From positions 3,939 through 67,938 of the forward strand of contig CAYJCR010000001.1 in the NCBI GenBank assembly GCA_964368755.1: a DNA stretch of 64,000 nucleotides, given 5' to 3'. This stretch comes from an uncultured Lachnospiraceae bacterium. GTDB lineage: Bacteria; Bacillota; Clostridia; Christensenellales; UBA1242. Positions 1 through 64,000 of this stretch are shown here, in pieces (the stretch's first letter is position 1; each line of letters opens with the position of its first letter). The notes beneath the pieces are model-generated. The model saw only the letters and a program-made list of their open reading frames with translations, did no database searches and was not told the origin of the DNA. Position numbers and translations under genes: made by a program.

Positions 1-3000
1 CAGTACAACTCTTGTAGACAAAACTACCAGCATGATTGGATATGGTAGCGAATACAAAGAAGATTATGTTGGATTCAATATAGGTAATGTTAAGCCAGGT
101 TCTATGACAAGTTTGTTGACAAGCCTTGCATTGTATATGGAAGAGGATTCTAAGATATACTTGAGGAATACAAACTCAGATGGTTACAACTTGGGACTTT
201 ATATCAGACCAACAAGTAATACAGTATCCGACACATATTTTGATAATCAACTAGTATCTATCAATGCAAATTATAAGATTGGTACTGTAGAATTTGGAGA
301 AAGTGGAGCTTTGAAGATCGCCAAGGCTTTTGACCAAGCCAATCCACTTGATAGCTACTTCGTAATAACTCCAACTGGAGAATTGATAGGAAAGAACGAT
401 TTGAGCCTTGTTCTAAAGTTAGAAAATGGAGACAACGATCTTGAATTAACTATCCCAATCTCTATTGCATATAGAGCACTTAATCCAAGTATCAAATATT
501 TTGAGACAGGAAAATATGTCAAGACACAAGATAGGAATATAGTTGCTAACAAGGTTTATTATTCTAAGAGTGGCGATGTGTATACAAAAATCGAGACTCC
601 TATCGCAAGTAGTCTTAGCAATTATTATGAAGTAGACAGCAGTGTAGATTCTTCTTCGATATACTTTGCTTCTGCAAGTAATACACCACTCAATCTTGAT
701 GATTCTTTCTACAATCAGAATGCTGATCTAGAGTCAGGCTCTCAGGCAACGCTTGTTAATCCTGCATACGGGACGAAGTATACCTATTCATCTAATGCAA
801 CTTATAAGACACTAAAATATTTCTTGCCATCGAATTATACATTTGAAGGCAATGCTGATGAAATAAAAGTTACCCAAGTTGATGTAGAACCAACTGTATG
901 GGCATTTAATTCAAAGAATCGTGTTAACTATTACAAAACTACCCCAGATACAGCAACGATCTTGTATCTAGACAATTTTAGAGAAATAGGCAATGCAATA
1001 GCTTTTTCTTACAAATATGGCGAGATGACATCTTATATCAATGAAATTGTATATCCAACAAATACTGGTGCTTATCTATGGAATATCTATTACAACAATG
1101 CAGAACATAAGTATGCCTTTTACAAAAACACAGAATGGTATTTGGCTGAATGTACAACTTCTGCTTTGACAAGTGCAGGCATTAGTGGTTTGCCAGTATC
1201 AGTTCAAGCAAGTATAAATAACAAAACAAGTATATTCAATGGTAATACCTTGTATGTTGTTAGCACAGCAGATAACAATTATGGATTGAACAAATACACA
1301 ATCGCAGATAATCCAAACATGACCTTCTATGCCAATCTTTTGCAAAGAGATGGTTCTATAGAAATTGTAGATGGTATTGTATACTTTGGTGGATATAGTG
1401 ATAATATCTTCACTATTTATGCCAAAGTTGTTGCTACATACAACGGAGCGCCTTATCTCGATAGCAATGCAGATTATGTTACAATAACCAACGATGGTGA
1501 GTTGGGTATTAAGTTCCAAGTGTATGACGAACTAGATATTGAGGAAATTGAATGTTTTGTCAATGATTGCGAATACAACTTTGAGAGTAAATACACATTC
1601 GATTGGTCAAGAAAAATATTGTATGATAACGAAAATATTTATTATGGGCCACATTCTGATACTGATGTAGATAATGATATATATGTTTACCGAATTGGTT
1701 CGGATAGATATACTATTACTCACTCTGGAGTTTCTAAGAATGGTACTCAATTGTTAACAAGAATATATCTTTATGAGAATGAGAATTATTCTGTTGCAAT
1801 CACTAAGGGCACAAACTCACAAATTGCTCTCAACAAGAATTTGAGCAATATGGAGATAAGCCTTAGTAATAACATATCGGATAAAAATATATATTGTGGA
1901 GATTCAGGCAGTTATTATAACCAATTTGAGTCTATTGGAGGAAGCATATCCTCTGAAGGAACATCTATTATAAGTACTCCGATACTTGAATCACTCAAGA
2001 CATTAGGATCGGGTGCTAATACAGTTGGCGACAAAGCTGCAGACATTGTTATCACTAATGATGGCTCAAGCTATACAAAGAATGTATACATCAAAGATAA
2101 GAGAATAACTGAAGTTGTTGCTGGATATTATGATGAAGTAAGTATACCTGCAGAGATAATAGACAATTATTGTGTTATTGAGCTAAATAGTAAGAGATAT
2201 TTGTGTGCAGGAGATAATGGATTCTATACTTACACTGATGGAACTGATTACTATATTGTTGTTGGTGATGAAACCACACATAAGACATATAAGAACAATG
2301 TTATCACAGGTGTCAACATCACGACAAATACTAGTGGAAAGTTCGTATATAGTGAAGATATTGATAACTTCTTCTATTATTTTGTAACTAATACTGGAGA
2401 TATAGAGACTAGTGGTGCTGATATCACAACAAAAGTAGCCGATGTAGTCAACACTGAGATATCTGCTTCTCCTAGTGACGGTAAAATGAACCTTAATATA
2501 TTGTCAGCATCTAGTGGTCAGACATATACAATTGAGATTACATTAGCAGATTTGTCTGAGAATGCCTTTATTCAAGACACTACGAATACTCCTTTTGAGG
2601 ACACAGATATAGTCTGTCAAACAGTTAGCCTTACTATAGTCGTACCAACTTTGACACTATCAGATGCTACAGATTCTATCGGATTCAAAAACAATGATAT
2701 ACTTTTGAGCAATGTAATCGAAGTAAAAGATGGAACGACAATTGTTACTGATAGTAGCATTGAATATGTCCTTGCGAACTCTCTAGACAGCGAATATGTC
2801 AAGATAGTTAACAAAACAGATGGATATCATTTATATTGTCTTAAGGATTTACAACAGAATAGAGCAATTACTATTAATGTTAGATTGGGCAATAAGATTA
2901 TTGGTTCAAAAGATATCTCATTGACAGTTCCTTATACAACTAAGAATATCACATACGCATTGTCATCAGACACAGCTGTTAACCCTAGCAAAGAATACTA

Positions 3001-6000
3001 TACTAATGCTAGCGATGTTTATATCAAAGTAGCAAATCCTACTGGCGATCCAAGTGCATTGGGATACTATGAAAAGACTTTGAATGCCAACACTTCATCC
3101 AATAGGATAGCTTTGAATGCTGGTAAGAGTTATACTTTGTCAAAGATATTGGATATAAAAGATTTGTCTTCTGATAAGGCAATCGGATACGGTAGATATT
3201 TTGTATTTGATGGCAAAGTGTTTGGATTCACAATCACAGGCATCCAATGTGAAGGAGCCGATTGCAGTAAAGATACAAGTGGCGACTATTATGTATACAA
3301 CAACTACTATTTGCGTATAGTTGACAAGAATAGTGATGAGATTCCAGATACAGTTGAGATATATGAATTGAACAACTATATTGCAGATACCAGTTTGCAA
3401 GTAACACCTCAATACGATGAGGGTGATTTCTCAGGAATAACAGTTGTAATAGGTGGGTCAACAAGGTCGTTTGGTTTTGCAACAACAGGTGGTTCGTATT
3501 CAATGCAAGAAGAAGATGTTGATATCACACCAGAAGTGTTCAGTGGAGTAACATATTGGCCTATATCTGGCACGTTGTATGCGTTTACGATAACTGAAAC
3601 AGCAGGCGTATATTCATATGGTCAGATGTATCGCAAAGAATTGGGACTATCAACGAACTTTGCTTCTAATGCTTTAGATATCAAGAAGATGGAGTTAACC
3701 ACAACATCGAAGTATGTTATTCTTATTGAAGACAATCTTGATGTTTTGCACCTCAACTCAGATAGCATTGATGCTACAATCACAATGACTATTGGATCAT
3801 ATACAAAAGAGATATACTTGCATTTGACGGAGATCTTTGATGATAACAGTATAGGTTTGTATGATTCACAAGATGAAAACAAAGAAGCTGTATATGCAGA
3901 TAATGGCACAAATACAATCAAAATACCTGCGCTTGTTAGTGATATTAACAATCATGCTATAACGAACATACAAGCTACTTTTGTTAAACTTGTAAGTAGA
4001 GAAAACATTAGTCCTTTGCCTTCTTCAACATTCGAATGTGATGGCAAGGCTTTTGGATACAATGCTGGAGCGATAAGCTACAATGGTGTTGCTCTTGAGC
4101 AGAGAGCAGGTTACTTTGTATACAACGATCAGTATGCGTTCAAGGTTGAGGCTGAGGAGATCGAGGTATACAACATCGAGTCTACTGGAGATTTGATCAG
4201 TTCTGCGTATAATAATAAGACTCTTACATTTGAGTCTCAGAACATATCTTCAGACATGATAATCATGGCGAACTTGCACATAGTATTTGGAGAAAGTAGT
4301 AAAGAGATATATATTGATGCGTACAAAGTATTCGGACTCAGAGCAAAGTTGAGAATAGAAGTCAAAAATGATGAAATCAACTCTGGAGTTAGTGCCGATG
4401 TGTCTACAACAAGCTATCTTGATTGTACGTCTAACACAGGAGCTGCCGTTGTTGCAACGGATATATTGAGTGGATCAACTTATGCTTTGGCACTTGGCGC
4501 TAATGCTGATGGCAATCTTCAGCATGTAGACAGAACAACAGTAGCGGACGATGATGGCAAATATTACGAATACTATTATATCAAGATAGATGGAGTAACT
4601 AAGGTTACATTGAAGATAACATATGATGCTTTCCTCAAATTTGAGAAAGCTACGTTAATTACTGGATATGTATCGGAAGATTATGTTTGCTATCTTGTTG
4701 TGCAATATCAATCAGCAGAGTATAGATTGCCAATAACAGTCAGACCACTTGTGGATATGGGCTATAAGATAACTAATAGTAGTTCGGATCCAGAGATAGT
4801 AGATAGTAACAGTTCTCTTAATATGTTAGATGATAGATTTGATATCTCATCTAACGACGGAGAGACAAGAACTCCAACTATGTCGCTCAAAGCATATGAC
4901 GCTACGGGCAAATTATTGTCGGCAGAAGAGACAGAGAACATAGCAGAAATAAACGGAAGCAATGTTGTGATAAATAGCAATACTGCTGATTATATACTAG
5001 AGATCATAGCTAGTGTGGAGATAAAAGATGTCGAAGAGACGGTATTGTTCTCAAGAAGCTTGAGTTACTACGTTGCTATTAGGAGAGATATATCTTTCTC
5101 GACATACTACTCATATAGTAACGGTAATGATTATTATATCTTACCTCATGAATTCGCAGAAGGAATAGTATATGAAGTAGCAACTCTTGACTATGTAGAC
5201 AAATATGATGTTGCATATGCTGGTGTTAATCCTAAGCCTGGAACAGCCTCAGTGTATAGTTTAACTCTAGATACAGCAATAATTGCTGGTAAGATATATT
5301 ATATAAGAACTGGGACTGAAGACAACTATATTTTCACTGAAGTTGATCCAAGAGCTTCGCTATATGAAAGTGCAGGGGCAGATACTTACAATGCAACTAC
5401 AGATGCAATAATAGTATCTAACAAGACATACTATACAAGATCAGGAAGTGAAGGATCTTATATTTACAGTGAGGTTAATCCAAGCACTTTGGATTGGTAT
5501 ACAATGACAAGTTCGATCTTCTATCGCAAGGCAATAGATGATGAGAATAAGTACAAGTTCGATTTTGACAACAGAACATTTACATTCGAGAAATATAAAA
5601 ACACAGCTACCAAAGTGGAAGGTGTTGCCAAAACATACAATTTGACTATCTCAGAATGGAACGGTACAACATATGTTAACTCTAACTATAGAGTATATCT
5701 AGGCGATACAAGCGCAAATGTATATCTATTACAGCAAACAGTTCCAGTTAGTGCAGATAAGTTCTTATATGGTGGAGATACCTTTGATGTATCAACATTG
5801 GTTGTAGGGATTGCTGGATTGAGCAATATCAAAGATAATGTATATTGTCTAGTTGATTCAAGTGTTGCATATATATATGTAAACACATCTGATAGGACAA
5901 TACTATCGAAGTTCGATCACGCTAGTATCGATTATATATATAGAGATGGTGAGTTATATCAAAACAACGCAAAGATAACTAAATCAAACAACATTTTTGA

Positions 6001-6895
6001 ACATCTTAATGGAAGTTATTATGAAAGCAAAGGCTTGTTCGTTGACAAAGATGGATATAAGGTTGTAAGTACTATCTCACTAGGCAAAAATGCAGATGAA
6101 AACTATATATTTACATTGAACGAACATAACTATGTATTGAACTATAGGCTTATCAATAATAAAATAAAATTAGCATACGGAGACAATACTTCAGCTAATA
6201 TAACTAAAGGCAATGAAAATGTGACGATCACTACAGGAACAACAATTACAAAAGCTTATCTTGTAGAAGATGGAGATTATTATATCTATTTGGTCATTAC
6301 TTGGACAAAGGGCTCAGATAATAATATAACAATTGTTAGTGCGGCTGATATAGTAGCATATTCGTTTGCAAAGCATAATTATTCTTCTTCGAGTTTTGTA
6401 CTTGCTAATAACATTATTAACATCGTTGGAGAGGATCTAGTATTCAATAGTAGCAATAGTGGAATGAGTTACAAAATATCTCCAACTGCTGCTGCGACAC
6501 CTTTGACAATGGGAGATTATGTTTCTGCAAGTGGAGAGGTTGTTGATCTAGATTCGCTTATCAAAACTGACGCTACATATTCTACTCTTGTTACCATTAG
6601 CATTAATGATATGGGACAGGGTAGCGAGGAGTATAAGACATATAATTATCAGGACATTGTGACGTTATATTACACTGGCGAAGATATTGACGATGTCATA
6701 GCTGGGGCATATTTGGGTAATAGAACGACAACCAATGGAAGAACATTCTATGCGTTATATTACAATACTTCAAATGAGATCAGGCTTAGCACGATCACGG
6801 AATGTGGTGGAATTGTTCAAGCAGCGATTGTAGTAAAAGCAAGCGACAAAGAGATTGGAAGTTTTGCTATTATCAATACTGCAAGAGAAGGATAA
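1..6895 (+). CDS. Giant Tyr/Asn/Thr/Ser-rich protein of unknown function, 5'-truncated by the window edge (at least 2,297 aa visible)
   Basis: Uninterrupted ORF ending at TAA 6893-6895. The frame is already open from nt 2 (STTLVDKTTS precedes the first Met at 32), so the gene probably starts upstream of the window. No motif assignable to a known family. A ~40-aa motif of the type T.D..I...K.YY....G..Y..V recurs. A strong terminator follows. Confidence 0.8.
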   Translation, partial: STTLVDKTTSMIGYGSEYKEDYVGFNIGNVKPGSMTSLLTSLALYMEEDSKIYLRNTNSDGYNLGLYIRPTSNTVSDTYFDNQLVSINANYKIGTVEFGESGALKIAKAFDQANPLDSYFVITPTGELIGKNDLSLVLKLENGDNDLELTIPISIAYRALNPSIKYFETGKYVKTQDRNIVANKVYYSKSGDVYTKIETPIASSLSNYYEVDSSVDSSSIYFASASNTPLNLDDSFYNQNADLESGSQATLVNPAYGTKYTYSSNATYKTLKYFLPSNYTFEGNADEIKVTQVDVEPTVWAFNSKNRVNYYKTTPDTATILYLDNFREIGNAIAFSYKYGEMTSYINEIVYPTNTGAYLWNIYYNNAEHKYAFYKNTEWYLAECTTSALTSAGISGLPVSVQASINNKTSIFNGNTLYVVSTADNNYGLNKYTIADNPNMTFYANLLQRDGSIEIVDGIVYFGGYSDNIFTIYAKVVATYNGAPYLDSNADYVTITNDGELGIKFQVYDELDIEEIECFVNDCEYNFESKYTFDWSRKILYDNENIYYGPHSDTDVDNDIYVYRIGSDRYTITHSGVSKNGTQLLTRIYLYENENYSVAITKGTNSQIALNKNLSNMEISLSNNISDKNIYCGDSGSYYNQFESIGGSISSEGTSIISTPILESLKTLGSGANTVGDKAADIVITNDGSSYTKNVYIKDKRITEVVAGYYDEVSIPAEIIDNYCVIELNSKRYLCAGDNGFYTYTDGTDYYIVVGDETTHKTYKNNVITGVNITTNTSGKFVYSEDIDNFFYYFVTNTGDIETSGADITTKVADVVNTEISASPSDGKMNLNILSASSGQTYTIEITLADLSENAFIQDTTNTPFEDTDIVCQTVSLTIVVPTLTLSDATDSIGFKNNDILLSNVIEVKDGTTIVTDSSIEYVLANSLDSEYVKIVNKTDGYHLYCLKDLQQNRAITINVRLGNKIIGSKDISLTVPYTTKNITYALSSDTAVNPSKEYYTNASDVYIKVANPTGDPSALGYYEKTLNANTSSNRIALNAGKSYTLSKILDIKDLSSDKAIGYGRYFVFDGKVFGFTITGIQCEGADCSKDTSGDYYVYNNYYLRIVDKNSDEIPDTVEIYELNNYIADTSLQVTPQYDEGDFSGITVVIGGSTRSFGFATTGGSYSMQEEDVDITPEVFSGVTYWPISGTLYAFTITETAGVYSYGQMYRKELGLSTNFASNALDIKKMELTTTSKYVILIEDNLDVLHLNSDSIDATITMTIGSYTKEIYLHLTEIFDDNSIGLYDSQDENKEAVYADNGTNTIKIPALVSDINNHAITNIQATFVKLVSRENISPLPSSTFECDGKAFGYNAGAISYNGVALEQRAGYFVYNDQYAFKVEAEEIEVYNIESTGDLISSAYNNKTLTFESQNISSDMIIMANLHIVFGESSKEIYIDAYKVFGLRAKLRIEVKNDEINSGVSADVSTTSYLDCTSNTGAAVVATDILSGSTYALALGANADGNLQHVDRTTVADDDGKYYEYYYIKIDGVTKVTLKITYDAFLKFEKATLITGYVSEDYVCYLVVQYQSAEYRLPITVRPLVDMGYKITNSSSDPEIVDSNSSLNMLDDRFDISSNDGETRTPTMSLKAYDATGKLLSAEETENIAEINGSNVVINSNTADYILEIIASVEIKDVEETVLFSRSLSYYVAIRRDISFSTYYSYSNGNDYYILPHEFAEGIVYEVATLDYVDKYDVAYAGVNPKPGTASVYSLTLDTAIIAGKIYYIRTGTEDNYIFTEVDPRASLYESAGADTYNATTDAIIVSNKTYYTRSGSEGSYIYSEVNPSTLDWYTMTSSIFYRKAIDDENKYKFDFDNRTFTFEKYKNTATKVEGVAKTYNLTISEWNGTTYVNSNYRVYLGDTSANVYLLQQTVPVSADKFLYGGDTFDVSTLVVGIAGLSNIKDNVYCLVDSSVAYIYVNTSDRTILSKFDHASIDYIYRDGELYQNNAKITKSNNIFEHLNGSYYESKGLFVDKDGYKVVSTISLGKNADENYIFTLNEHNYVLNYRLINNKIKLAYGDNTSANITKGNENVTITTGTTITKAYLVEDGDYYIYLVITWTKGSDNNITIVSAADIVAYSFAKHNYSSSSFVLANNIINIVGEDLVFNSSNSGMSYKISPTAAATPLTMGDYVSASGEVVDLDSLIKTDATYSTLVTISINDMGQGSEEYKTYNYQDIVTLYYTGEDIDDVIAGAYLGNRTTTNGRTFYALYYNTSNEIRLSTITECGGIVQAAIVVKASDKEIGSFAIINTAREG

Positions 6896-6917
6896 GATCA
6901 ACTTTTAATCATAAAAA

Positions 6918-6958
6918 ACATCTTATGTGAGACTTGTTCCTCATAAGATGTTTTTTTG
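6918..6958 (+). terminator. Rho-independent terminator of the giant ORF
   Basis: ACATCTTATG ... CATAAGATGT 10-bp stem followed by a T7 run. Confidence 0.8.
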
Positions 6959-7047
6959 TTACAAAAATACGTTTATTTGGTCATAATTAAGCCGATTTGG
7001 CGTAATACTTGACTAGTTGATAAATTATTCACAAAATAAATCAAATG

Positions 7048-7076
7048 TTACCAATAGCGAACAGTGTGTGTATAAT
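7048..7076 (+). promoter_or_regulatory. Candidate sigma-A-type promoter for the 7171 gene
   Basis: TTACCA - 17 nt - TATAAT. Confidence 0.4.
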
Positions 7077-7170
7077 AATGAGATAAAACATTGGACTAGA
7101 TAACAATAATATTGCATTTGGTTGTCTTTTTGAAAAAAGTGATATATACTATTATCATTAGGAGAATCGT

Positions 7171-7893
7171 ATGGGTGTATTTGATAACGAAATATATTCT
7201 AACAAAGAGAAGTTCAGTGAACTTAGTTTTATTGCGCAACGTGATGTATTTTTGAAGATTCGTAGTTGGGTACCCAATGTATCCAAAGAGATAAGGGCAG
7301 ACAAACGTAGATTTGAGAAGATTGTTCTCAAACGTATTGAGCAAGTTGTGACATTTGCAGTTCAAGGCAATATTCCTGCTCAAGATTATCTTGGGTATAT
7401 ATACAAACGTGGATTTGGAGAATTCTTCCCTGTCAATTATCGTAGGGCGATAGAATGGAATGTGTTAGCAGCTTCCAATGGGAGTAAGTTCGCACCTCAG
7501 AAGATGAAAGCATTCCTAAATCCTGCGATTGATATGATATTGTTAAGTAACAAATGGGCGCAGATAGTTGAGTTCAACAATTTAACGAAAGGCAATTATT
7601 TTTGGTTTTTGAGTCAATATGTATGTGATATATTGCGTAATGAGCTTAAACTCAGCGAACTAGAGATGATGAAGAAACCTGTTGTTGAAGAAGATGACAA
7701 TCAGAATAGGACTATTGTTTTCCTTGATAGATTCCGTAACAGAAGTGTTGAGAAGGCTATTGAACTCCTTGAGAAACAACTTCCAGATAATATTGTTGTC
7801 AAAGACAAACAAGGTGTGGCAGAAGACTTGCTCAACGAAGATGAAGAAGACAACAGCTGGGATGATGACGATATAGGTCTTGATGAGATTTAA
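7171..7893 (+). CDS. Hypothetical protein with one Sel1-like repeat and a strongly acidic C-terminal tail
   Basis: ATG preceded by TAGGAG. The segment AQDYLGYIYKRGFGEFFPVNYRRAIEWNVLAASNGSKFA resembles the Sel1/SLR consensus. C-terminus is LLNEDEEDNSWDDDDIGLDEI. Confidence 0.6.
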   Translation: MGVFDNEIYSNKEKFSELSFIAQRDVFLKIRSWVPNVSKEIRADKRRFEKIVLKRIEQVVTFAVQGNIPAQDYLGYIYKRGFGEFFPVNYRRAIEWNVLAASNGSKFAPQKMKAFLNPAIDMILLSNKWAQIVEFNNLTKGNYFWFLSQYVCDILRNELKLSELEMMKKPVVEEDDNQNRTIVFLDRFRNRSVEKAIELLEKQLPDNIVVKDKQGVAEDLLNEDEEDNSWDDDDIGLDEI

Positions 7894-7899
7894 TAAAAT

Positions 7900-7950
7900 A
7901 CAGCCGACTTATTAACCCAAAGAGATGGGTATAGTCATGGCTGTTTTTTT
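7900..7950. terminator. Hairpin shared by the convergent 7171 gene and the spoVT-like gene
   Basis: ACAGCC..GACT / AGTC..GGCTGT stem followed by T7 on the plus strand. Confidence 0.45.
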
Positions 7951-8449
7951 ATTGCTCCAATTGTTTGGCAAAAAAGTCTATCAGGAGTTCAATACTACAA
8001 GACAGGCTTTCTAAACCATTTTTTGGTCCAAAAACTGCTAAATATCCAAACATCGTTGATTGATACTCTATTGGAAGAAGGAGCATCTTATCTGCATTGA
8101 GTTCTTCACACAATGGATTGTCTATGATCATTTGTGTATTGTGTTGAGGGCTGGACAGAACAAGCTTTGATCCAAGATACTTCTTGCTCATACCTTTGAC
8201 ACAAATAATACCCTCATGGTCAGAGATAAGACAGGGCATATTGGTCTTGATGAATACTGTGTCAAGACAGTCTTGTGCCAACTGTTCAAGAGTGGCCAGT
8301 GGAGAGTGCTTTTGTAATACAACTCTATTGTCATCAATAAATATCTCCATTGCAGAGCCAATAGATATCTTGAGTGTCTTGCGCAATTCTTTAGGAATAA
8401 CTATTCTTCCAAGTTCATCTATCTTGCGCACTATACCTGTTGAATTCAT
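7949..8449 (-). CDS. spoVT: Stage V sporulation protein T-like regulator (AbrB-type N-domain plus GAF-like C-domain)
   Basis: MNSTGIVRKIDELGRIVIPKELRKTLKISIGSAMEIF matches the SpoVT/AbrB swapped-hairpin N-terminus. The C-terminal FFAKQLEQ parallels B. subtilis SpoVT FLARQMEQ. Start moved to the Met with an AAGGAG RBS (8449) rather than the ORF-track start at 8521. Confidence 0.85.
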   Translation of the reverse strand: MNSTGIVRKIDELGRIVIPKELRKTLKISIGSAMEIFIDDNRVVLQKHSPLATLEQLAQDCLDTVFIKTNMPCLISDHEGIICVKGMSKKYLGSKLVLSSPQHNTQMIIDNPLCEELNADKMLLLPIEYQSTMFGYLAVFGPKNGLESLSCSIELLIDFFAKQLEQ

Positions 8450-8619
8450 ATTATTCTCCTTATTCATACAGATATTTTGTGAAAAATATGTCATATTATG
8501 TAAAAAACAATCAAAAAGCATGAGAAATAATATTTTGAAGAATGTAACTTATACTTATGTTTTTGTTCGCCAATTTGACAGGTATATGTTATAATTTGCT
8601 TATAAAAAAGTGGGTAGTT

Positions 8620-9564
8620 ATGAAAATAGGAAATGTACAAATTGATAATAATTTATTTTTAGCCCCTATGGCAGGAGTGACAGATATTGGCTTCAGAAAA
8701 GTTTGCCATGAATGTGGGGCTGGTCTTACATATACTGAGATGGTGAGTGTCAAAGGTTTTTATTATCGCAGTCAGAGGACTATGGAGATGCTTAAGACTT
8801 TTGATGGAGAGCGCCCAGTAGCAGTACAGTTGTTTGGACATGACCCAGAGATGTTTGCCAAAGTGGTCGGCAGTGGGGTATTGGACAAGTTCGATATCAT
8901 AGATATAAATATGGGCTGTCCAGCACCCAAGATAGTCAAGAATGGTGATGGTAGTGCTCTACTCAAAGATATGACAAGGGCAAGGACTATCATCGAAGCT
9001 ACTGTAAAGGCAACTACAAAGCCAGTCACGGTGAAGTTCAGAATAGGCTATGATGAAGGCGAGAATGTGGCTGTTGAGTTCGCTAGGATGTGTGAGCAGG
9101 CTGGAGCCAAGGCTATATGTGTGCATGGAAGGACACGTTCGCAATTCTATTCTGGCAAGGCCAATCTTGAAGTGATAAGGCAGGTCAAACAGAGCGTCAC
9201 CATTCCTGTTATTGGCAATGGAGATGTTGTGGACAAGGCAAGTTACAAGGCGATGCTAGATACGGGAGTTGATGCTGTGATGATCGGCCGTGGGGCTCTT
9301 GGACACCCAGAGATTTTTGCCCAACTTATTGGCAAACAAGTTAATATCAGTCATATGGATATAATAACCGAACACATTGATACGTTGTTGCTTTATGATA
9401 GAATGAGTCAAGAGTTTAAGAAACATCTGCTTTGGTACGTTGGTGGATATCCTGGTTGTAATGAGATCAAAGTACAACTTATGCAGGCAGAGAAGTCGCA
9501 ATATATACCTATACTTAGAGATTTTTTTGATTCACAATCCACAAATGTCAAAAACTGCAATTAA
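8620..9564 (+). CDS. dusB: tRNA-dihydrouridine synthase
   Basis: LAPMAGVTDIGFRKVC, DINMGCP and VHGRTR motifs. Start chosen at MKIGNVQIDNN, where Dus alignments begin. Confidence 0.9.
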   Translation: MKIGNVQIDNNLFLAPMAGVTDIGFRKVCHECGAGLTYTEMVSVKGFYYRSQRTMEMLKTFDGERPVAVQLFGHDPEMFAKVVGSGVLDKFDIIDINMGCPAPKIVKNGDGSALLKDMTRARTIIEATVKATTKPVTVKFRIGYDEGENVAVEFARMCEQAGAKAICVHGRTRSQFYSGKANLEVIRQVKQSVTIPVIGNGDVVDKASYKAMLDTGVDAVMIGRGALGHPEIFAQLIGKQVNISHMDIITEHIDTLLLYDRMSQEFKKHLLWYVGGYPGCNEIKVQLMQAEKSQYIPILRDFFDSQSTNVKNCN

Positions 9565-9592
9565 TCATTGTACAAAAAAATATAAAAATGTT

Positions 9593-9610
9593 ATCCTATA
9601 CCTATAGGAT
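9593..9610. promoter_or_regulatory. Perfect 8-2-8 palindrome just upstream of the Na/Pi transporter start
   Basis: ATCCTATA cc TATAGGAT, 17 nt upstream of the ATG at 9627. Function unknown. Confidence 0.25.
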
Positions 9611-9626
9611 AAAGAGAGAATATTTG

Positions 9627-11258
9627 ATGGATATAGTATATGGTTTGGCAACCTTTTTTGCTGGACTTGGACTATTGCTATTCAGTATCAAACTGGTAGG
9701 TGAGTCGTTAGAGAAGACTTCTGGTGCAAGACTAAGAAAAAGTTTTTCTACAATGACCAACAATAAGTTCAAAGCAGCAGGTCTTGGGTTGGGAGTTACA
9801 TTACTGTTACAAAGTTCGACTGCTGCAATTGTTATGACAGTTGCACTTTGTGATGCTGGCGTTATTGCTTTCCTTCAGACTATACCATTAGTTATGGGCA
9901 TCAATGTTGGAAGTTCTATCACTTTGATACTTGTATCGTTCGGTAGTATCAAGGTTGTTCAAATACTTTGTATTCTTGTTTTTGTTGGCGCTGTGATTTT
10001 CATTTTTGCTAAAAGTCCTTTTTTGAAAAACATTGGCAAACTTGTCATTGGTCTTGGGGCATTATTCCTTGGCATTACTTTGATGTCAAGTGGTATGGCA
10101 GTTCTTAATGATCACAACATTTTTGCTTTTATCACACAAGTCACTAATCCTGCCCTACTTATACTTGTGTTCATGCTATTTACTTGTGTGCTTCAGACTT
10201 CTATGGGAGCGGCAGCTATACTTGTAACATTCTTGGGAACAGCAGGCATCAGTGGTATCATGTCATTGCAATCTGCTTTGTGGGCAATGATAGGTATCAA
10301 TATCGGTACAAGTCTATCGAGTTATCTTGCAACAATAGGCGCATCTAAGAATGCTAAGCGTGCAGGGTTTATGCATATATTATTCAATACATTAGGTGCA
10401 GTTATTTGGTCAATAATATTATTGTTCGTGCCTGTATCCAAAGGTTTGTCAGCGATAACAAGTATGCCAGGAATGCACATATTTATGTTCGATGTTATGT
10501 TCAACCTTGGGACTCTCATTGTGCTATTCCCATTCTCGAAGTTGTGGTATAAACTTGTGATGAAGATATTTCCTGATAAGAAAAAACACGGTTCGAACAA
10601 AGTTTCTGTCAATGTCAAAGGATTGCTAGATACTCCTACAATAGCGCTTGGTTCTCTTATCAATAAGACAACCGATATATACAAGAGATCTGCAGAATTG
10701 TCATTGCAAAGTATAGACTATGTGCTATTCCATGATGAAAAGATCAAGTCACTTATTCAGAGAGATTGTATGAGTATTGATGAATCTCTCAACGAACTGG
10801 AGAACGGAATACTTCAAGTATCTACTGATGCTTCAGCAAGCGACCAAGACAAGATCAAGAAGACTTTGGATATCATTCAGCGTAACAAAGATATCTCCAA
10901 GTCAATAAAGAAACTTATTGTGTGTGGCATTGGGGCACCTAAGTCTGCACTTACTATTCAAGAGAAAAAAGACATTGGGTTATTGCAAGACAAACTTAGA
11001 CTTATGATTATCGCTTCGCTTACAGCGTTCGATGTTATGGACTTGGATCTTGTTATGGAGAGAGAACCTCTCATTGTAAGAGTTCTCGAGCTTGGTGCAC
11101 AAATCAATAACATCAAAGTAACCATGAAAGAATCAGCTGTTGGTAAGGTCAAAGAAAATAAGAAAACTATTGCTAACTTCACAACACTTACCACTATCCT
11201 CAATGAGATAGAATGGTTGGGCGAGAAGTTTACGGCAGTTTCTATATTAGCTTCATAA
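9627..11258 (+). CDS. Na/Pi cotransporter family protein with PhoU-like C-terminal region
   Basis: N-terminus MDIVYGLATFFAGLGLLLFSIKLVGESLEKTSGARLR is typical of NptA-type transporters. Multiple TM segments are followed by a soluble helical C-domain. Confidence 0.8.
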   Translation: MDIVYGLATFFAGLGLLLFSIKLVGESLEKTSGARLRKSFSTMTNNKFKAAGLGLGVTLLLQSSTAAIVMTVALCDAGVIAFLQTIPLVMGINVGSSITLILVSFGSIKVVQILCILVFVGAVIFIFAKSPFLKNIGKLVIGLGALFLGITLMSSGMAVLNDHNIFAFITQVTNPALLILVFMLFTCVLQTSMGAAAILVTFLGTAGISGIMSLQSALWAMIGINIGTSLSSYLATIGASKNAKRAGFMHILFNTLGAVIWSIILLFVPVSKGLSAITSMPGMHIFMFDVMFNLGTLIVLFPFSKLWYKLVMKIFPDKKKHGSNKVSVNVKGLLDTPTIALGSLINKTTDIYKRSAELSLQSIDYVLFHDEKIKSLIQRDCMSIDESLNELENGILQVSTDASASDQDKIKKTLDIIQRNKDISKSIKKLIVCGIGAPKSALTIQEKKDIGLLQDKLRLMIIASLTAFDVMDLDLVMEREPLIVRVLELGAQINNIKVTMKESAVGKVKENKKTIANFTTLTTILNEIEWLGEKFTAVSILAS

Positions 11259-11279
11259 AAAAACTACAAGGAGAAGATT

Positions 11280-12467
11280 ATGAAAAAGAATATCAAAGAC
11301 TTAGATGTATCAGGAAAGAAGGTATTGTTGAGGGTGGATTTCAATGTTCCACTAGACGAAGAGGGTAATATCATAGACGACAACCGTATTATGGAGAGTC
11401 TATCTACTATCAACTATCTTATTGAAAATAAAGCAAAGGTTATCATTTGCTCTCATCTTGGTCGTCCAGAAGGAGAAGTCAACAAGAAGTATTCTTTGGC
11501 TCCTGTAGCAAAGAGACTTGAGCAATTGGTCAAAGCGAAGGTGTACTTCGCAGAGGACACAGTAGGCAAAGATGCTAAGGCCAAAGCAAAGCTATTGGAA
11601 GATGGCGAGATCCTTCTTCTCGAGAACTTAAGGTTCCAGAAAGAAGAAGAGGAGAACGACCCAGCATTTTGCAAGAAGCTTGCTACTTTTGCTGATATAT
11701 ATGTTAATGATGCTTTTGGTACATCTCACCGTAAGCATGCCTCTGTATATGGTGTTGCTAAGTTGTTGCCAAATGCAGTTGGTTTCTTAGTAGGCAAAGA
11801 ACTCAAAGTTATCAATCAGATACTTGATGAGCCAAAAAGACCATTTGTAGCAATACTTGGTGGTGCTAAGGTTAAGGATAAAATAAGCGTTATTGAGAAT
11901 CTTATGAACAAAGTTGACACTTTGCTCATAGGTGGAGGTATGGCATTTACTTTCCTCAAAGCAATGGGAGGCTCTATTGGAGACTCTTTGCTCGATGAAG
12001 AGAATATAGATTTTGCAAAAAAGATGATTGCACTAGCTCAAGAAAAGAAAGTTAACTTGTTATTACCAATAGATATCAAATGTGCTAAGGAGTACAGTAA
12101 CGATTCTCCAATAGTCCTATCTAAGGCTATGGAGATAGCAGATGGCTATCAAGGGCTAGATATTGGACCAAAAACTATTAAATTGTTCAAAAAAGCTATC
12201 AAAAAGGCAAAAACCGTTATCTGGAATGGACCACTCGGAGTATATGAGTTCTCTAACTTCAAGCAAGGAACAGAGAAGATTGCGAAGGCTCTCACTAAGA
12301 CCAAAGCATTTACTTTCATTGGTGGTGGCGATAGTGCAGCAGCAGTTATTAACTTGGGCTATGCAAAGAAAGTAAGTCACATCTCTACTGGTGGAGGAGC
12401 CAGTCTCAAACTCCTTGAAGGTAAGACATTGCCTGGAATAGATGTTATAGATGATAAGAAGGACTAA
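11280..12467 (+). CDS. pgk: Phosphoglycerate kinase
   Basis: RVDFNVPL, SHLGRP and FGTSHR motifs, plus full-length similarity. GGAG RBS. Confidence 0.97.
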   Translation: MKKNIKDLDVSGKKVLLRVDFNVPLDEEGNIIDDNRIMESLSTINYLIENKAKVIICSHLGRPEGEVNKKYSLAPVAKRLEQLVKAKVYFAEDTVGKDAKAKAKLLEDGEILLLENLRFQKEEEENDPAFCKKLATFADIYVNDAFGTSHRKHASVYGVAKLLPNAVGFLVGKELKVINQILDEPKRPFVAILGGAKVKDKISVIENLMNKVDTLLIGGGMAFTFLKAMGGSIGDSLLDEENIDFAKKMIALAQEKKVNLLLPIDIKCAKEYSNDSPIVLSKAMEIADGYQGLDIGPKTIKLFKKAIKKAKTVIWNGPLGVYEFSNFKQGTEKIAKALTKTKAFTFIGGGDSAAAVINLGYAKKVSHISTGGGASLKLLEGKTLPGIDVIDDKKD

Positions 12468-12471
12468 TAAT

Positions 12472-13998
12472 ATGAGGTTTTGTACATTAGTAATACTAGA
12501 CGGCTTTGGGGAGAATAAGAATAAGAAAGGCAATGCTATTCGTATCGCTGGTACTCCTTTTATTGATAGCCTCAAACAGAAGTATCCAACGACATATATT
12601 GATGCTAGTGGCGAAGCTGTGGGCAAAGTCGCAGGGCAGATGGGCGATAGTGAAGTCGGGCATATGAATATGGGATCTGGCAGAGTTGTTATGCAGAATA
12701 TTTTGCTTATCAACAAGGCTATTGAAGATAAGAGTTTCTTCACGAACCCAAGAATAATGCAAGTTATGAACCATGTCAAAGAGAATAATTCGAGTCTACA
12801 CTTGTTTGGACTTTTGTCTGACGGCGGGGTTCATAGTATGTATCAACACTTGTTCGCATATATCAAGATGGCCAAACTCCAAGGCATTAAGAAAGTTTAT
12901 ATTCATGCTATTACTGACGGTAGAGATACCGGCACGCATAGTGCAAAGAATTATATAGATTTGTTAGAGAAATATATAAGCAAAGTTGGAGTTGGCGTGA
13001 TCGCTTCTATCTGTGGTAGAGTATATGCTATGGATAGGGAGAAGAATTATGACCGTATTGAGAAGTTCTACAACGCACTTGTCTACGGCAAGGGCAAGAA
13101 GTTCTCTTCAGCAAACGAAGCTATTGAGTCGAGTTACAAAGACGGCACAACAGATGAGTTTGTTATGCCATCTCTAATCGAAGATAATGGAGTTGTCCAT
13201 ACTCTCAAAGATAATGACGGAGTTATCTTCTTCAATTATCGCAAAGATAGAGCAAAGCAGATATTGGAAGCTTTGACTTATGAAGACTTCGATAAGTTCC
13301 ATACAGAGAAGTTCAAGAATATCAAAGTCTTGACCCCTATAATGATAAGCAAAGATTTGACAAAAGTATTGTATGCTTTTGACAATCAATTGCTCAAAAA
13401 TGGATTGTCAGAGTATTTGTCCAAACTAGGCTATAGTCAACTCAAAGTATCTGAGACAACAAAATATGCTCATGTCACATACTACTTCAATGGGGCGATA
13501 GAAGACCCATTTGTATCTGAAGATAGGAGATTATTCCCATCTGACAACTTGCAGAATTTTGCAGAAAAGCCAAAAATGCAAGCAGACAAAGTGTCTGAAT
13601 ATGTAGTAGAGGCAACTTCAAAAGACAAATACAAATTAATAGTAGTCAATATCTGTAATGGAGATATGATAGGTCATACTGGCGATATGCAAGCAAGCCT
13701 TGAAGCTGTCAAAGTTATAGATAAGGTTACCGAAAAAATGGTGAATGCTACACTTGAAAATGGTGGATTTGCTATAGTTACTGCCGACCACGGCAATATA
13801 GAGCAGATGTTTGATAGTAAGGGCGAGCCATTCACTGCACATACGACTAACAAAGTTCCATTCATAGTGGTAGATGATAAGAGTATTGGCAAGACACTAT
13901 CAAGCGATGGCAAACTTGCAGATATAGCACCAACAATACTCGACCTTCTTGGACTTGAAGTTCCAGTTGAGATGAATGGTAAGAGTCTATTGAATTAG
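12472..13998 (+). CDS. gpmI: 2,3-bisphosphoglycerate-independent phosphoglycerate mutase
   Basis: LVILDGFG, GDSEVGHMNMGSGR, TDGRD and TADHGN motifs. Start set at MRFCTLVILDG. Confidence 0.95.
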   Translation: MRFCTLVILDGFGENKNKKGNAIRIAGTPFIDSLKQKYPTTYIDASGEAVGKVAGQMGDSEVGHMNMGSGRVVMQNILLINKAIEDKSFFTNPRIMQVMNHVKENNSSLHLFGLLSDGGVHSMYQHLFAYIKMAKLQGIKKVYIHAITDGRDTGTHSAKNYIDLLEKYISKVGVGVIASICGRVYAMDREKNYDRIEKFYNALVYGKGKKFSSANEAIESSYKDGTTDEFVMPSLIEDNGVVHTLKDNDGVIFFNYRKDRAKQILEALTYEDFDKFHTEKFKNIKVLTPIMISKDLTKVLYAFDNQLLKNGLSEYLSKLGYSQLKVSETTKYAHVTYYFNGAIEDPFVSEDRRLFPSDNLQNFAEKPKMQADKVSEYVVEATSKDKYKLIVVNICNGDMIGHTGDMQASLEAVKVIDKVTEKMVNATLENGGFAIVTADHGNIEQMFDSKGEPFTAHTTNKVPFIVVDDKSIGKTLSSDGKLADIAPTILDLLGLEVPVEMNGKSLLN

Positions 13999-14016
13999 AA
14001 TAATGGAGGGAATAAT

Positions 14017-14766
14017 ATGAACAAAACAGTTATTGCGAACTTCAAGATGAATAAGACAGTAAGAGAGACCAAAGAGTATATTGGTGAACTTGCACACAAA
14101 CTAGTTAGTAATGTTGTTGTTGGCTTCTGTCCACCATATACGGCACTCAAATCTGCAGCAACAAGAGCCAAGGGCACTGAGATACTTGTTGGAGCACAGA
14201 ATATCCATGAGATGGACAAGGGTGCGTACACTGGGGATATCTCAGCAGAGATGGTCAAAGAGACAGGAGCAACTTTTACACTCATAGGTCATAGCGAGAG
14301 AAGGAAGTATTACAAAGAGACTAATGCTACTGTCAATACAAAGATACTCAAAGCACTCAAAGTAGGACTTAATATTGTATTATGTGTTGGAGAGACTCTT
14401 CAAGAACGTAATCAAGAGAAGACAGCACAAGTGTTGACAACACAGGTTTGTGAAGCACTCAAAGATGTGTATGGTAATGAACTCAAATGCTTGACTATAG
14501 CATATGAGCCCGTATGGGCAATAGGCACAGGCAAAGTGCCTACAGCCAAACAAATAGAAGAAGCAATGTCAATTATTAGGAAAAACATTGCCAAGATGTA
14601 TAGCAAAGATATAGCAGAGAAGATGACTATTCTTTATGGCGGAAGCGTTGATGAGAAGAATAGCAAAGAAATATCTCGAATCAAAGGCGTAGACGGAGCA
14701 CTCGTAGGCGGTGCTGGGCTAAATGCAGAAAGATTTGGCATGATAATCAGCAACTTTTCTTTGTAA
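14017..14766 (+). CDS. tpiA: Triosephosphate isomerase
   Basis: NFKMN, IGHSERR, AYEPVWAIGTG and YGGSV motifs. Confidence 0.95.
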   Translation: MNKTVIANFKMNKTVRETKEYIGELAHKLVSNVVVGFCPPYTALKSAATRAKGTEILVGAQNIHEMDKGAYTGDISAEMVKETGATFTLIGHSERRKYYKETNATVNTKILKALKVGLNIVLCVGETLQERNQEKTAQVLTTQVCEALKDVYGNELKCLTIAYEPVWAIGTGKVPTAKQIEEAMSIIRKNIAKMYSKDIAEKMTILYGGSVDEKNSKEISRIKGVDGALVGGAGLNAERFGMIISNFSL

Positions 14767-14775
14767 TAATCAGTA

Positions 14776-14804
14776 TTGACATATGTCGCAATTTGCATTA
14801 TACT
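14776..14804 (+). promoter_or_regulatory. Candidate sigma-A promoter
   Basis: TTGACA - 17 nt - TATACT immediately after tpiA. Confidence 0.5.
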
Positions 14805-14827
14805 ACTCCTAATCAAGGGGATAGTTA

Positions 14828-15040
14828 ATGAGCGGACTCTGGACAGATTTTGTGAATTATATAAGAGGAATATCTACGCCAGTTAGATTTGTACTTATTG
14901 CTGCATTTGCAATAGTGTGCTTGCTTTTTCTTAAGACTTTTATGAACAAGAATGTTCAGAAAGACAAACTTAAGATTGGAAGTGTGATATTGAGCATCAT
15001 TTGTCTTGTTGGAATTGCGTTACTTATCAAATACTGTTAA
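14828..15040 (+). CDS. Small two-TM membrane protein, hypothetical
   Basis: 70-aa ORF with an AAGGGGA RBS and two hydrophobic helices. No recognisable family. Confidence 0.45.
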   Translation: MSGLWTDFVNYIRGISTPVRFVLIAAFAIVCLLFLKTFMNKNVQKDKLKIGSVILSIICLVGIALLIKYC

Positions 15041-15066
15041 TTGTCCACAAAAAAATATAAAAACAT

Positions 15067-15095
15067 TTGCATAAACTATTAGATTATGCTAGAAT
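15067..15095 (+). promoter_or_regulatory. Candidate promoter of secG
   Basis: TTGCAT - 17 nt - TAGAAT with a TGc extended -10. Confidence 0.5.
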
Positions 15096-15118
15096 GTCAT
15101 CTATAAGGGAGTAAGAAA

Positions 15119-15433
15119 ATGACAAAATTATTTAATCTACTTGCGTTTGCTAATCCAGCTTGGGTTACATCGTCATTTCCAGTTATTAGGAAAATATGTA
15201 TAATACTTATTGCTATCGTAGCACTAGCACTTATTGTTATCATTATGATGCAATCAAGTTCAAGCAGTGGTGGTACCAATGCATTGTCAGGTGAAGTAGA
15301 GAGTTATTATGCACAGAACAAAGGCAAGAACAAAGCCGGCAGATTACATTTGTTGACAATCATATGTTCTTCATGCCTAGCTGGACTTACTGTTATATAC
15401 TTCATATTCACAGCAATATATGCAGGAGCATAA
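15119..15433 (+). CDS. secG: Preprotein translocase subunit SecG (N-terminally extended)
   Basis: LALIVIIMMQSSSSSGGTNALSG...KNKAGRLHLLTIICSSCLAGLTVIY aligns with B. subtilis SecG (IIVVLLQSSKSAGLSGAISG...LHRITVVLAVLFF). The conserved secG-rnr-smpB-ssrA order supports the call. Confidence 0.7.
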   Translation: MTKLFNLLAFANPAWVTSSFPVIRKICIILIAIVALALIVIIMMQSSSSSGGTNALSGEVESYYAQNKGKNKAGRLHLLTIICSSCLAGLTVIYFIFTAIYAGA

Positions 15434-15450
15434 AGAATAATTATAATGAA

Positions 15451-15474
15451 TAGGGCTTTCGCCTTATTTTTTTT
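15451..15474 (+). terminator. Rho-independent terminator after secG
   Basis: TAGGGC tttc GCCTTA hairpin followed by T8. Confidence 0.6.
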
Positions 15475-15561
15475 GCTCAAAATCATATGATATTTTTTTA
15501 TCTTATGATACAATTAAGTATACAATGGGAAAAATGAAAGTTTTTATAAAAGGCGAAAACA

Positions 15562-17670
15562 ATGAAATTTAAACAATTATTATTAGATTTGCTATGCAAA
15601 AGAAAGTATTCTTATAAAGAAATCAAAGGCCTTGCTTATGACTTAATAGGACAATGTGAGATTACTCTAGAAGAAGCATACGAGTTGATCAACGAGATGT
15701 TTGATGATGGGGATATCTACGAAGTCGCCAAAGGTAAGTTTATGGCGAGCAAAGCTTTGGGACTCAAGAAGGGAACATTTTGCGGATCATCAAAAGAATT
15801 CGGTTTTTGTCAAACGGAAGATGATGACGAAGATATCTTTTTGCCACCCAATGCTACAGGTGGAGCATATAACCGTGATACAGTCTTAGTCAAACTCAAT
15901 CCTAACTCGCAAGGCAAGAATAGAGATGGGCGTGTAGTCAAGATATTGAGTAGAGGTAGTACTCAAGTTGTAGGTACGTATCACTATTACAAAAATCATG
16001 GCATAGTATACCCTGATGATAAGAGATTTGGGCATAATATATTTATTATGAGAGGTGATAATCTTAGAGCCAAAGAAGGTGACAAGGTTGTTGTGTCTGT
16101 AACAAAGTTTGGAAGCAAAGCCGATGTTTATGGCAAAGTAATCGAGCTTATTGGAGATATTAATATCAAAGGTAACGATGTATTGTCAATCATTAGGAAC
16201 TACAAACTATATGAAGAGTTCCCTGATAATGTGTTGAGTTTTGCTAGAACAATTCCTTCCAAAGTCACAGACAAAGAGATGAATGGTAGACGCGACTTGA
16301 GAAGTTTGCGTACATTCACTATTGATGGCGAAGATGCCAAAGACTTCGACGATGCAGTCTCTATTGAGAAGAATGCCGATGGTACGGTTAAGCTTGGAGT
16401 TCATATCGCAGATGTTAGCCATTATGTCACACAGGATTCTGTACTTGACAAAGAGGCTTTTGAGAGAGGTACCAGTGTGTACTTCCCAGACAGAGTACTT
16501 CCAATGCTTCCTGTCGAACTCTCTAACGGGATATGTTCACTCAATCCTGATGTTGATAGATTGACATTAACGGTATTTATGGACTTAGATATCAATGCTA
16601 ATGTTGTAAGACACGAGATATGTGAGAGTGTTATATATTCTTGTCATAGACTTACTTATACTCAAGTACAGAAAGTGCTTGATGGAGATGAAGAGCAGAG
16701 GGCTCGTATTAGCGATGTCGCAGATGATCTTGTCCTAATGGCAGAGTATGCTAAGAAGATGGAAGATAATCGTGTTGCAAGAGGCGCTCTTGACTTCAAT
16801 ATACCAGAGACTTTTGTTGAAATCGATGAGAATGGTAAGACTATTGGTATAAGAGCAAGAGAAAGATATGCAGCTCATAGACTTATTGAGAGCTTCATGG
16901 TAATATGCAATGAAGTCGTTGCAGAAGAAATGTGCAATAAGAACTTGCCATTTGTATACCGTGTCCATGAAAAACCAGCAATAGACAGAATGACCAACTT
17001 CATTGGATTCATTGAGTCCTTGGGAGTAAGTGTTGATATTGACCTTATGAAAATAACACCAAAGCAACTTCAGCAAGTGCTTGATTCGGTCAAAGACCTT
17101 CCTTATCAGAAGGTTATCAATACTGTAATGTTACGTTCTTTGAAAAAAGCTCGTTATCATCAAGAATGCCTAGGGCACTTTGGACTTGCTTCGGAGTTCT
17201 ATTGTCACTTTACTTCTCCAATAAGAAGATATCCTGACCTTATCATACATAGAATAATAAGGTTGATGTTACACAATAAGATTGGTGGCTCAAGAGACTT
17301 TATGGACAATTATGTTGCGAAGTCATCTCTTCAATCAAGTGAGAGAGAACGTCTTGCTGATGAAGCTGAGAGAGCAGTTGATGATCTAAAGAAAGCTGAG
17401 TATTTGCAATCTCATATCGGAGAAGAGTTCGAAGGTGTTATATCTGGCGTTGCCGAGAAAGGTTTGTTCGTTGAACTCGACAATACTTGTGAAGGTTTTG
17501 TAAGGCTTGATAATCTTCCACAAGATTATTATTTGTGTGATGATAAGTTATATGAACTTAATGGTAAGCATAATAAATTCAAACTTGGAGAGAAGGTTTT
17601 GATCGAAGTTGAGAGAGTTAATCTTACAGAAAGAAAAGTCGATTTTATTTACAAAAAGAAGATTTTATAG
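15562..17670 (+). CDS. rnr: Ribonuclease R
   Basis: RNB-domain motifs (TIDGEDAKDFDDAVS, HIADVSHYV, FTSPIRRYPDL) and a C-terminal S1 domain (FEGVISGVAEKGLFVEL). Confidence 0.95.
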   Translation: MKFKQLLLDLLCKRKYSYKEIKGLAYDLIGQCEITLEEAYELINEMFDDGDIYEVAKGKFMASKALGLKKGTFCGSSKEFGFCQTEDDDEDIFLPPNATGGAYNRDTVLVKLNPNSQGKNRDGRVVKILSRGSTQVVGTYHYYKNHGIVYPDDKRFGHNIFIMRGDNLRAKEGDKVVVSVTKFGSKADVYGKVIELIGDINIKGNDVLSIIRNYKLYEEFPDNVLSFARTIPSKVTDKEMNGRRDLRSLRTFTIDGEDAKDFDDAVSIEKNADGTVKLGVHIADVSHYVTQDSVLDKEAFERGTSVYFPDRVLPMLPVELSNGICSLNPDVDRLTLTVFMDLDINANVVRHEICESVIYSCHRLTYTQVQKVLDGDEEQRARISDVADDLVLMAEYAKKMEDNRVARGALDFNIPETFVEIDENGKTIGIRARERYAAHRLIESFMVICNEVVAEEMCNKNLPFVYRVHEKPAIDRMTNFIGFIESLGVSVDIDLMKITPKQLQQVLDSVKDLPYQKVINTVMLRSLKKARYHQECLGHFGLASEFYCHFTSPIRRYPDLIIHRIIRLMLHNKIGGSRDFMDNYVAKSSLQSSERERLADEAERAVDDLKKAEYLQSHIGEEFEGVISGVAEKGLFVELDNTCEGFVRLDNLPQDYYLCDDKLYELNGKHNKFKLGEKVLIEVERVNLTERKVDFIYKKKIL

Positions 17671-17753
17671 AAAAAATCAACAAAAAACATATATTTTAAT
17701 GATTTTTTTACGATATTTATATGTCAAAGTGTACAAATAAAAAAAATAAGGTA

Positions 17754-17781
17754 TTGCAAAATATATTTATTATGTTATAAT
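17754..17781 (+). promoter_or_regulatory. Candidate promoter of smpB
   Basis: TTGCAA - 16 nt - TATAAT with a TGt extended -10. Confidence 0.45.
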
Positions 17782-17795
17782 AAAGGGGTCACAGT

Positions 17796-18239
17796 ATGAA
17801 AGTTATAGTCTTTAATAAGAAGGCTACCTTCAACTACTTTATTTTAGACAAGATAGAAGCAGGTATTGTATTACAAGGTTGCGAGATCAAATCTCTTCGC
17901 GAAGGCGGAATGAGTTTGAACGATAGCTTCATCATTATTCGTAATGGTGAGATGTTCTTGAAGAACGCATATATCAAACCTTACAGCAAGACGGCAGCTT
18001 TTGTTCCAGACCCACGTCAGGACAGGAAGTTGTTGCTTCACAAACTTGAGATAGAGAAGTTGAATGCAAAGGTTAGTCAAAAAGGTTATACACTTGTCCC
18101 AGTCAAAGTTTATTTTGTTGATTCGCTCGTCAAGGTGGAAGTCGGGTTAGCCAAAGGTAAACAACTTTTTGATAAAAAAGAAACTATCAAAGAAAGAGAC
18201 TGTATAAAGGACTTGGAGAGACAAACCAAACTGTTATAA
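17796..18239 (+). CDS. smpB: SsrA-binding protein
   Basis: NKKATFNYFILDKIEAGIVLQGCEIKS ... RKLLLHKLEI is a typical SmpB. It lies directly upstream of the tmRNA. Confidence 0.95.
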   Translation: MKVIVFNKKATFNYFILDKIEAGIVLQGCEIKSLREGGMSLNDSFIIIRNGEMFLKNAYIKPYSKTAAFVPDPRQDRKLLLHKLEIEKLNAKVSQKGYTLVPVKVYFVDSLVKVEVGLAKGKQLFDKKETIKERDCIKDLERQTKLL

Positions 18240-18249
18240 CTCTTATTTA

Positions 18250-18598
18250 GGGGGCGATTTGGTTTCGACGGAGAAGTGTGATTGTAGTAAAGCGTGTCGC
18301 AGGCTCGGCTGCGTAATAACGGAAATTAAATTAAACGCAAAAACAAACACTAGCGCTGTTGCCGCATAATAATAGCAACTGTTTGACTTAGAATTGCTCA
18401 TTGGCTTTGTTCAAGCATCAAATTAAATGAGAAACTTCATACAAAATTGCCTTATTTTGTAAGTCGTATCTAAAGGCTGGTTGTATTGTATATGTTAATA
18501 TGTGCAATGCAATGAGACAAAAAACTATTAACTACACACCGTAGAAAAGCTACTTTTAACTTTTTCGGACATGGGTTCAACTCCCATCGCTTCCACCA
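18250..18598 (+). ncRNA. ssrA: tmRNA (transfer-messenger RNA)
   Basis: 5' end GGGGGCGATTTGGTTTCGACGG and 3' end GGACATGGGTTCAACTCCCATCGCTTCCACCA (tRNA-Ala-like acceptor/T-arm). Internal tag frame is GCA AAA ACA AAC ACT AGC GCT GTT GCC GCA TAA TAA TAG (18337-18372), giving AKTNTSAVAA. Confidence 0.93.
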
Positions 18599-18657
18599 AA
18601 AACCTTTTCTCACAACGTTGTTGCTTGAGAGCAAACTTAAGACTCGGAGGAATTATT

Positions 18658-19830
18658 ATGTTTTTTGATGTATTATTGAATGTGCTTGCAGTATTCGGTA
18701 TAATTGCACTTGGTGCATTTATCATTGTATTCCTATCAGATCTACTTATCTCTATAGTAGATGGATCTAACGGAATATTCTTTAGAAGATCAAGCAAAAA
18801 GAAGAAAAAAGGTGCTAACAAAGCTAATACTAGCGATAGACCAAAGCTTTTGCCACCAGTATCTGAAGAGCTTGAAGTAGAAGAGGAAGAAGAAAAAGAA
18901 GTTGAAGATAACAACATCGATTTTGAACAGGCTCGCAAAGAGGAAGAAGAACTCAAAAAGCTTGCTCCTAAGCAAGAAGATGATAGAGCTCGTCTTATAA
19001 GAGAAAGACGTAAAGAGTTCGAAAGACAACAAGTAGAAGAAGAGCCTATTGTTCAGACTGTTCAACCTATTAAGACTGTCAACAAAATTGTTGCTACCAA
19101 AGAAGATGAAAAACAAGAGAAACTTGACAAAACATTTGCAGCAGTATCTGCCGAAGCTATCAAAGAGATAGAAAAAGAAGATTCTGCCAAAGCTGAAGTT
19201 GTTCAAGCTAAGATTGTTGCTTCTGAGACTAAGGCTGCAGAAGAGCAAGAGAATGCTAAACTTAGAACTCAATATGAGACAGAGATCAATAAGCTAAGAG
19301 AAGAAGTACATAAGAGCAAAGAGCAAGTTAGCAAACTTCAAGAAGAACTTAAAACTAAACCTGAGGCTACTCAAGTAACAGTAGTATCTGGAAGTAAAGA
19401 AGAGATAGAAGAGCAACTTGTTATCCTAAGACAGAGATTGAAGGAGAACGAGAAAGAGTTCTCTGTTAACAAAAAAGATTATTTGCCACTTCGCAAAGTT
19501 GCAGTTACATTAGATAATGATAAGAAAAAACTTAGACGTAGAGAAGCTATTGTTGCTAAACGTAAAGTTCAATTGTATGGTGTTAACAACTATGTAGATA
19601 TTGACGAAGCCAAAGCAAAAGAGCTTGCCGAAGAGCTTGACTTACTTGAAGGACTTCGTTTGAGTGTTGGACATTGCGAAGAAGTAATGAACAGCAACAA
19701 AGACAGATATCCAATCTTAGAGAGAACTCATAACATTTTGAAGAAAAATGTTGATAGTCTCAAAGCAGATATTGCTACATTAGAAGCAAGACTTGCAGCA
19801 CTAGAAGATAAAGATTCTGATAACGAATAA
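18658..19830 (+). CDS. Membrane-anchored Lys/Glu-rich coiled-coil protein, hypothetical
   Basis: Start moved to the ATG with a GGAGG RBS (18646-18650), because the ORF-track start at 18571 lies inside the tmRNA. An N-terminal TM helix (VLAVFGIIALGAFIIVFL) is followed by ~340 aa of charged heptad-like sequence. Confidence 0.75.
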   Translation: MFFDVLLNVLAVFGIIALGAFIIVFLSDLLISIVDGSNGIFFRRSSKKKKKGANKANTSDRPKLLPPVSEELEVEEEEEKEVEDNNIDFEQARKEEEELKKLAPKQEDDRARLIRERRKEFERQQVEEEPIVQTVQPIKTVNKIVATKEDEKQEKLDKTFAAVSAEAIKEIEKEDSAKAEVVQAKIVASETKAAEEQENAKLRTQYETEINKLREEVHKSKEQVSKLQEELKTKPEATQVTVVSGSKEEIEEQLVILRQRLKENEKEFSVNKKDYLPLRKVAVTLDNDKKKLRRREAIVAKRKVQLYGVNNYVDIDEAKAKELAEELDLLEGLRLSVGHCEEVMNSNKDRYPILERTHNILKKNVDSLKADIATLEARLAALEDKDSDNE

Positions 19831-19841
19831 TATGTAATTTT

Positions 19842-19868
19842 GACCTCACATTGTGAGGTCTTTTTTTT
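19842..19868 (+). terminator. Rho-independent terminator
   Basis: GACCTCA cattg TGAGGTC followed by T8. Confidence 0.8.
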
Positions 19869-19940
19869 GCCCAAATAATCAATTTAATAGTCAAATATGA
19901 ATATATATGATAGAATATCTTTGTTAGGAAGGAAAGAGTA

Positions 19941-20825
19941 ATGGGATTTTGGAATTGGTTAACTAGAAAGAATGCTGTTAAGCCTTTGCCTCACAAACAC
20001 AAAAAAGTCAAGGTCGGACTTGTCTTTGGTGGGGGTGGTGCAAGAGGATTTGCTCATCTTGGAGCTATTAAGGCTTTTGAAGAATATGGGGTTGACTTTG
20101 ATTTTGTTGCAGGCACTAGTGCTGGCAGTCTTGCTGGAGCTTTGTACTGTGCTGGGCTTGACTATGAGCATATATATAATATTGCCAAAGGCTTAAAAGC
20201 CAAAGATATCAGGAATAGCAAGCTATTCTTTATGCCATCTAAGACCGATGGGATTGAGAAGGTGATCAAAGATGCTGTTGGAGATATTTCGATCGGAGAA
20301 TTGAAGAAGCCATTTGCAGCAATTGCTGTTGATCTTAAGACTGCTGATGAGATTATTTTGACAAGAGGGAGTTTGGCCAAAGCAGTTGCAGGGAGTTGTG
20401 CAGTTCCTGGCGTATTCAACCCTGTAGAATTCGAAGATATGCATCTAGCAGATGGAGGATTACAGAACAACATTCCATCAGACATCCCAAGGTTATTTGA
20501 TTGTGACTATGTGGTTGCTGTTGATGTCAACTCGACACGTGGCGAAGGCACGGACTCAATGAAGCTCATTGATGTGTTAGCAGCCTCTATGAGAATATTG
20601 ATGAAGAGTAACTCAGTCAAAGGCTATCTCAATGCAGATATTGTCATTCAACCTTCACTCAAACGTTTTAAGTCTACTAAGATTGATGGCTTTGAGGAAA
20701 TGATAGAAGAAGGTTATAATGCTACAGTTGCAAAGATACCTGAGATTCTTAATATTATTAGCAAAAAACAAAAAGATACATTCAAATCTGAGCAAGCTGC
20801 AAGTTATAAGACAAGAGTTTTTTAA
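19941..20825 (+). CDS. Patatin-like phospholipase family protein
   Basis: GLVFGGGGARG oxyanion motif, GTSAGS nucleophile elbow and a DGG catalytic Asp motif. Confidence 0.9.
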   Translation: MGFWNWLTRKNAVKPLPHKHKKVKVGLVFGGGGARGFAHLGAIKAFEEYGVDFDFVAGTSAGSLAGALYCAGLDYEHIYNIAKGLKAKDIRNSKLFFMPSKTDGIEKVIKDAVGDISIGELKKPFAAIAVDLKTADEIILTRGSLAKAVAGSCAVPGVFNPVEFEDMHLADGGLQNNIPSDIPRLFDCDYVVAVDVNSTRGEGTDSMKLIDVLAASMRILMKSNSVKGYLNADIVIQPSLKRFKSTKIDGFEEMIEEGYNATVAKIPEILNIISKKQKDTFKSEQAASYKTRVF

Positions 20826-20834
20826 GGAGCTTTT

Positions 20835-22031
20835 ATGGCAAGAATTAACAAAAGCAATCTAGACAAAGTCAAGAAAAAGGCGACGCAGACAATAAGAAGA
20901 CGTAAGCTAAGATTTTCTACAACAAGACTTATCGTGTTTGGCATTTGTGCTGTTGTATTAGGGCTTTCGTTCTTGTTCGTCTCTCCGATAGAAAAGTATA
21001 TCAATTTCAGTATCAAACCTATCAATGAAGATGCAATAGTCTCTGATGATGACCTAAAGATTCACTATATTGATGTTGGGCAAGGCGATGCGATATTTAT
21101 CGAACTACCTGATGATAAAAATATGCTTATTGATGCGGGACCTAAGAGTAGCTCTACTAAGCTTATCAATTATATTGACCATATGATATTTGATACAAGT
21201 GTAGATGATATTGATTATTTTGTACTAACACATAGTGATGAAGACCATGTTGGTGGTGCAACCAAAGTACTGGAAAGGTACAATGTGCTATCTATATATA
21301 GACCAAAGCAGTATAGTTCATCCGAACAGATTCCTGATGGTGGATATGTTCATAGAACGAAGACATATGATAGTTTTGTCAAAGCTATGGATAAAGAAAC
21401 TGATGATATTGTCTTCAACGGAGCGACTATTACTATTGATGGCGAAGGCTACAACTTTTATTTCTTTGGCCCAATAGAAGATAGTTATGATACCCCAAAT
21501 GATTTCTCTCCAATTATTGTGTTGACCTATACTACTAATGGTAATACAAAGAAGTTTATGTTCACAGGAGATGCAACGAGCGAGAGTGGCGAGAAAGAAG
21601 TGATAGATACTTACGCTTCGGATATTCTTGATATTGATGTACTCAAAGTCGGACATCATGGAAGTGAAGGATCATCAAGTGCAGATTTTTTAAGTGAAGT
21701 TAAACCTGAGTATGCAGTCATAAGTGTTGGAGAGGGTAATAAATACGGGCATCCAACAAGTGAGGCGCTTACTAGATTGACTGATAGTGGGGCAGAAGTA
21801 TTGAGAACTGACACTAATGGAAGTATAATGTTCTTCGTAACAAGCGCTGGCGAGATGAACTATGTAGTAGATACTTATGTGCCAAACAACTATTATATCA
21901 AGTGGTGGTATGTTGTGAGTGTACTAGGAGTAGTGCTCGTTGCTTGTTGTTTTTACGGCAAGGCAAGTGACCTCAAAGTCAAGAACACAATATCTAGTGG
22001 TTCACAAAAAGCCTCACACAAGCAAAAATAA
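20835..22031 (+). CDS. ComEC/Rec2-type MBL-fold metallo-hydrolase with N- and C-terminal TM helices
   Basis: IHYIDVGQGDAIFIE, LTHSDEDHVGG and LKVGHHGS motifs of the ComEC C-terminal lactamase-like domain. TAAGGAG RBS overlaps the patatin stop. Confidence 0.8.
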   Translation: MARINKSNLDKVKKKATQTIRRRKLRFSTTRLIVFGICAVVLGLSFLFVSPIEKYINFSIKPINEDAIVSDDDLKIHYIDVGQGDAIFIELPDDKNMLIDAGPKSSSTKLINYIDHMIFDTSVDDIDYFVLTHSDEDHVGGATKVLERYNVLSIYRPKQYSSSEQIPDGGYVHRTKTYDSFVKAMDKETDDIVFNGATITIDGEGYNFYFFGPIEDSYDTPNDFSPIIVLTYTTNGNTKKFMFTGDATSESGEKEVIDTYASDILDIDVLKVGHHGSEGSSSADFLSEVKPEYAVISVGEGNKYGHPTSEALTRLTDSGAEVLRTDTNGSIMFFVTSAGEMNYVVDTYVPNNYYIKWWYVVSVLGVVLVACCFYGKASDLKVKNTISSGSQKASHKQK

Positions 22032-22081
22032 TACCAAAATTGCTTTCAAAATCTTTCAAATTATTTCAAAATTATACAAAA

Positions 22082-22120
22082 ATATAGTCCGATTGAATAA
22101 ATCTGGGCTATATATTTTTT
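22082..22120 (+). terminator. Rho-independent terminator
   Basis: ATATAGTCC ... GGGCTATAT 9-bp stem followed by a T-run. Confidence 0.6.
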
Positions 22121-22263
22121 ATGCCAAATCAATATATGCTAGAACTTTTGTGGGGAGTATATGTACAGTTATTTTTGTATAAAAGTTATAAAAATTAAAC
22201 TAGATTATATGGCAACAAAAAGTTTACAAAAAAAATAAGTTTGTGCAAGTATAACAAACTTTT

Positions 22264-22323
22264 ACACAATATGTTGTAGATTAAATATTTTGTTTGACAC
22301 AACATATTGTGTGGTGTTATGAT
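22264..22323 (+). promoter_or_regulatory. Two NrdR-box-like palindromes overlapping the nrdD promoter
   Basis: ACACAATATGTTGTAG (22264-22279) and ACACAACATATTGTGT (22297-22312) resemble the 16-bp NrdR box (acaCwAtATaTwgtgt). Box 2 overlaps TTGACA (22294-22299) - 18 nt - TATGAT (22318-22323). Confidence 0.6.
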
Positions 22324-22350
22324 GGAGATACTTAACTGAGAGGAGGAAAC

Positions 22351-24438
22351 ATGATTAAGAACATACTCAAGAGAGATGGTAGCACGCAACCATTCAACGA
22401 AGACAAAATAACAGAGGCTATATACAAAGCTGCTGTAGCGTGTGGTGGGTCTGATAGGGAGATGGCAAAGAAGCTTTCTCATGAGGCTTGCGATATAATA
22501 GATATCAAGTTTAAGGGCAAGACACCTACTGTAGAGCAGGTACAAGATATAGTAGAGAAGGTTTTGATTGAGAACCGTCACTCTAAGGTTGCCAAAGCCT
22601 ATATTCTATATAGAGAGAAGAGGAGTGCTGCTCGTCAAGAGAACGCTCTAATCGGTGCAACTATTGATATGTTCAATAGCTATCTTAATAACGATGACTG
22701 GAGAATCAAAGAAAATGCCAATATGCAACACTCAGTTGCTGGTCTTAACAACTATGTTAGAGAGGCTTTCACTAAGAACTATTGGCTTAATGAAGTATAT
22801 CCAACAGAAGTAAGAGAAGCTCACAACAGTGGAGCAATACATATCCACGATATGGGATTCTTTGGTCCATACTGTGCAGGTTGGGATGTAAGACAAGTTC
22901 TTACAAATGGATTCCAAGGCCCTCCTGGAAAGCCAAGAAGTGCCGCTCCAAAGCATTTTCGTAGTTTGCTCGGGTTAATTGTCAATAGCACATTTACAAC
23001 CCAAGGAGAGAGCGCTGGTGCCCAAGCATGGAGTAGTTTTGATACTTATTGTGCACCATTCATTAGATATGACAACTTGACATACAAAGAAGTCAAACAG
23101 TCATTGCAATCATTTATATTCAATATGAACGTTGCAACACGTGTTGGATTCCAATGCCCATTTAGTAACATTACTCTTGACATCAAGGTTCCATCTACAC
23201 TCAAAGATCAACCAGTTATTATCGGTGGTAAGCCACAAGATACTACATATGGAGATTATCAGGCTGAGATGGATATCTTCAACAAAGCGTTCTGCGAAGT
23301 TATGGCAGAAGGTGATGCTCAAGGACGTGTATTCACATTCCCAATCCCTACTATCAATATCACTAAGAACTTCGAATGGGATAGCGATGTTGTGGATAGC
23401 ATTATGGAGATGACTTGTAAGTATGGTATTCCATATTTTGCTAACTATATCAACTCAGATTTGTCACCAGAAGATGCTGTATCTATGTGCTGTCGTCTTC
23501 GTCTTGATGTAAGAGAACTTAGAAAGCGTGGTGGTGGACTATTTGGTAGTAACCCACTTACTGGTTCTATTGGTGTTGTTACAATCAACCTTCCTCGTAT
23601 CGGATATTTGTCAGACAATGAAGAAGAATACTTCTCTAGACTAGGTGCTCTATGCGATATCGCAAAGACAAGTCTAGAAATCAAACGTAAAGTTATCGAG
23701 AAACAGACTGAGAATGGTTTGTATCCATATTCTGCTGGATATCTCAAAGATGTTAAAGCAAGGACAGGCTCTTATTGGGCAAATCACTTCAACACTATTG
23801 GTATCAATGGTATGAACGAGAGTTTACTCAACTTTATGGGCAAAGATATCACAACTCCAGAAGGTCAAGCATTCAGTATCAAAGTGATGAACTTCTTGAG
23901 AGCAAAGATGCAAGACTATCAAGCAGAAACTGGCAATATATACAACCTTGAAGCAACTCCAGCAGAGAGTACTGGTACAAGATTTGCAAAAATTGATAAA
24001 AAGAGATTCCCAAATATTATTACTGCTGGCGACAAGTGCCCAATATATACCAACTCCACTCAGATACCTGTTGAGTTCTCCGATGATATTTTTGAAGTTG
24101 TTGGATTACAAGACGAGCTTCAATCTTTGTATACTGGTGGAACAGTTCTTCACTTGTATCTTGGTGAGAAGATTGAGGACAAAGAAATAGCAAAGAGATT
24201 GATCAAGAAGATATTCACTCAATCAAAGATGCCATACATATCTTTGACTCCAACATTCAGTATCTGTCCAGAACACGGATATCTTGCTGGTGAGCAATTC
24301 TCTTGCCCAGAATGTGGTGCAAAGACAGAAGTTTGGAGCCGTATCGTAGGATATTTGAGACAAATAGATGACTTCAATGATAGCAAACACGAAGAGTATT
24401 TGCGCAGAAAGAAATTCGTAATAAGAGATGCAAAATAA
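22351..24438 (+). CDS. nrdD: Anaerobic ribonucleoside-triphosphate reductase
   Basis: N-terminal ATP-cone (IKRDGSTQPFNEDKI), a C-terminal Zn site (CPEHG...CPECG) and the glycyl-radical motif RIVGYLR. Confidence 0.97.
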   Translation: MIKNILKRDGSTQPFNEDKITEAIYKAAVACGGSDREMAKKLSHEACDIIDIKFKGKTPTVEQVQDIVEKVLIENRHSKVAKAYILYREKRSAARQENALIGATIDMFNSYLNNDDWRIKENANMQHSVAGLNNYVREAFTKNYWLNEVYPTEVREAHNSGAIHIHDMGFFGPYCAGWDVRQVLTNGFQGPPGKPRSAAPKHFRSLLGLIVNSTFTTQGESAGAQAWSSFDTYCAPFIRYDNLTYKEVKQSLQSFIFNMNVATRVGFQCPFSNITLDIKVPSTLKDQPVIIGGKPQDTTYGDYQAEMDIFNKAFCEVMAEGDAQGRVFTFPIPTINITKNFEWDSDVVDSIMEMTCKYGIPYFANYINSDLSPEDAVSMCCRLRLDVRELRKRGGGLFGSNPLTGSIGVVTINLPRIGYLSDNEEEYFSRLGALCDIAKTSLEIKRKVIEKQTENGLYPYSAGYLKDVKARTGSYWANHFNTIGINGMNESLLNFMGKDITTPEGQAFSIKVMNFLRAKMQDYQAETGNIYNLEATPAESTGTRFAKIDKKRFPNIITAGDKCPIYTNSTQIPVEFSDDIFEVVGLQDELQSLYTGGTVLHLYLGEKIEDKEIAKRLIKKIFTQSKMPYISLTPTFSICPEHGYLAGEQFSCPECGAKTEVWSRIVGYLRQIDDFNDSKHEEYLRRKKFVIRDAK

Positions 24439-25115
24439 TGAAAATTGGTGGATTTGTAAAGAACTCTTTTCTTGATTATCCAGGGTATATTAGTGCTGTC
24501 ATATTCACTAATGGGTGTAATATGAACTGCTGGTATTGTCACAATCAGAATCTTTTGGTTGGGCACGAAGAAGGCTATGACCTCAAAGATATCTTGAAGT
24601 TTATTGAGGGACGCAAGAAGTTCCTTGATGGAGTAGTTATCTCTGGCGGAGAGCCAACTCTTCAGCCTGATCTTATAGATGTGATGAAACAAATCAAAGC
24701 GCTTGGATTCAGAATCAAACTTGATACCAATGGCACGCACTATGATATATTGAAGAAAGTTATTGATGAGAAGCTAGTTGATTTTGTTGCAATGGATATC
24801 AAAGCACCATTTGCTCAATACGAGAAGATTACTGGCAGAAAGAACGATATGGATTCTATTCGTAAGTGTGTACAGCTCCTTATAGGTGGAGTTGTTGACT
24901 ATGAGTTCAGGACCACATTAGCACCCAACCTTTCGGTTGAAGACATTGTGTTACTTGCCCAAGACATCAAGGGTGCCAAGAGCCTTGCATTACAACATTG
25001 TAGATTGGATAATGACACAGATGTTGTCTATATGCCACTCAAGCCTAGTGCAGTAGAGAGTGCTAGAGAACAAGCAAGTCAATATGTAGATAAGGTGTTT
25101 TTGAGAGGCTTTTGA
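24438..25115 (+). CDS. nrdG: Anaerobic ribonucleotide reductase activating protein (radical SAM)
   Basis: CNMNCWYCHN radical-SAM cluster motif and GGEPTL. Start overlaps the nrdD stop (TAATG). Confidence 0.93.
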   Translation: MKIGGFVKNSFLDYPGYISAVIFTNGCNMNCWYCHNQNLLVGHEEGYDLKDILKFIEGRKKFLDGVVISGGEPTLQPDLIDVMKQIKALGFRIKLDTNGTHYDILKKVIDEKLVDFVAMDIKAPFAQYEKITGRKNDMDSIRKCVQLLIGGVVDYEFRTTLAPNLSVEDIVLLAQDIKGAKSLALQHCRLDNDTDVVYMPLKPSAVESAREQASQYVDKVFLRGF

Positions 25116-25185
25116 TATGCTATATGTCGAAGTTTGATAAGATAACAAAAAAATGCATTATTTTATTTGGTTTTTGATGATAAAA

Positions 25186-25220
25186 ATGTTATTCTATACA
25201 CATAAGAATAGCATTTTTTT
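25186..25220 (+). terminator. Rho-independent terminator after nrdG
   Basis: Imperfect ~10-bp stem (ATGTTATTCT / AGAATAGCAT) followed by T7. Confidence 0.55.
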
Positions 25221-25267
25221 ATTGTACATATTATTGACAAAATAATTAAAGGTTAGGTAGGTCTTTT

Positions 25268-25774
25268 TTGAAAACAAATATAACTATTGTATGTCAATTG
25301 AATAGTTTTAAGAAAAAAGTTGCAAAGACACTTGCTGACAAGCTTGAGCTTTATTATGTCGATGTGTTAGATTTTATGGAGTTTAATCTCATTAATTTGT
25401 CTGAAGTACTATCTACTTGTGGTGTTGAATATCTTAATAAAATAGAACGCAAGACAATCAAAGATGTTGCATCTTTTGAGAATACAGTCATAACTACAGA
25501 ACTAGGACATTTGACAGATAAGGACAATGTAGATGCACTCAAAGCCGATAGTTACTTTGTGTATCTTAGATTTGACAAAGATTTTTATTCCAAACAGATT
25601 ACTAAGTGCCAGAATGTTGAAGAAGTATCTGCTCTCAAAGTTGGAGAGATTGTCTTCGATGAGAACGAGAAGCATCTAGTATCTATAAGCGATATAATAA
25701 TAGACCTTAACACTCTTAATGAGAAAATCGCAGTTAAGAAGATAATCAAAGAATTGAATTGCTATTTCAAATAA
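25268..25774 (+). CDS. Shikimate-kinase-like protein with degenerate P-loop (probable pseudoenzyme)
   Basis: TTG start with an AGGTAGG RBS. Collinear with AroK, but the Walker A GPMGAGKS is replaced by [8 protein letters not shown], DSD by DVL and GGG by ELG. Confidence 0.5.
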   Translation: [168 protein letters not shown]

Positions 25775-25785
25775 TGAGGTGGAAA

Positions 25786-27708
25786 ATGAATATTGATAAC
25801 CTTAGTGTGAACTATCTCCGTGTTACATCTGCACTTATGATTGACAAAGCGAACTCTGGTCATCCAGGTATTAGCCTTGGCGCTGCGCCTATTGTCTATG
25901 CGATGTACAAGAATATGAAATATAACCCAGCGGACCCAAAGTATTATAACAGGGATAGGGTGTGTTTCTCAGCAGGACATGGTTCGGCACTTTTTTATTC
26001 TGCTCTCAACCTATTCGGATTCGATATATCTCAAGAAGATTTACAACATTTCAAAACAATGGGAGCAATCACAACAGGACATCCTGCTCTTGGAACTCCT
26101 GGTATAGATGTATCAACTGGACCTTTGGGTCAAGGCATTGCCAATGCTGTTGGTATGGCAATAGCAGAACGTCATCTTGGAGCCAAGTTTAACAAACTTG
26201 AGAATACTATAATAGACCATCACACATACGCATTGTGTGGAGAAGGTTGCCTAATGGAGGGCGTTGGACAGGAAGCGATAAGCTTAGCTGGCAATCTCAA
26301 ACTCAACAAACTTATATTGTTATACGACTGTAACGAAGTCTCGATAGAAGGTCCAACCTCTATCACTATGACAGAGAATGTTAAGGCTAAATTTGCGAGC
26401 CAGAACTGGAATGTTATTGTTGTGAAGAACGGCAATAGTGTCTCTGCTATAAGCGCAGCGATACGCAAAGCAAAGAAGTCAAAAGATAAGCCAACAGCAA
26501 TAATAGTGAAGACGGTCATTGGATATGGTAGCCCAGTAGCAGGAGATTGTAAGGCACACGGTACTCCTATCGGAAGTGCTGGTATTGCATATCTCAAACA
26601 GTATCTCAAGTACACTTTTGAAGATTATGAGATACCTGCTAAGGTCAAGGCTAACGCAGAGAAGTTGGTTGCATCAAGCTATGCCAAAGTGCAACAGGAT
26701 ACACTACTTCTTGACCAATATAGGACGAACTTCCCAAATGAATACAAAGCTTTTCTGGAGACTTTTGGTACAGAGAATGTTAGACAAACACCTCTCAAAC
26801 TTGATTATACAAGCGATAAGAGCATGAGAGATGCTTGCCACGACGTTATGAATGCAGTCAAAGTAGACAATATTATCGGAGGATGTGCAGATCTTGCATC
26901 TTCAACCAAAGCATATCTAGATGATGGTGGGGACTTCTCATCAACGAATTATGGTGGTAAGAATATCCATTACGGAGTCAGAGAGCATGCTATGGGTGCT
27001 ATTATGAATGGTATAGTTCTTCACGGAGGACTTAGGAGTTATGCTTCTACATTCTTCTCTTTTAGTAACTATATGATACCTAGTATCCGTATGGCAGCGC
27101 TTATGAGTATACCTACGATATATATGTTCTCTCATGATAGTATAGCAGTTGGACAAGATGGTGCTACTCATCAACCAGTAGAGCAGATCACTCAACTTAG
27201 ATGTATACCTAACTTAGACACATGGCGACCTGCCAATATGATGGAAATGTTGGGTAGTTATTACGCAGCACTCAATAACGATAGACCAACAGCGATTGTT
27301 ACTTGCAAACAGAAGGTCTCTCCACTTGAGAACAAACTTCCTGATGTGCTCAAAGGTGGATATATTCTTGGCGAAGGTAAGGGCAACATTACAATCATTG
27401 CTACTGGCAGTGAGGTAGAGATAGCTATGGAAGTCAAGGCTATTTTGAAGAAAAAGAACATCGACATATCCGTTGTCAGTATGCCATCGTTAAGCGTATT
27501 CCTAAGACAACCAGAAGCATATATAAGCAGTGTATTGCCTAAGGCAAATAAGTTATATGTCATTGAAGCAAGCAACGATAGTATATGGTATAAGTTGAAT
27601 CCTACAAAGGTATTCGGAGTAGATGGATTCGGACATACTGGACACAAAGATGAGTTGTATGCAGAGTATGGGCTTGTAGCAAGTGCTATAGCAAAGGAAT
27701 TAAAATAA
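25786..27708 (+). CDS. tkt: Transketolase
   Basis: SGHPG, GEGCLMEGV and GQDGATHQPVEQ motifs. Start at MNIDNLSVNYLR with a GAGGTGG RBS. Confidence 0.95.
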   Translation: MNIDNLSVNYLRVTSALMIDKANSGHPGISLGAAPIVYAMYKNMKYNPADPKYYNRDRVCFSAGHGSALFYSALNLFGFDISQEDLQHFKTMGAITTGHPALGTPGIDVSTGPLGQGIANAVGMAIAERHLGAKFNKLENTIIDHHTYALCGEGCLMEGVGQEAISLAGNLKLNKLILLYDCNEVSIEGPTSITMTENVKAKFASQNWNVIVVKNGNSVSAISAAIRKAKKSKDKPTAIIVKTVIGYGSPVAGDCKAHGTPIGSAGIAYLKQYLKYTFEDYEIPAKVKANAEKLVASSYAKVQQDTLLLDQYRTNFPNEYKAFLETFGTENVRQTPLKLDYTSDKSMRDACHDVMNAVKVDNIIGGCADLASSTKAYLDDGGDFSSTNYGGKNIHYGVREHAMGAIMNGIVLHGGLRSYASTFFSFSNYMIPSIRMAALMSIPTIYMFSHDSIAVGQDGATHQPVEQITQLRCIPNLDTWRPANMMEMLGSYYAALNNDRPTAIVTCKQKVSPLENKLPDVLKGGYILGEGKGNITIIATGSEVEIAMEVKAILKKKNIDISVVSMPSLSVFLRQPEAYISSVLPKANKLYVIEASNDSIWYKLNPTKVFGVDGFGHTGHKDELYAEYGLVASAIAKELK

Positions 27709-27716
27709 CATAATAA

Positions 27717-27755
27717 ATACCTTCTAGAAAAAATAAAATAGAAGGTATTTTTTTT
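27717..27755 (+). terminator. Rho-independent terminator after tkt
   Basis: ATACCTTCTA ... TAGAAGGTAT 10-bp stem followed by T7. Confidence 0.8.
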
Positions 27756-27924
27756 ATGTATAATATAGAATTGTCTTCACATACTATTGATGTAAAGCAC
27801 AGAAATAATGTGTTTTACCTCAAGTCAAGAAATAGTCAGTATCAATAAATTAAATCAGTTAAGTTTGATTTACAAATTGATCACATCAGGACTATTTCTT
27901 TTCTTATTTGTGGGCAAAAGTAAT

Positions 27925-27953
27925 AAAAAATGACCTTTTATGGTCATTTTTTT
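27925..27953. terminator. Bidirectional hairpin terminator downstream of PFOR
   Basis: AATGACC ttttat GGTCATT flanked by A6 and T7. Confidence 0.65.
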
Positions 27954-27964
27954 GATAATAATAA

Positions 27965-30900
27965 TTATTTTTTTGACAATTCAATATATTTGTTGAGTCT
28001 GTTGATAGCATCAAGTTTGCTCTGCTCGAACAATGCATTGGCTTGTTCGGGAGAAGATTTGAGAAGAGATTTGTAACGATTTTCATTCTTGATGAAGTCC
28101 ATATAGTCACGTGTTGGCAATGGGCTATCAAGTACGAATGGGTTCTTTCCATCAAGGGCAAGTCTTGGGTCATATCTATACAACTGCCAATATCCACTCT
28201 CAACTGCGAGTTTGATCTCGCCTTGGGTATTGTTCATACTAATACCGTGATTGATACAAGGTGCATATGCTATGACAAGGCTCGGCCCGTCATAACTATC
28301 AGCTTCTACAAGGGCTTTGGTAAGTTGGTTCATATTGGCTCCCATACCTACTTGTGCAACATACACATTGCCATAGGTCATAGCCATAAGTCCAAGATCC
28401 TTTTTCTTAGTGCGTTTGCCACTCATAGCGAACTTTGCAACGGCTCCAGCTGGAGTTGATTTAGAAGATTGACCACCAGTATTGGAGTATACTTCGGTAT
28501 CTAGTACTAAGATGTTAACATTGGCTCCACTTGCTAGTATGTGGTCAAGTCCACCATATCCTATATCATATGCCCAACCATCTCCACCGATTATCCATAA
28601 GCTTTCTTTGACAAGTCCGTTGCTCAAAGTGCGGATATTATCGTAGCCTTTGGTTTTGTCAAGAAGCTTGTTTATCTTAAGAGAAAGTTCGTATGTTTTG
28701 TCGCCATTGTCAAAGTTGTCTAACCAATCTTGTAATAGCGATGCAAGTTCTTTGTTCTGAATAGAAGGCAAATCTTTCTCAATAGTCGAGCGTAGAGTAG
28801 TTCTTGTTCGTTGTTTTGCAAGTTCGATACCTAGACCAAACTCTGCATTATCTTCGAACAAACTACTTGCCCAAGCAGGTCCATGTCCAGCATTGTTCTT
28901 GGTATATGGACAAGTTGGAGCTGAACCAGAGTATATGCTCGAGCATCCAGTTGCATTGGCAACAAGCATACGTTTGCCAAAAAGTTGACTGACAAGTTTG
29001 ACATAAGGAGTCTCACCACAGCCAGCACACGCACCACTGAATTCAAAGTATGGTTTCATAAATTGACTGCCTTTGAGAGTGCTTGGTGCAAATATTGTTG
29101 GAGGATTTTCAAGCTTTTCACTAAAAGCATAATTTTTTGCTTCGGCTTTGTCTCTTTCAACTGAATTCTTCATCTGCAAAGCCTTGACTGGACAGACATT
29201 GACGCAATTCTCACAACCTGTACAGTCTTTGACATTGACTTGGATTCTATAATCATAACCTTTGACACCTATTGCTGGTTTTGTCACAAAGGTATCTGGT
29301 CTTGCTGAACCTTCTGCTATAAGAGTAGGTCGTATACAAGCATGTGGACAAGCCATACTGCACATTCCACATTGAATACATTTGTCTGGGAGCCATTCCG
29401 GACTTTCGATGCTTATGCCACGTTTTTCGAACTTAGATGTGCCTGTTGGTATGACTCCTCGTGGATCGAACTTCGATACAGGTAAGTTATCTCCACATTT
29501 ATTCTCAATAGGTTTGATATAATCTGTATAATAATCTGCCGTGCCTTGTTGGTCTTCAATAGGACGGATCGTAATATTCTTTGTGTCTACTTGGATAAGT
29601 TCTTTGGTTGCAGAAAGTATCGCATCACGATTGGCTTTGACTACAGCCTCGCCCTTCTTTGCATATGTCTTCTCAGCGGCTTTGATAAGCAAAGCTTCTG
29701 CCTTCTTATATTCAATAATTTTGGCTAACTTGAAGAAGCATGCTTGCATAACAACATTGATACGTTTGCCAAGTCCTGCTTTCTCTGCGACAGCATTGCC
29801 ATCTACTACAAACAACTTAATTTTTTTCTCAGCCAAAGTGTTCAAGAATTGTTGTGGTAATATCTTCAACAACTCTTGTGGCTTGTATGGTGCATTGAGT
29901 AGGAAGGTGCCACCCTTCTTGAGCCCATCAAGCAAATTGTATTTACTTACAAAGCTAAGGTTGTGGCAAGCTACAAAATCTGCTTTTGTTACAAGGTATG
30001 GACAGAATGTCTCTACGTTACCAAATCTTAAGTGTGAAGTGGTCAAACTGCCAGATTTTTTTGAATCATACTCGAAGTATCCTTGAGCATTGAGGTCGGT
30101 ATTATCTCCGATGATCTTAATGGAGTTCTTGTTAGCGCTGACAGTACCATCACTACCAAGCCCGTAGAACTTACATGATACGCAATCAGTAACAAGTTCG
30201 TATGGTTTGATGGCTAGGGAAGTGTGGGTAACATCATCTTCAATACCTACTGTAAAATTGTTCTTTGGGTTGGTTTTCTTCGCATTGTCTATGATTGCCT
30301 TAACCATAGCAGGAGTGAAGTCTTTGCCTCCAAGTCCATATCTACCACCAATGACTTTGGCAGGGAAGTTGTTTTGGAAAAGTGCAGTACATACATCTTT
30401 GTACAAAGGCTCTCCGTCGCTACCACTTTCTTTGGTCCTATCAAGGACAACAACTGTCTTTGTTGTCTTAGGAAGGGCAGATAATAGGTGCTTTGCACTG
30501 AATGGTCTATATAGTCTTACAGCGATAACGCCTGTTCTTATACCTTTCTTGTTCAACTCGTCGATAGTTGCTCTTGCAGTGACATATCCACTGCCCATCA
30601 TAACAAGTACAATTTCGGCATCTTTGGCACCAAAATAATCAAATAACTTATATTTGCGTCCAGATACTTTGGCAACTACTTTCATAGCATCTTCAACGGC
30701 TGTGATGGCGTTGTTGTAGTAAGGGTTGCAGGCTTCACGATTCTGGAAATATATGTCTGGGTTCTGCGCTGTGCCTTGTTGAACTGGGCTAGAACTAGAT
30801 AATGCTCTATATTTGAAATCTTGAATTGCTTTGGTTGGTGAGATTTGGGCAAGTTCTTCATAATCAAATTGTTCTATCTTATCTATCTCATGAGAAGTCC

Positions 30901-31417
30901 TAAATCCATCGAAGAAATGCATAAATGGAACACTGCTATTAAGTGTTGCAATATGGGCAACAGTAGCAAGATCGTTAACTTCTTGTACGCTTCCGCTAGC
31001 AAGCATAGCAAAGCCTGTGTTCCTGCAAGCCATAACATCGGCTTGGTCGCCAAATATCGATAGTGCGTGTGTAGACAAAGCTCTTGCACTAACATGGAAA
31101 ACCGTTGGCAACAACTCACCAGCGATCTTGTACATATTGGGTATCATGAGGAGCAAGCCTTGACTTGCTGTGAAGGTGGTTGTCAAAGCTCCACCAACAA
31201 GGCTACCATGAACTGTCCCTGCTGCACCCGCTTCGGATTGCATCTCAACAACTCTTACCGTCTCACCAAAGATATTTTTTTTGCTAGCAGCTTGCCATTC
31301 ATCTGCAAGTTCTGCCATAGTGGAAGATGGTGTAATAGGATAGATGCTCGCTACATCACTATATGCATAGGCGATATGGGCGGCGGCTGAATTGCCATCA
31401 ATACAGATTTTTTTCAT
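27965..31417 (-). CDS. nifJ: Pyruvate:ferredoxin (flavodoxin) oxidoreductase, single-chain
   Basis: 1,150 aa. N-terminus is DGNSAAAHIAYAYSDVASIYPITPSS, with two 4Fe-4S ferredoxin motifs (CIQCGMCSMACP, CTGCENCVNVCP) and the TPP motif GGDGWAYDIGYGGLDH. Confidence 0.97.
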   Translation of the reverse strand: MKKICIDGNSAAAHIAYAYSDVASIYPITPSSTMAELADEWQAASKKNIFGETVRVVEMQSEAGAAGTVHGSLVGGALTTTFTASQGLLLMIPNMYKIAGELLPTVFHVSARALSTHALSIFGDQADVMACRNTGFAMLASGSVQEVNDLATVAHIATLNSSVPFMHFFDGFRTSHEIDKIEQFDYEELAQISPTKAIQDFKYRALSSSSPVQQGTAQNPDIYFQNREACNPYYNNAITAVEDAMKVVAKVSGRKYKLFDYFGAKDAEIVLVMMGSGYVTARATIDELNKKGIRTGVIAVRLYRPFSAKHLLSALPKTTKTVVVLDRTKESGSDGEPLYKDVCTALFQNNFPAKVIGGRYGLGGKDFTPAMVKAIIDNAKKTNPKNNFTVGIEDDVTHTSLAIKPYELVTDCVSCKFYGLGSDGTVSANKNSIKIIGDNTDLNAQGYFEYDSKKSGSLTTSHLRFGNVETFCPYLVTKADFVACHNLSFVSKYNLLDGLKKGGTFLLNAPYKPQELLKILPQQFLNTLAEKKIKLFVVDGNAVAEKAGLGKRINVVMQACFFKLAKIIEYKKAEALLIKAAEKTYAKKGEAVVKANRDAILSATKELIQVDTKNITIRPIEDQQGTADYYTDYIKPIENKCGDNLPVSKFDPRGVIPTGTSKFEKRGISIESPEWLPDKCIQCGMCSMACPHACIRPTLIAEGSARPDTFVTKPAIGVKGYDYRIQVNVKDCTGCENCVNVCPVKALQMKNSVERDKAEAKNYAFSEKLENPPTIFAPSTLKGSQFMKPYFEFSGACAGCGETPYVKLVSQLFGKRMLVANATGCSSIYSGSAPTCPYTKNNAGHGPAWASSLFEDNAEFGLGIELAKQRTRTTLRSTIEKDLPSIQNKELASLLQDWLDNFDNGDKTYELSLKINKLLDKTKGYDNIRTLSNGLVKESLWIIGGDGWAYDIGYGGLDHILASGANVNILVLDTEVYSNTGGQSSKSTPAGAVAKFAMSGKRTKKKDLGLMAMTYGNVYVAQVGMGANMNQLTKALVEADSYDGPSLVIAYAPCINHGISMNNTQGEIKLAVESGYWQLYRYDPRLALDGKNPFVLDSPLPTRDYMDFIKNENRYKSLLKSSPEQANALFEQSKLDAINRLNKYIELSKK

Positions 31418-31516
31418 TACAATACCTCGATTTGATATAATTATATACTATATTTAAATTAATACACAAACAGTTTAGTATACTAGGGGAGAATAAGTCA
31501 AATCAATTAAAAGCGA

Positions 31517-31546
31517 TTGCAAAAAATCTTGTATATGTGTTACAAT
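31517..31546 (+). promoter_or_regulatory. Candidate truA promoter placing the TSS at or next to the start codon
   Basis: TTGCAA (31517-31522) - 18 nt - TACAAT (31541-31546). Only 6 nt (GTTGTT) separate the -10 from the ATG at 31553, and there is no SD. Confidence 0.45.
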
Positions 31547-31552
31547 GTTGTT

Positions 31553-32290
31553 ATGAAAAATATTTGTGCAACAATTGAATATTTTGGGACCAATTATTGT
31601 GGTTTTCAATTGCAGAAGAATGGCAATAGCGTGTGTAATGAACTTATTAATGCTATTTTTTGTGCCACGCAAGAGAAAGTTACTATCACGGCAAGTGGTA
31701 GGACCGATGCGGGAGTCCATGCGCTAGGGCAAGTTATTAACTTTGAGTTAGACAAATCTTTGCCAATAGCGAAGTTTCCGATTATTATCAATAGATATCT
31801 CCCGATAGATATCAAACTGATTGAATGTCACGAAGTACCTGCGTCATTCAATGCGAGAAAATCTGCTAAGAAGAAGACCTATAAGTATCTGATAAATAAT
31901 AGCGATAGACAAGGTATTGTGGAAGAAAATCGTGAGTTATTCTTCCCATATCAACTGGATATAGATAAGATGCGTAGTGCAGCAAAAATACTTGTTGGAG
32001 AGCATAATTTTAGAGCATTTATGTCATCAGGAAGTCAGGTCAAAGACACTGTAAGAACAATATATGACATCAATATTGAGAAGGAAGGTTGTCACATATC
32101 AATCGAAGTGACAGGCAATGGCTTTTTGTACAATATGGTGAGAATAATTGTAGGAACACTCTTAGATGTTGGCACGGGACATAAAAGCGCCGATACAATC
32201 AATCAAATGCTCGCAACTTACGATAGATCCTTGGGTGGTAAGACTGCCCCAAGCCATGGCTTGTACCTTGAGAGAGTAGAATATATTTAG
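31553..32290 (+). CDS. truA: tRNA pseudouridine(38-40) synthase
   Basis: IEYFGTNYCGFQLQ and ASGRTDAGVHALGQV (catalytic Asp) motifs. Conserved truA-rplM-rpsI neighbourhood. Confidence 0.93.
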   Translation: MKNICATIEYFGTNYCGFQLQKNGNSVCNELINAIFCATQEKVTITASGRTDAGVHALGQVINFELDKSLPIAKFPIIINRYLPIDIKLIECHEVPASFNARKSAKKKTYKYLINNSDRQGIVEENRELFFPYQLDIDKMRSAAKILVGEHNFRAFMSSGSQVKDTVRTIYDINIEKEGCHISIEVTGNGFLYNMVRIIVGTLLDVGTGHKSADTINQMLATYDRSLGGKTAPSHGLYLERVEYI

Positions 32291-32335
32291 GCACTTTTTG
32301 GCTAGAAAATATCTAGAAATAATTTTTGAAAACAC

Positions 32336-32364
32336 TTGACAAGTAGGTACATATATATTATACT
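32336..32364 (+). promoter_or_regulatory. Candidate promoter of rplM-rpsI
   Basis: TTGACA - 17 nt - TATACT, about 100 nt upstream of rplM. Confidence 0.55.
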
Positions 32365-32467
32365 TGCTAAGTCTAAAAAATAGCGATAGCTTTATAGAAC
32401 TAGCCCCTCTTGTAAGCGAATTGTTAGTTAGAAAGAATAAAAATACACATTTCACTTGGAGGAAATT

Positions 32468-32911
32468 ATGAAAACATTTATGGCAAATCCTCAAAATGTG
32501 GAAAGCAAATGGTACATTGTTGACGCAACAAATATGCCTCTTGGAAGACTTGCTAGTCAAGTAGCAGCTATCCTTCGTGGTAAGAACAAAGTTACATTTA
32601 CTCCACATGTTGACACAGGGGACTATGTTATAGTTATCAATAGTGACAAAGTTGCTCTAACAGGCAAGAAATTGGCACAGAAAAAATATCAATATCACAC
32701 TGGTTATATTGGTGGACTTAAAGAGATCGGATACGACAAGATGATGAGTGAGAAGTCAGATGACGTTATTACTCTTGCAGTTAAAGGTATGCTTCCTAAG
32801 AATAGTCTTGGCCGTGATATGATTAAGAAACTTCGTGTATACAAAGATGCAAATCATGGTCACGAGGCACAGAAACCAGAGCTTATTGCTCTAAAAGGAG
32901 TAATTAGATAA
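32468..32911 (+). CDS. rplM: 50S ribosomal protein L13
   Basis: [20 protein letters not shown] is a typical L13 N-terminus. GGAGG RBS. Confidence 0.95.
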
Positions 32912-33477
32912 TGGCAGAAGAAGTAAAGAAAGCAGCTCCTAAGAAGGCAGCTGTCGCTAAGACAGAAGTAACTGAAGTTGTAAAAAAAGCAGCTCCTAAG
33001 AAAGTAGCACCTAAAGCTGAAGTTGTAGAAGAAGTAGCTCCTAAGGTAGCTCCAAAAGCAGCTCCTAAGAAGAAGGCAGCTCCAAAAGCTGCTGTTGCTC
33101 ACATCTCAACAGGAAGAAGAAAAGAAGCTATTGCACGTGTTAGACTTGTAAGTGGTAACGGTAAGATAACAATCAATAAGAGAGACATTGATGAATATTT
33201 TGATCTTGACACTCTTAAGTTGATCGTTCGCCAACCATTAGTTTTGACAGGCACAGTTGATAAGTATGATGTACTTGTTAATGTTCAAGGTGGTGGATTT
33301 ACTGGTCAAGCTGGTGCTATCAGACATGCAATCGCAAGAGAGCTTGTTGTTATCAGCGAGACATACAAAGCTGAGATTAAGAAAGCAGGATTTTTGACTA
33401 GAGATAGCAGAATGAAAGAGCGTAAGAAATATGGGTTGAAAAAGGCTCGTAAGGCTCCACAGTTCTCAAAGAGATAA
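32911..33477 (+). CDS. rpsI: 30S ribosomal protein S9 with ~60-aa Ala/Lys/Pro-rich N-terminal extension
   Basis: The core from [14 protein letters not shown] to the C-terminal [12 protein letters not shown] is canonical S9. Start is coupled to the rplM stop (TAATG) with an AAAGGAG RBS. Confidence 0.93.
32920..33090 (+). repeat. Degenerate in-frame tandem repeats encoding the AAPKK/VAPK tract
   Basis: Recurring AAAGCAGCTCCTAAGAA / GTAGCTCCTAAGG / GCAGCTCCAAAAGC units inside the 5' end of rpsI. Confidence 0.6.
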
Positions 33478-33495
33478 CCAAACGGCATAAATTGG

Positions 33496-33524
33496 CGCAA
33501 GTCTACGTTAGACTTGCGTTTTTT
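33496..33524 (+). terminator. Rho-independent terminator after rpsI
   Basis: CGCAAGTCTA cgt TAGACTTGCG followed by T6. Confidence 0.85.
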
Positions 33525-33850
33525 ATTCGGTCGAGTATGTCCATATACACTCCCTTGATAAATACGCGTCTGCTTTGCATCTATATAAGCTATTCTACAA
33601 TGAAGGAACTTGTTTGCTCATAGAAAAATGCAGTTAATTTGACAGTTCATAAAAAATAGATATCAAATTGTTTGATTGTTTACTACAAAATAATATATAA
33701 TAATACTATAATAATTATACTGGGTGTCATATAAAGTGCTGACACCAAATTCGCGACTAGGATTGATTAAGTTCGTACTCGATTGAGATTATTACCCAAA
33801 GGACTTTTGATGGACATTAGATAATAAACTTTTTGACAAAGGAAATAGAT

Positions 33851-36800
33851 ATGCACACAAAAGCAAATAGTATTATCGTGAATATAATGAAGTATATTTG
33901 TTTGTCGCTTGCGATAATTTTGTTGGGCACAATTTTGTTAACAAAAACAAGTAACGACTCTGTCGCATATGCTGTAGACAATAATGAAGAAATTGAGACT
34001 TTGGCAGAGGAACAGATCAATACGGAGACTTTGGCAACAGATTATTCCAACTTGCCAATCAGATATATAGGCACGGCACAAGAGTTACAGAACATGGCTG
34101 TGGAAAGATACAAGAATGTATTGACAAATGACATTGTTTTGCCTAACGGATTTTCATCGATTGGAGTGTACTATGGTGCATTTGATGGCGCTGGTTACAC
34201 AATTTCTAACGTAACAAATGCAATATTTGATGATGTTACAGGTTTAGTAGAAAATATTGTTGTTGCTGATTCAACAAGCACCAGCACGGCGTTTATTGCA
34301 AATTCTATACATACTGGGACAACGATAAAAAATTGTACTATTCAAGATACATGCTCTATCAATACTACAAGTTCTATAGCTGGTGGTATTGTTGGTAGGA
34401 TCTTGGGAGGCTCTATTATCAATTGTACTAACCACGCTGCAGTCAGGGCAAGGAATTATGCTGGTGGTATTGCAGGATTAGCAGATGGAGTAAGTTCTTC
34501 TATTGAGAACTGTATCAACTCCGGGATCATTTCTGTTGCAAGCGGGAAATGCTGTGGTGGTATATTGGGATATAAAGAGGGCATTCTTAATGGATATATT
34601 ACCACAATAAAAAGCTGTATGTCATCAACAACAATTGTTGGAGGTTGTAGCTCAAACACGCATACAAAATCTGAAAAAGAATACCTTTTGTATCCCGAAG
34701 AAAATGCTCTTGAAGAAGTAGTTAATCCAGGTGGAGAATTTCTTGGTTATAGGATTTTTTATACTAAAAAAGTAGCTTCTTGGGTCCCTGAGAATGAAAA
34801 TTATATGGTTACTGATAGTGACATGTCTGACTATGCATATATGTCTAAGAATATATTTGGATTAAAATTCATTGCTGAAGGAGTTGGAAGATATTACACG
34901 AGTAGAAATGGTGGAAGTTATCAAGTACTTAAGTATTATACGAAGAAAGAAGTAAGATATTTCAAATACGTTAATAGAATTATCTTCAGTTCTGCCGTAG
35001 AAATAAGTTCTTCTACATATAATTCAAGAACAGGAATAGCATCAATTCTTTCACAATATATTGATGTTAAAAATTGTCGTGCGCTTAATCCTATTTCTGC
35101 GACTTATATGTTCAGCGATATTGTATGTCAGGGTAGTGGTACTCAAGAAGATCCTTATAGAATAACAAATATCGATGAATTGTATACAATGTTGCTCTGG
35201 TATTACAATGGTGGTACTGCAAAGCATTACAAGTTAATGAATGACATTGACTTAAGGGTTAATAACCGTGTTGGTTTCCGTAGTAACGAAAATAATTGGC
35301 TGGAAGTAACTTTTCCTCGTGATAGTTCTTTTGATGGTAACGGCTTTAGCTTATCAGGATTGTATATGTATAGCCTTGGCTTCGCATATGAAAACAATGG
35401 CACTATCAAGAACTTCACTATCTCTGAATCAACAATACTTAGCTCTGCATATGACGATGTCGGAGCATTTGCAACAATCAATAATGGAATAATCGACAAC
35501 TGCTGTTTTGGAGTTAATACATATTTAGCAAAAGGTGGTTTGCTTGTTGGTATTAACTGTGGCACGATCAAAAATTGTTACACAGCGAGCGATGAGTACA
35601 ACTGCGCATATCAAGTTGGTGGAATTGCAGAGAAGAACGTGGGTGGTACAATAACAAATTGTATAAACAATGCAAAGTTGTCAGGATCTTCTGCAAAAGC
35701 AGGTATTGTATGTGAAAACAAAGGTGGTACTTTGTCTCATTGCATCAACTACGGATACATAAGCTCTACTAATTCGTATGCTGGTGGCATTGTAGCTCAA
35801 AGCTATATGTTGGATGACGAAATTAGTACAATAGAATATTGCTACAACAGATTGAACAATGATGCATTAACATGGGGTGCAACTGCAGGTGGAATAGTTG
35901 CTGAAGATAATTATTCTGCTATTAGTTATTGTATTAATGAACAGAATATTACTGGATCAAATCGCGCAGGTGGAATAGTAGGGTATAGTCAAGGAAGTAA
36001 TATATCATACAGTATTAACGGAAAAGTTCAGCCCACTGGTAATCAATATGCTACAATTACTGGTCGTACGATAGGTGGTATTATTGGTTATTCAGCTAAT
36101 AACACTGTTGTTGACTATTGCTACAATTCTGGAAGACTTGTTTCTATCAATACTGTTGGTGGATTAATTGGAACAATATATAATGGTGGGACAATAAGCA
36201 ATAGTTATAGCATTGGACAAATATTGTTTGATGAGAATAGGATTAGTTCATATGGAGAAAGCGCAGGATTGCTGATCGGAAATATTGTTGAGAAGACACA
36301 AGACGTAACGATCACGAAATGTTTCGCTTCAAAAGAGTTTTTCTTGATCCCAGAGAAAGAGATCTCTTTAATTGGTAGTGGGGTATCAACAATTGTTGAT
36401 TCTAGCATACTTGATTCTGAAGCAATGTATTATGAGAACGACAATAAGTTATTTGGTTCTGATCAAAAATGGAGCTATTACGATAGTCCAATCGAAGAAG
36501 ATCATTATTTTCCACAACTAGCTTGGCTAACAAACGCTTTTGAAGAAGATGAGTACTATCAGAGTACAGGTAATGAATGTTCTTACAGAGAATATTTTAA
36601 GTACTATGAAGTATTATGGAATGTTAATTTTATTGATTCAAATGGTCAAATAATAGACAGCAAAGTTGTCCGTAACAATGAGTTTGTAAGTCCATACGAG
36701 TACGTAACAATTGCCTATGATGTTCAGGGTTGGGCTCTCAACAGGAATGGAAGCATTTATGACTTCAACAAACCAATCAATAGAGATCGTAACTTTTATT

Positions 36801-39800
36801 TGATATATACTCCATATTTTGATGATGAATTGAAGAATAATCCAGATGGAACAGAAGAAAAGCCATTTGTTCTTTCGACAGCTAAGCATTTGCAGGCTAT
36901 GTCAGACTTGTTTAATGGCGACAACGCATATAAATATATTGAAAAAAGATACATTCTCAAAAATGACATATCCTTCGGAAGAAATGACAATTATAACGAC
37001 GAGAACAACACCAACTTTGTAAGCATGGGATTAACTACAGGTAGCACTTTTGGTGGCGTATTTGATGGATGTGGATATAGCATTAAGAATATAATGGTAT
37101 CTAGTACAAGTTTAGATATTGGATTATTCTATTATAATAATGGATCTATAAAGAACTTAACTATTTATGGAGAGTTTTCTTCTACAGCCGACAATGTTGG
37201 AGGTTTTGCAGGAACCAATAATGGAACAATAGAAGCATGTCGAAATGTTTGTAAGGTTACAGGAAATTTTAACGTTGGTGGTATTGCAGGATACAATCAA
37301 GGATCAATTATTGACTGTGCTAACGATGGAAGTATTATTGCAAAAGAAAATATCGGAGGTATCGTCGGGATATCTAATAATGGTACAATCTCTCATACAT
37401 ACAACACTGGATATATCATATCAAGCAAAGGATCTGGTGTCGGTGGTATTGTAGGTAGTTGTAATAATACTAGTATTAACAGTGTATACAATGCTGGAGA
37501 GATTGTAGGATACTCCGACATGATTTCAGATAGTGCTGCAGGACTATTGGTTGGGTATCTCAACAATAGTACTGTGACAAATGGATATGCTCTTGACAAT
37601 GAATATATTAATCTGCTCGGGTATATTATTAACTCTTCATCTTCAAGTTCTTATGAAATGCCAATTTACAAGCTCTCATACTATGATAACATGGTATTTG
37701 GTAATGATAGTCGTTGGGGTTATATGCCAGGCGATTATGATAATGGATACGCATATTATCCATATTTGACTGTTCTTGACTATGACGAACAATACGAGTC
37801 GTTAATTGCAGATATATATTCTCCACATATCTTCTCCAAAGGCCGTGGAACAATTGACAATCCATTCGTTATAACAACGGCTCAACAATTGCAAACAGTT
37901 ATGTTCCTTGCTGATAACGGTGCTAGATATAATGAAATTATCAAGGACTCTTTAATACAGACTCTTTATAATGAAGTTATTGATTATATCGCAAATGAGG
38001 ATAATGGTGCTAAATTGCTTTTACATATGGACTTTAGCAATGCATGTTACAAAATTGGCTGCGATATAACTTTTAAAGAGAATTATATTGATGATCTACA
38101 TACATACAATTTTTATCCTATTAATAGTGAGTATATAGCCAATAATGTTGGACAAGGACCAAGTTTTTCTGGTGTTATCGATGGTGGTGGCAATACTATT
38201 AAAGGCCTTATCATAAAAGCTTTACCTTCATATGGCAATGCTTATCAGGTAGGCTTAGTTGGGAACTTGTTTGGAACAGGCGAACTTGATAATATTGGCA
38301 CAAGTACCGATATTGATGGCCGAAAAGGTGTGATTAAGAATCTAACGATCAAGAATAGCAAATACGTATTTGACGATGCCAACAAATCTTCTCAAATATA
38401 TGTTGGAGCATTTGCTGGTGATTCTAATAATGGTATAATATATAATTGCAATTCTGTTAACAATGATTTGGCATTCCGCAATTCTTGCCAAGAGCTAAGA
38501 ATTGGAGGAATAGTAGGTAGGGCAACCGCAATGGAAATCAGAGATTGTACAAATAGATCTTCAGTATACGCATCTTTGCTTGGAATACAGAATGGTGCAG
38601 GAGATCTAGGTGGTATAGCTGGATCTGCTAATGCAACAAAAATACTTAATTGCACAAACTTTGGATATATACATGGTATCGGGCATAAAGGTGGCATCGC
38701 TGCTGTAACCGGCAACTTGTCTAACATAAATAATTGTATTAACTATGGAGACGTTTTTTCAGTCAAAGTGGCTATATTACAAATAACTCAATATGCAGGT
38801 GGAATAGTTGGACAAGGAAGTGCTGTTGATTGTGTTAACTTTGGCGTTATCACAGGGGATTCATCTCCAACGGGGGGAATAGTTGGCGAAGGTAAAGCAA
38901 ATTATTGTACAAACTACGGAAGAGTGTCTACGACAGGAACGAGTTATTCTTGTGGAGGTATAGCTGGTACGGGTATAGTATATGACAGTATAAATAATGG
39001 TGAAGTATATGGCACTTCTATACTAGAAGTATTTGATGATTGTCTTGGTGGAATAGTAGGATATGGCAGAGCAGTAGGTTGTACAAATAATGGGAATGTT
39101 AATGGAACATCAAACAATGTTGGAGGAATAGTTGGTAACTATTCAATAAAGAATGATTTAACACTCCAGCAATGGCAGACTGGATTATGTTCAACAAAAG
39201 ATATAATAAGAATTGCAGAGACAGAAATTGACGTATTGTATTGTGATTGCAATGTCTTTAGCGAGTTATTAGAGAACTCAGGAGATATGTCTAACATTAA
39301 CAAACATACTTCGGCACAGATGTATGATTCGACGGCTGTTGCATTTGATAATGTGAGCCAAAGCTTTGTTGAATTATTGAGTAATTACAATATTAGTGAA
39401 GAAAACATCATAAGTTTAACAGAATTGAGTGATACATATAGCTTATATTCAAACTTTCATTCAAAACTAAAACAATTGTATTTGAGTTCTAATGATTCTG
39501 TAGCAAAGCAATTCAATGAAAGTTTCACTGAGGGGATGCTAGTTGGTATTAACAGACCTTACATTGTTGAGTGTGGGCTTCCAACAATCCCAAGTATTAA
39601 CGAGATTAGAAGTATTATTGCTAGATTGTTCGGATATAGCGATGTGAACACCTTCGTTGAATATGCACAGGCACTTGCATCAGAATATGAAGATAATGCT
39701 TTAGGCGCATCGAACGAAACGCTTGCTTCAAGATTAAAATATAACGGTGCAGTATATACAGAGAATGGGTGTTTTGTTCTTCCATTTGTATTCAAAAATG

Positions 39801-42800
39801 CTAGTTCTAACAGTGTTGATGTTTGTATCATCGTAGATACAACAGGTGCTATTTCTGTGTTAATAGATGATGTGGCCCATGCATACAAAGTAGCTCAAGT
39901 TTATGATGATAACTTTAATGCTCACGAAATAACAAATGTAGAACATATAGAATCTTATGCGCGTTGTGAGTTGTTCGAAAGGTCAGGATCCCGTGAGATT
40001 TGTTCTAATGTGAATGTTGGTTCAGTAGAAGGTAATAACAACGTTGGTGGAATAATCGGTAAGTATGAGATTAACTTAGCTATAGAAAATCCTATATATG
40101 ACAACTACAATACTGGGTCAGTATCTGGCAATTTCCATGTCGGTGGTATTGTTGGATACTCAGTAAGTGGTGTGGACAGGTGCTTTAATACAGGTACCGT
40201 TGATGGTAAAAAATATATTGGCGGTGTTGGTGGTACTATTGCAAAAGTAACGAACAGCTACAATACAGGAAGCATTTCTGCAGAGTATAATATAGCTGGT
40301 GGTGTTGCAGGCGAAGGTTATTACGTTGAGAATTGCTACAATACAGGTTCTGTTTTGGGGCAGTCATATGTTGGTGGCATAATGGGAATGGGTTATGATG
40401 CTTCTAACGATCCTGTAGCATACAATGGTGCAACAATAAAAAATAGCTATTACAGCACACAATCTATGCAACCATATTTTAATTATCTAACTTCAGATAA
40501 TAGTGTTAACATTGATGAATTGAGCTGTGGCAAGACTAATAAGGCGTTAACATATGCTGGTAATCAGTATTTAGGTGATGAATATATTTATACTATAAAC
40601 GAAGGATTGGTATTCTATTATCCAACGTTAGGTATAAATAATGACATAGAGAAGAGCATGAGCGTTTCTCTCAGACTTGTTAATGTAAATATTTTGAATG
40701 AAGATGGTTCTTATTATGGTACATATGTCATTCCAGAGACAACAACAATAGCATTCAATGATATTGTTAAGGATAGATTCGGTTATGGTTTCGAAAGATT
40801 ATACAATGAAGACGGAGATTGGGATCTAGATGATGAGATATATGAAGATGTTGTATTGACTATATCTTATTATGAATATTTTGAGAACTCTGATTCATAC
40901 TCAGAAGATGGATATTTCCTCATCACTAAGCCAGAACATTTGATTAATCTATCTGCTTTGATATATAACGACAATGATAATTATGCTACCTTAACTTATG
41001 TGCTAGGTAATAATATTGATATGTCTGGCATAGACTTTATTCCTATTGGCAACGAGTATGCTACAGAGTTGCCATTCAGAGGAGTATTTGATGGCCAAGG
41101 ATATACAATAAACAATCTAACAATTTCTGGTCAAAATGGTCATAAAGATATTAAGATCTGTGGTTATGAGAAGTCAACTCCTGACTATAGTCATATTGGA
41201 TTGTTTGGATATGTTTGCCAAGATGAAAACATGATTGCTGAAAATAAAGAAACTGGAGTTGTTAAGAATCTTGGACTAATTGGTGGTAATATTTCGGCTT
41301 TGGCTAGCAATGTAACAGGAACACATGCAAAAGATAATGTTGGTTCGATTATAGGACTATCTAATGGTGCTAGTCTTAACAACTGCTTTAGTACAGCCAA
41401 AGTGTATGGAAAAGTTAATGCCGGAGGTCTTATTGGTAAGATCACGGGAGATCTTGTAAGCAATCAGTTGTATAATCTTGCGTTTAACGGCGTGGTTACA
41501 TGTGTTGAACTTGGCGAGACAGTTGGCTTTGGATCCAACTTCGGTGCATTGATTGGAGAAGTTCAATCTGATAACATTGCTGAAGATTTCATTATGAATG
41601 CTTATGTAGTTGGGCCTGTATATATGAGATCTGATAATACCAATAGAGTCATATCGATTATTGGTAACAGCAATAGCAGCAACTTTACTTCGTTAAGAGA
41701 TAATGATACGTTGTACTATATTAGCGATGCTACAAGTGGTACGGCGATTAATAGAAGTGGTCTTGGTATTTCTAAGACTATGAAACAAATACTTATTGAT
41801 GAATTATATGAGATATGCGATGATATGTCACTATTGAGTGTGGAGCATGATGTAGATACTTATTTTTATCCACAAATAGAGATTTTCGTTGAAAGGAATA
41901 ATGCAGAAGCGATGAATGCTTTGTCAAGAAATATCTACGTTGTATCATTCTATAGTAATGGTGCAGATAGAACATTTGACACGTTGTATTTATTCGAAGA
42001 AAATTACAAATTGAATGCTGAGGATTATTTGGTCAGTATAGATAATTATACATTCTCAGGCTGGTATGCTTTTGGTAGTGAAAAATGGGATTTTGACTCA
42101 ACAGTTAACACAAGTATGAATCTTGTTGCAAAATGGAAAGTCGATTCTACCGAAGTATCAATATCGGCAAGTACCGATTCTATTGTATACAATACAGGCG
42201 AGATAGTTTTGTATACAAATGCGCAGAACAGTTTTGCTCAAAGCAATGGTATAGAATATGAATATATGTGGTTAAAAGATGGCATAGAAATACCAAATGC
42301 AACGGGTCGTTCATTAAGATTAACAGAAGTTTCCCAATCTGGTGAATATACATGCATGGTAATAGTATCAGATGGTATATGTTACAATATTGACAAATCA
42401 AACGTAGTTACGGTCAATATACGTAAAGCAGTTTTTCCACAAGAGGTAGAGGCCCCAACGATTGAACCAGTTACATATTCTAAGGATATGAAACTTTCTG
42501 ACATAGAGTTGCCTGATAATTATTATTGGTTAGACCCAGATCAAGAGCTTAGTGCTACAGAAGGTACAAGATATGAGATGTATTATGAACCAGAAAATAA
42601 GAATTATGGCAATGTTGAGTCTTTGTATGCAATAGTTAAGGTTACAAAACTTGATACTGTTATCAACGTGGATATGGTTCGCACAGAATACACATATACG
42701 GGTAGCGAAATAGTTGTTGATAGTGGTGCAACAAGCAACTCTCCAATTCTCATCATGTATAATAACAATAAAATAATGGAACCTGGAGAATACGAAGTTA

Positions 42801-43597
42801 CAATCTATACTTTGGATAGCGTTAATTACAACCCAGCAGAAGTAAAAGTAACTGTTCATGTTGACAAAGCTGAAGGAATAATTGCAGCGAATGAAGTTCA
42901 GTATTGTATATTTAATGGACAGAAACATAATGTCAAAGTTCATATGAATAATACTGAGCAAGAACTTCAATATACTGAAAAATCAGGATATACGAATATC
43001 GGTGCATATGACATAAGTGTTAAGGCACTCGCAAGTTCTCATTATACAGAGTCAAACACTGTCAATATTAGGTTGATTATATTAAAAGACCGTATTAGCA
43101 CTGTAGAGGGTAATAATCCTCAGATAACGATAATAAGTAACCAAGGTATAAATGACGAAGCAAGTGTAGTTGCAAATATTGTTGACAATCAAAATATGAT
43201 TGATAGAGCTAAGCTTATTGTTGCAAGGGATTGTGATGAAAAATTATTGTTCGGAACATTGATAAACATTGAAGTGAATAATGCAACAAGACTTGCAGAG
43301 CCAACTGTTAGACTTGCGTTGCCAGAAGAGCTTAAGGGCAAGGCGACATATCAGGTTGTGTATATCGCTGACGATGGGACATCAGAGGAGCTAGCAACAA
43401 CTATTGATGGAGATTATATCGTATTTGATACTTTACATTTCTCAAATTATGCAATATTGTACAAAGAAGCTCCACAAAAAGTTGAAGTGTGGAAGATTAT
43501 ATTACCAATAAGTATAATACTTGTAGGACTTGCAACCATTGTTGTTGTCTATATAATATCCAAAGTTCAATTCAAAAAAAATAAAAAGCAAAGGTAA
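33851..43597 (+). CDS. Giant (3,248 aa) multi-module surface protein: signal peptide, five GLUG/beta-helix-type modules, Listeria-Bacteroides repeats, Ig-like and MBG-like modules, C-terminal TM anchor
   Basis: Start taken at ATG 33851 (AAAGGAAA RBS); the ORF track starts at TTG 33833. Signal-like N-terminus is MKYICLSLAIILLGTILLTKTSNDSVAYA. About 28 (N/Y)xGGI(V/A)G turns. Five module caps of the type PY/PF-x-I-x-T...L....DI..FDGxGYxIxNL. C-terminus is VWKIILPISIILVGLATIVVVYIISKVQFKKNKKQR. Confidence 0.85.
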   Translation: MHTKANSIIVNIMKYICLSLAIILLGTILLTKTSNDSVAYAVDNNEEIETLAEEQINTETLATDYSNLPIRYIGTAQELQNMAVERYKNVLTNDIVLPNGFSSIGVYYGAFDGAGYTISNVTNAIFDDVTGLVENIVVADSTSTSTAFIANSIHTGTTIKNCTIQDTCSINTTSSIAGGIVGRILGGSIINCTNHAAVRARNYAGGIAGLADGVSSSIENCINSGIISVASGKCCGGILGYKEGILNGYITTIKSCMSSTTIVGGCSSNTHTKSEKEYLLYPEENALEEVVNPGGEFLGYRIFYTKKVASWVPENENYMVTDSDMSDYAYMSKNIFGLKFIAEGVGRYYTSRNGGSYQVLKYYTKKEVRYFKYVNRIIFSSAVEISSSTYNSRTGIASILSQYIDVKNCRALNPISATYMFSDIVCQGSGTQEDPYRITNIDELYTMLLWYYNGGTAKHYKLMNDIDLRVNNRVGFRSNENNWLEVTFPRDSSFDGNGFSLSGLYMYSLGFAYENNGTIKNFTISESTILSSAYDDVGAFATINNGIIDNCCFGVNTYLAKGGLLVGINCGTIKNCYTASDEYNCAYQVGGIAEKNVGGTITNCINNAKLSGSSAKAGIVCENKGGTLSHCINYGYISSTNSYAGGIVAQSYMLDDEISTIEYCYNRLNNDALTWGATAGGIVAEDNYSAISYCINEQNITGSNRAGGIVGYSQGSNISYSINGKVQPTGNQYATITGRTIGGIIGYSANNTVVDYCYNSGRLVSINTVGGLIGTIYNGGTISNSYSIGQILFDENRISSYGESAGLLIGNIVEKTQDVTITKCFASKEFFLIPEKEISLIGSGVSTIVDSSILDSEAMYYENDNKLFGSDQKWSYYDSPIEEDHYFPQLAWLTNAFEEDEYYQSTGNECSYREYFKYYEVLWNVNFIDSNGQIIDSKVVRNNEFVSPYEYVTIAYDVQGWALNRNGSIYDFNKPINRDRNFYLIYTPYFDDELKNNPDGTEEKPFVLSTAKHLQAMSDLFNGDNAYKYIEKRYILKNDISFGRNDNYNDENNTNFVSMGLTTGSTFGGVFDGCGYSIKNIMVSSTSLDIGLFYYNNGSIKNLTIYGEFSSTADNVGGFAGTNNGTIEACRNVCKVTGNFNVGGIAGYNQGSIIDCANDGSIIAKENIGGIVGISNNGTISHTYNTGYIISSKGSGVGGIVGSCNNTSINSVYNAGEIVGYSDMISDSAAGLLVGYLNNSTVTNGYALDNEYINLLGYIINSSSSSSYEMPIYKLSYYDNMVFGNDSRWGYMPGDYDNGYAYYPYLTVLDYDEQYESLIADIYSPHIFSKGRGTIDNPFVITTAQQLQTVMFLADNGARYNEIIKDSLIQTLYNEVIDYIANEDNGAKLLLHMDFSNACYKIGCDITFKENYIDDLHTYNFYPINSEYIANNVGQGPSFSGVIDGGGNTIKGLIIKALPSYGNAYQVGLVGNLFGTGELDNIGTSTDIDGRKGVIKNLTIKNSKYVFDDANKSSQIYVGAFAGDSNNGIIYNCNSVNNDLAFRNSCQELRIGGIVGRATAMEIRDCTNRSSVYASLLGIQNGAGDLGGIAGSANATKILNCTNFGYIHGIGHKGGIAAVTGNLSNINNCINYGDVFSVKVAILQITQYAGGIVGQGSAVDCVNFGVITGDSSPTGGIVGEGKANYCTNYGRVSTTGTSYSCGGIAGTGIVYDSINNGEVYGTSILEVFDDCLGGIVGYGRAVGCTNNGNVNGTSNNVGGIVGNYSIKNDLTLQQWQTGLCSTKDIIRIAETEIDVLYCDCNVFSELLENSGDMSNINKHTSAQMYDSTAVAFDNVSQSFVELLSNYNISEENIISLTELSDTYSLYSNFHSKLKQLYLSSNDSVAKQFNESFTEGMLVGINRPYIVECGLPTIPSINEIRSIIARLFGYSDVNTFVEYAQALASEYEDNALGASNETLASRLKYNGAVYTENGCFVLPFVFKNASSNSVDVCIIVDTTGAISVLIDDVAHAYKVAQVYDDNFNAHEITNVEHIESYARCELFERSGSREICSNVNVGSVEGNNNVGGIIGKYEINLAIENPIYDNYNTGSVSGNFHVGGIVGYSVSGVDRCFNTGTVDGKKYIGGVGGTIAKVTNSYNTGSISAEYNIAGGVAGEGYYVENCYNTGSVLGQSYVGGIMGMGYDASNDPVAYNGATIKNSYYSTQSMQPYFNYLTSDNSVNIDELSCGKTNKALTYAGNQYLGDEYIYTINEGLVFYYPTLGINNDIEKSMSVSLRLVNVNILNEDGSYYGTYVIPETTTIAFNDIVKDRFGYGFERLYNEDGDWDLDDEIYEDVVLTISYYEYFENSDSYSEDGYFLITKPEHLINLSALIYNDNDNYATLTYVLGNNIDMSGIDFIPIGNEYATELPFRGVFDGQGYTINNLTISGQNGHKDIKICGYEKSTPDYSHIGLFGYVCQDENMIAENKETGVVKNLGLIGGNISALASNVTGTHAKDNVGSIIGLSNGASLNNCFSTAKVYGKVNAGGLIGKITGDLVSNQLYNLAFNGVVTCVELGETVGFGSNFGALIGEVQSDNIAEDFIMNAYVVGPVYMRSDNTNRVISIIGNSNSSNFTSLRDNDTLYYISDATSGTAINRSGLGISKTMKQILIDELYEICDDMSLLSVEHDVDTYFYPQIEIFVERNNAEAMNALSRNIYVVSFYSNGADRTFDTLYLFEENYKLNAEDYLVSIDNYTFSGWYAFGSEKWDFDSTVNTSMNLVAKWKVDSTEVSISASTDSIVYNTGEIVLYTNAQNSFAQSNGIEYEYMWLKDGIEIPNATGRSLRLTEVSQSGEYTCMVIVSDGICYNIDKSNVVTVNIRKAVFPQEVEAPTIEPVTYSKDMKLSDIELPDNYYWLDPDQELSATEGTRYEMYYEPENKNYGNVESLYAIVKVTKLDTVINVDMVRTEYTYTGSEIVVDSGATSNSPILIMYNNNKIMEPGEYEVTIYTLDSVNYNPAEVKVTVHVDKAEGIIAANEVQYCIFNGQKHNVKVHMNNTEQELQYTEKSGYTNIGAYDISVKALASSHYTESNTVNIRLIILKDRISTVEGNNPQITIISNQGINDEASVVANIVDNQNMIDRAKLIVARDCDEKLLFGTLINIEVNNATRLAEPTVRLALPEELKGKATYQVVYIADDGTSEELATTIDGDYIVFDTLHFSNYAILYKEAPQKVEVWKIILPISIILVGLATIVVVYIISKVQFKKNKKQR

Positions 43598-43625
43598 GCA
43601 AAACTGCATAAGCCTTTGCTTTTTT
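43596..43625 (+). terminator. Candidate terminator after the giant gene
   Basis: AAGCAAA ... TTTGCTT 7-bp stem followed by a T-run. Confidence 0.5.
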
Positions 43626-43668
43626 ATTATAAAACTAATAATAATAGATGGCAAAAAACGAGTTGTTA

Positions 43669-43697
43669 TTGACATCAAACATATTGTATGATATTAT
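43669..43697 (+). promoter_or_regulatory. Candidate promoter of the 43732 gene
   Basis: TTGACA - 17 nt - TATTAT. Confidence 0.5.
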
Positions 43698-43731
43698 TAT
43701 AATAACAAAAATATACTAGGGGAGAAAAAAT

Positions 43732-45996
43732 ATGGCAAGGTATACCGAAAAACAACTTAATGAACTTTTGCTCAAAGAGTCTATCATGAGAGATGCTTTG
43801 AACAAGGCTGGTGATGCTGCATCTAAGGGACTTATTGATAGGCTTAATGTTCAATATGCAAAACTTCAGAAAAAAGTTGACGAATATCCAAAGAAGGCTG
43901 CTGAACAAGATAAAGAGAAGTTCGATCTTCTTATTATTAGTTATAGAGCTATGGAAAAAGCTGAGGTTGAAGAAGCGGTAAGAGAACAACTCCGTCAGAA
44001 TGAAAAAGGCTTAACTAAGGCCAAAGAAGATAAGCTTCTTGCTGACCCATTGAAGTTTGGTAAAGAACTTGAAGATACTATTGGCAAAGATGTTCAAGCA
44101 AAAGCTAAGAGAAAGCAAGAGGGCAACGAACTAATAGAAGATTATGTAACAGCTGATGGAACCTTGACTGCTGTCCCAGATAGAGTTCTTGAGAAATATA
44201 TGAAAGGGAACGAATTGATTTTCCCTAGGAACCTTCGTATACACGCAATCAATGCATTATTCGAAAAACACTCAACTTTGAAGACTAAAGTTGTGGGATT
44301 TGGTAGATTCCCAAATACTTTGACAAGAATTGATGCACATGTGTTCGAAGGTTGTCAGAATCTTACTATGATCAAACTTCCTGCAGGATTAAAGTCTATT
44401 GGTAGCTTTGCTTTTAAAGATTGTGCATCATTGAGAGATGTGTGGTTGCCAAAATATTTGACAACTATATATCCAGCTGCTTTTATGAATACAAACATTA
44501 CGAGAGTGAACTTGCCAGAAGATATAGATGAGATCGGGGATTTTGCCTTCAAGAACTGCTATGCTCTTAATGACATATATATACCTGACAAACTTAACAA
44601 GATTGGTGTTGGAGCTTTTGCTGGAGCCAATATCAAAGAGTTCAGGGTAGGTAAGGATAACGAGATTTATTCCACAATCGACGGCAACTTGTACGATAAG
44701 CAAGGAGAGACTCTTATTGCCTACGCTGGTGGTAAAGATGATATGACAATAACTGTTAGTAAAGGCACTAAGCACATTGGTGCATATGCATTCGCAGGAT
44801 TGTGTTCACAAAAAGATCCAGCTACAGGCTGCTTCGTTCGTCCAGCTAGAGAACTTATTAATTTGCCGGATACTGTTGAGACTATTGACACAGCAGCATT
44901 CAAAGAAGCAAATGTTGAAGTAATCGATTTGTCACAAACAAAGGTTGAGACATTGCCAGAGAGCTTTGCAGAAGGATCACAAGTTCGAGAAGTCAAAGGC
45001 TTAGAGGATATTAAAATAATCGAAGCAAAGGCATTGAAAGACACTACAGAGTATGCAGCTCCACTTATTATCAATGCAGAGAAGATTGGTGATGAGGCTT
45101 TTGCCGGAACGGGTGCAACAGTATTAGAAATCAAAAAACCTGCCATACTTGGAAGTAATCTCATTGCAGGTAGTAGCATTGAGACATTGCTCGTAGAAGC
45201 TCTTCCTCTTAGCATGATGGGAGATGCATTCTTTGGAGCAACGAAGCTTAGAGAAGCAGCTTTGGTTAGAGAAATGTTCTTTGATAAGAATGGCAAGATG
45301 CTAGCCGGTGCTGCATTGAAAAGCAGAATTCACAAATACTTCCCAGATTCTAATCAACTTGAGGTTCTTAGTTTCTTGATGGGAGAAGAAAATTGTTGCA
45401 TGATTGCGTATCAGATAGAGAATAAGAGTGGCGACTTAGTAACATATTTTAGAAGAGAATCATGTGTGAAGAGCAAAGCAGAGGAGAATGGCCAAACTGT
45501 TCTAAAGTCGGAAAATGAGGTCTCTGAGGCTGTGGTAGCAAGTACTGAGGATGGGACAGCAGTTGTATTAGGTCATGAGGTGTCCGTTACTACAAAAGAA
45601 ACTGGAGAAGGTTCTACCAAACGCAAACAAAGATTCAAACAAGAAACTGTTTCTGCTAGAGTTCTTGGCGAGCGCGATGTTCCAACTGACATCTCCGGTG
45701 CAAATGTAGAAATCACGACTCCTAGTGGAGAAAAATGCGTTATAAGCGCTCAAGTAGGAGTGTCTCGCGAGAATGGAAAAGTCTCACTTACAAGCTATAG
45801 CGCTCAACAAGTTGTCGCAAATCTAGAAGCTCAAGAACAGCCACAATTAGAGGAAGCTCCATATAGACCAACAGCAGAAGAAATAGCGGCTGAGGAAGCC
45901 AGAGTTGAAAGTGAAATTGATGTTAAAAAAACGCTAGCAGGTGAAACGGCTGAGTTTGTTCAAACGCTTAAGTACCATAGAGATACAAAGGATTAA
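43732..45996 (+). CDS. BspA-type leucine-rich-repeat protein with coiled-coil N-domain and acidic C-domain, no signal peptide
   Basis: GGGGAG RBS. The central ~330 aa carry repeats of the type IGxxAFxxCxxLxxIxIPxxV (e.g. IDAHVFEGCQNLTMIKLPAGLKSIGSFAFKDCASLRDVWLP). The N-terminus MARYTEKQLNELLLKE is hydrophilic. Confidence 0.8.
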   Translation: MARYTEKQLNELLLKESIMRDALNKAGDAASKGLIDRLNVQYAKLQKKVDEYPKKAAEQDKEKFDLLIISYRAMEKAEVEEAVREQLRQNEKGLTKAKEDKLLADPLKFGKELEDTIGKDVQAKAKRKQEGNELIEDYVTADGTLTAVPDRVLEKYMKGNELIFPRNLRIHAINALFEKHSTLKTKVVGFGRFPNTLTRIDAHVFEGCQNLTMIKLPAGLKSIGSFAFKDCASLRDVWLPKYLTTIYPAAFMNTNITRVNLPEDIDEIGDFAFKNCYALNDIYIPDKLNKIGVGAFAGANIKEFRVGKDNEIYSTIDGNLYDKQGETLIAYAGGKDDMTITVSKGTKHIGAYAFAGLCSQKDPATGCFVRPARELINLPDTVETIDTAAFKEANVEVIDLSQTKVETLPESFAEGSQVREVKGLEDIKIIEAKALKDTTEYAAPLIINAEKIGDEAFAGTGATVLEIKKPAILGSNLIAGSSIETLLVEALPLSMMGDAFFGATKLREAALVREMFFDKNGKMLAGAALKSRIHKYFPDSNQLEVLSFLMGEENCCMIAYQIENKSGDLVTYFRRESCVKSKAEENGQTVLKSENEVSEAVVASTEDGTAVVLGHEVSVTTKETGEGSTKRKQRFKQETVSARVLGERDVPTDISGANVEITTPSGEKCVISAQVGVSRENGKVSLTSYSAQQVVANLEAQEQPQLEEAPYRPTAEEIAAEEARVESEIDVKKTLAGETAEFVQTLKYHRDTKD

Positions 45997-46003
45997 AGAT
46001 AAA

Positions 46004-46064
46004 TAATTCATATAAACAACCTTGATATTGTAACAAACAGTGATGTTTGATTCAATATAGGGGT
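46004..46064 (+). terminator. Long compound hairpin terminator
   Basis: Outer AAACAACC/GGTTGTTT, middle ATATTG/CAATAT and inner ACAAAC/GTTTG stems, followed by T8. Confidence 0.65.
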
Positions 46065-46268
46065 TGTTTTTTTTGCGTAATAGATTGTTGCAATTATTAA
46101 TCATTAAAACAATTGTAGTGATATGTCTGAATAAATCAATAATGTTCACATAAATATTTTGATAAGAACACAAAAATAAAAATATGTGCATATTGCACAA
46201 AATAATTATGTAAAAGTGGTTGTCAAAAGTTATTCTACTTTGTTATACTAATGCTAGCGAGGTTATTT

Positions 46269-47195
46269 ATGTCGAAGGTATATGATGTTGTTATATTAGG
46301 TGGTGGTCCAGCAGCTATTACTGCTGGTATTTATGCTAGGAGAGCAGGTCTTGACTGTATCATTATAGAGAGGTCTATGCCAGGTGGACAAGTGGGCACG
46401 ACATACGAAGTGTGCAACTTCCCTGGGACGATCAAGACTACCGGCATCGATTTGGCAACAAAGTTCTTCGAACATGCCAACTCTCTCAATATTGAGTTCG
46501 TTTTTGAAGAAGTGAAGAGCACTATTCTTGATGGAGATATCAAGACAATAGAAACCTTCGGAGGAACATATAAAGGTAGAACTGTCATAATATGTTTAGG
46601 GGCGGCAGTGCGCAAGCTCAACCTTGATAACGAGAGAAAATATATTGGTAAAGGAATAAGTTACTGTGCTACATGTGATGGCAGTTTGTTCAAAGGCAAA
46701 GATGTCGTTGTTGTGGGTGGGGGTAATACTGCAATAGAAGATGCTTTGTATTTGGCAAATATAGTTAACAAAGTTTATTTAGTACACCGTAGAGATGAGT
46801 TTAGAGCAGAGAAGATACTTAGTGATAGTCTCAAAAGCAAGTCGAATGTAGAACTTGTATTGAGTAGTGTTGTGACTGCTATAGATGGCAATGAAGCTGT
46901 TGATAGTATAACGGTCAACAATCTTGTAACCAAAGCTGATAGGAAGATTGATACACAAGGTGTGTTTGTAGCTATTGGCAGAGGCCCAGATACTGATGTC
47001 GTTGCTGGAGTCAAACTTGATGAGAAGGGATACATTATCTCTGACGAAAAGATGAGAACCAATATAGCAGGAGTCTTTGTTGCGGGAGATATACGCAACA
47101 CTCCACTTAGACAGATTGTGACTGCTTGTAGTGATGGAGCGATTGCAGCTACTAGTGCTTTTGAATATATTTCACTTAACAAAACGAAGAAATAA
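46269..47195 (+). CDS. trxB: Thioredoxin-disulfide reductase
   Basis: VVILGGGPAA FAD motif, CATCDG redox centre and VVVVGGGNTA NADPH motif. Start at MSKVYDV with a GAGG RBS. Confidence 0.95.
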   Translation: MSKVYDVVILGGGPAAITAGIYARRAGLDCIIIERSMPGGQVGTTYEVCNFPGTIKTTGIDLATKFFEHANSLNIEFVFEEVKSTILDGDIKTIETFGGTYKGRTVIICLGAAVRKLNLDNERKYIGKGISYCATCDGSLFKGKDVVVVGGGNTAIEDALYLANIVNKVYLVHRRDEFRAEKILSDSLKSKSNVELVLSSVVTAIDGNEAVDSITVNNLVTKADRKIDTQGVFVAIGRGPDTDVVAGVKLDEKGYIISDEKMRTNIAGVFVAGDIRNTPLRQIVTACSDGAIAATSAFEYISLNKTKK

Positions 47196-47218
47196 TAAGG
47201 AATACTTATGATAAAAAG

Positions 47219-47249
47219 AATGAATTAAATTGCTTAATTCATTTTTTTT
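47219..47249 (+). terminator. Rho-independent terminator after trxB
   Basis: AATGAATTAA attgc TTAATTCATT followed by a T-run to 47249. Confidence 0.8.
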
Positions 47250-47277
47250 GTTATATTTTTTTATATTTGGAGGGAAT

Positions 47278-48588
47278 ATATCTAAATTATTTGGTACCGA
47301 TGGCATTAGGGGTGTTGCTATGCAAGATCTTACGCCTGAGAAGTTGCTTGTCTTAGGTAGGGCTATCGGGATAATGGTAGCAAAGTTATTTAGTGATAAC
47401 AAAAAAATAATACTTGGATATGATACAAGAACAACTAGCGAGCTATTTGCAAATAGCATAACTTGTGGCGTAGTAAGCCAAGGGGTTGATGTGTGCAATA
47501 TTGGACTAGTATCTACACCAGTACTTGCATATGTGACTAAACATAGTGGTTATCCATGTGGTGTAATGATAACGGCAAGCCACAATGCTCCACAATACAA
47601 CGGAATCAAGCTTTTTGGTAATGATGGACGCAAACTTAATAAGCAAGAGGAACAATTACAACAAATAATAGATAATATGCACATATTTGAATACGTTAAA
47701 TATGATGAATTGGGTAGTGTATCTATTGATAAAAAATCAGATAACAAATACATCTCCAGCATGAGAAATAGGCTTCGTTCTATTGACAGAAAAGTAGTAT
47801 TCGATTGCGCTAATGGTGCTACAAGTAGGTTTGTAAAAAAGATATTCTCTGGCAAAGTTCGCAACTTGGATATTGTCAACACAGGAGACAGTGGATTAGA
47901 TGTGAATGTTAATTGTGGTGCTACTTGCGTACAGCCATTACAACAATATGTTGCAGACAATGATTATGATATCGGCATAAGCTTCGACGGCGATGGAGAT
48001 AGGATAATAATTGTTGATAAGGCTAACGTGTATGATGGAGATGACCTATTGTACATACTTGCCTCTTGTCAAGAGTCTACGGTAGTTGTAGGGACGATTA
48101 TGGCTAATTTTGGTGTAGAAAAAGCTTTGCAACAAAAGGGTATTCAATTGATTCGCACCCCTGTTGGTGACAAACATATCTTGCAGACTATGAATGACAA
48201 AGACTTGTCGATAGGTGGCGAACAAGCGGGACATATCATTATGCAAAAGTACGAAAGTATTGGAGATGGTATCGCCGCTGCTATAGAAATACTCAACATA
48301 CTTGGAGATAAACTATCCTTATCTAGCCTTACAGACGGGCTTGTCAAGTATCCGCAAGTTGTCAAAAATGTGTCCGTCAAAGATAAGAATATTATCTATG
48401 GCAAGGCTTTTGTAGAATACTTATATGCTTGCGAAAGCTTACTGCTAGATAGTGGAAGAATAGTTGTACGTCCTAGCGGAACGGAACCAGTAATACGTGT
48501 AATGGTAGAGGCATACGATGAACAAAAAGTTGATTTGTTTTCTTCTCAAATTGTTAGCAAAATCAAAGAACTAGATAGTAATTGTTAG
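47278..48588 (+). CDS. glmM: Phosphoglucosamine mutase (start codon uncertain, probably non-canonical ATA)
   Basis: KLFGTDGIRGVA, TASHNAPQYNGIK (phosphoserine loop), FDGDGDR and GGEQAGH motifs. The only SD (GGAGGG, 47269-47274) precedes in-frame ATA 47278. The TTG codons at 47230 and 47248 lie inside the trxB terminator. Confidence 0.9.
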   Translation: MSKLFGTDGIRGVAMQDLTPEKLLVLGRAIGIMVAKLFSDNKKIILGYDTRTTSELFANSITCGVVSQGVDVCNIGLVSTPVLAYVTKHSGYPCGVMITASHNAPQYNGIKLFGNDGRKLNKQEEQLQQIIDNMHIFEYVKYDELGSVSIDKKSDNKYISSMRNRLRSIDRKVVFDCANGATSRFVKKIFSGKVRNLDIVNTGDSGLDVNVNCGATCVQPLQQYVADNDYDIGISFDGDGDRIIIVDKANVYDGDDLLYILASCQESTVVVGTIMANFGVEKALQQKGIQLIRTPVGDKHILQTMNDKDLSIGGEQAGHIIMQKYESIGDGIAAAIEILNILGDKLSLSSLTDGLVKYPQVVKNVSVKDKNIIYGKAFVEYLYACESLLLDSGRIVVRPSGTEPVIRVMVEAYDEQKVDLFSSQIVSKIKELDSNC

Positions 48589-48656
48589 CAAAAACAAAAC
48601 AATTGACAATAGACCCTATTAACGATATAATAAGCACATAAATTGGAGTGAACAAT

Positions 48657-49343
48657 ATGTGCGATGTTATATACGAAGACAATCATATAATAGTTGTCAT
48701 CAAGCCTCAGAATATGCCAGTACAAGAAGATGAGACAAAAGATCTTGACCTTCTTACAGACATTAAGAATTATATCAAAGAGAAGTATAACAAGCCTGGT
48801 AATGTATTTGTAGGACTTGTACACAGACTTGATAGACCAACTGGCGGAGTAATGGTGTTTGCAAGGACCTCAAAGGCCGCTAGCAGACTAAGCGAGCAGA
48901 TTCGTGGAGACGAATTCGAAAAGAAGTATTTGGCCGTTGTAACAGGCGTTCCAAGGCTCAAACAAGCCCGTCTTACCAATTATCTAAAGAAAGATGAAGT
49001 CAATAATATTGTCAAACTCGCAGGTTCATTGGAGACAGGGGCTAAGAAAGCAGAGTTGTATTACAAAGTTGTTGATAGCAATGACAAAAGAACTCTCGTA
49101 GACGTTGATTTGTATACAGGCAGAACTCATCAGATACGTGTTCAGATGGCGAATATTGGTTGCCCAGTATATGGAGATACCAAGTATGGCAAGATAGAGA
49201 AAGTTCCAACCAAGATGGCTTTGTGGGCAACAGAGATCAAGTTTAATCACCCTGTGAACAAACAAAGAATGGTGTTCAAAGTAATGCCTCCGGAAGAAAA
49301 ACCTTGGACAGAGTTTAATCTAGAACAAGTCAAGGGCATATAG
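48657..49343 (+). CDS. RluA-family pseudouridine synthase (no S4 domain)
   Basis: HRLDRPTGGVMVFARTSKAASRL, YLAVV and TGRTHQIRVQ motifs. ATG 48657 follows a GGAG RBS. Confidence 0.85.
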   Translation: MCDVIYEDNHIIVVIKPQNMPVQEDETKDLDLLTDIKNYIKEKYNKPGNVFVGLVHRLDRPTGGVMVFARTSKAASRLSEQIRGDEFEKKYLAVVTGVPRLKQARLTNYLKKDEVNNIVKLAGSLETGAKKAELYYKVVDSNDKRTLVDVDLYTGRTHQIRVQMANIGCPVYGDTKYGKIEKVPTKMALWATEIKFNHPVNKQRMVFKVMPPEEKPWTEFNLEQVKGI

Positions 49344-49434
49344 ATTGCTTTTTGGTTTGCTTAACGTAAGATGGGTACAATAATATATCATTAGAATGCA
49401 GGTATATATAAGATAATTCATTCACTGAATACGC

Positions 49435-49471
49435 AAAAAAAGCACTTGGAATAGTTCCAGGTGCTTTATTT
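49435..49471. terminator. Bidirectional terminator between convergent genes
   Basis: AGCACTTGGAA tag TTCCAGGTGCT 11-bp stem flanked by A6 and a T-rich run. Confidence 0.75.
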
Positions 49472-49484
49472 ATTACAAACTTAA

Positions 49485-50339
49485 TTATTTGTTGATGTAC
49501 ATTCCACTTGCTCCACAAGGTAAGGCTATACCTTCGTTAGTAGGTAGGGCAACTTCATAGCTTTCTACTCCATTATCAACACCAAGTGCAAGTTTGATAA
49601 TATTAGTTAACACTATTGGCTGTAATCCTGTGGTATAGCTGTTGATTAAGAAGAATAGTGGTTTGTCAGATAGGACTTCGCTACAAGTCTTGACAAGATC
49701 AAATAAGTCGTTCTCTATCTTCCACATTTCGCCATTTGGTCCTCTGCCATAGCTAGGTGGATCCATAATGATAGCATCATATTTCTTCCCGCGTTTGATC
49801 TCACGTAAGACAAACTTTTTGCAGTCGTCGACGATGAATCTAACAGGCTTATCACTAAGTCCGGACAAAGCTAAGTTTTCTTTGGCTCTATCGACCATAT
49901 TCTTGGCACTATCAACGTGAGTGACACTTGCTCCAGCTGAGGCACAAGCAACGCTTGCTCCACCGGTATAGGCAAATAAGTTGAGTACACTTATTGGTCT
50001 GCCTGCATTCTTGATGAGATCCATCATAATCTGCCAGTTAACTGCTTGTTCTGGAAAAAGCCCTGTGTGTTTGAATCCCATAGGTTTGACTTTGAACTTG
50101 AGCTTATTCCAGCTCACAACCCATTCGCTTGGTATAGGTGAGAGGTAACTCCACTCTCCGCCGCCACCTTCACGGATATACTTGGCGTTAAGCCCAGGAA
50201 ATCTATCCATATTCATTCTACTTGGCCATATTACTTGTGGATCCGGACGGAGCAGAGTTATATCTTTCCATCTTTCTAGCTTCATTCCATTGCCAGTTGC
50301 TATGACTTCATAGTCTTTCCAACCTTGTGCTATTTTCAT
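49485..50339 (-). CDS. Class I SAM-dependent (RlmI/YwbD-like) RNA methyltransferase lacking the PUA domain
   Basis: VLNLFAYTGGASVACA (SAM motif I) and YDAIIMDPPSYGRG (motif IV) are typical of COG1092-type rRNA m5C methyltransferases. Confidence 0.75.
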   Translation of the reverse strand: MKIAQGWKDYEVIATGNGMKLERWKDITLLRPDPQVIWPSRMNMDRFPGLNAKYIREGGGGEWSYLSPIPSEWVVSWNKLKFKVKPMGFKHTGLFPEQAVNWQIMMDLIKNAGRPISVLNLFAYTGGASVACASAGASVTHVDSAKNMVDRAKENLALSGLSDKPVRFIVDDCKKFVLREIKRGKKYDAIIMDPPSYGRGPNGEMWKIENDLFDLVKTCSEVLSDKPLFFLINSYTTGLQPIVLTNIIKLALGVDNGVESYEVALPTNEGIALPCGASGMYINK

Positions 50340-50362
50340 ATTAATACCCCCTTGGGTGTAAG

Positions 50363-53300
50363 TTAAATATTTGCTTTAAGTAGGACTGTTGCTTGTTCTC
50401 CACCAACTTCGACTGTTTTCTTGATATCTGGATTGGATATCTTACTACCGAAGTCAGATACAAGGACATCTTGTATGATCCTATCTTTGTACTTTGTGAT
50501 AACTTTATGGAGCAATTCGCTCTCGGTCTCAATAGTGAGGCATACACGTTGTTCTATCTTGAAGTCGGCTTCTTTACGCAATACTTGTGCACTACGTACA
50601 AGTTCACGGAACAATCCTTCAAGAGTAAGTTCTTCATCTATTGTGATATCAAGAACTACTGTATAGCCACCTTCAACTGCTATAACGAAGTCTTCTTTTG
50701 GCTTATAGCTTAGTGTAAATACATTACTATCAAGGTCAACAAAACTACCAACAGATACTTTGCCACTAGCATATTGAGCTGTTGCCTTCGCCATATCTTC
50801 ATCGCTGAGAGCAAGAAGTTCATTCTTCAACTTTTGGACATCGCCCTTGAGTACGGCTCCGGCTGTTTTGAAGTTAATAGAAAGGAAACTGGTGTTGAAT
50901 AAACTATTATCTTTTTCGAACACAATGTTCTTGATGTTAAGTTCTTCTCTAACAATACTCTCCAAGTCTTGTACTGCACGTTTTGCTCTATCATCGACAA
51001 CGAGATACATAGTCTTCAAAGGCTGTTTGACCTTGAGCTGTTTTTCATTACGCAATCTTTGTGCTATTGCTATGATATCACGTGATATCTTGACATCATC
51101 AAGAATGTTCTTATCGTCTATTTGCATAACTTGTGTAGGAAAGTCACTAAGAAGCACGGATTTTGCAGACTTTGGCTCAATCTCTCTAACCATATTCTGC
51201 CAGATATAATCTGTTATAAAAGGCATAACTGGTGCCATAACTCCACACATAGCTTTGATTGCATGATACAAGCAATAATATGCAGTCATTTGGTCATCAT
51301 GGTTCTCAGATTTCCAAAAACGTTTGCGATTAACTCTTATATAGAAGTTGGAGACATCGTCTACTAAGTCTTCAAAGTCTTTGACGGTAAGGTAACTCTT
51401 ATGTTCTGCATAATTGCGATCGGCATCAGCTACGAACTTGTTGATACTCTCCAATAGCCACTTGTCTGAGACAGTCAAAGATGAAGGATTTACTTTGAAG
51501 TTGCTGATATCTGGATTGTCGATACAAGCATAAGTATTGAAGAAAGTATATATATTCCAGAATCCCAACATCTTACGCCTAGCTTCATCGGTAAGTGTAT
51601 AACCAAACCTCATATCATTGGTTGGATTAGCTCCGCCGTACAAATATCTTATAGTATCGGCTCCTACCTTGTCGGCTACTATATCGCATTCAAGACTATT
51701 GCCGCCACTCTTATGGAACTCATTGCCGTTCTCATCTCTTACATATTGATATGTAACGATCTTCTTGTATGGAGCTTTGCCGGTCAAGACAACACTCATA
51801 ACTAGTAGTGAATAGAACCATAACTTGATCTGTTCAATCATCTCACAGACATAGTCGGAAGGGAAGTTGTTATTGAAATACTCTTTGTCAGTAAAGTATT
51901 TTTTGGTACTAAAAGGTGTAATACCTGCATCAAGCCAGCAATCTCCGACTTCAGGAACACGTGATACTGTCTCTCCACATTCTGGACATTTGATCTTGAC
52001 ATTGTCTATCCAAGGACGATGCAAGTGAGGTATCTTATCTATCTCTTCTGGATTGACTGCAAGCTTGCGCAACTCTTCCATACTGCCTACAACGTGGACA
52101 TGTCCACATTTTTCACAAACATAGAATGGAAGTGGTAATCCGTAGAATCTGCTACGAGAAATATTCCAATCTCCCATATTGAGTAACCAATCTGTCATAC
52201 GCTTCTTGGCATATGCTGGTTGGAACTCTACGTCATCGATCGCCTTAAGAAGCATAGGTCTAAGTTCGTCGATACGTATATACCAAGTAGAGATGAGCTT
52301 GTATACAAGGTCAGTCTTACATCTCCAGCAGAATGGATAACTGTGTTTGTATGGATGAGCATAGAGTAGTTTGCTGTCTTGCTTTAATCTACCAACAACA
52401 TCATCAACAACATCAGTTGTCTTCTTGCCAGCAACGAATCCACAGTTGTCTAACATAACGCCTTGTTCGTTGATTGGGCATATCTCAGGGAGATTATGTA
52501 CTTTGCCAAGTTCGAAGTCCTCGGCACCACATCCTGGGGCAATATGTACTACACCACTACCTTCGGTATTATCAACTTGATCCCAAGGAACAATCTTGTG
52601 AACAAACCTCTGTTCTTCGAGCTCTGGGAAACATGTTTCGTAACTAAGGCCTACAAGATCTCTGCCACTAAACTCTTCTATAATCTCTGCATCATCTCTT
52701 AATACTTTGGCTACAGCTTCTTTGTTCATGACAAGAAGCTCACCTGTTGACTTCTGTCTTACTTTTGCATAAGTAAACTCAGGGTTAACAGCCAATGCTA
52801 CGTTGGCAGTCAAAGTCCATGGAGTCGTTGTCCATGCAACCATTTTGTAATCCTTGCCAACAACTGGAAGCTTAATGAATATTGCTGTGTGTGTTACCTC
52901 TTTGTAACTACCTGCCATCTCATGCTCTGACAAACTTGTCCCACATCTTGGGCACCATACCATTGGACGATTCTTCTTAACAATCCAACCTTTTTCGTCA
53001 CATTTTTTCAAGAAATGCCAAATAGCAGTTATATTCTCATCAGAGTTGGTATAATAACTGTGATCCCAATCCATCCATTGTCCCATACGTATACTTTGAT
53101 TGGTTATCTCGTTGGCAAAATAATTAACTCTTTCAATACACTTATTAGTGAATTTGTCGATACCATAATCAACAATCTCAGGTTTGCCGTTAAGACCAAG
53201 CTCTTTCTCAACATTGACTTCTACCCACATACCTTGTGCATCAAAACCATTCTGATATTGACAACTTCTGCCTTTCATAGCATTGTATTTGATTGTTATA

Positions 53301-53494
53301 TCTTTGAGAGTTCTGCCCCAAATATGGTGCACGCCTGATCTGTTGTTGGCAGTAATAGGGCCGTCAAGAAAACGGAATCGATCGTGTCCTTCATTTTTTT
53401 TCACAAGCTCGTGAAAACAATCATCTTTCTTCCAATGCTCTAGCATATCGTGTTCCATCTTGATAAAGTCTGGCATTGCAACTTCTTTCTTCAT
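50363..53494 (-). CDS. ileS: Isoleucine--tRNA ligase, long (~1,040 aa) form with divergent signature motifs
   Basis: WTTTPWTLTANVALAVNP, WCPRCGTSLSEHE and the editing-domain region are IleRS-like. The HIGH region reads VHHIWGR and the KMSKS region reads FHKSGGN. An upstream T-box contains ATC triplets. Confidence 0.85.
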   Translation of the reverse strand: MKKEVAMPDFIKMEHDMLEHWKKDDCFHELVKKNEGHDRFRFLDGPITANNRSGVHHIWGRTLKDITIKYNAMKGRSCQYQNGFDAQGMWVEVNVEKELGLNGKPEIVDYGIDKFTNKCIERVNYFANEITNQSIRMGQWMDWDHSYYTNSDENITAIWHFLKKCDEKGWIVKKNRPMVWCPRCGTSLSEHEMAGSYKEVTHTAIFIKLPVVGKDYKMVAWTTTPWTLTANVALAVNPEFTYAKVRQKSTGELLVMNKEAVAKVLRDDAEIIEEFSGRDLVGLSYETCFPELEEQRFVHKIVPWDQVDNTEGSGVVHIAPGCGAEDFELGKVHNLPEICPINEQGVMLDNCGFVAGKKTTDVVDDVVGRLKQDSKLLYAHPYKHSYPFCWRCKTDLVYKLISTWYIRIDELRPMLLKAIDDVEFQPAYAKKRMTDWLLNMGDWNISRSRFYGLPLPFYVCEKCGHVHVVGSMEELRKLAVNPEEIDKIPHLHRPWIDNVKIKCPECGETVSRVPEVGDCWLDAGITPFSTKKYFTDKEYFNNNFPSDYVCEMIEQIKLWFYSLLVMSVVLTGKAPYKKIVTYQYVRDENGNEFHKSGGNSLECDIVADKVGADTIRYLYGGANPTNDMRFGYTLTDEARRKMLGFWNIYTFFNTYACIDNPDISNFKVNPSSLTVSDKWLLESINKFVADADRNYAEHKSYLTVKDFEDLVDDVSNFYIRVNRKRFWKSENHDDQMTAYYCLYHAIKAMCGVMAPVMPFITDYIWQNMVREIEPKSAKSVLLSDFPTQVMQIDDKNILDDVKISRDIIAIAQRLRNEKQLKVKQPLKTMYLVVDDRAKRAVQDLESIVREELNIKNIVFEKDNSLFNTSFLSINFKTAGAVLKGDVQKLKNELLALSDEDMAKATAQYASGKVSVGSFVDLDSNVFTLSYKPKEDFVIAVEGGYTVVLDITIDEELTLEGLFRELVRSAQVLRKEADFKIEQRVCLTIETESELLHKVITKYKDRIIQDVLVSDFGSKISNPDIKKTVEVGGEQATVLLKANI

Positions 53495-53544
53495 ACTATT
53501 CTCCTTAGGTTATAATCTTGATAATTGCCTTGCGTGAAAGTGGC

Positions 53545-53784
53545 TAAAAAAAACAAAAATCCTTGCGTCATAAGACCTGCAAGGGTTCACCACTTATAAC
53601 AAAATACTAACATATTCGGCTCTTGTATCGTGGAGCAGACGGACAAACTTACTGGATACTTTCAGCTCATCTGCTGTTAGGGGATACCTACTCAAGCACT
53701 ATATTAACCTTCCACCTATGGTTAACTCTCTGAGATAGCTTGTATTGAATAGACGTGTCCTAATTACGCAATCATTATTAAGTT
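53545..53784 (-). promoter_or_regulatory. T-box leader (tRNA-sensing riboswitch) of ileS
   Basis: Read on the minus strand. AG-bulge AGAGAG. Distal hairpin TTAACC-ataGGTGGAA-GGTTAA. AGTA followed by GGT ATC. T-box-like GTGGTGAACCCTTGCAGG containing UGGU. Terminator CCTTGC aggtcttatgac GCAAGG plus a U-run (plus-strand 53545-53585). Confidence 0.8.
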
Positions 53785-53790
53785 GACTAC

Positions 53791-53819
53791 ATTATAGTTA
53801 AAGTGAGACTTTTTGTCAA
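53791..53819 (-). promoter_or_regulatory. Perfect-consensus sigma-A promoter driving the ileS T-box leader
   Basis: Minus strand TTGACA - 17 nt - TATAAT. Confidence 0.75.
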
Positions 53820-53841
53820 GCGTGTTGTATCAAAAAAACTA

Positions 53842-53870
53842 GTGACTTTTGTCTAGCTATTTGTTATAAT
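53842..53870 (+). promoter_or_regulatory. Candidate ung promoter (divergent from the ileS promoter)
   Basis: GTGACT - 17 nt - TATAAT with a TGt extended -10. Confidence 0.4.
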
Positions 53871-53885
53871 GAATCAAGGTGGATT

Positions 53886-54548
53886 ATGTTCTATATAACA
53901 AAGAATTGGTACGAAATATTAAAAGATGAGTTTGGCAAAGATTATTTTAGCCGTTTGCAGAACTTTTTGTCTCAAGAATATAGTTCTAAGACTATATTCC
54001 CAGAGCCAAAGAATGTATTCAATGCACTCAATTTAACCAAGTTCGACGATGTCAAAGTCGTCATCATTGGACAAGACCCATATATTGGAGATGGGCAGGC
54101 GCATGGATTGTGTTTTTCGGTAGAGAAAGTTGCTCCACCACCAAGCCTAGTCAATATATACAAAGAACTCCACAGTGATATTGGTTGCACCATACCTTCT
54201 ACTGGAAATCTTACTAAGTGGGCAAAACAAGGAGTACTCCTTCTCAATAGTGTTCTAACAGTTGAACGTGGTAAGTCATATTCTCATCGCAATCAAGGTT
54301 GGGAACAGTTTACTCATACAATAATAGAGAAATTGGCTAAGAGGACCACTCCAATAGTATTCTTGCTATGGGGAAGTGGAGCCAAGAGTATTGTCAAAGA
54401 TGTAGATCTAAGTCATCATCACGTATTGCAGGCAGCACACCCAAGTCCACTGTCTGCCTATAATGGATTCTTTGGTTGTAAGCATTTTTCGAAGACAAAT
54501 GAACTGCTTATTCAAGACGGATTAACACCAATAGATTGGCAGATATAA
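53886..54548 (+). CDS. ung: Uracil-DNA glycosylase (family 1)
   Basis: VVIIGQDPY, LLLNSVLTV and AAHPSPLS motifs. AAGGTGG RBS. Confidence 0.95.
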   Translation: MFYITKNWYEILKDEFGKDYFSRLQNFLSQEYSSKTIFPEPKNVFNALNLTKFDDVKVVIIGQDPYIGDGQAHGLCFSVEKVAPPPSLVNIYKELHSDIGCTIPSTGNLTKWAKQGVLLLNSVLTVERGKSYSHRNQGWEQFTHTIIEKLAKRTTPIVFLLWGSGAKSIVKDVDLSHHHVLQAAHPSPLSAYNGFFGCKHFSKTNELLIQDGLTPIDWQI

Positions 54549-54558
54549 GGAGAGAATA

Positions 54559-55071
54559 ATGGACGCAGTATATATAGTTGTTATAGTCATATTGAGTATT
54601 TTACTTGTTATCACAGTAGGCTTTCTTATTAGAGCAAGCGTTAAGACTAGTGCCCCAAAAGAAAGTGGTGGAATAAACGGGGATATAAACAATCTTAGGC
54701 TCAATACTCAATTTATGCATCAGACTGAGATAGATTTTATGAATGCTTTGCTCAAAGTATTACCAAGGACTTGTTTGATTTTGGCCAAAGTTCCTTTGAG
54801 ATACTTGGCAGTCCCTACTGTTGGTAATGTGTCAGGGGATACGTTCAAAAAAGCTGTTGATTTCTGCATATTCAACCAGACCAATATGATGCCACTATTA
54901 GTCATAGACTTATATGACGCTACTTTTGAAAAACGTGGTATTGACAAACAAGATGCAGATGTGGATAGAGTTCTTAAGAAGATTGGACTATCAACTGTCA
55001 CAATAAGCACAGAGAAAGAATATGACAAAGATAAAATTCGTCAAGCAATAATATCTGTCTTGTCGAACTAA
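54559..55071 (+). CDS. Membrane-anchored DUF2726-like (restriction-endonuclease-fold) protein
   Basis: N-terminal TM helix (VYIVVIVILSILLVITVGFLI). TEIDFMNALLKVLP...ILAKVPL...AVDFCIFNQTNMMPLLVIDLYD...DVDRVLKKIGL follows the DUF2726 pattern. Begins 10 nt after ung, with an AAGGAGAG RBS. Confidence 0.55.
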   Translation: MDAVYIVVIVILSILLVITVGFLIRASVKTSAPKESGGINGDINNLRLNTQFMHQTEIDFMNALLKVLPRTCLILAKVPLRYLAVPTVGNVSGDTFKKAVDFCIFNQTNMMPLLVIDLYDATFEKRGIDKQDADVDRVLKKIGLSTVTISTEKEYDKDKIRQAIISVLSN

Positions 55072-55092
55072 CTTGTTGGGTTGTAAAAAATA

Positions 55093-55131
55093 GGCCTTAT
55101 TGAGAAAATGTACTCAATAAGACCTTTTTTT
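55093..55131. terminator. Bidirectional terminator (DUF2726 gene on plus, SRP RNA on minus)
   Basis: GGCCTTATTGAG ... CTCAATAAGACC stem (one mismatch) flanked by A6 and T7. Confidence 0.7.
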
Positions 55132-55159
55132 GTATAAAAAACTGTGCATCTAATATTGA

Positions 55160-55409
55160 TGATTGGCATACAATAGAACTCCAACATTCAAGCTCCCGCA
55201 AAGCTACCTTATGGCACATCTCTGGATCTACTTAATGCTGCTGCCGTCAGGCTCTGACATGGTTCATAGGAAGAAATTGCATAAGACCTTGATATCAACA
55301 CTCAAGATATTGACTCACATTGTACAACAGATCACCGCTATTAGCATTCGGCCCTACTATAGTGGATTGTAGGTAACAGGGCACCACTAGCTCCCCGCCT
55401 AGCACAGCT
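55160..55409 (-). ncRNA. ffs: Signal recognition particle RNA, long Bacillus-type form with Alu domain (ends approximate)
   Basis: The minus strand contains the domain IV core ATGTCAGAGCCTGACGGCAGCAGCATTAAGTAG (compare GUCAGGUCC-loop-GGAAGCAGC) and a 5' Alu-like region GTGCTAGGCGGGGAGCTAGTGGTGCCCTGTTACC. It is a GC-rich island in AT-rich DNA with its own promoter. Confidence 0.8.
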
Positions 55410-55415
55410 ATAAGT

Positions 55416-55444
55416 ATTATATACAAGAAGAGAGGTTTTTGCAA
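55416..55444 (-). promoter_or_regulatory. Promoter of the SRP RNA gene
   Basis: Minus strand TTGCAA - 17 nt - TATAAT. Confidence 0.65.
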
Positions 55445-55570
55445 CACTAATTCCAAAAAAAGTGTATTTTGTTTGGTAATTTTTTGTAAGTATGTTAATA
55501 TATGCATATAAGAAGTGTCAAGAATAATTGTTTTTGCACATAATAAAATAGATTAACAAAAGGAAAGCGT

Positions 55571-56293
55571 ATGAGCAAATCTTCTAATGCACAAAGATTC
55601 ATACAAGCATATAATGAGATAGACCATAGCCTTAGGACAATATATGGGTTCAAACGCAGTTTGACATATGCTGATTTGATACGCAAAGCAGTTACTCTCA
55701 ATGCTGTCATAAGGAAGTATGAAGAGACTCTTATCGACTATGGTCGACTTCGTAACTCTATTGTGCATAAGTCCAATCCCAATTACGTGATTGCAGAGCC
55801 TCATGACGATGTTGTAGAAGAGTTCGAGAAGATTGCTAAGCTTGTTGCAACTCCTCCCAAAGCTATTGATAAAGTATGCGAGCGCAATGTTATGTGTATA
55901 AGTCATGACTCAACTGTAAGAAGTGCTATTGAGCTTATCGCAGAGACAGGATATAGCAATATACCAGTATATAACGGTAATTTACTTCTCGGAGTTGTCA
56001 ATCGTTCAATACTGATAGAAGTATTAGGGCTTGAGTCTAAGAACGGTGGTTCCCTTGATGACAAAGCCAATAACACAATACTTCAAGATATAATGGCAGA
56101 CAGTGAGAAAAGAATATATTACAAAGTAGCTGATCGCAATATTAGTGTCGAGAAAGCCCTTGATATGTTCTATGCTGAGAGGAAACTTGAAGCTGTGCTC
56201 ATAACTCCAAAAGGTACTTATGAAGAACTTCCTATTGGTATTATTACTGCAGGAGATGTTCTTGATATGAATGAGATCCTTGAGAATTACTAA
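55571..56293 (+). CDS. CBS-pair protein with HEPN-like (Rx4H) helical N-terminal domain
   Basis: The C-terminal ~140 aa contain two CBS motifs (VMCISHDSTVRSAIELIAETGYSNIPVY...LLGVVN and ...EAVLITPKG...PIGIITAGDVL). The N-terminal ~95 aa are helical, with YGRLRNSIVH. Confidence 0.7.
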   Translation: MSKSSNAQRFIQAYNEIDHSLRTIYGFKRSLTYADLIRKAVTLNAVIRKYEETLIDYGRLRNSIVHKSNPNYVIAEPHDDVVEEFEKIAKLVATPPKAIDKVCERNVMCISHDSTVRSAIELIAETGYSNIPVYNGNLLLGVVNRSILIEVLGLESKNGGSLDDKANNTILQDIMADSEKRIYYKVADRNISVEKALDMFYAERKLEAVLITPKGTYEELPIGIITAGDVLDMNEILENY

Positions 56294-56303
56294 TATTTTG
56301 TAT

Positions 56304-56336
56304 AAAAAAAGACGCTATCATTAGCGTCTTTTTTTT
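56304..56336. terminator. Bidirectional terminator (CBS gene / groEL)
   Basis: AGACGCTA tcat TAGCGTCT flanked by A7 and T8. Confidence 0.8.
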
Positions 56337-56402
56337 GTTACATATAAGAATAATTGTAATATGAAAAATTGCAGGACACAAAAATCTTTTACAACTATTT
56401 TG

Positions 56403-57980
56403 CTAATCTTTATTTTCTGTCTTTACAACAATTCCTTCTGTTGTGAGGAGAGTGGTTGCTACACTACAAGCGCTTTTGAGAGCTGATATAGTTACTTTGG
56501 CTGGATCAATGATACCACATTGTATCATGTTGCAGAACTTATTATTCATAGCATCATACCCATAGTTGGGTTCGCTTTTTGATAATATCTTGCTAATAAT
56601 CAAACCGTCTTCAAGTCCAGCATTATTTATTATTTGACGTATTGGAGCTTCGATAGCATAAGAAACTATTGTTGCTCCGATTTTTTCATCACCTGACAAA
56701 GATTTGATATATTTGTTCAAAAGTTTTTTGCAAGATAGTAGTGCAATTCCTCCACCTGCCACTATTCCTTCTTGCATAGCCGATTGAGTTGCATTGAGTG
56801 CGTCCTCTATACGTAGTTTTTTCTCACGCATTTCTACTTCTGTGTCTGCGCCTACTTGTAATACAGCAACTCCACCAGTGAGTTTGGCTAGACGTTGTTT
56901 GAGAAGGTCACGGTCTATGCCTGATGATTCATCAATAAGAGTCTTGAGGTAACTAATTCTTTCTTCAAGTAGAGGATTATGAATGCCAATAATAGTTGTG
57001 CTATCTTTGGTAGATTTGATTTTTTTGGCTTGACCTAGCGAGTCTATGGTTACTACTCTCAAATCATCGCCGTTATTTGAGGAATATACTTTTGTATTGC
57101 ATAGGCAGGAGATATCTTGTAATAGTGCCTGTTTGCGATCGCCATAACCGGGAGCCTTGATAACTGTACATGCAAAGTTACCTCGCATTTTGTTAAGGAC
57201 AATCGTAGATAATGCTTCGTTATCTATATCTTCACATATAATAAAAAGCTTTGTTCCACTCGAAGCAGTTTGTTCGAGGATAGGAAGAATTTCTGAAAGT
57301 GTTAATTTGTTATCAGTAATAAAAACTTTTGGATTGTCGTAAAAAACTTCCATTTTTTCCATGTCTGTACTCATATATGGAGATAGGTAGCCTCTATCTA
57401 GTTGCATACCACTTACGATATTGATTGATGTTGTAAGATTGTTACTTTCTTCGATAGTTACAACCCCATCTGATCCAACAGTCTTGATAGTATCTGATAT
57501 GATCTTGCCAATATCCTCATTGCCAGCAGAGATACTTGCTATCTGAAACAGCTCTTTGTCATTTGAGATAAGCTTTGCATTACTCGAAATATGATCGATA
57601 CATCTTTGACAAGCATTCTTTATACCTTGATTGATAAGTACAGGATTGGCACCAGAATTAATATTGCGTATGCCTTGACTGATCAAAGATTGAGATAATA
57701 CTATAGCAGTAGTTGTACCATCGCCTGCAATGTCATTGGTCTTGGTACAGACTTCTTTGATAACCTGAGCCCCGATATTCTCATATGGGTCTTCAAGAAC
57801 GATATGTCTAGCTATTGTGACACCGTCATTGGTTATGAGTGGAGGCAAATAACCTTGATCGAGTATTACATTCCGACCCTTTGGTCCCAATGTTACTCTG
57901 ACAATATCTGCAACTTTTCCGACCCCGCGGTCGATAGATTGCCTTGATTTGTCTTTTTGCTGTATTTTTGTGCAATTCAT
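56403..57980 (-). CDS. groEL: Chaperonin GroEL (divergent, no Gly-Met C-terminal tail)
   Basis: VTLGPKGRNVIL, ITNDGVTIA, AGDGTTTA and GIVAGGG motifs. 525 aa, ending TTEGIVVKTENKD. Confidence 0.9.
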   Translation of the reverse strand: MNCTKIQQKDKSRQSIDRGVGKVADIVRVTLGPKGRNVILDQGYLPPLITNDGVTIARHIVLEDPYENIGAQVIKEVCTKTNDIAGDGTTTAIVLSQSLISQGIRNINSGANPVLINQGIKNACQRCIDHISSNAKLISNDKELFQIASISAGNEDIGKIISDTIKTVGSDGVVTIEESNNLTTSINIVSGMQLDRGYLSPYMSTDMEKMEVFYDNPKVFITDNKLTLSEILPILEQTASSGTKLFIICEDIDNEALSTIVLNKMRGNFACTVIKAPGYGDRKQALLQDISCLCNTKVYSSNNGDDLRVVTIDSLGQAKKIKSTKDSTTIIGIHNPLLEERISYLKTLIDESSGIDRDLLKQRLAKLTGGVAVLQVGADTEVEMREKKLRIEDALNATQSAMQEGIVAGGGIALLSCKKLLNKYIKSLSGDEKIGATIVSYAIEAPIRQIINNAGLEDGLIISKILSKSEPNYGYDAMNNKFCNMIQCGIIDPAKVTISALKSACSVATTLLTTEGIVVKTENKD

Positions 57981-58240
57981 TAGTTTTCCTCCTTACACTT
58001 TTTGGCAATAATATCAACTTGTTTGATAATAATATAGTTTATAGAATTAATTGCTATTTTGTTGGCAACAAAATCTTCATAATATATAATGTCATTTTGT
58101 TTCAGTTGATCAACATCCTTGCCTAGGGCAACGACTTTGGCAATTTTGATAGAGCTATTATTGGGCACGATTATCTTTGAAGATGATTCTTCAAGTATAG
58201 GCTCTGCTACAACTCTATCGTATAATGGTATGATATTCAT
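57980..58240 (-). CDS. groES: Co-chaperonin GroES (divergent, 86 aa)
   Basis: MNIIPLYDRVVAEPILEE...KIIVP...AKVVALG. Start at the Met with a GAGGAG RBS. Its stop overlaps the groEL start (TAATG), and its last codons (AAGGAGG) form the groEL RBS. Confidence 0.8.
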   Translation of the reverse strand: MNIIPLYDRVVAEPILEESSSKIIVPNNSSIKIAKVVALGKDVDQLKQNDIIYYEDFVANKIAINSINYIIIKQVDIIAKKCKEEN

Positions 58241-58281
58241 ATAACATTTTCTCCTCTTGATAATGTCTATGTCCAACAAAA

Positions 58282-58319
58282 AAACTTATGAATAAAACGA
58301 GTTGTAATAGCATAAGTTT
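58282..58319. promoter_or_regulatory. 9-N20-9 inverted repeat upstream of groES (not CIRCE)
   Basis: AAACTTATG - 20 nt - CATAAGTTT, 42-79 nt upstream of the groES start. Confidence 0.3.
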
Positions 58320-58385
58320 AGTTGAGGGATAGTACCTATTCGGCATATATAGTTTAATGGGAGAAAAGGGAAGAATCAATATTTT

Positions 58386-59165
58386 ATGACACATAATATT
58401 TCCGATTACAATAAATGTGCATATGTTCAAACTGCCAAAGCAAAGAAGGCTGGGTGGTTCACTTTGTTATTCATATGCATAAGTGCGCTGTTGATATTTT
58501 CTATGTCGGATTTTATATCTGGTATGATAAGTGGACGAGGGTCAATGGTGTGGTCAGGCAAGATTGATCTAAAAAGTTTTTCTTTGTATGCTATTGAGAT
58601 TGGACAATATAGTGACTTTAATGAAGCCCAACAAGTTTCTGATAAACTTAAATCTCAAGGTGCGGCTGGATATATATATCATAGTGGAGATTACCATGTT
58701 TTTGTTTCGATGTATGATAACTATGCTGATGCTGAACAGGTCAAGAATAACTTAGAAAATAGTGGACAAAGTTCAAAAATATTTACTATAAGTATGCCTA
58801 GAATCAACATAGAAATAGGCGATGAAAGTATAAAAGAAGCGATAGGACTGTATCGAAACTCGTATAGCAAGCTATACGAACTATCTATTGGTTATGATGG
58901 TGGGGATATATCCAAGTTAAAAGTTACAACCGATATTAATGATATAAAAAGCACATTTGAGAAGGCATCTCAATCTGTGTATGATATAGTGCTAGAATCA
59001 AATAATGCCACAGCAGTTTTGCTCAAAAACAGCCTTGACAAAATAGTACAAATCCTCGAATACACAATCAAAATCAATAGTGATGGATACGACTTCAATA
59101 GCGCAATCAAAAAATGCTATTTTGAAGTAATATTTGAGTATTTACAATTTGCAAAAAAAGTTTAG
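58386..59165 (+). CDS. SPOR-domain membrane protein
   Basis: N-terminal TM helix (WFTLLFICISALLIFSM), then YAIEIGQYSDFNEAQQVSDKLKSQGAAGYIYHSGDYHVFVSMYDNYADAEQVKNNL, which matches the SPOR peptidoglycan-binding fold pattern. Confidence 0.65.
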   Translation: MTHNISDYNKCAYVQTAKAKKAGWFTLLFICISALLIFSMSDFISGMISGRGSMVWSGKIDLKSFSLYAIEIGQYSDFNEAQQVSDKLKSQGAAGYIYHSGDYHVFVSMYDNYADAEQVKNNLENSGQSSKIFTISMPRINIEIGDESIKEAIGLYRNSYSKLYELSIGYDGGDISKLKVTTDINDIKSTFEKASQSVYDIVLESNNATAVLLKNSLDKIVQILEYTIKINSDGYDFNSAIKKCYFEVIFEYLQFAKKV

Positions 59166-59374
59166 CAATATATCTTTGCTAAAAAGCGCATATAATTATT
59201 AAATTACTTTATTAATAATATGAAAATAAACTGAAGTACGTACTTTGGTTTATTTTGTTTATTTGTAATATTTGCACAAATTTATATTTGGGTATTGATT
59301 TATTGCACAGAATAGTGTAGAATAGCTTTGTATTAAAGTATTGTGTCGTTACAATACATACGGGAGAGAACATT

Positions 59375-62300
59375 ATGAAGAATAAATTTGTGAAGATTAT
59401 TGCTGCACTAACATTTTGTTTGGTGCTTATTATCCCTATTGTTGTAGTAGGATGTGAGTCAACAAATGGTGGTAGCGGTAGAATCAAAGTTACCTTTGAT
59501 GGCAACACGGGCAACCTTAACGGCAACTCATCGATAACTGAATCCGTTGATAAGAATAGCACAGTGTCTGACCTTGACAGATTCATTCCAACTAAGGTTG
59601 GATATAGTTTTGTCGGCTGGTCAACCAAACAGGACGGATCAACTATTCTCAAGTCAACTGATAAGATTGATTCGAGCACAACTTTGTATGCCATATGGGA
59701 GATTGATGAGATTACTCTCACATATAACCTTATGGGTGGTACAGGAACATTAGCTCCAGTAACAGCAGATTATGGTACAACCGTAACAGTAAGTGATGGT
59801 TCTACTATAAGCAAAGATAATTATGTCTTTGATGGTTGGTATTACGAATCAACTTATACTAACGCAATAGCAAACAATCGTAAGATATATCTTTCGTCTG
59901 ATGTAACAATATATGCGAAGTGGAAGGGCGAGAATAGAGTAGTCAATAAGATGGAATATGATTTTGCAAACAATTCTTATGTTAGTGCTACTCCAGCTAA
60001 TTATGAGTATGGCAAGTCAATTACATTGCCAACAGTAACAGATAAAGCACATTATACTTTCTTGGGTTGGGCAACTACTCCTAAAGCAAACTTGGATAGC
60101 AATACAGCCGAAGATATCATCTATAATGGCGGAGCTCTAGTACAAGTAATATGGGGAGAAGATGCTGATGCAGCTCTTACTATATATGAAGTTTGGAGTA
60201 CAAATAAATATACTATTAATTATGTAACCAATGGCGCTGATCCAATCGACCCTGTTGTTATCACATATGGTTCACGCGATAGTGAAGACAATCTTAGAAC
60301 TTTTGCTGTAGCTAGTTGTGGTGCAAAATTTGGATATAACTTCCAAGGCTGGAATACAAAAGAAGATTTCTCAGGTAATGAGATAGCTGCTTCTGCAACC
60401 TTGACTGCTGATAAAAATTATACATTGTATGCAAAATGGCAAGCAAAGAATGTTGCAGTGACTTTGTATAGACACTTAGACGAGACAACTGATATTGTTG
60501 GAGAGGCTCCAGTATCTAGCCAAGTAGTAAATGTAGCTTTTGGTGGTAAAATTAAGTTAAGCGATTATCCAGTTGGAACTCCTTTCTATCTCAATGGATG
60601 GTATACAGCAAGCGACTTTGCTGATGCTAGCAAGGTAACTAATGATGAGATAGTTATGACAAAAGATTTGTTCGCAAGCGATGAGGATATGACTCTTACA
60701 TTCTACACAAACACTGTTCCTGCTAACCACACTATTAAATTCTATGCAGAAGATGGAACAACACTTGAGTATACAATTACCGTTGAACATAATCATGGAT
60801 ATTCTTTTGCTGATAACATTGAAACAATTAAGGAAGATTATACTGATAAGTTCATCAAAACGGGACACACTTTCTTTGGATTCAAAGTTAAGGGTGAAGA
60901 ATCAGAAGTTGTATATGGCGCTGGCGAAGGAAGAGTAAGTGCAATTGAACAAGTAAAAGATTCTTACGAATTGGTAATAGTATATAATATAAATAATTAC
61001 AATATCACATATGTAATATCTGTCAACAATGTTGGTGGTGAGACTGTTGTGAATGGCGATCACAAATTTGTTTACAATACAGATATCACACTGATAACTG
61101 AGCAAGATCTTGCATCTTCGGTCACGAATAGAAAGTTCTGTGGATGGAACACTTCACTTAACAGTGTTGGAGAAGCAAATGGAGATTATTACAAAGACGG
61201 CGACAAAATGCCTGCACAGGATATTAAGTTGTATGCCGTATGGTCAATATATGACTTCGAAATAGTAGGCGAAGAGAATAAAACAGCTACTTTCAAAGGT
61301 ATCTACACAGGTGCAGAGAATGCAGTTGGAGAGATAATATTTATACCAGAATACTTCATTGGATATAAGACGACTCAAATAGCCGAAGGAGCATTGGAAG
61401 GCAATACAACTATTACACAAGTAGTGATGCCAGAAGGTCTAGTGGTGATAGGAGCAAGAGCATTCAAAGGTTGTAGCAATCTTGAAGCAATCGATTGGAT
61501 GGCAAGCACAAGTGTAACTACCATTGGTGAGAGTGCATTCGAAAGCACTGGACTTATAGCTGCAGTTATTCCTGATTCTATCACAAGCATTGGCAACAAT
61601 GCATATAAGAACTGCTCATCAATAACAGAGATATATATGAATGTATCTTTGTCTCAGAGTAGATTGAGCCCAATCACACTTGGTAACAATGTATTTGAGG
61701 GTGTTGGTATTACAGCATTGAGTGGAGAAGGTTGGAGCGTACTTGGTAATGACTGGAAGCCATTCTTTGATGAAACAGATGGATATGCAATAGGTGAAGG
61801 TATATTTGCTAATTGTACAGCTCTTGAGAGTGCGAACTTTGGTTCAACACTTCCTTGTCTTAGTGATAAGTTGTTCGAAGGTTGTACAGCTTTGGTTGCT
61901 ACTAATGCTTTTGACAACAATATGTCATTCAAGCACTTTGGCAAATATGCGTTCAAGAATACAGATTTAACTTATACTCAAATGAAATTAAATAACAATA
62001 TTGAGTTTGTTGATGAAGGAGCTTTCTTTGGTAATAAACATATTGAAGAAGTAATACTTGGGCAGAATGTTATGTCAGTCAATGCATCAGCATTCGAAGA
62101 TTGTAGTGGATTAGAAGCTTTCAGTTATTATGATTTGTCCAACATAGGTGCTGGTCAAGAAGAATATGGTGCGTTAAAAGAAATAGGTGCTAAAGCTTTT
62201 AAGAATACAAAACTTACTGAGATGGTTATCGGTGGTAATATTGAGAAAGTATGTGCTGGAGCGTTTGATAATTGCGCATACTTGGCAGAAGTTGTTTTTG

Positions 62301-62449
62301 ATGTGAAGGTTGAAGGCTTTACATGTGAGGATGATGCTTTTTCGAACTGTGGTAAGAGTAATAGCGTCGAAGGCAACAAAGTAACATTCTACAATGCCCA
62401 AGAGGCTTGGATAGCAGTAGCAACAAATACAAATAAGGTTGTTGGTTAA
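59375..62449 (+). CDS. Surface lipoprotein: ~8 Listeria-Bacteroides repeats plus a C-terminal BspA-type LRR domain
   Basis: Signal peptide with lipobox VVGC (MKNKFVKIIAALTFCLVLIIPIVVVGCEST). Repeats end in F/Y-x-GW...LYA.W (YSFVGWSTKQDG...LYAIWE, YVFDGWYY, YTFLGWAT, YNFQGWNT, FCGWNT...LYAVWS). The LRR part is IAEGALEGNTTITQVVMPEGLVVIGARAFKGCSNLEAI... Confidence 0.85.
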   Translation: MKNKFVKIIAALTFCLVLIIPIVVVGCESTNGGSGRIKVTFDGNTGNLNGNSSITESVDKNSTVSDLDRFIPTKVGYSFVGWSTKQDGSTILKSTDKIDSSTTLYAIWEIDEITLTYNLMGGTGTLAPVTADYGTTVTVSDGSTISKDNYVFDGWYYESTYTNAIANNRKIYLSSDVTIYAKWKGENRVVNKMEYDFANNSYVSATPANYEYGKSITLPTVTDKAHYTFLGWATTPKANLDSNTAEDIIYNGGALVQVIWGEDADAALTIYEVWSTNKYTINYVTNGADPIDPVVITYGSRDSEDNLRTFAVASCGAKFGYNFQGWNTKEDFSGNEIAASATLTADKNYTLYAKWQAKNVAVTLYRHLDETTDIVGEAPVSSQVVNVAFGGKIKLSDYPVGTPFYLNGWYTASDFADASKVTNDEIVMTKDLFASDEDMTLTFYTNTVPANHTIKFYAEDGTTLEYTITVEHNHGYSFADNIETIKEDYTDKFIKTGHTFFGFKVKGEESEVVYGAGEGRVSAIEQVKDSYELVIVYNINNYNITYVISVNNVGGETVVNGDHKFVYNTDITLITEQDLASSVTNRKFCGWNTSLNSVGEANGDYYKDGDKMPAQDIKLYAVWSIYDFEIVGEENKTATFKGIYTGAENAVGEIIFIPEYFIGYKTTQIAEGALEGNTTITQVVMPEGLVVIGARAFKGCSNLEAIDWMASTSVTTIGESAFESTGLIAAVIPDSITSIGNNAYKNCSSITEIYMNVSLSQSRLSPITLGNNVFEGVGITALSGEGWSVLGNDWKPFFDETDGYAIGEGIFANCTALESANFGSTLPCLSDKLFEGCTALVATNAFDNNMSFKHFGKYAFKNTDLTYTQMKLNNNIEFVDEGAFFGNKHIEEVILGQNVMSVNASAFEDCSGLEAFSYYDLSNIGAGQEEYGALKEIGAKAFKNTKLTEMVIGGNIEKVCAGAFDNCAYLAEVVFDVKVEGFTCEDDAFSNCGKSNSVEGNKVTFYNAQEAWIAVATNTNKVVG

Positions 62450-62465
62450 TATAGATTATTAATCA

Positions 62466-62494
62466 TTGCAAACAGATAATATTTATGTTATACT
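62466..62494 (+). promoter_or_regulatory. Candidate promoter of the 62530 gene
   Basis: TTGCAA - 17 nt - TATACT with a TGt extended -10. Confidence 0.5.
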
Positions 62495-62529
62495 ATTAGT
62501 ATAGGAACAATATATAAGGGAGAGAACAA

Positions 62530-64000
62530 ATGGCAAGGAAAAAAAGGTACACAGAAAGTGCAGAGGGAAATAGATATCAAGAGGTTTTTGACACAATCAG
62601 AAGCCAATATCCAAGAGAAAAAGAATCTTCAATTAAAAAAATTGTAGAACAATTTCTTTCTCTTGAGAATAGGGATGGCAAAACGTATAGTGATACAGAG
62701 ATTCTTTCGATCATAGAGGAGAAAGTAGAACAACGTGCCAATAACGAAGAAGGAAGAAAGAGACTAGTTGGTGGGAAAAAGGGTCTATTAAAAAAACCTG
62801 TTCATAGTACTGCCGCTTCAGAAAATGGTAGCGAAAATGAGGGAACCCCTATATTGTATACCGCACCAAACGGACGTTCTTTGAAACAATTGAAGGCAAA
62901 GAAAATAATGACTAAGCTTTTGCCAATAGCTTTTACAATTGTTGCAATTGCCATATCACTCGGAGTGTATCATGGGGCTTATCCAGAACAAGCATCAAAA
63001 GATGCATATAAAGCGGCAGATTATTTTTATAGTAGATCTATTGATGACAAGGTTAACTTATTTGATACTATGTACACAAAACTTTCTGAGGTATCAAAAT
63101 CTGCTGGTGAAAAACTTAACAACTATGCAGTACGCATTGCAGAAAGAAAGGCTCAAAAAGAAGCTGACAAACAAGTGGAACAAGAGCAACAAACTCCAGG
63201 GGATGATGTTGTTGATAAAGGACAAGACGGGGAAGAAAAAGGTGGCGATGATGTAATAGTTGATGGAGACAAAATAGTTACTACTCAGCCAATATTTATG
63301 AAGGGGACTACTGTTACTCCTGATATTACACCAGTTTTTATAGAAGAGGATTCTTACAAGAGTATTCAAAAGTCATTGTTTAACTTCTCTGATGGTAGAG
63401 CTGTGGAGATAGTAGATGTATTTGGTTATCAACAAACTGGTCATAAAGACGGAGATGTTGTTATAATAGCCAAGGTTGAAGATGAGTATAAATTCATTTC
63501 ATCTAAATTGCCAAGAAAGACCTTTGACTTGTTGGAAGACAAAGACACACTCCAAGAAGGTGTTATTGAAGTATTGTCAACTCTTGTAGTCAATAATAGC
63601 AGAGCGAGCACTATAGAAAAAGATGATATTGCTAGTGTGAAAGAAAGAATTATCAATAATAATTTGATAAAAATGGTTGATGGCGAGAAAAAAGTTATTC
63701 AAGTAGGATCAGACATAATTGATCACCTCAACAAAGAAGTGTCAGCAAAGAGCGTGTACTTGAATGAAGAGACTCTTAATGCTTATGCTGAGTTCCAAAA
63801 AACAACAGTTGGAGAAGATTATAGCATATATAGTATTAAGGTTGACGAAGCAACAAAAGCTGTAACATATTATGGATTTAATGATGATAATGACGTAATA
63901 GCAAGAACAATTCAATACGGTGCTACTGATGATATGTCAGTGTTTAATGAAATCGGTAACATTACGGGTCTTGCAAAAGCCTTGTCTTTGACAGGAACAG
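62530..64000 (+). CDS. Type-II (N-in) single-pass membrane protein of unknown function, 3'-truncated by the window edge
   Basis: Absent from the ORF track because no stop is reached. ATG 62530 follows a GGGAGAG RBS and the frame stays open for 490 codons to nt 64000. Translation starts MARKKRYTESAEGNRYQEVF. TM helix LLPIAFTIVAIAISLGVY lies near residue 140. Confidence 0.75.
   Translation, partial: MARKKRYTESAEGNRYQEVFDTIRSQYPREKESSIKKIVEQFLSLENRDGKTYSDTEILSIIEEKVEQRANNEEGRKRLVGGKKGLLKKPVHSTAASENGSENEGTPILYTAPNGRSLKQLKAKKIMTKLLPIAFTIVAIAISLGVYHGAYPEQASKDAYKAADYFYSRSIDDKVNLFDTMYTKLSEVSKSAGEKLNNYAVRIAERKAQKEADKQVEQEQQTPGDDVVDKGQDGEEKGGDDVIVDGDKIVTTQPIFMKGTTVTPDITPVFIEEDSYKSIQKSLFNFSDGRAVEIVDVFGYQQTGHKDGDVVIIAKVEDEYKFISSKLPRKTFDLLEDKDTLQEGVIEVLSTLVVNNSRASTIEKDDIASVKERIINNNLIKMVDGEKKVIQVGSDIIDHLNKEVSAKSVYLNEETLNAYAEFQKTTVGEDYSIYSIKVDEATKAVTYYGFNDDNDVIARTIQYGATDDMSVFNEIGNITGLAKALSLTGT

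Follow-up and report, generated by a model that had tools for sequence, protein, structure and literature searches.

What kind of protein is encoded by the giant open reading frame (ORF) that runs off the left edge of the window (the whole 64,000-nt stretch of DNA analysed), and is the tyrosine-rich motif recurring in it a genuine protein module? The DNA comes from a gut-dwelling, uncultured member of the Christensenellales whose reduced genome measures 1.1 Mb. Uncultured bacteria of this group with similarly small genomes (about 1 Mb) are frequently found in the guts of humans and animals. A preliminary description had reported a Tyr/Asn-rich ORF with no recognisable domain and a K-x-YY motif that could not be assigned to any family.

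The giant gene

Because the ORF was open at the window edge, it had been expected to be longer, and recovery of the upstream sequence from the source contig bore this out. The ORF gains 798 nt, up to an ATG at G000:C1:3142 with a Shine-Dalgarno (SD) site, GGAGAAAG, 5' of it, and encodes a 2,563-aa protein (G000:C1:3142-10833, equivalent to window positions -796..6895, forward strand). The ATG, the SD site and a predicted N-terminal transmembrane (TM) helix all lie upstream of the window. The following features lie within it:

1..6895, forward strand: in-window part of the giant gene (aa 267-2563), from the ORF open at the 5' edge (window 2..6895) and the source contig
6913..6958, forward strand: intrinsic terminator with a 15-bp stem and then a T7 run (dG -16.4 kcal/mol, z -4.84)
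7171..7893, forward strand: Sel1-like acidic protein of 240 aa with no signal peptide (weak Sel1 match; relatives at E 1e-77 to 1e-94)

The reading frame stays open for 7.7 kb in DNA of 35 % GC, between the SD site and the strong terminator that had been noted at the end of the gene. The protein ends in SFAIINTAREG and the stop codon, and when the C-terminus was read directly it lacked the LPXTG motif and hydrophobic tail of a sortase-anchored protein. Two independent assemblies carry an identical protein, their DNA differing by 1-3 nt across about 8 kb. The giant is confirmed as a real gene for a real protein of 2,563 residues. As the protein is invariant across three assemblies, its diversification is visible between species and genera and not within the strain.

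The composition first noted was also recovered, with Y at 8.1 %, N at 8.3 %, T at 9.6 % and S at 9.2 %, all above the values for ordinary ORFs of the same genome (4.4, 5.7, 5.8 and 6.9 %, respectively). A phmmer search of the giant against all ORFs of the genome found only the giant itself, and it is thus unrelated in sequence to the GLUG giant, as had been claimed. The other giants of this genome, which include a 3,254-aa GLUG beta-helix protein (window 33833-43597) and a 6,702-aa lipoprotein on contig C2, have the same Y/N/T/S-rich composition, export signals and extreme size, but beyond the K-x-YY module they have no detectable sequence similarity to this giant. Giant exported proteins of similar composition make up about 9.8 % of the genome.

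A conserved base and a variable body

The statement that the protein has no recognisable domain held for the sequence libraries. Nothing significant was found when the whole giant was scanned with Pfam, PHROGs and NCBIfam. No YD, RHS or RTX repeat model and no Big/CadG/RTX/T1SS signature (Pfam, NCBIfam) matched, there was no SLH or S-layer Pfam domain, and no PHROG of a phage tail fibre or other virion protein was matched at E < 0.1. The library and homolog searches therefore gave no well-described adhesin or phage-fibre family. The N-terminal base did not match the Pfam Ig-like or cadherin repeat models (Big_1/2/3, Cadherin-like), and a search of the PDB with the base profile gave nothing significant, with a Big_2-containing chain below threshold at E 0.47.

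For structure, however, the statement did not hold. An AlphaFold2 (AF2) model of the N-terminus contained a helix at residues 2-31 followed by beta domains, with a pLDDT of 77 overall for the base and above 90 for most of aa 40-280. The top Foldseek matches of the base were tandem Ig arrays, among them titin I67-69 (1e-7), protocadherins, the S-layer proteins SbsB and SbsC, a phage SU10 tail protein and intimin D0-D1. The base region spans aa ~40-441, and aa ~40-400 are predicted to be a string of Ig-like beta-sandwich domains. Its best-conserved and best-modelled part (aa 40-280) is mostly upstream of the window, which contains the remainder:

1..526, forward strand: C-terminal part of the predicted Ig-like base (aa 267-441), from alignments, the family profile, AF2 and Foldseek

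The N-terminal TM helix (aa ~2-31) is predicted to be oriented N-in, C-out. It is followed by a possible signal-peptidase site (AVNA, then G), but homologs do not share the A-x-A motif, and a helix retained as a membrane anchor is therefore favoured over one that is cleaved.

A survey of related genomes revealed that the base extends well beyond this genome. Its signature after the TM helix (T-E-N ... V-W-P-I-K ... N-V-G-G ... V-D-V-P-V) is present in the giant, and the base profile matches 123 of 201 genomes and 38 of 58 genera of this Christensenellales family. The base is nearly always found in a single copy per genome and always at the N-terminus of an ORF of 1,000-5,000 aa. Upstream of the giant are rpsK-rpsD-rpoA-rplQ. 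Downstream are the Sel1-like gene, which had been noted to come next, and genes for a SpoVT/AbrB-type protein, Dus, a Na/Pi transporter, Pgk and iPGM. The position after rpoA-rplQ is occupied by a giant in about 20 related genomes and is common to different genera. In 14 related genomes the Sel1-like gene comes immediately after the base-domain giant, and it is a conserved partner gene. The giant thus has both the TM helix with the base and the flanking rpoA-rplQ and Sel1-like genes that characterise the base-domain giants, which appear to be an undescribed family, defined here. In this genome, the family-wide base and the rpoA-rplQ locus belong to this giant only and not to the other giants.

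The remaining ~2,150 aa form a Tyr/Asn/Thr/Ser-rich, probably beta-rich body. Related proteins align to aa 1-350 of the giant only, and even the ortholog from the same genus is only 34 % identical over the N-terminus, compared with 88 % for the flanking RpoA and 77 % for L17. A giant of near-equal length (2,546 aa) in genome G095 was considered as a full-length counterpart and rejected, as the two have only the base and one K-x-YY module in common. When aa 1240-2439 were searched exhaustively with phmmer against 1.84 billion protein representatives, matches were found at the K-x-YY positions only. Among 5.8 billion proteins, word-indexed searches retrieved nothing but the giant itself, whether the query was its whole length or its tandem-module region. 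This suggests that the body is lineage-specific and has been replaced between genera. Comparison of the three base sub-domains with sliding windows of the body using hhalign gave probabilities of at most 0.9 %, so no extension of the Ig stalk into the body can be detected.

De novo detection of repeats showed that the body is otherwise essentially non-repetitive. A BLAST self-comparison found no repeats besides the K-x-YY module, and Smith-Waterman alignment identified a second, weaker repeat of ~55 aa (score 63 compared with 27 +/- 5.5 in shuffles):

3197..3376, forward strand: second internal repeat, copy A (aa 1332-1391; F-x-F-D-G-K-x-F-G ... YYVYN ... EIY)
4028..4183, forward strand: second internal repeat, copy B (aa 1609-1660)

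The possibility that these copies are part of blocks of ~280 aa was rejected, as the similarity stops short of the flanks.

The K-x-YY mini-domain

The motif had been quoted from four separated places, the last two in tandem. All four sites were found, and there are exactly four copies in the giant:

509..640, forward strand: K-x-YY mini-domain copy 1 (aa 436-479), scored at 43.8 bits by the external-only profile
2948..3082, forward strand: copy 2 (aa 1249-1293), of the 'P-x-G-D/N-P ... GYYE' subtype, 60.1 bits and matched by foreign proteins
5249..5365, forward strand: copy 3 (aa 2016-2054), a short form, 21.3 bits, with AF2 model
5381..5509, forward strand: copy 4 (aa 2060-2102), in tandem with copy 3, 26.6 bits, with AF2 model

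The scoring profile was built solely from copies outside the host genome. It gave the real copies 21.3-60.1 bits, while 500 composition-preserving shuffles of the giant reached at most 6.4 bits. The consensus is x-Y-x-L-T-x-D-T-x-V-x3-K-T-Y-Y-T-x-S-G-x2-Y-T-x-V-x2-P-x7-YYE, and the four copies conform to a 40-45-aa unit with the landmarks Y3, D8, K15, Y17-Y18, V, P and a terminal YYE. In copy 3 the last strand is shortened and copy 4 begins a few residues later. AF2 models of the modules (pLDDT 79) had four strands each, and the motif is predicted to be a four-strand beta mini-domain of 40-45 aa.

The view that the motif cannot be assigned to a known family was upheld. The module had no match in Pfam, NCBIfam or the PDB and no PHROG at significance. 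Isolated modules had no match in Pfam at E <= 10, PF01473 included, profile searches of the PDB with two alignments found nothing significant, and neither did Foldseek searches of the PDB and BFVD. The YWTD blades of the LDL receptor, a look-alike at E 0.33, were rejected as a chance match. The literature, searched for the motif and for allied ideas, yielded nothing of relevance. The module therefore appears to be undescribed, and is defined here.

It was nevertheless found in many other proteins. It is present as an insertion in the major capsid proteins of three families of gut phages and in hundreds of phage tail-tip proteins; for one of these, all 118 of the 118 relatives listed carry it. 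A type IV pilin-like protein (PF07963) also bears the module. The host genome has a total of 10 copies across three giants, the other two being the 6,702-aa ORF on C2 and a 2,254-aa ORF on C3. Within the family, base-domain giants of six other genomes contain K-x-YY, which was found in 12 of 121 genomes, and most lack it. Its conservation in hundreds of unrelated proteins shows that it is not compositional noise. On similarity of sequence, K-x-YY is a probable portable mini-domain common to bacterial giants and gut-phage capsid and tail proteins.

Possible roles and known systems

We infer, with a probability of roughly 0.6, that the giant is a fast-evolving adhesin or outward-facing surface fibre, anchored in the membrane and carried on a conserved Ig-like stalk. 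The hydrophobic N-terminal helix would hold the protein in the membrane, N-in and C-out, and the stalk would form a membrane-proximal base that anchors the protein and gives it reach. Contacts, most plausibly with glycans or the surface of another cell, would be made by the body and its aromatic mini-domains, and selective pressure from phages, the host or competitors may drive a rapid turnover of the body. K-x-YY would be a portable module, exposed at the surface and passed between gut bacteria and their phages, which carry it on capsids and tail tips. Its role could instead be structural, for instance in oligomerisation or stabilisation, and not the binding of a ligand. A more far-reaching version can be offered only tentatively. 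K-x-YY may be a new and widespread gut surface-display mini-domain, studded with tyrosines, that moves among giants, pilins and phage capsids and tail tips. Its ligand may be a common one, for example mucin or glycans of the cell wall, which would direct phages and their small-genome hosts to the same niche. The giant may then belong to a family-wide system of adhesins, each with a conserved stalk and a swappable head, that attaches reduced-genome Christensenellales to a host surface or partner cell.

A structural component of the envelope, with the base docking an S-layer-like or protective coat and the variable body shielding the cell and drifting to evade phages or immunity, is unlikely. 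The matches of the base to SbsB and SbsC are consistent with such a coat, as are the nearly always single-copy, family-conserved gene next to the highly expressed ribosomal/rpoA operon and the share of the genome given over to giant exported proteins. However, the giant has no SLH or other S-layer anchoring domain, Ig-array matches are generic, and S-layer proteins are usually 400-1,500 aa long and self-assemble via conserved domains, while the body of the giant is not conserved.

The occurrence of the module in both phage and bacterial proteins bears on two further explanations. Surface K-x-YY modules may be a point of contact for phages with the same module, serving either as a receptor, bound by homotypic pairing of beta-strands, or as a decoy that captures phage; phage-host recognition would then be the main business of the giant. 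The module's occurrence on phage tail tips, capsids and bacterial giants and the unusual K-x-YY richness of the host genome point in this direction, but infection of this lineage by K-x-YY phages is an assumption, homotypic binding is pure speculation, and the module is in few of the family genomes while the giant is in most. Display on capsids also points to a generic environmental ligand and not to a host-cell receptor, and we regard this explanation as improbable. That the gene itself is derived from a phage, as a remnant prophage tail fibre or phage-like structural gene, might be suggested by the K-x-YY modules of tail fibres and capsids and by the SU10 tail protein among the fold matches. 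This origin is close to refuted by the housekeeping neighbours, with no phage genes nearby, by a locus kept across genera and by an N-terminal TM anchor that is atypical of a virion protein; the lack of a PHROG match also counts against it.

In most genomes of the family, the shared anchoring base singles out one giant gene, which sits at a conserved locus, and what was an orphan giant can now be tested as a conserved base with a body replaced between genera. If K-x-YY binds a ligand, it would be a new small adhesion module, with a bearing on gut phage adherence, the annotation of phage receptor-binding proteins and protein engineering. If it is only structural, its recognition would be a useful but ordinary annotation.

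Among known systems, the adhesin or surface-fibre reading recalls the giant Ig-repeat adhesins of bacteria, such as SiiE, LapA, Ebh and MpIBP, a likeness of architecture and not one drawn from sequence comparison. These proteins and the giant are very large, exported, fast-evolving and lineage-specific, with an Ig-like stalk that projects a distal binding region, an architecture in keeping with the Ig arrays and intimin D0-D1 among the fold matches of the base. The giant differs in its N-terminal TM anchor, in the lack of Big/CadG/RTX/T1SS or LPXTG signatures, in an essentially non-repetitive body where the adhesins have tens of near-identical repeats, and in that sequence homologs were found within one bacterial family only.

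The module itself resembles choline-binding repeats (CW_binding_1), which are also aromatic-rich with a G-K-x-Y-Y-...-G core and occur in tandem in surface and phage proteins. By eye only, K-x-YY looks like two of their hairpin units of about 20 aa, but its period is about 40 aa instead of about 20, and the T-x-D and P-x7-YYE elements differ. Phage virions are also known to carry Ig-like decoration domains (Hoc-type, Big_2 and I-set insertions), which underlie the idea of bacteriophage adherence to mucus. K-x-YY is half their size (40-45 aa, four short strands) and not Ig-like, but it resembles them in being a small beta module that sits on capsids and tails, recurs in bacterial surface proteins, is inserted into otherwise unrelated structural proteins and may adhere weakly to glycans.

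Extent and setting of the giant gene

The forward-strand ORF ending at position 6895 of the window had been described as open at the window edge and longer still. Tracing it upstream, as had been proposed, in the source assembly (1.10 Mb, 43 contigs, 98 % complete), where the window spans C1:3939-67938, located an ATG at C1:3142, with GGAGAAAG 5' of it, and gave a full-length protein of 2,563 aa, hereafter the giant. On the 5' side, the rplQ terminator is followed by a 500-bp AT-rich spacer (L002:2680-3120, upstream of the window), and a promoter-like, near-consensus TTGACT-18-TATAAT site at L002:2844-2873 within it makes it probable that the giant is transcribed from a promoter of its own rather than by read-through from the rpoA operon. 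The strong terminator reported after the gene was also found, at window 6913-6956 (-16.4 kcal/mol, z = -4.8, with a T-run after it and none of 200 shuffles as stable), a consensus scan having missed it because of the AT-rich stem. Two other runs, each assembled independently, yielded contigs that encode an identical protein and differ by 1 and 3 nucleotides over about 8 kb; the gene is thus not an assembly artefact but real and intact.

Giant genes at the rpoA-rplQ locus seem to fragment short-read assemblies, and their frequency in MAGs is therefore probably underestimated. Two Logan contigs, L135 and L136 (runs ERR5322706 and ERR5331200), both break within a few hundred bases of each end of the giant gene, and thus contain essentially nothing else. 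In a MAG of the same genus (G001), the ortholog is cut by the contig end.

A survey of related genomes for homologs and their neighbours showed that the base of the giant (aa ~40-441) and its locus are conserved across the family. The gene order is rpsK-rpsD-rpoA-rplQ, giant, Sel1-like, SpoVT/AbrB-type regulator, dus, Na/Pi transporter, pgk and iPGM. Loci anchored on RpoA came from MAGs named uncultured Clostridia, Christensenellales or 'Christensenella sp.', recovered from samples of human (Hadza, Brazil, Nepal), goat, sheep and roe deer origin, among others. About 20 related loci, each reaching far enough past rplQ, have a giant sharing the base 0-3 kb after that gene. The acidic Sel1-like protein noted after the giant is indeed present (240 aa, window 7171-7893), and in 14 of these loci the next gene after the base-domain giant encodes a close homolog (E 1e-77 to 1e-94). 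It could be a cytoplasmic partner (e.g. a chaperone or export helper) or merely a conserved neighbour. The Sel1-like protein lacks a signal peptide and is far more strongly conserved than the giant; its gene here has promoter-like sites of its own, and a terminator separates the two genes.

An Ig-like base and an orphan body

Residues 7-30 of the giant are hydrophobic (MKRAFKIIGIVSAVVVGVFGIIFGIVAAVNAGK) and form part of a helix (residues 2-31) in the AF2 model. Homologs do not conserve the A-x-A motif at which cleavage might occur, from which we infer an uncleaved signal-anchor. The model of the base, made with a 30-sequence alignment, had a mean pLDDT of 77, with most of aa 40-280 above 90, and shows the TM helix leading into a series of beta domains. 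Foldseek retrieved 312 PDB matches at E <= 1e-3; most of the top matches were Ig-like domains in tandem arrays, those of titin I67-I69, DIP/Dpr, protocadherins, the S-layer proteins SbsB and SbsC, the phage SU10 tail protein and intimin D0-D1. At the level of the structural models, which omit 85 % of the protein, the giant is thus predicted to be a TM helix with an Ig-like stalk. Neither a Pfam scan nor a search of the PDB with a profile of the base alignment recognised the base.

Forty relatives of the giant matched only its first ~350 residues. A profile of five base N-termini found matches in 123 of 201 family genomes (38 of 58 genera), nearly always as one copy per positive genome and always at the N-terminal end of a long ORF (about 1,000-5,000 aa). 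The giant belongs to an undescribed, lineage-restricted family that is defined by this base domain.

The remaining ~2,150 aa are without a detectable relative. An indexed search of 5.8 billion proteins with the giant returned only itself. Exhaustive phmmer of aa 1240-2439 against 1.84 billion representatives gave 24 matches at E <= 1e-3, and all non-self matches were confined to query positions 3-151 or 758-871, the stretches bearing copies of the K-x-YY module (below). No paralog of the body was found in its own genome, and no profile similarity was found between body and Ig base. Judged by these searches, the body is an orphan. Even the ortholog in G001 is only 34 % identical over 366 aligned residues, compared with 88 and 77 % for the adjoining RpoA and L17, which indicates that locus and base have been conserved while the body was replaced or diverged beyond recognition between genera. 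The giants vary in length from about 1,400 to about 5,000 aa. The G095 giant (2,546 aa) has in common with this one the base, one module and nothing else.

There is almost no internal repetition in the body. The de novo repeat search suggested in the preliminary description detected, besides K-x-YY, one element of ~55 aa present twice (z = 6.5 versus shuffles), the copies lying 280 aa apart and sharing the pattern F-x-F/C-D-G-K-x-F-G ... Y-Y/F-V-Y-N ... E-I/V-Y. No extension of the repeat into its flanks was found.

Repeated segments of the giant
aa 436-479, K-x-YY copy
aa 1249-1293, K-x-YY copy
aa 1332-1391 (window 3197-3376), ~55-aa repeat, copy A
aa 1609-1660 (window 4028-4183), ~55-aa repeat, copy B
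aa 2016-2054, K-x-YY copy
aa 2060-2102, K-x-YY copy

The reported bias in composition was also seen, with Y 8.1, N 8.3, T 9.6 and S 9.2 % in the giant versus 4.4, 5.7, 5.8 and 6.9 % in the ordinary ORFs of the genome. The other giants of this genome share the Y/N/T/S-rich composition; 11 ORFs of 1,700-6,702 aa (on contigs C1, C2, C3, C7 and C9) make up 9.8 % of the DNA of the 1.1-Mb genome, and most of those whose N-terminus is readable begin with a signal or lipoprotein (…GCGG) sequence. X runs in the N-terminal translations of the C3 (minus strand, 2,254 aa) and C9 (plus strand, 2,328 aa) ORFs correspond to masked (N) sequence.

The K-x-YY module and its carriers

The four segments quoted in the preliminary description are the only K-x-YY matches in the giant, and compositional noise can be rejected as their origin. 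Using a profile trained on foreign copies only, so that training was not circular, they scored 43.8, 60.1, 21.3 and 26.6 bits, whereas no score in 500 shuffles exceeded 6.4. The consensus of 42 copies is xxYxLTxDTxVxxxKTYYTxSGxxYTxVxxPxxxxxxxxYYE, where K15 and Y17 are invariant and Y3, D8, Y18, V, P, Y and E reach at least 90 %. An AF2 model of the tandem pair (28-row alignment, mean pLDDT 79) has units of four short strands (Y-x-L-T, K-x-YY-T, x-Y-x-x-V and YYE). In tandems of the "short" form, the YYE strand that closes one unit also serves as the Y-x-L-T strand opening the next. No similar fold was found in the PDB (best E 0.44, TM 0.25) or BFVD. The motif had been called unassignable to a family, and sequence searches of PDB, Pfam, NCBIfam and PHROGs gave no significant match to it; a description of it in the literature was not found either.

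Within the bacterial family the module is sporadic (12 of 121 genomes), and in six other genomes (G002, G047, G069, G081, G094 and G095) it lies inside a base-domain giant. A profile of the giant's four copies found further copies in its own genome, five in one ORF and one in another. In the first of these (on C2), the modules lie inside a larger repeated unit (MTNGSVTGGYNKTSD...YYELNLINSGAVT present twice).

Module-carrying ORFs and phage capsid genes
C2, minus strand, 6,702-aa ORF: modules in aa 4778-5833
C3, minus strand, 2,254-aa ORF: module at aa 1156-1189
L009:9957-11132 (MT835552.1): phage capsid carrier
L010:8784-9857 (MT837839.1): phage capsid carrier
L011-L017, e.g. L012:5338-6324: capsid carriers from IMG/VR

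A tblastn search of phage records found the module in two phage contigs of human faecal origin (55 % identity). Both copies lie within a major capsid protein, belonging to two different families (phrog_247 and phrog_422), whose genes directly follow those for portal and scaffold. An IMG/VR scan added seven contigs in which the carrier is a capsid protein of a third type (328-342 aa, after a scaffold-like gene). In all three gut-phage capsid families a single module is inserted internally, close to residue 240 of proteins of 328-391 aa, which suggests a capsid-surface knob acquired repeatedly and independently.

In total, 62 copies were found in 23 foreign proteins from the phmmer matches and the two phage capsid proteins. 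Some foreign carriers bear collagen repeats and tail-fibre PHROG matches, and one further carrier is a secreted protein. Another, P0025 (222 aa), is type IV pilin-like, with an N-terminal GFTLAELL methylation motif (PF07963) and a C-terminal half made up of K-x-YY modules, so the module is displayed on pili too. One carrier family comprises over 546 unnamed proteins, and all 118 of the members listed carry one to four modules. A representative is encoded at the tail-tip position of a structural gene cluster of siphovirus type (capsid, Gp19 adaptor, tail tube, tape measure, 345 aa, carrier, 449 aa, holin, endolysin), the label "tail-tip" being assigned to carriers by gene order and a few PHROG matches. 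The module is real and portable, and is found in a surface context.

Possible roles and relation to known systems

The giant would be anchored N-in/C-out and project from the cell as an adhesin or surface fibre, with the tyrosine-rich modules as exposed contact points. That capsids, tail tips and a pilin all display the module speaks for its being exposed and having a generic extracellular role; the likeliest such role would be weak glycan binding, by analogy with aromatic-rich beta-hairpin repeats and the Ig-like decorations of phages.

A shield or S-layer-like role, bearing in mind the S-layer proteins among the structural matches of the base, is unlikely but deserves some weight. Recognition between phages and hosts bearing the same module, which is found on both sides, is a more doubtful explanation. 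An origin of the giant itself from a phage is very improbable; the module is shared with phages, and no match of the giant to a phage protein family was found in PHROGs. An adhesin or surface fibre would remain our preferred reading, and the giant matches none of the named adhesin or phage-fibre families against which it was compared. As stated at the outset, no domain is recognisable from the sequence: Big, cadherin, RTX, YD and SLH models from Pfam and NCBIfam gave no match, and the C-terminus contains no LPXTG. No CW_binding_1 repeats (Pfam) were found in the module.

The giant taken alone is moderately interesting, and the module more so, being a compact unit that is widespread among gut phages and missing from domain and structure databases. 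Although a member of neither group, the module recalls the Ig-like decorations of phages in its distribution and choline-binding repeats in its chemistry, and the architecture of the giant is like that of giant Ig-stalk adhesins.

What the first reader, a model, noticed from the sequence alone, without database searches (positions are those of the whole stretch)
33851..43597. 3,248-aa five-module GLUG/beta-helix-type surface giant inserted between the rplM-rpsI operon and trxB
This single 9.7-kb gene is the largest feature in the window. It has a signal-like N-terminus ending AYA. Five modules follow, starting at about nt 34040, 35133, 36841, 37841 and 40903. Each module opens with a cap such as DPYRITNIDELYTML..., KPFVLSTAKHLQAM..., NPFVITTAQQLQTV... 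or YFLITKPEHLINLS..., followed by FDGxGYxIxNL. Each cap is followed by runs of ~20-25-aa turns centred on GGI(V/A)G; I count about 28. That is the pattern of the GLUG motif seen in IgA-protease/adhesin-type parallel beta-helices. Listeria-Bacteroides-type repeats act as spacers between modules (about 36615-36810, 40680-40870 and 41930-42135). The C-terminus adds an Ig-like module (EYEYMWLKDGIEIPNATGRSLRLTEVSQSGEYTCMVIV), two MBG-like modules (YTYTGSEIVV...GEYEVTIYTLDSVNYNPAEVKVTVHVDKA) and a hydrophobic anchor plus KKNKKQR. There is no LPXTG, S-layer-homology or choline-binding anchor. The DNA re-uses near-identical GGTGGTATTGT(T/A)GG units many times, which could drive in-frame expansion or contraction. 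A candidate TTGATT-18-TATAAT promoter (33672-33701) would leave a ~145-nt leader containing the hairpin GGTGTCA-N10-TGACACC (33723-33746). The ligand and function are unknown.
Basis: partly seen in the sequence, partly recalled or inferred. Interest (0 to 1): 0.75.

Follow-up and report, generated by a model that had tools for sequence, protein, structure and literature searches.

The report
Giant five-module GLUG beta-helix surface protein
This is a real 3,248-residue, membrane-anchored surface protein made of five beta-helix modules of the kind that IgA1 proteases use to grip antibody. It is an ordinary new member of a common but unstudied class, except that one module carries an inserted 255-residue domain that no database describes.

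Summary
One uninterrupted ORF (33851-43597, +, 3,248 aa) has a good RBS, its own promoter-like site, a signal peptide ending AYA and a C-terminal TM helix followed by KKNKKQR. Two other assemblies carry the same DNA.

It has five FDGxG-capped modules with 25-28 GGI-type turns, related to each other at only 26-31% identity. A profile of the module matches PDB 3N6Z (E=3e-35) and the beta-helix gating domain of Gram-positive IgA1 metalloproteases (E=1e-13 to 1e-17). An AF2 model of module 3 (pLDDT 85) finds the same structures. There is no HExxH, LPXTG or SLH, so it is a non-catalytic relative.

Most likely it is a multivalent, adhesin-like binding fibril; that function is inferred.

Several peripheral claims fail or weaken:
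- DNA repeats are too short and diverged to drive expansion or contraction.
- Only one Listeria-Bacteroides spacer is solid.
- The Ig and MBG calls are below threshold.
- The downstream neighbour is a BspA-LRR gene, not trxB.

That domain has 110 other relatives at the 50%-identity cluster level, no Pfam, NCBIfam or PDB match, and a confident model with no fold match.

The parts
33494..33520 (+). Intrinsic terminator of rpsI (12-bp stem plus T-run). It separates the giant gene from the ribosomal-protein operon.
33672..33701 (+). Promoter-like site TTGATT-18-TATAAT (10/12 match). Function untested.
33723..33746 (+). 7-bp hairpin with a 10-nt loop in the putative leader. No T-run follows. The leader as a whole is not unusually structured (z=+0.99) and matches no Rfam family.
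33839..33843 (+). Ribosome-binding site AAGGA, 7 nt before the ATG.
33851..43597 (+). Coding sequence of the 3,248-aa protein, stop codon included.
33851..33973 (+). Signal peptide, aa 1-41: K-containing n-region, hydrophobic core aa 15-30, then AYA before VD.
   Evidence: cleavage site inferred from the AXA rule
34046..34636 (+). Module 1 (aa 66-262): cap PIRYIGTAQELQNM, FDGAGYTI at aa 111, three GGI turns, no YPxL C-cap.
   Evidence: Glug 16.9 bits; 86 bits
34637..35131 (+). Region after module 1 (aa 263-427). No Pfam or PDB match and no match in the 120 GLUG homologues. Unassigned.
35144..36535 (+). Module 2 (aa 432-895): cap DPYRITNIDELYTML, FDGNGFSL at aa 494, about 7 turns, C-cap YFPQL at aa 886.
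   Evidence: (Glug 27.3 bits)
36617..36799 (+). Spacer 1 (aa 923-983): weak, full-length Listeria-Bacteroides-repeat-like match.
   Evidence: 13.6 bits; 10.5 bits
36854..37798 (+). Module 3 (aa 1002-1316): compact canonical module, FDGCGYSI at aa 1071, C-cap YYPYL at aa 1302. Modelled as a beta-helix.
   Evidence: Glug 29.9 bits; 236 bits
37853..39214 (+). Module 4, N-terminal part (aa 1335-1788): cap NPFVITTAQQLQTV, IDGGGNTI at aa 1443, 8 turns, no C-cap of its own.
   Evidence: (profile positions 24-212)
39215..39988 (+). Inserted ~255-aa alpha/beta domain (aa 1789-2046). Motifs: CDCNxF, A(I/V)IG(I/L)N, ARLFGYxD, RLKY(D/N)GAxYTxNGxFxLP, YxRCxLFE. Belongs to an undescribed domain family.
39989..40654 (+). 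Module 4, C-terminal part (aa 2047-2268): no N-cap, 5 turns, C-cap YYPTL at aa 2256.
   Evidence: Glug 25.9 bits; profile positions 64-256
40679..40870 (+). Spacer 2 (aa 2277-2340). Proposed as a Listeria-Bacteroides repeat but has no sequence support.
   Evidence: (-3.7 bits)
40916..41911 (+). Module 5 (aa 2356-2687): cap YFLITKPEHLINLS, FDGQGYTI at aa 2413, degenerate turns (no Pfam Glug hit), C-cap FYPQI at aa 2672.
   Evidence: (155 bits)
41930..42136 (+). Listeria-Bacteroides (Flg_new) repeat, aa 2694-2762.
   Evidence: 28 bits, cut-off 27; 41 bits
42158..42460 (+). Ig-like candidate (aa ~2770-2870), below threshold.
   Evidence: Ig_2 20 bits, cut-off 27
42470..42655 (+). ~65-aa stalk repeat (aa 2874-2935). 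Matches four tandem repeats in the GLUG protein P0022.
   Evidence: E=8e-9
42692..43057 (+). Two MBG-like candidates (aa 2948-3007 and 3021-3069), below threshold.
   Evidence: InlK_D3 18.3 bits, MBG_2 14.5 bits; 10.5 and 15.8 bits with a local MBG_3-seeded profile
43490..43594 (+). C-terminal TM helix WKIILPISIILVGLATIVVVYII (aa 3214-3236) plus basic tail SKVQFKKNKKQR. No sortase motif.

Best explanation
The gene encodes a Sec-exported, membrane-tethered surface fibril that acts as a multivalent binding protein (adhesin-like), not as an enzyme.

**Shown**
- A signal peptide and a single C-terminal TM helix with a basic tail. This gives type I topology, with nearly the whole protein outside the cell.
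- Five paralogous modules. Each has an N-terminal helical cap, an FDGxGxxIxNL strand, a stack of ~28-aa GLUG rungs and a YPxL C-cap.
- The modules are homologous to the small beta-helix of PDB 3N6Z and to the beta-helix gating domain of Gram-positive IgA1 metalloproteases.
- No protease or other catalytic domain.
- Module 4 carries a ~255-aa domain inserted between two rungs.

**Inferred**
- The C-terminal LBR, Ig-like and MBG-like domains form a stalk that carries the modules away from the membrane and through the wall.
- Each beta-helix offers a binding face. In S. pneumoniae IgA1 protease, the N-terminal domain that contains this beta-helix contacts the IgA1 Fab.
- Five diverged modules plus the inserted domain would give several different ligand specificities. 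Likely ligands are host or microbial surface proteins or glycans.
For: - **Topology:**
- **Module homology:**
- **Pfam Glug at or above its cut-off:**
- **Sequence link to solved structures:** the module profile hits 3N6Z at E=3.4e-35 over the full module, and 7UVK, 7UVL, 6XJA, 6XJB and 7JGJ at E=1e-13 to 1e-17.
- **Structure:** AF2 model of module 3 has pLDDT 84.7 and pTM 0.88. Foldseek puts 3N6Z first (TM 0.68, probability 1.0), then the IgA1 proteases, then weak hits to pectate-lyase and tailspike beta-helices.
- **No catalytic or sortase motif:** no HExxH or LPXTG, and no catalytic Pfam family.
- **Precedent for binding:** the IgA1-protease NTD, which contains the beta-helix, binds the IgA1 Fab, and the beta-helix gates the active site (PMC7695701). 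Beta-helices serve as scaffolds from which domains emanate (PMC9637739).
- **Precedent for adhesion:** GLUG and Flg_new membrane proteins are proposed adhesin-like proteins in gut archaea (PMC9723798).
- **Common architecture:** among the 120 best homologues the median is 4 capped modules (range 1-10), none has HExxH, and 16 end in a TM helix plus basic tail without LPXTG.
- **Inserted domain is extracytoplasmic elsewhere:** it occurs in lipoprotein-cyclophilin fusions and in MBG-repeat proteins.
Against: - There is no experimental datum for this protein or for any multi-module GLUG protein, and no ligand is known.
- Binding is extrapolated from one characterised homologous domain that works inside an enzyme.
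- The stalk domains are below their Pfam thresholds.
- Signal-peptide cleavage and TM topology come from sequence rules, not from dedicated predictors.
- About 165 aa after module 1 and about 110 aa before the TM helix are unassigned.
- The inserted domain's function is unknown and could be catalytic.
- Expression has not been shown.
Confidence: 0.55

Rival explanations
1. It is an enzyme. The beta-helix modules would act as polysaccharide lyases or hydrolases, as pectate-lyase-fold proteins and phage tailspikes do, degrading host or dietary glycans at the cell surface. Alternatively, the inserted domain is the catalytic part.
For: - Foldseek lists pectate lyases, alginate epimerases, polygalacturonases and tailspikes below the IgA1-protease hits.
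- The inserted domain's best hits, none significant, are serine beta-lactamase-like enzymes such as ClbP, FmtA and AmpC.
Against: - Those matches are weak: E=0.09 or worse, TM 0.15-0.32, probability 0.35 or less.
- For the inserted domain, probability is 0.09 or less and TM about 0.15.
- No catalytic Pfam or NCBIfam family is found.
- The invariant residues of the inserted domain are G, P, F, C, T and R, with no conserved Ser/Lys, His or acidic pair.
- The only characterised homologous beta-helix is a non-catalytic binding and gating domain.
Confidence: 0.12
2. It is a cell-envelope structural or coat protein. It would mediate cell-cell aggregation or act as a protective layer rather than bind specific ligands.
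For: - It is very large, membrane-anchored and N/G/S/T/Y-rich.
- Other large surface-type ORFs lie in the same window: 32-6895, and 59375-62449 with Flg_new plus LRR_5.
Against: - No SLH or other wall-binding domain is present.
- The five modules are highly diverged from each other (26-31% identity). That fits diversified binding better than a repetitive lattice.
Confidence: 0.2
3. It is an M26-type IgA1 or Zmp metalloprotease, as NCBI names some homologues.
For: - Homologues carry PF05342 (Peptidase_M26_N), and one is named 'M26 family metallopeptidase'.
- The module is homologous to the IgA1-protease beta-helix domain.
Against: - There is no HExxH anywhere.
- There is no Peptidase_M26_C, G5 or LPXTG.
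- None of the 120 best homologues has HExxH either, so the name reflects only the shared beta-helix.
Confidence: 0.02
4. It is a contingency locus whose repeat DNA drives in-frame expansion, contraction or phase variation.
For: The 14-mer GGTGGTATTGTWGG occurs 6 times with up to 1 mismatch, against about 0.01 expected by chance.
Against: - The longest near-identical direct repeats are 18 nt.
- The longer repeat families are only 63-78% identical.
- There are no tandem arrays.
- Two other samples carry identical DNA.
Confidence: 0.03
5. The long ORF is an assembly artefact, a chimera of repeats.
For: All available assemblies are short-read metagenome assemblies.
Against: - The DNA is non-repetitive.
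- Three assemblies agree to within 0-1 mismatch.
- Composition is uniform.
- The frame stays open for 9.7 kb, with coherent domain grammar throughout.
Confidence: 0.02

Closest known systems
PDB 3N6Z, BACOVA_03286 of Bacteroides ovatus ('putative immunoglobulin A1 protease', structural-genomics entry)
   Same: It is a single GLUG module with an N-cap, an FDGxxHxI strand, GGIAG rungs and a YPxF C-cap. The profile match is E=3.4e-35 over the whole module. It is the best structural match to the module 3 model, with TM 0.68.
   Different: It has one module of 363 aa, against five modules plus a stalk and a TM anchor here. Its function is also unknown.
Beta-helix gating domain (within the NTD/NTD2) of Gram-positive IgA1 metalloproteases: S. 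pneumoniae (6XJA, 6XJB, 7JGJ) and G. haemolysans (7UVK, 7UVL)
   Same: It is a homologous small beta-helix (E=1e-13 to 1e-17; Foldseek probability 0.89-1.0). It shows that this fold can take part in binding a protein ligand: the NTD containing it binds the IgA1 Fab.
   Different: There it is one accessory domain of an M26 zinc protease with an HExxH catalytic site (H1604, E1605, H1608). Here there is no catalytic domain and no HExxH, no G5 and no LPXTG, and the module is repeated five times.
Multi-module 'GLUG motif-containing' or 'InlB B-repeat-containing' giant proteins of Clostridia, Bacteroidota, Mollicutes-like bacteria and archaea (e.g. P0003 Anaeromicropila populeti, P0031 Paenibacillus camelliae, P0094 Halorhabdus utahensis)
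   Same: They use the same module grammar and often carry Flg_new or MBG accessory domains. They have 1-10 modules per protein (median 4) and no HExxH.
   Different: The best full-length relative is only 23-27% identical over 19-49% of the query. There is no orthologue, and the module order, the stalk and the inserted domain are specific to this protein. Anchors differ: SLH, LPXTG or a type IX C-terminal domain in many homologues, a TM helix here.
GLUG and Flg_new adhesin-like membrane proteins of gut archaea (Methanimicrococcus blatticola)
   Same: They are membrane-bound proteins with a GLUG motif, some with Flg_new as well, proposed to mediate adhesion in the gut (PMC9723798).
   Different: Their role is also only inferred, and their sequences were not compared here.
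PfbA, a beta-helical surface adhesin of S. pneumoniae
   Same: [quoted passage not shown] This is a functional analogy.
   Different: Homology was not tested here. PfbA is described as a cell-wall-anchoring protein, whereas this protein ends in a TM helix, and it did not appear among the structural hits listed.

Membership tests
GLUG-motif beta-helix module (Pfam PF07581 Glug; structural type 3N6Z / IgA1-protease beta-helix domain) | Repeated Glug motif hits at or above the Pfam gathering score | tested here: met
   Whole protein 20.6 bits against a cut-off of 20.5, in 6 stretches. Module 2 scores 27.3, module 3 29.9 and the C-terminal half of module 4 25.9. Modules 1 and 4N are below threshold and module 5 has no hit.
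GLUG-motif beta-helix module (Pfam PF07581 Glug; structural type 3N6Z / IgA1-protease beta-helix domain) | Significant full-length sequence homology of the module to the solved representatives | tested here: met
   The profile of alignment A1 against the PDB gives 3N6Z at E=3.4e-35 (profile positions 3-287) and the IgA1 proteases at E=1e-13 to 1e-17.
GLUG-motif beta-helix module (Pfam PF07581 Glug; structural type 3N6Z / IgA1-protease beta-helix domain) | Beta-helix fold | tested here: met
   The AF2 model of module 3 has pLDDT 84.7. Foldseek puts 3N6Z first with TM 0.68. Only module 3 was modelled.
GLUG-motif beta-helix module (Pfam PF07581 Glug; structural type 3N6Z / IgA1-protease beta-helix domain) | Pfam PF05342 (Peptidase_M26_N) hit, as many homologues have | tested here: not met
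   No PF05342 hit at E<=5, either on the whole protein or on any segment. Homologues carry it.
M26 IgA1-specific / Zmp metalloendopeptidases | Zinc-binding HExxH catalytic domain (Peptidase_M26_C) | tested here: not met
   No HExxH and no Pfam hit.
M26 IgA1-specific / Zmp metalloendopeptidases | G5 domain and LPXTG anchoring | tested here: not met
Listeria-Bacteroides repeat (Flg_new, PF09479) | Pfam hit at the gathering score | tested here: met
   aa 2696-2761 scores 28 bits against a cut-off of 27 on the whole protein, and 41 bits with a local profile. The other two proposed copies are weak (13.6 bits) or absent.
MBG domain (PF18676 / PF18887) | Pfam hit at the gathering score | tested here: inconclusive
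   MBG_2 scores 14.5 bits against 25. A local MBG_3-seeded profile gives 10.5 and 15.8 bits at aa 2948-3007 and 3021-3069.
Immunoglobulin-like domain (Ig_2) | Pfam hit at the gathering score | tested here: inconclusive
   20 bits against 27, E=8e-4. No structure model was made.
Sortase-anchored LPXTG surface proteins | LPXTG-like motif before the C-terminal hydrophobic segment and basic tail | tested here: not met
   A regular-expression search found none. The hydrophobic segment and basic tail are present.
SLH-anchored or choline-binding surface proteins | SLH (PF00395) or CW_binding repeats | tested here: not met
   No such Pfam hits at E<=1.
Type V autotransporter (serine IgA1-protease type) | C-terminal beta-barrel translocator domain | tested here: not met
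   No autotransporter family in Pfam. The C-terminus is a single TM helix.
Phase-variable contingency loci | Simple-sequence or long near-identical tandem repeats within or upstream of the gene | tested here: not met

The most novel reading that the evidence does not exclude
The ~255-aa segment inside module 4 (aa 1789-2046, nt 39215-39988) would be the founding example of an undescribed extracytoplasmic domain family with a new fold.

**What the evidence shows**
- It is a mobile module. There are 169 copies in 109 other proteins, usually in tandem behind MBG repeats. It also occurs fused to lipoprotein cyclophilin PPIases.
- Here it is spliced between two rungs of a beta-helix.
- The family has an invariant Cys near its N-terminus and a nearly invariant Cys near its C-terminus. 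I propose, without a distance check, that they clamp the domain ends together.

**What it might do**
- It could be the ligand-binding head of the protein.
- Given the PPIase fusions, it could instead be a chaperone-like domain that handles secreted giant proteins.
Probability: 0.35. Interest if true: 0.55.

Novelty: new member of a known kind. Interest (0 to 1): 0.38.

Why it matters
Multi-module GLUG proteins are among the largest and most common predicted surface proteins of anaerobic gut and environmental Firmicutes, Bacteroidota and archaea. None has a known ligand.

This example gives a clean module grammar: N-cap, FDGxG strand, ~28-aa rungs and a YPxL C-cap. It also ties that grammar by sequence and by structure to the one homologous domain with a known role, the beta-helix gating domain of IgA1 proteases, whose enclosing N-terminal domain binds the IgA1 Fab.

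It shows that database names such as 'M26 family metallopeptidase' for these giants are misleading. None of the 120 homologues examined has the catalytic motif.

The inserted domain adds an unannotated family, with 110 other clusters at 50% identity and a confident model, that could be curated and tested.

For genome biology the gene itself is ordinary: a lineage-specific surface protein next to housekeeping genes.

Tried and rejected
- **Whole-protein self-BLAST** returned only the identity hit. Module-against-module BLAST was used instead.
- **Genome-contig scan with the giant** found no relative. The second scan, with PFOR, gave at best 63-64% identity to Christensenella-like and Clostridia MAGs. 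The organism is therefore placed only roughly, as Clostridia and probably Christensenellales-like.
- **Cluster look-ups** gave no names or accessions for the protein or for ten inserted-domain relatives.
- **Word-index searches with the inserted domain** found nothing as a single sequence and one fragment as a profile. The first did not recover even the parent protein, so these negatives mean little. The exhaustive HMMER search found the family.
With the trimmed alignment A3 it gave only 5 loci.
- **PDB sequence searches** of the inserted domain, the region after module 1 and the C-terminal 559 aa found nothing significant.
- **Foldseek of the inserted-domain model** against PDB and BFVD found no match better than probability 0.3 and TM about 0.2. 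A beta-lactamase-like reading was considered and rejected as unsupported.
- **jackhmmer seeded with a Pfam MBG_2 instance** stayed too small to be useful.
- **Rfam on the leader** found nothing, and the leader fold is not significant.
- **Sample accessions ERR5330906 and ERR5322706** were not found in the literature library.
- **Not done:** the second structure job went to the inserted domain rather than the whole module 4 or the C-terminal stalk. The continuity of module 4 and the Ig and MBG folds therefore remain unmodelled.
Full report

Yes. The longest ORF in the region runs 33833-43597 on the + strand. The ATG at 33851 is preceded by AAGGA with a 7-nt spacer. It gives 3,248 residues ending KKNKKQR. 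GC content and GC skew are like those of the flanking housekeeping genes.

The exact protein is encoded on two further public contigs, from runs ERR5330906 and ERR5322706. Their DNA differs from the window by 0 and 1 bases over 12.5 and 10.6 kb. An assembly artefact is therefore unlikely, although all these assemblies are short-read.

The rpsI gene upstream ends in a strong intrinsic terminator (33494-33520). The 7-bp hairpin at 33723-33746 exists, but the leader as a whole folds no better than shuffled sequence (z=+0.99). It matches no Rfam family.

**2. Anatomy**

The five cap motifs ([FI]DGxG[YFN]x[IL]) lie at aa 111, 494, 1071, 1443 and 2413. GG[ILVM] occurs 28 times, and the strict GGI-type motif 25 times.

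The modules are true paralogues but old ones: pairwise identity is 26-31%. I built a profile from 28 module instances found in homologous proteins. It recovers every module in the giant:

| Module | Score |
|---|---|
| Module 1 | 86 bits |
| Module 2 | three overlapping hits |
| Module 3 | 236 bits |
| Module 4 | several hits |
| Module 5 | 155 bits |

This includes module 5, which has no Pfam Glug hit.

The consensus grammar has four parts:
- a helical N-cap (Y.I..A..L);
- WTPIG...F.G.FDG.G..I..L;
- rungs of the form GGI.G......I.NC.N.G.V.G;
- a tail ending YP.L.

YPxL C-caps occur at aa 886, 1302, 2256 and 2672.

**3. Module 4 is split**

The N-terminal part (aa 1335-1788) has a cap but no C-cap. 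The part at aa 2047-2268 aligns to profile positions 64-256, so it has no N-cap but does have the C-cap. Between them lie about 255 residues with no GLUG character. The flanks read ...GGIVGNYSIKND | insert | EICSNVNVGSVEGNNNVGGIIG..., which places the insertion between two rungs.

**4. What the modules are**

Pfam Glug reaches its gathering score on the whole protein (20.6 against 20.5) and clearly in three segments. The profile of alignment A1 hits these PDB entries:

| Entry | Protein | E-value |
|---|---|---|
| 3N6Z | B. ovatus BACOVA_03286 | 3.4e-35, end to end |
| 7UVL, 7UVK | G. haemolysans IgA1 protease | 8.7e-17 and 2.4e-16 |
| 6XJA, 6XJB, 7JGJ | S. pneumoniae IgA1 protease | about 3e-13 |

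An AF2 model of module 3 (pLDDT 84.7, pTM 0.88) finds 3N6Z first (TM 0.68). The IgA1 proteases follow, and then generic right-handed beta-helix enzymes and tailspikes at weak scores.

In the pneumococcal enzyme the N-terminal domain that contains this beta-helix binds the Fab of IgA1. The beta-helix itself moves about 10 A to gate the active site (PMC7695701). The same authors note that beta-helices often serve as scaffolds from which other domains emanate (PMC9637739).

**5. What it is not**

- No HExxH, no HxxEH and no LPXTG-like motif.
- No Peptidase_M26_C, G5, SLH, choline-binding or autotransporter family.
- PF05342 (Peptidase_M26_N), present in many homologues, is not detected here.
- None of the 120 best homologues contains HExxH. 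Names such as 'M26 family metallopeptidase' for these giants reflect only the shared beta-helix.

**6. Accessory parts**

- *Listeria-Bacteroides repeats.* aa 2694-2762 is convincing: Pfam 25-28 bits, and 41 bits with a local profile. aa 923-983 is a weak but full-length match. aa 2277-2340 has no sequence support.
- *Ig and MBG.* The Ig-like call (Ig_2, 20 bits against 27) and the two MBG-like calls are below threshold. The MBG evidence is MBG_2 at 14.5 bits, InlK_D3 at 18.3 bits, and a local MBG_3-seeded profile at 10.5 and 15.8 bits.
- *Stalk repeat.* aa 2874-2935 matches four tandem repeats in another GLUG protein, P0022.
- *Unassigned.* aa 263-427 and about 3100-3210.
- *Hydrophobic segments.* The only strongly hydrophobic segments are the N-terminal signal and the C-terminal helix at aa 3214-3236, which is followed by a basic tail. 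The one other segment just above the cut-off lies inside the inserted domain (aa ~1991).

**7. DNA repeats**

The longest near-identical direct repeats are 18 nt. Longer families are 63-78% identical, and there are no tandem arrays. This is codon-level echo of a conserved peptide motif. It is not a substrate for slippage or frequent recombination.

**8. Context**

The gene order is PFOR(-), truA, rplM, rpsI, the giant, a 754-aa BspA-type LRR protein without a signal peptide, trxB, a phosphoglucosamine-mutase-like gene and a pseudouridine synthase. The giant is therefore not adjacent to trxB.

The closest genomes I could reach are a Christensenella-like MAG and a Clostridia MAG, with rpsI 77-81%, rplM 76-80% and PFOR 63% identical. 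They keep PFOR-truA-rplM-rpsI, but within the flank available they have no GLUG gene, no BspA gene and no trxB downstream. The gene is lineage-specific at this site, but an insertion event cannot be demonstrated.

No orthologue exists in the 5.8-billion-protein collection. The next best hit is 23-27% identical. The architecture itself is common. Among the 120 best hits the median is 4 capped modules (range 1-10), and 26 have exactly five. Sixteen of the 120 end in a TM helix plus basic tail without LPXTG.

**9. The inserted domain**

An exhaustive HMMER search of 1.84 billion cluster representatives returned 111 hits at E<=1e-3, one of them the parent protein itself. Of these, 94 are at E<=1e-10 and 24 at E<=1e-30. 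Host proteins range from 139 to 7,521 aa and often carry several copies.

Locally I counted 169 copies in 109 proteins. Only 2 of 116 full-length copies are flanked by GLUG rungs on both sides (one is in P0154) and 2 on one side. It is therefore an independent, mobile domain.

It occurs in several contexts:
- in tandem behind four MBG-type repeats;
- with BspA LRRs, or alongside an MBG domain, in other proteins;
- at the N-terminus of ~500-aa cyclophilin PPIases that have lipoprotein signal peptides.

It is therefore extracytoplasmic. No Pfam family, NCBIfam family or PDB sequence matches it.

The alignment shows invariant C16, G115, G144, G182, T186 and P194, and near-invariant F143, F151, G215, R254, C255 and F258. 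These are structural residues, with no obvious catalytic set.

AF2 gives a confident alpha/beta model (pLDDT 88.1, pTM 0.89). It has no meaningful match in the PDB (best probability 0.09 or less, TM about 0.15) or in BFVD. The two conserved cysteines sit near the two ends of the domain. I infer, without coordinates to check, that they may tie the ends together, as an inserted domain needs.

**10. Mechanism**

*Shown:* the export signal, the C-terminal TM anchor, five beta-helix modules homologous to a beta-helix from a known protein-binding domain, the absence of a catalytic domain, and an inserted extracytoplasmic domain.

*Inferred:* the protein is a type I membrane-tethered fibril. Its C-terminal repeat domains act as a stalk. 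Its five diverged beta-helices and the inserted domain present several binding surfaces to host or microbial ligands.

I put this at 0.55. The rivals are:

| Rival | Confidence |
|---|---|
| Structural coat protein | 0.2 |
| Enzyme | 0.12 |
| Contingency locus | 0.03 |
| M26 protease | 0.02 |
| Assembly artefact | 0.02 |

**11. Novelty and score**

The giant is a new, orphan-architecture member of a known but uncharacterised kind. A specialist would not be surprised by it. The added value lies in three things: the sequence-and-structure link to the IgA1-protease gating domain, the caveat about database names, and the undescribed inserted domain family. Interest is 0.38.

Noticed in passing
window 39215-39988 (aa 1789-2046 of the giant); relatives P0121-P0230; loci L083-L087: An undescribed ~255-aa extracytoplasmic domain family. 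It has 110 other clusters at 50% identity and no Pfam, NCBIfam or PDB match. The AF2 model is confident but has no fold match. It occurs in tandem behind MBG repeats, and fused to lipoprotein cyclophilin PPIases.
   Followed up: yes
window 32-6895 (+): A 2,287-aa ORF rich in T, S, Y, I and N. It has no Pfam family at E<=1e-4, no hydrophobic segment, and no match to the local GLUG, inserted-domain, LBR or MBG profiles. It is a second large protein of unknown nature in the same window.
   Followed up: partly
window 59375-62449 (+): A 1,024-aa protein with four or more strong Listeria-Bacteroides (Flg_new) repeats followed by BspA-type LRR_5 repeats. It is another surface-type protein in the window.
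   Followed up: partly
window 43732-45996 (+): A 754-aa BspA-type LRR protein directly downstream of the giant, with its own promoter-like site (TTGACA-17-TATTAT, 43669-43697). Its N-terminus is charged and looks helical, with no signal peptide, which is unusual for a BspA-like protein.
   Followed up: partly
homologues P0002-P0120: Public names such as 'M26 family metallopeptidase' are attached to multi-module GLUG giants, yet none of the 120 examined contains an HExxH motif. The names appear to be propagated from the shared N-terminal beta-helix.
   Followed up: partly
window 18250-18598 (+) and 55142-55407 (-): A tmRNA gene and a large (Firmicutes-type) SRP RNA gene, both above the Rfam gathering scores. 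They fit a Bacillota/Clostridia origin for the window.
   Followed up: no
L001 and L002 against the window: Both independent Logan contigs begin at exactly window position 33513, inside the rpsI terminator. This suggests a shared assembly-graph break at that hairpin.
   Followed up: no
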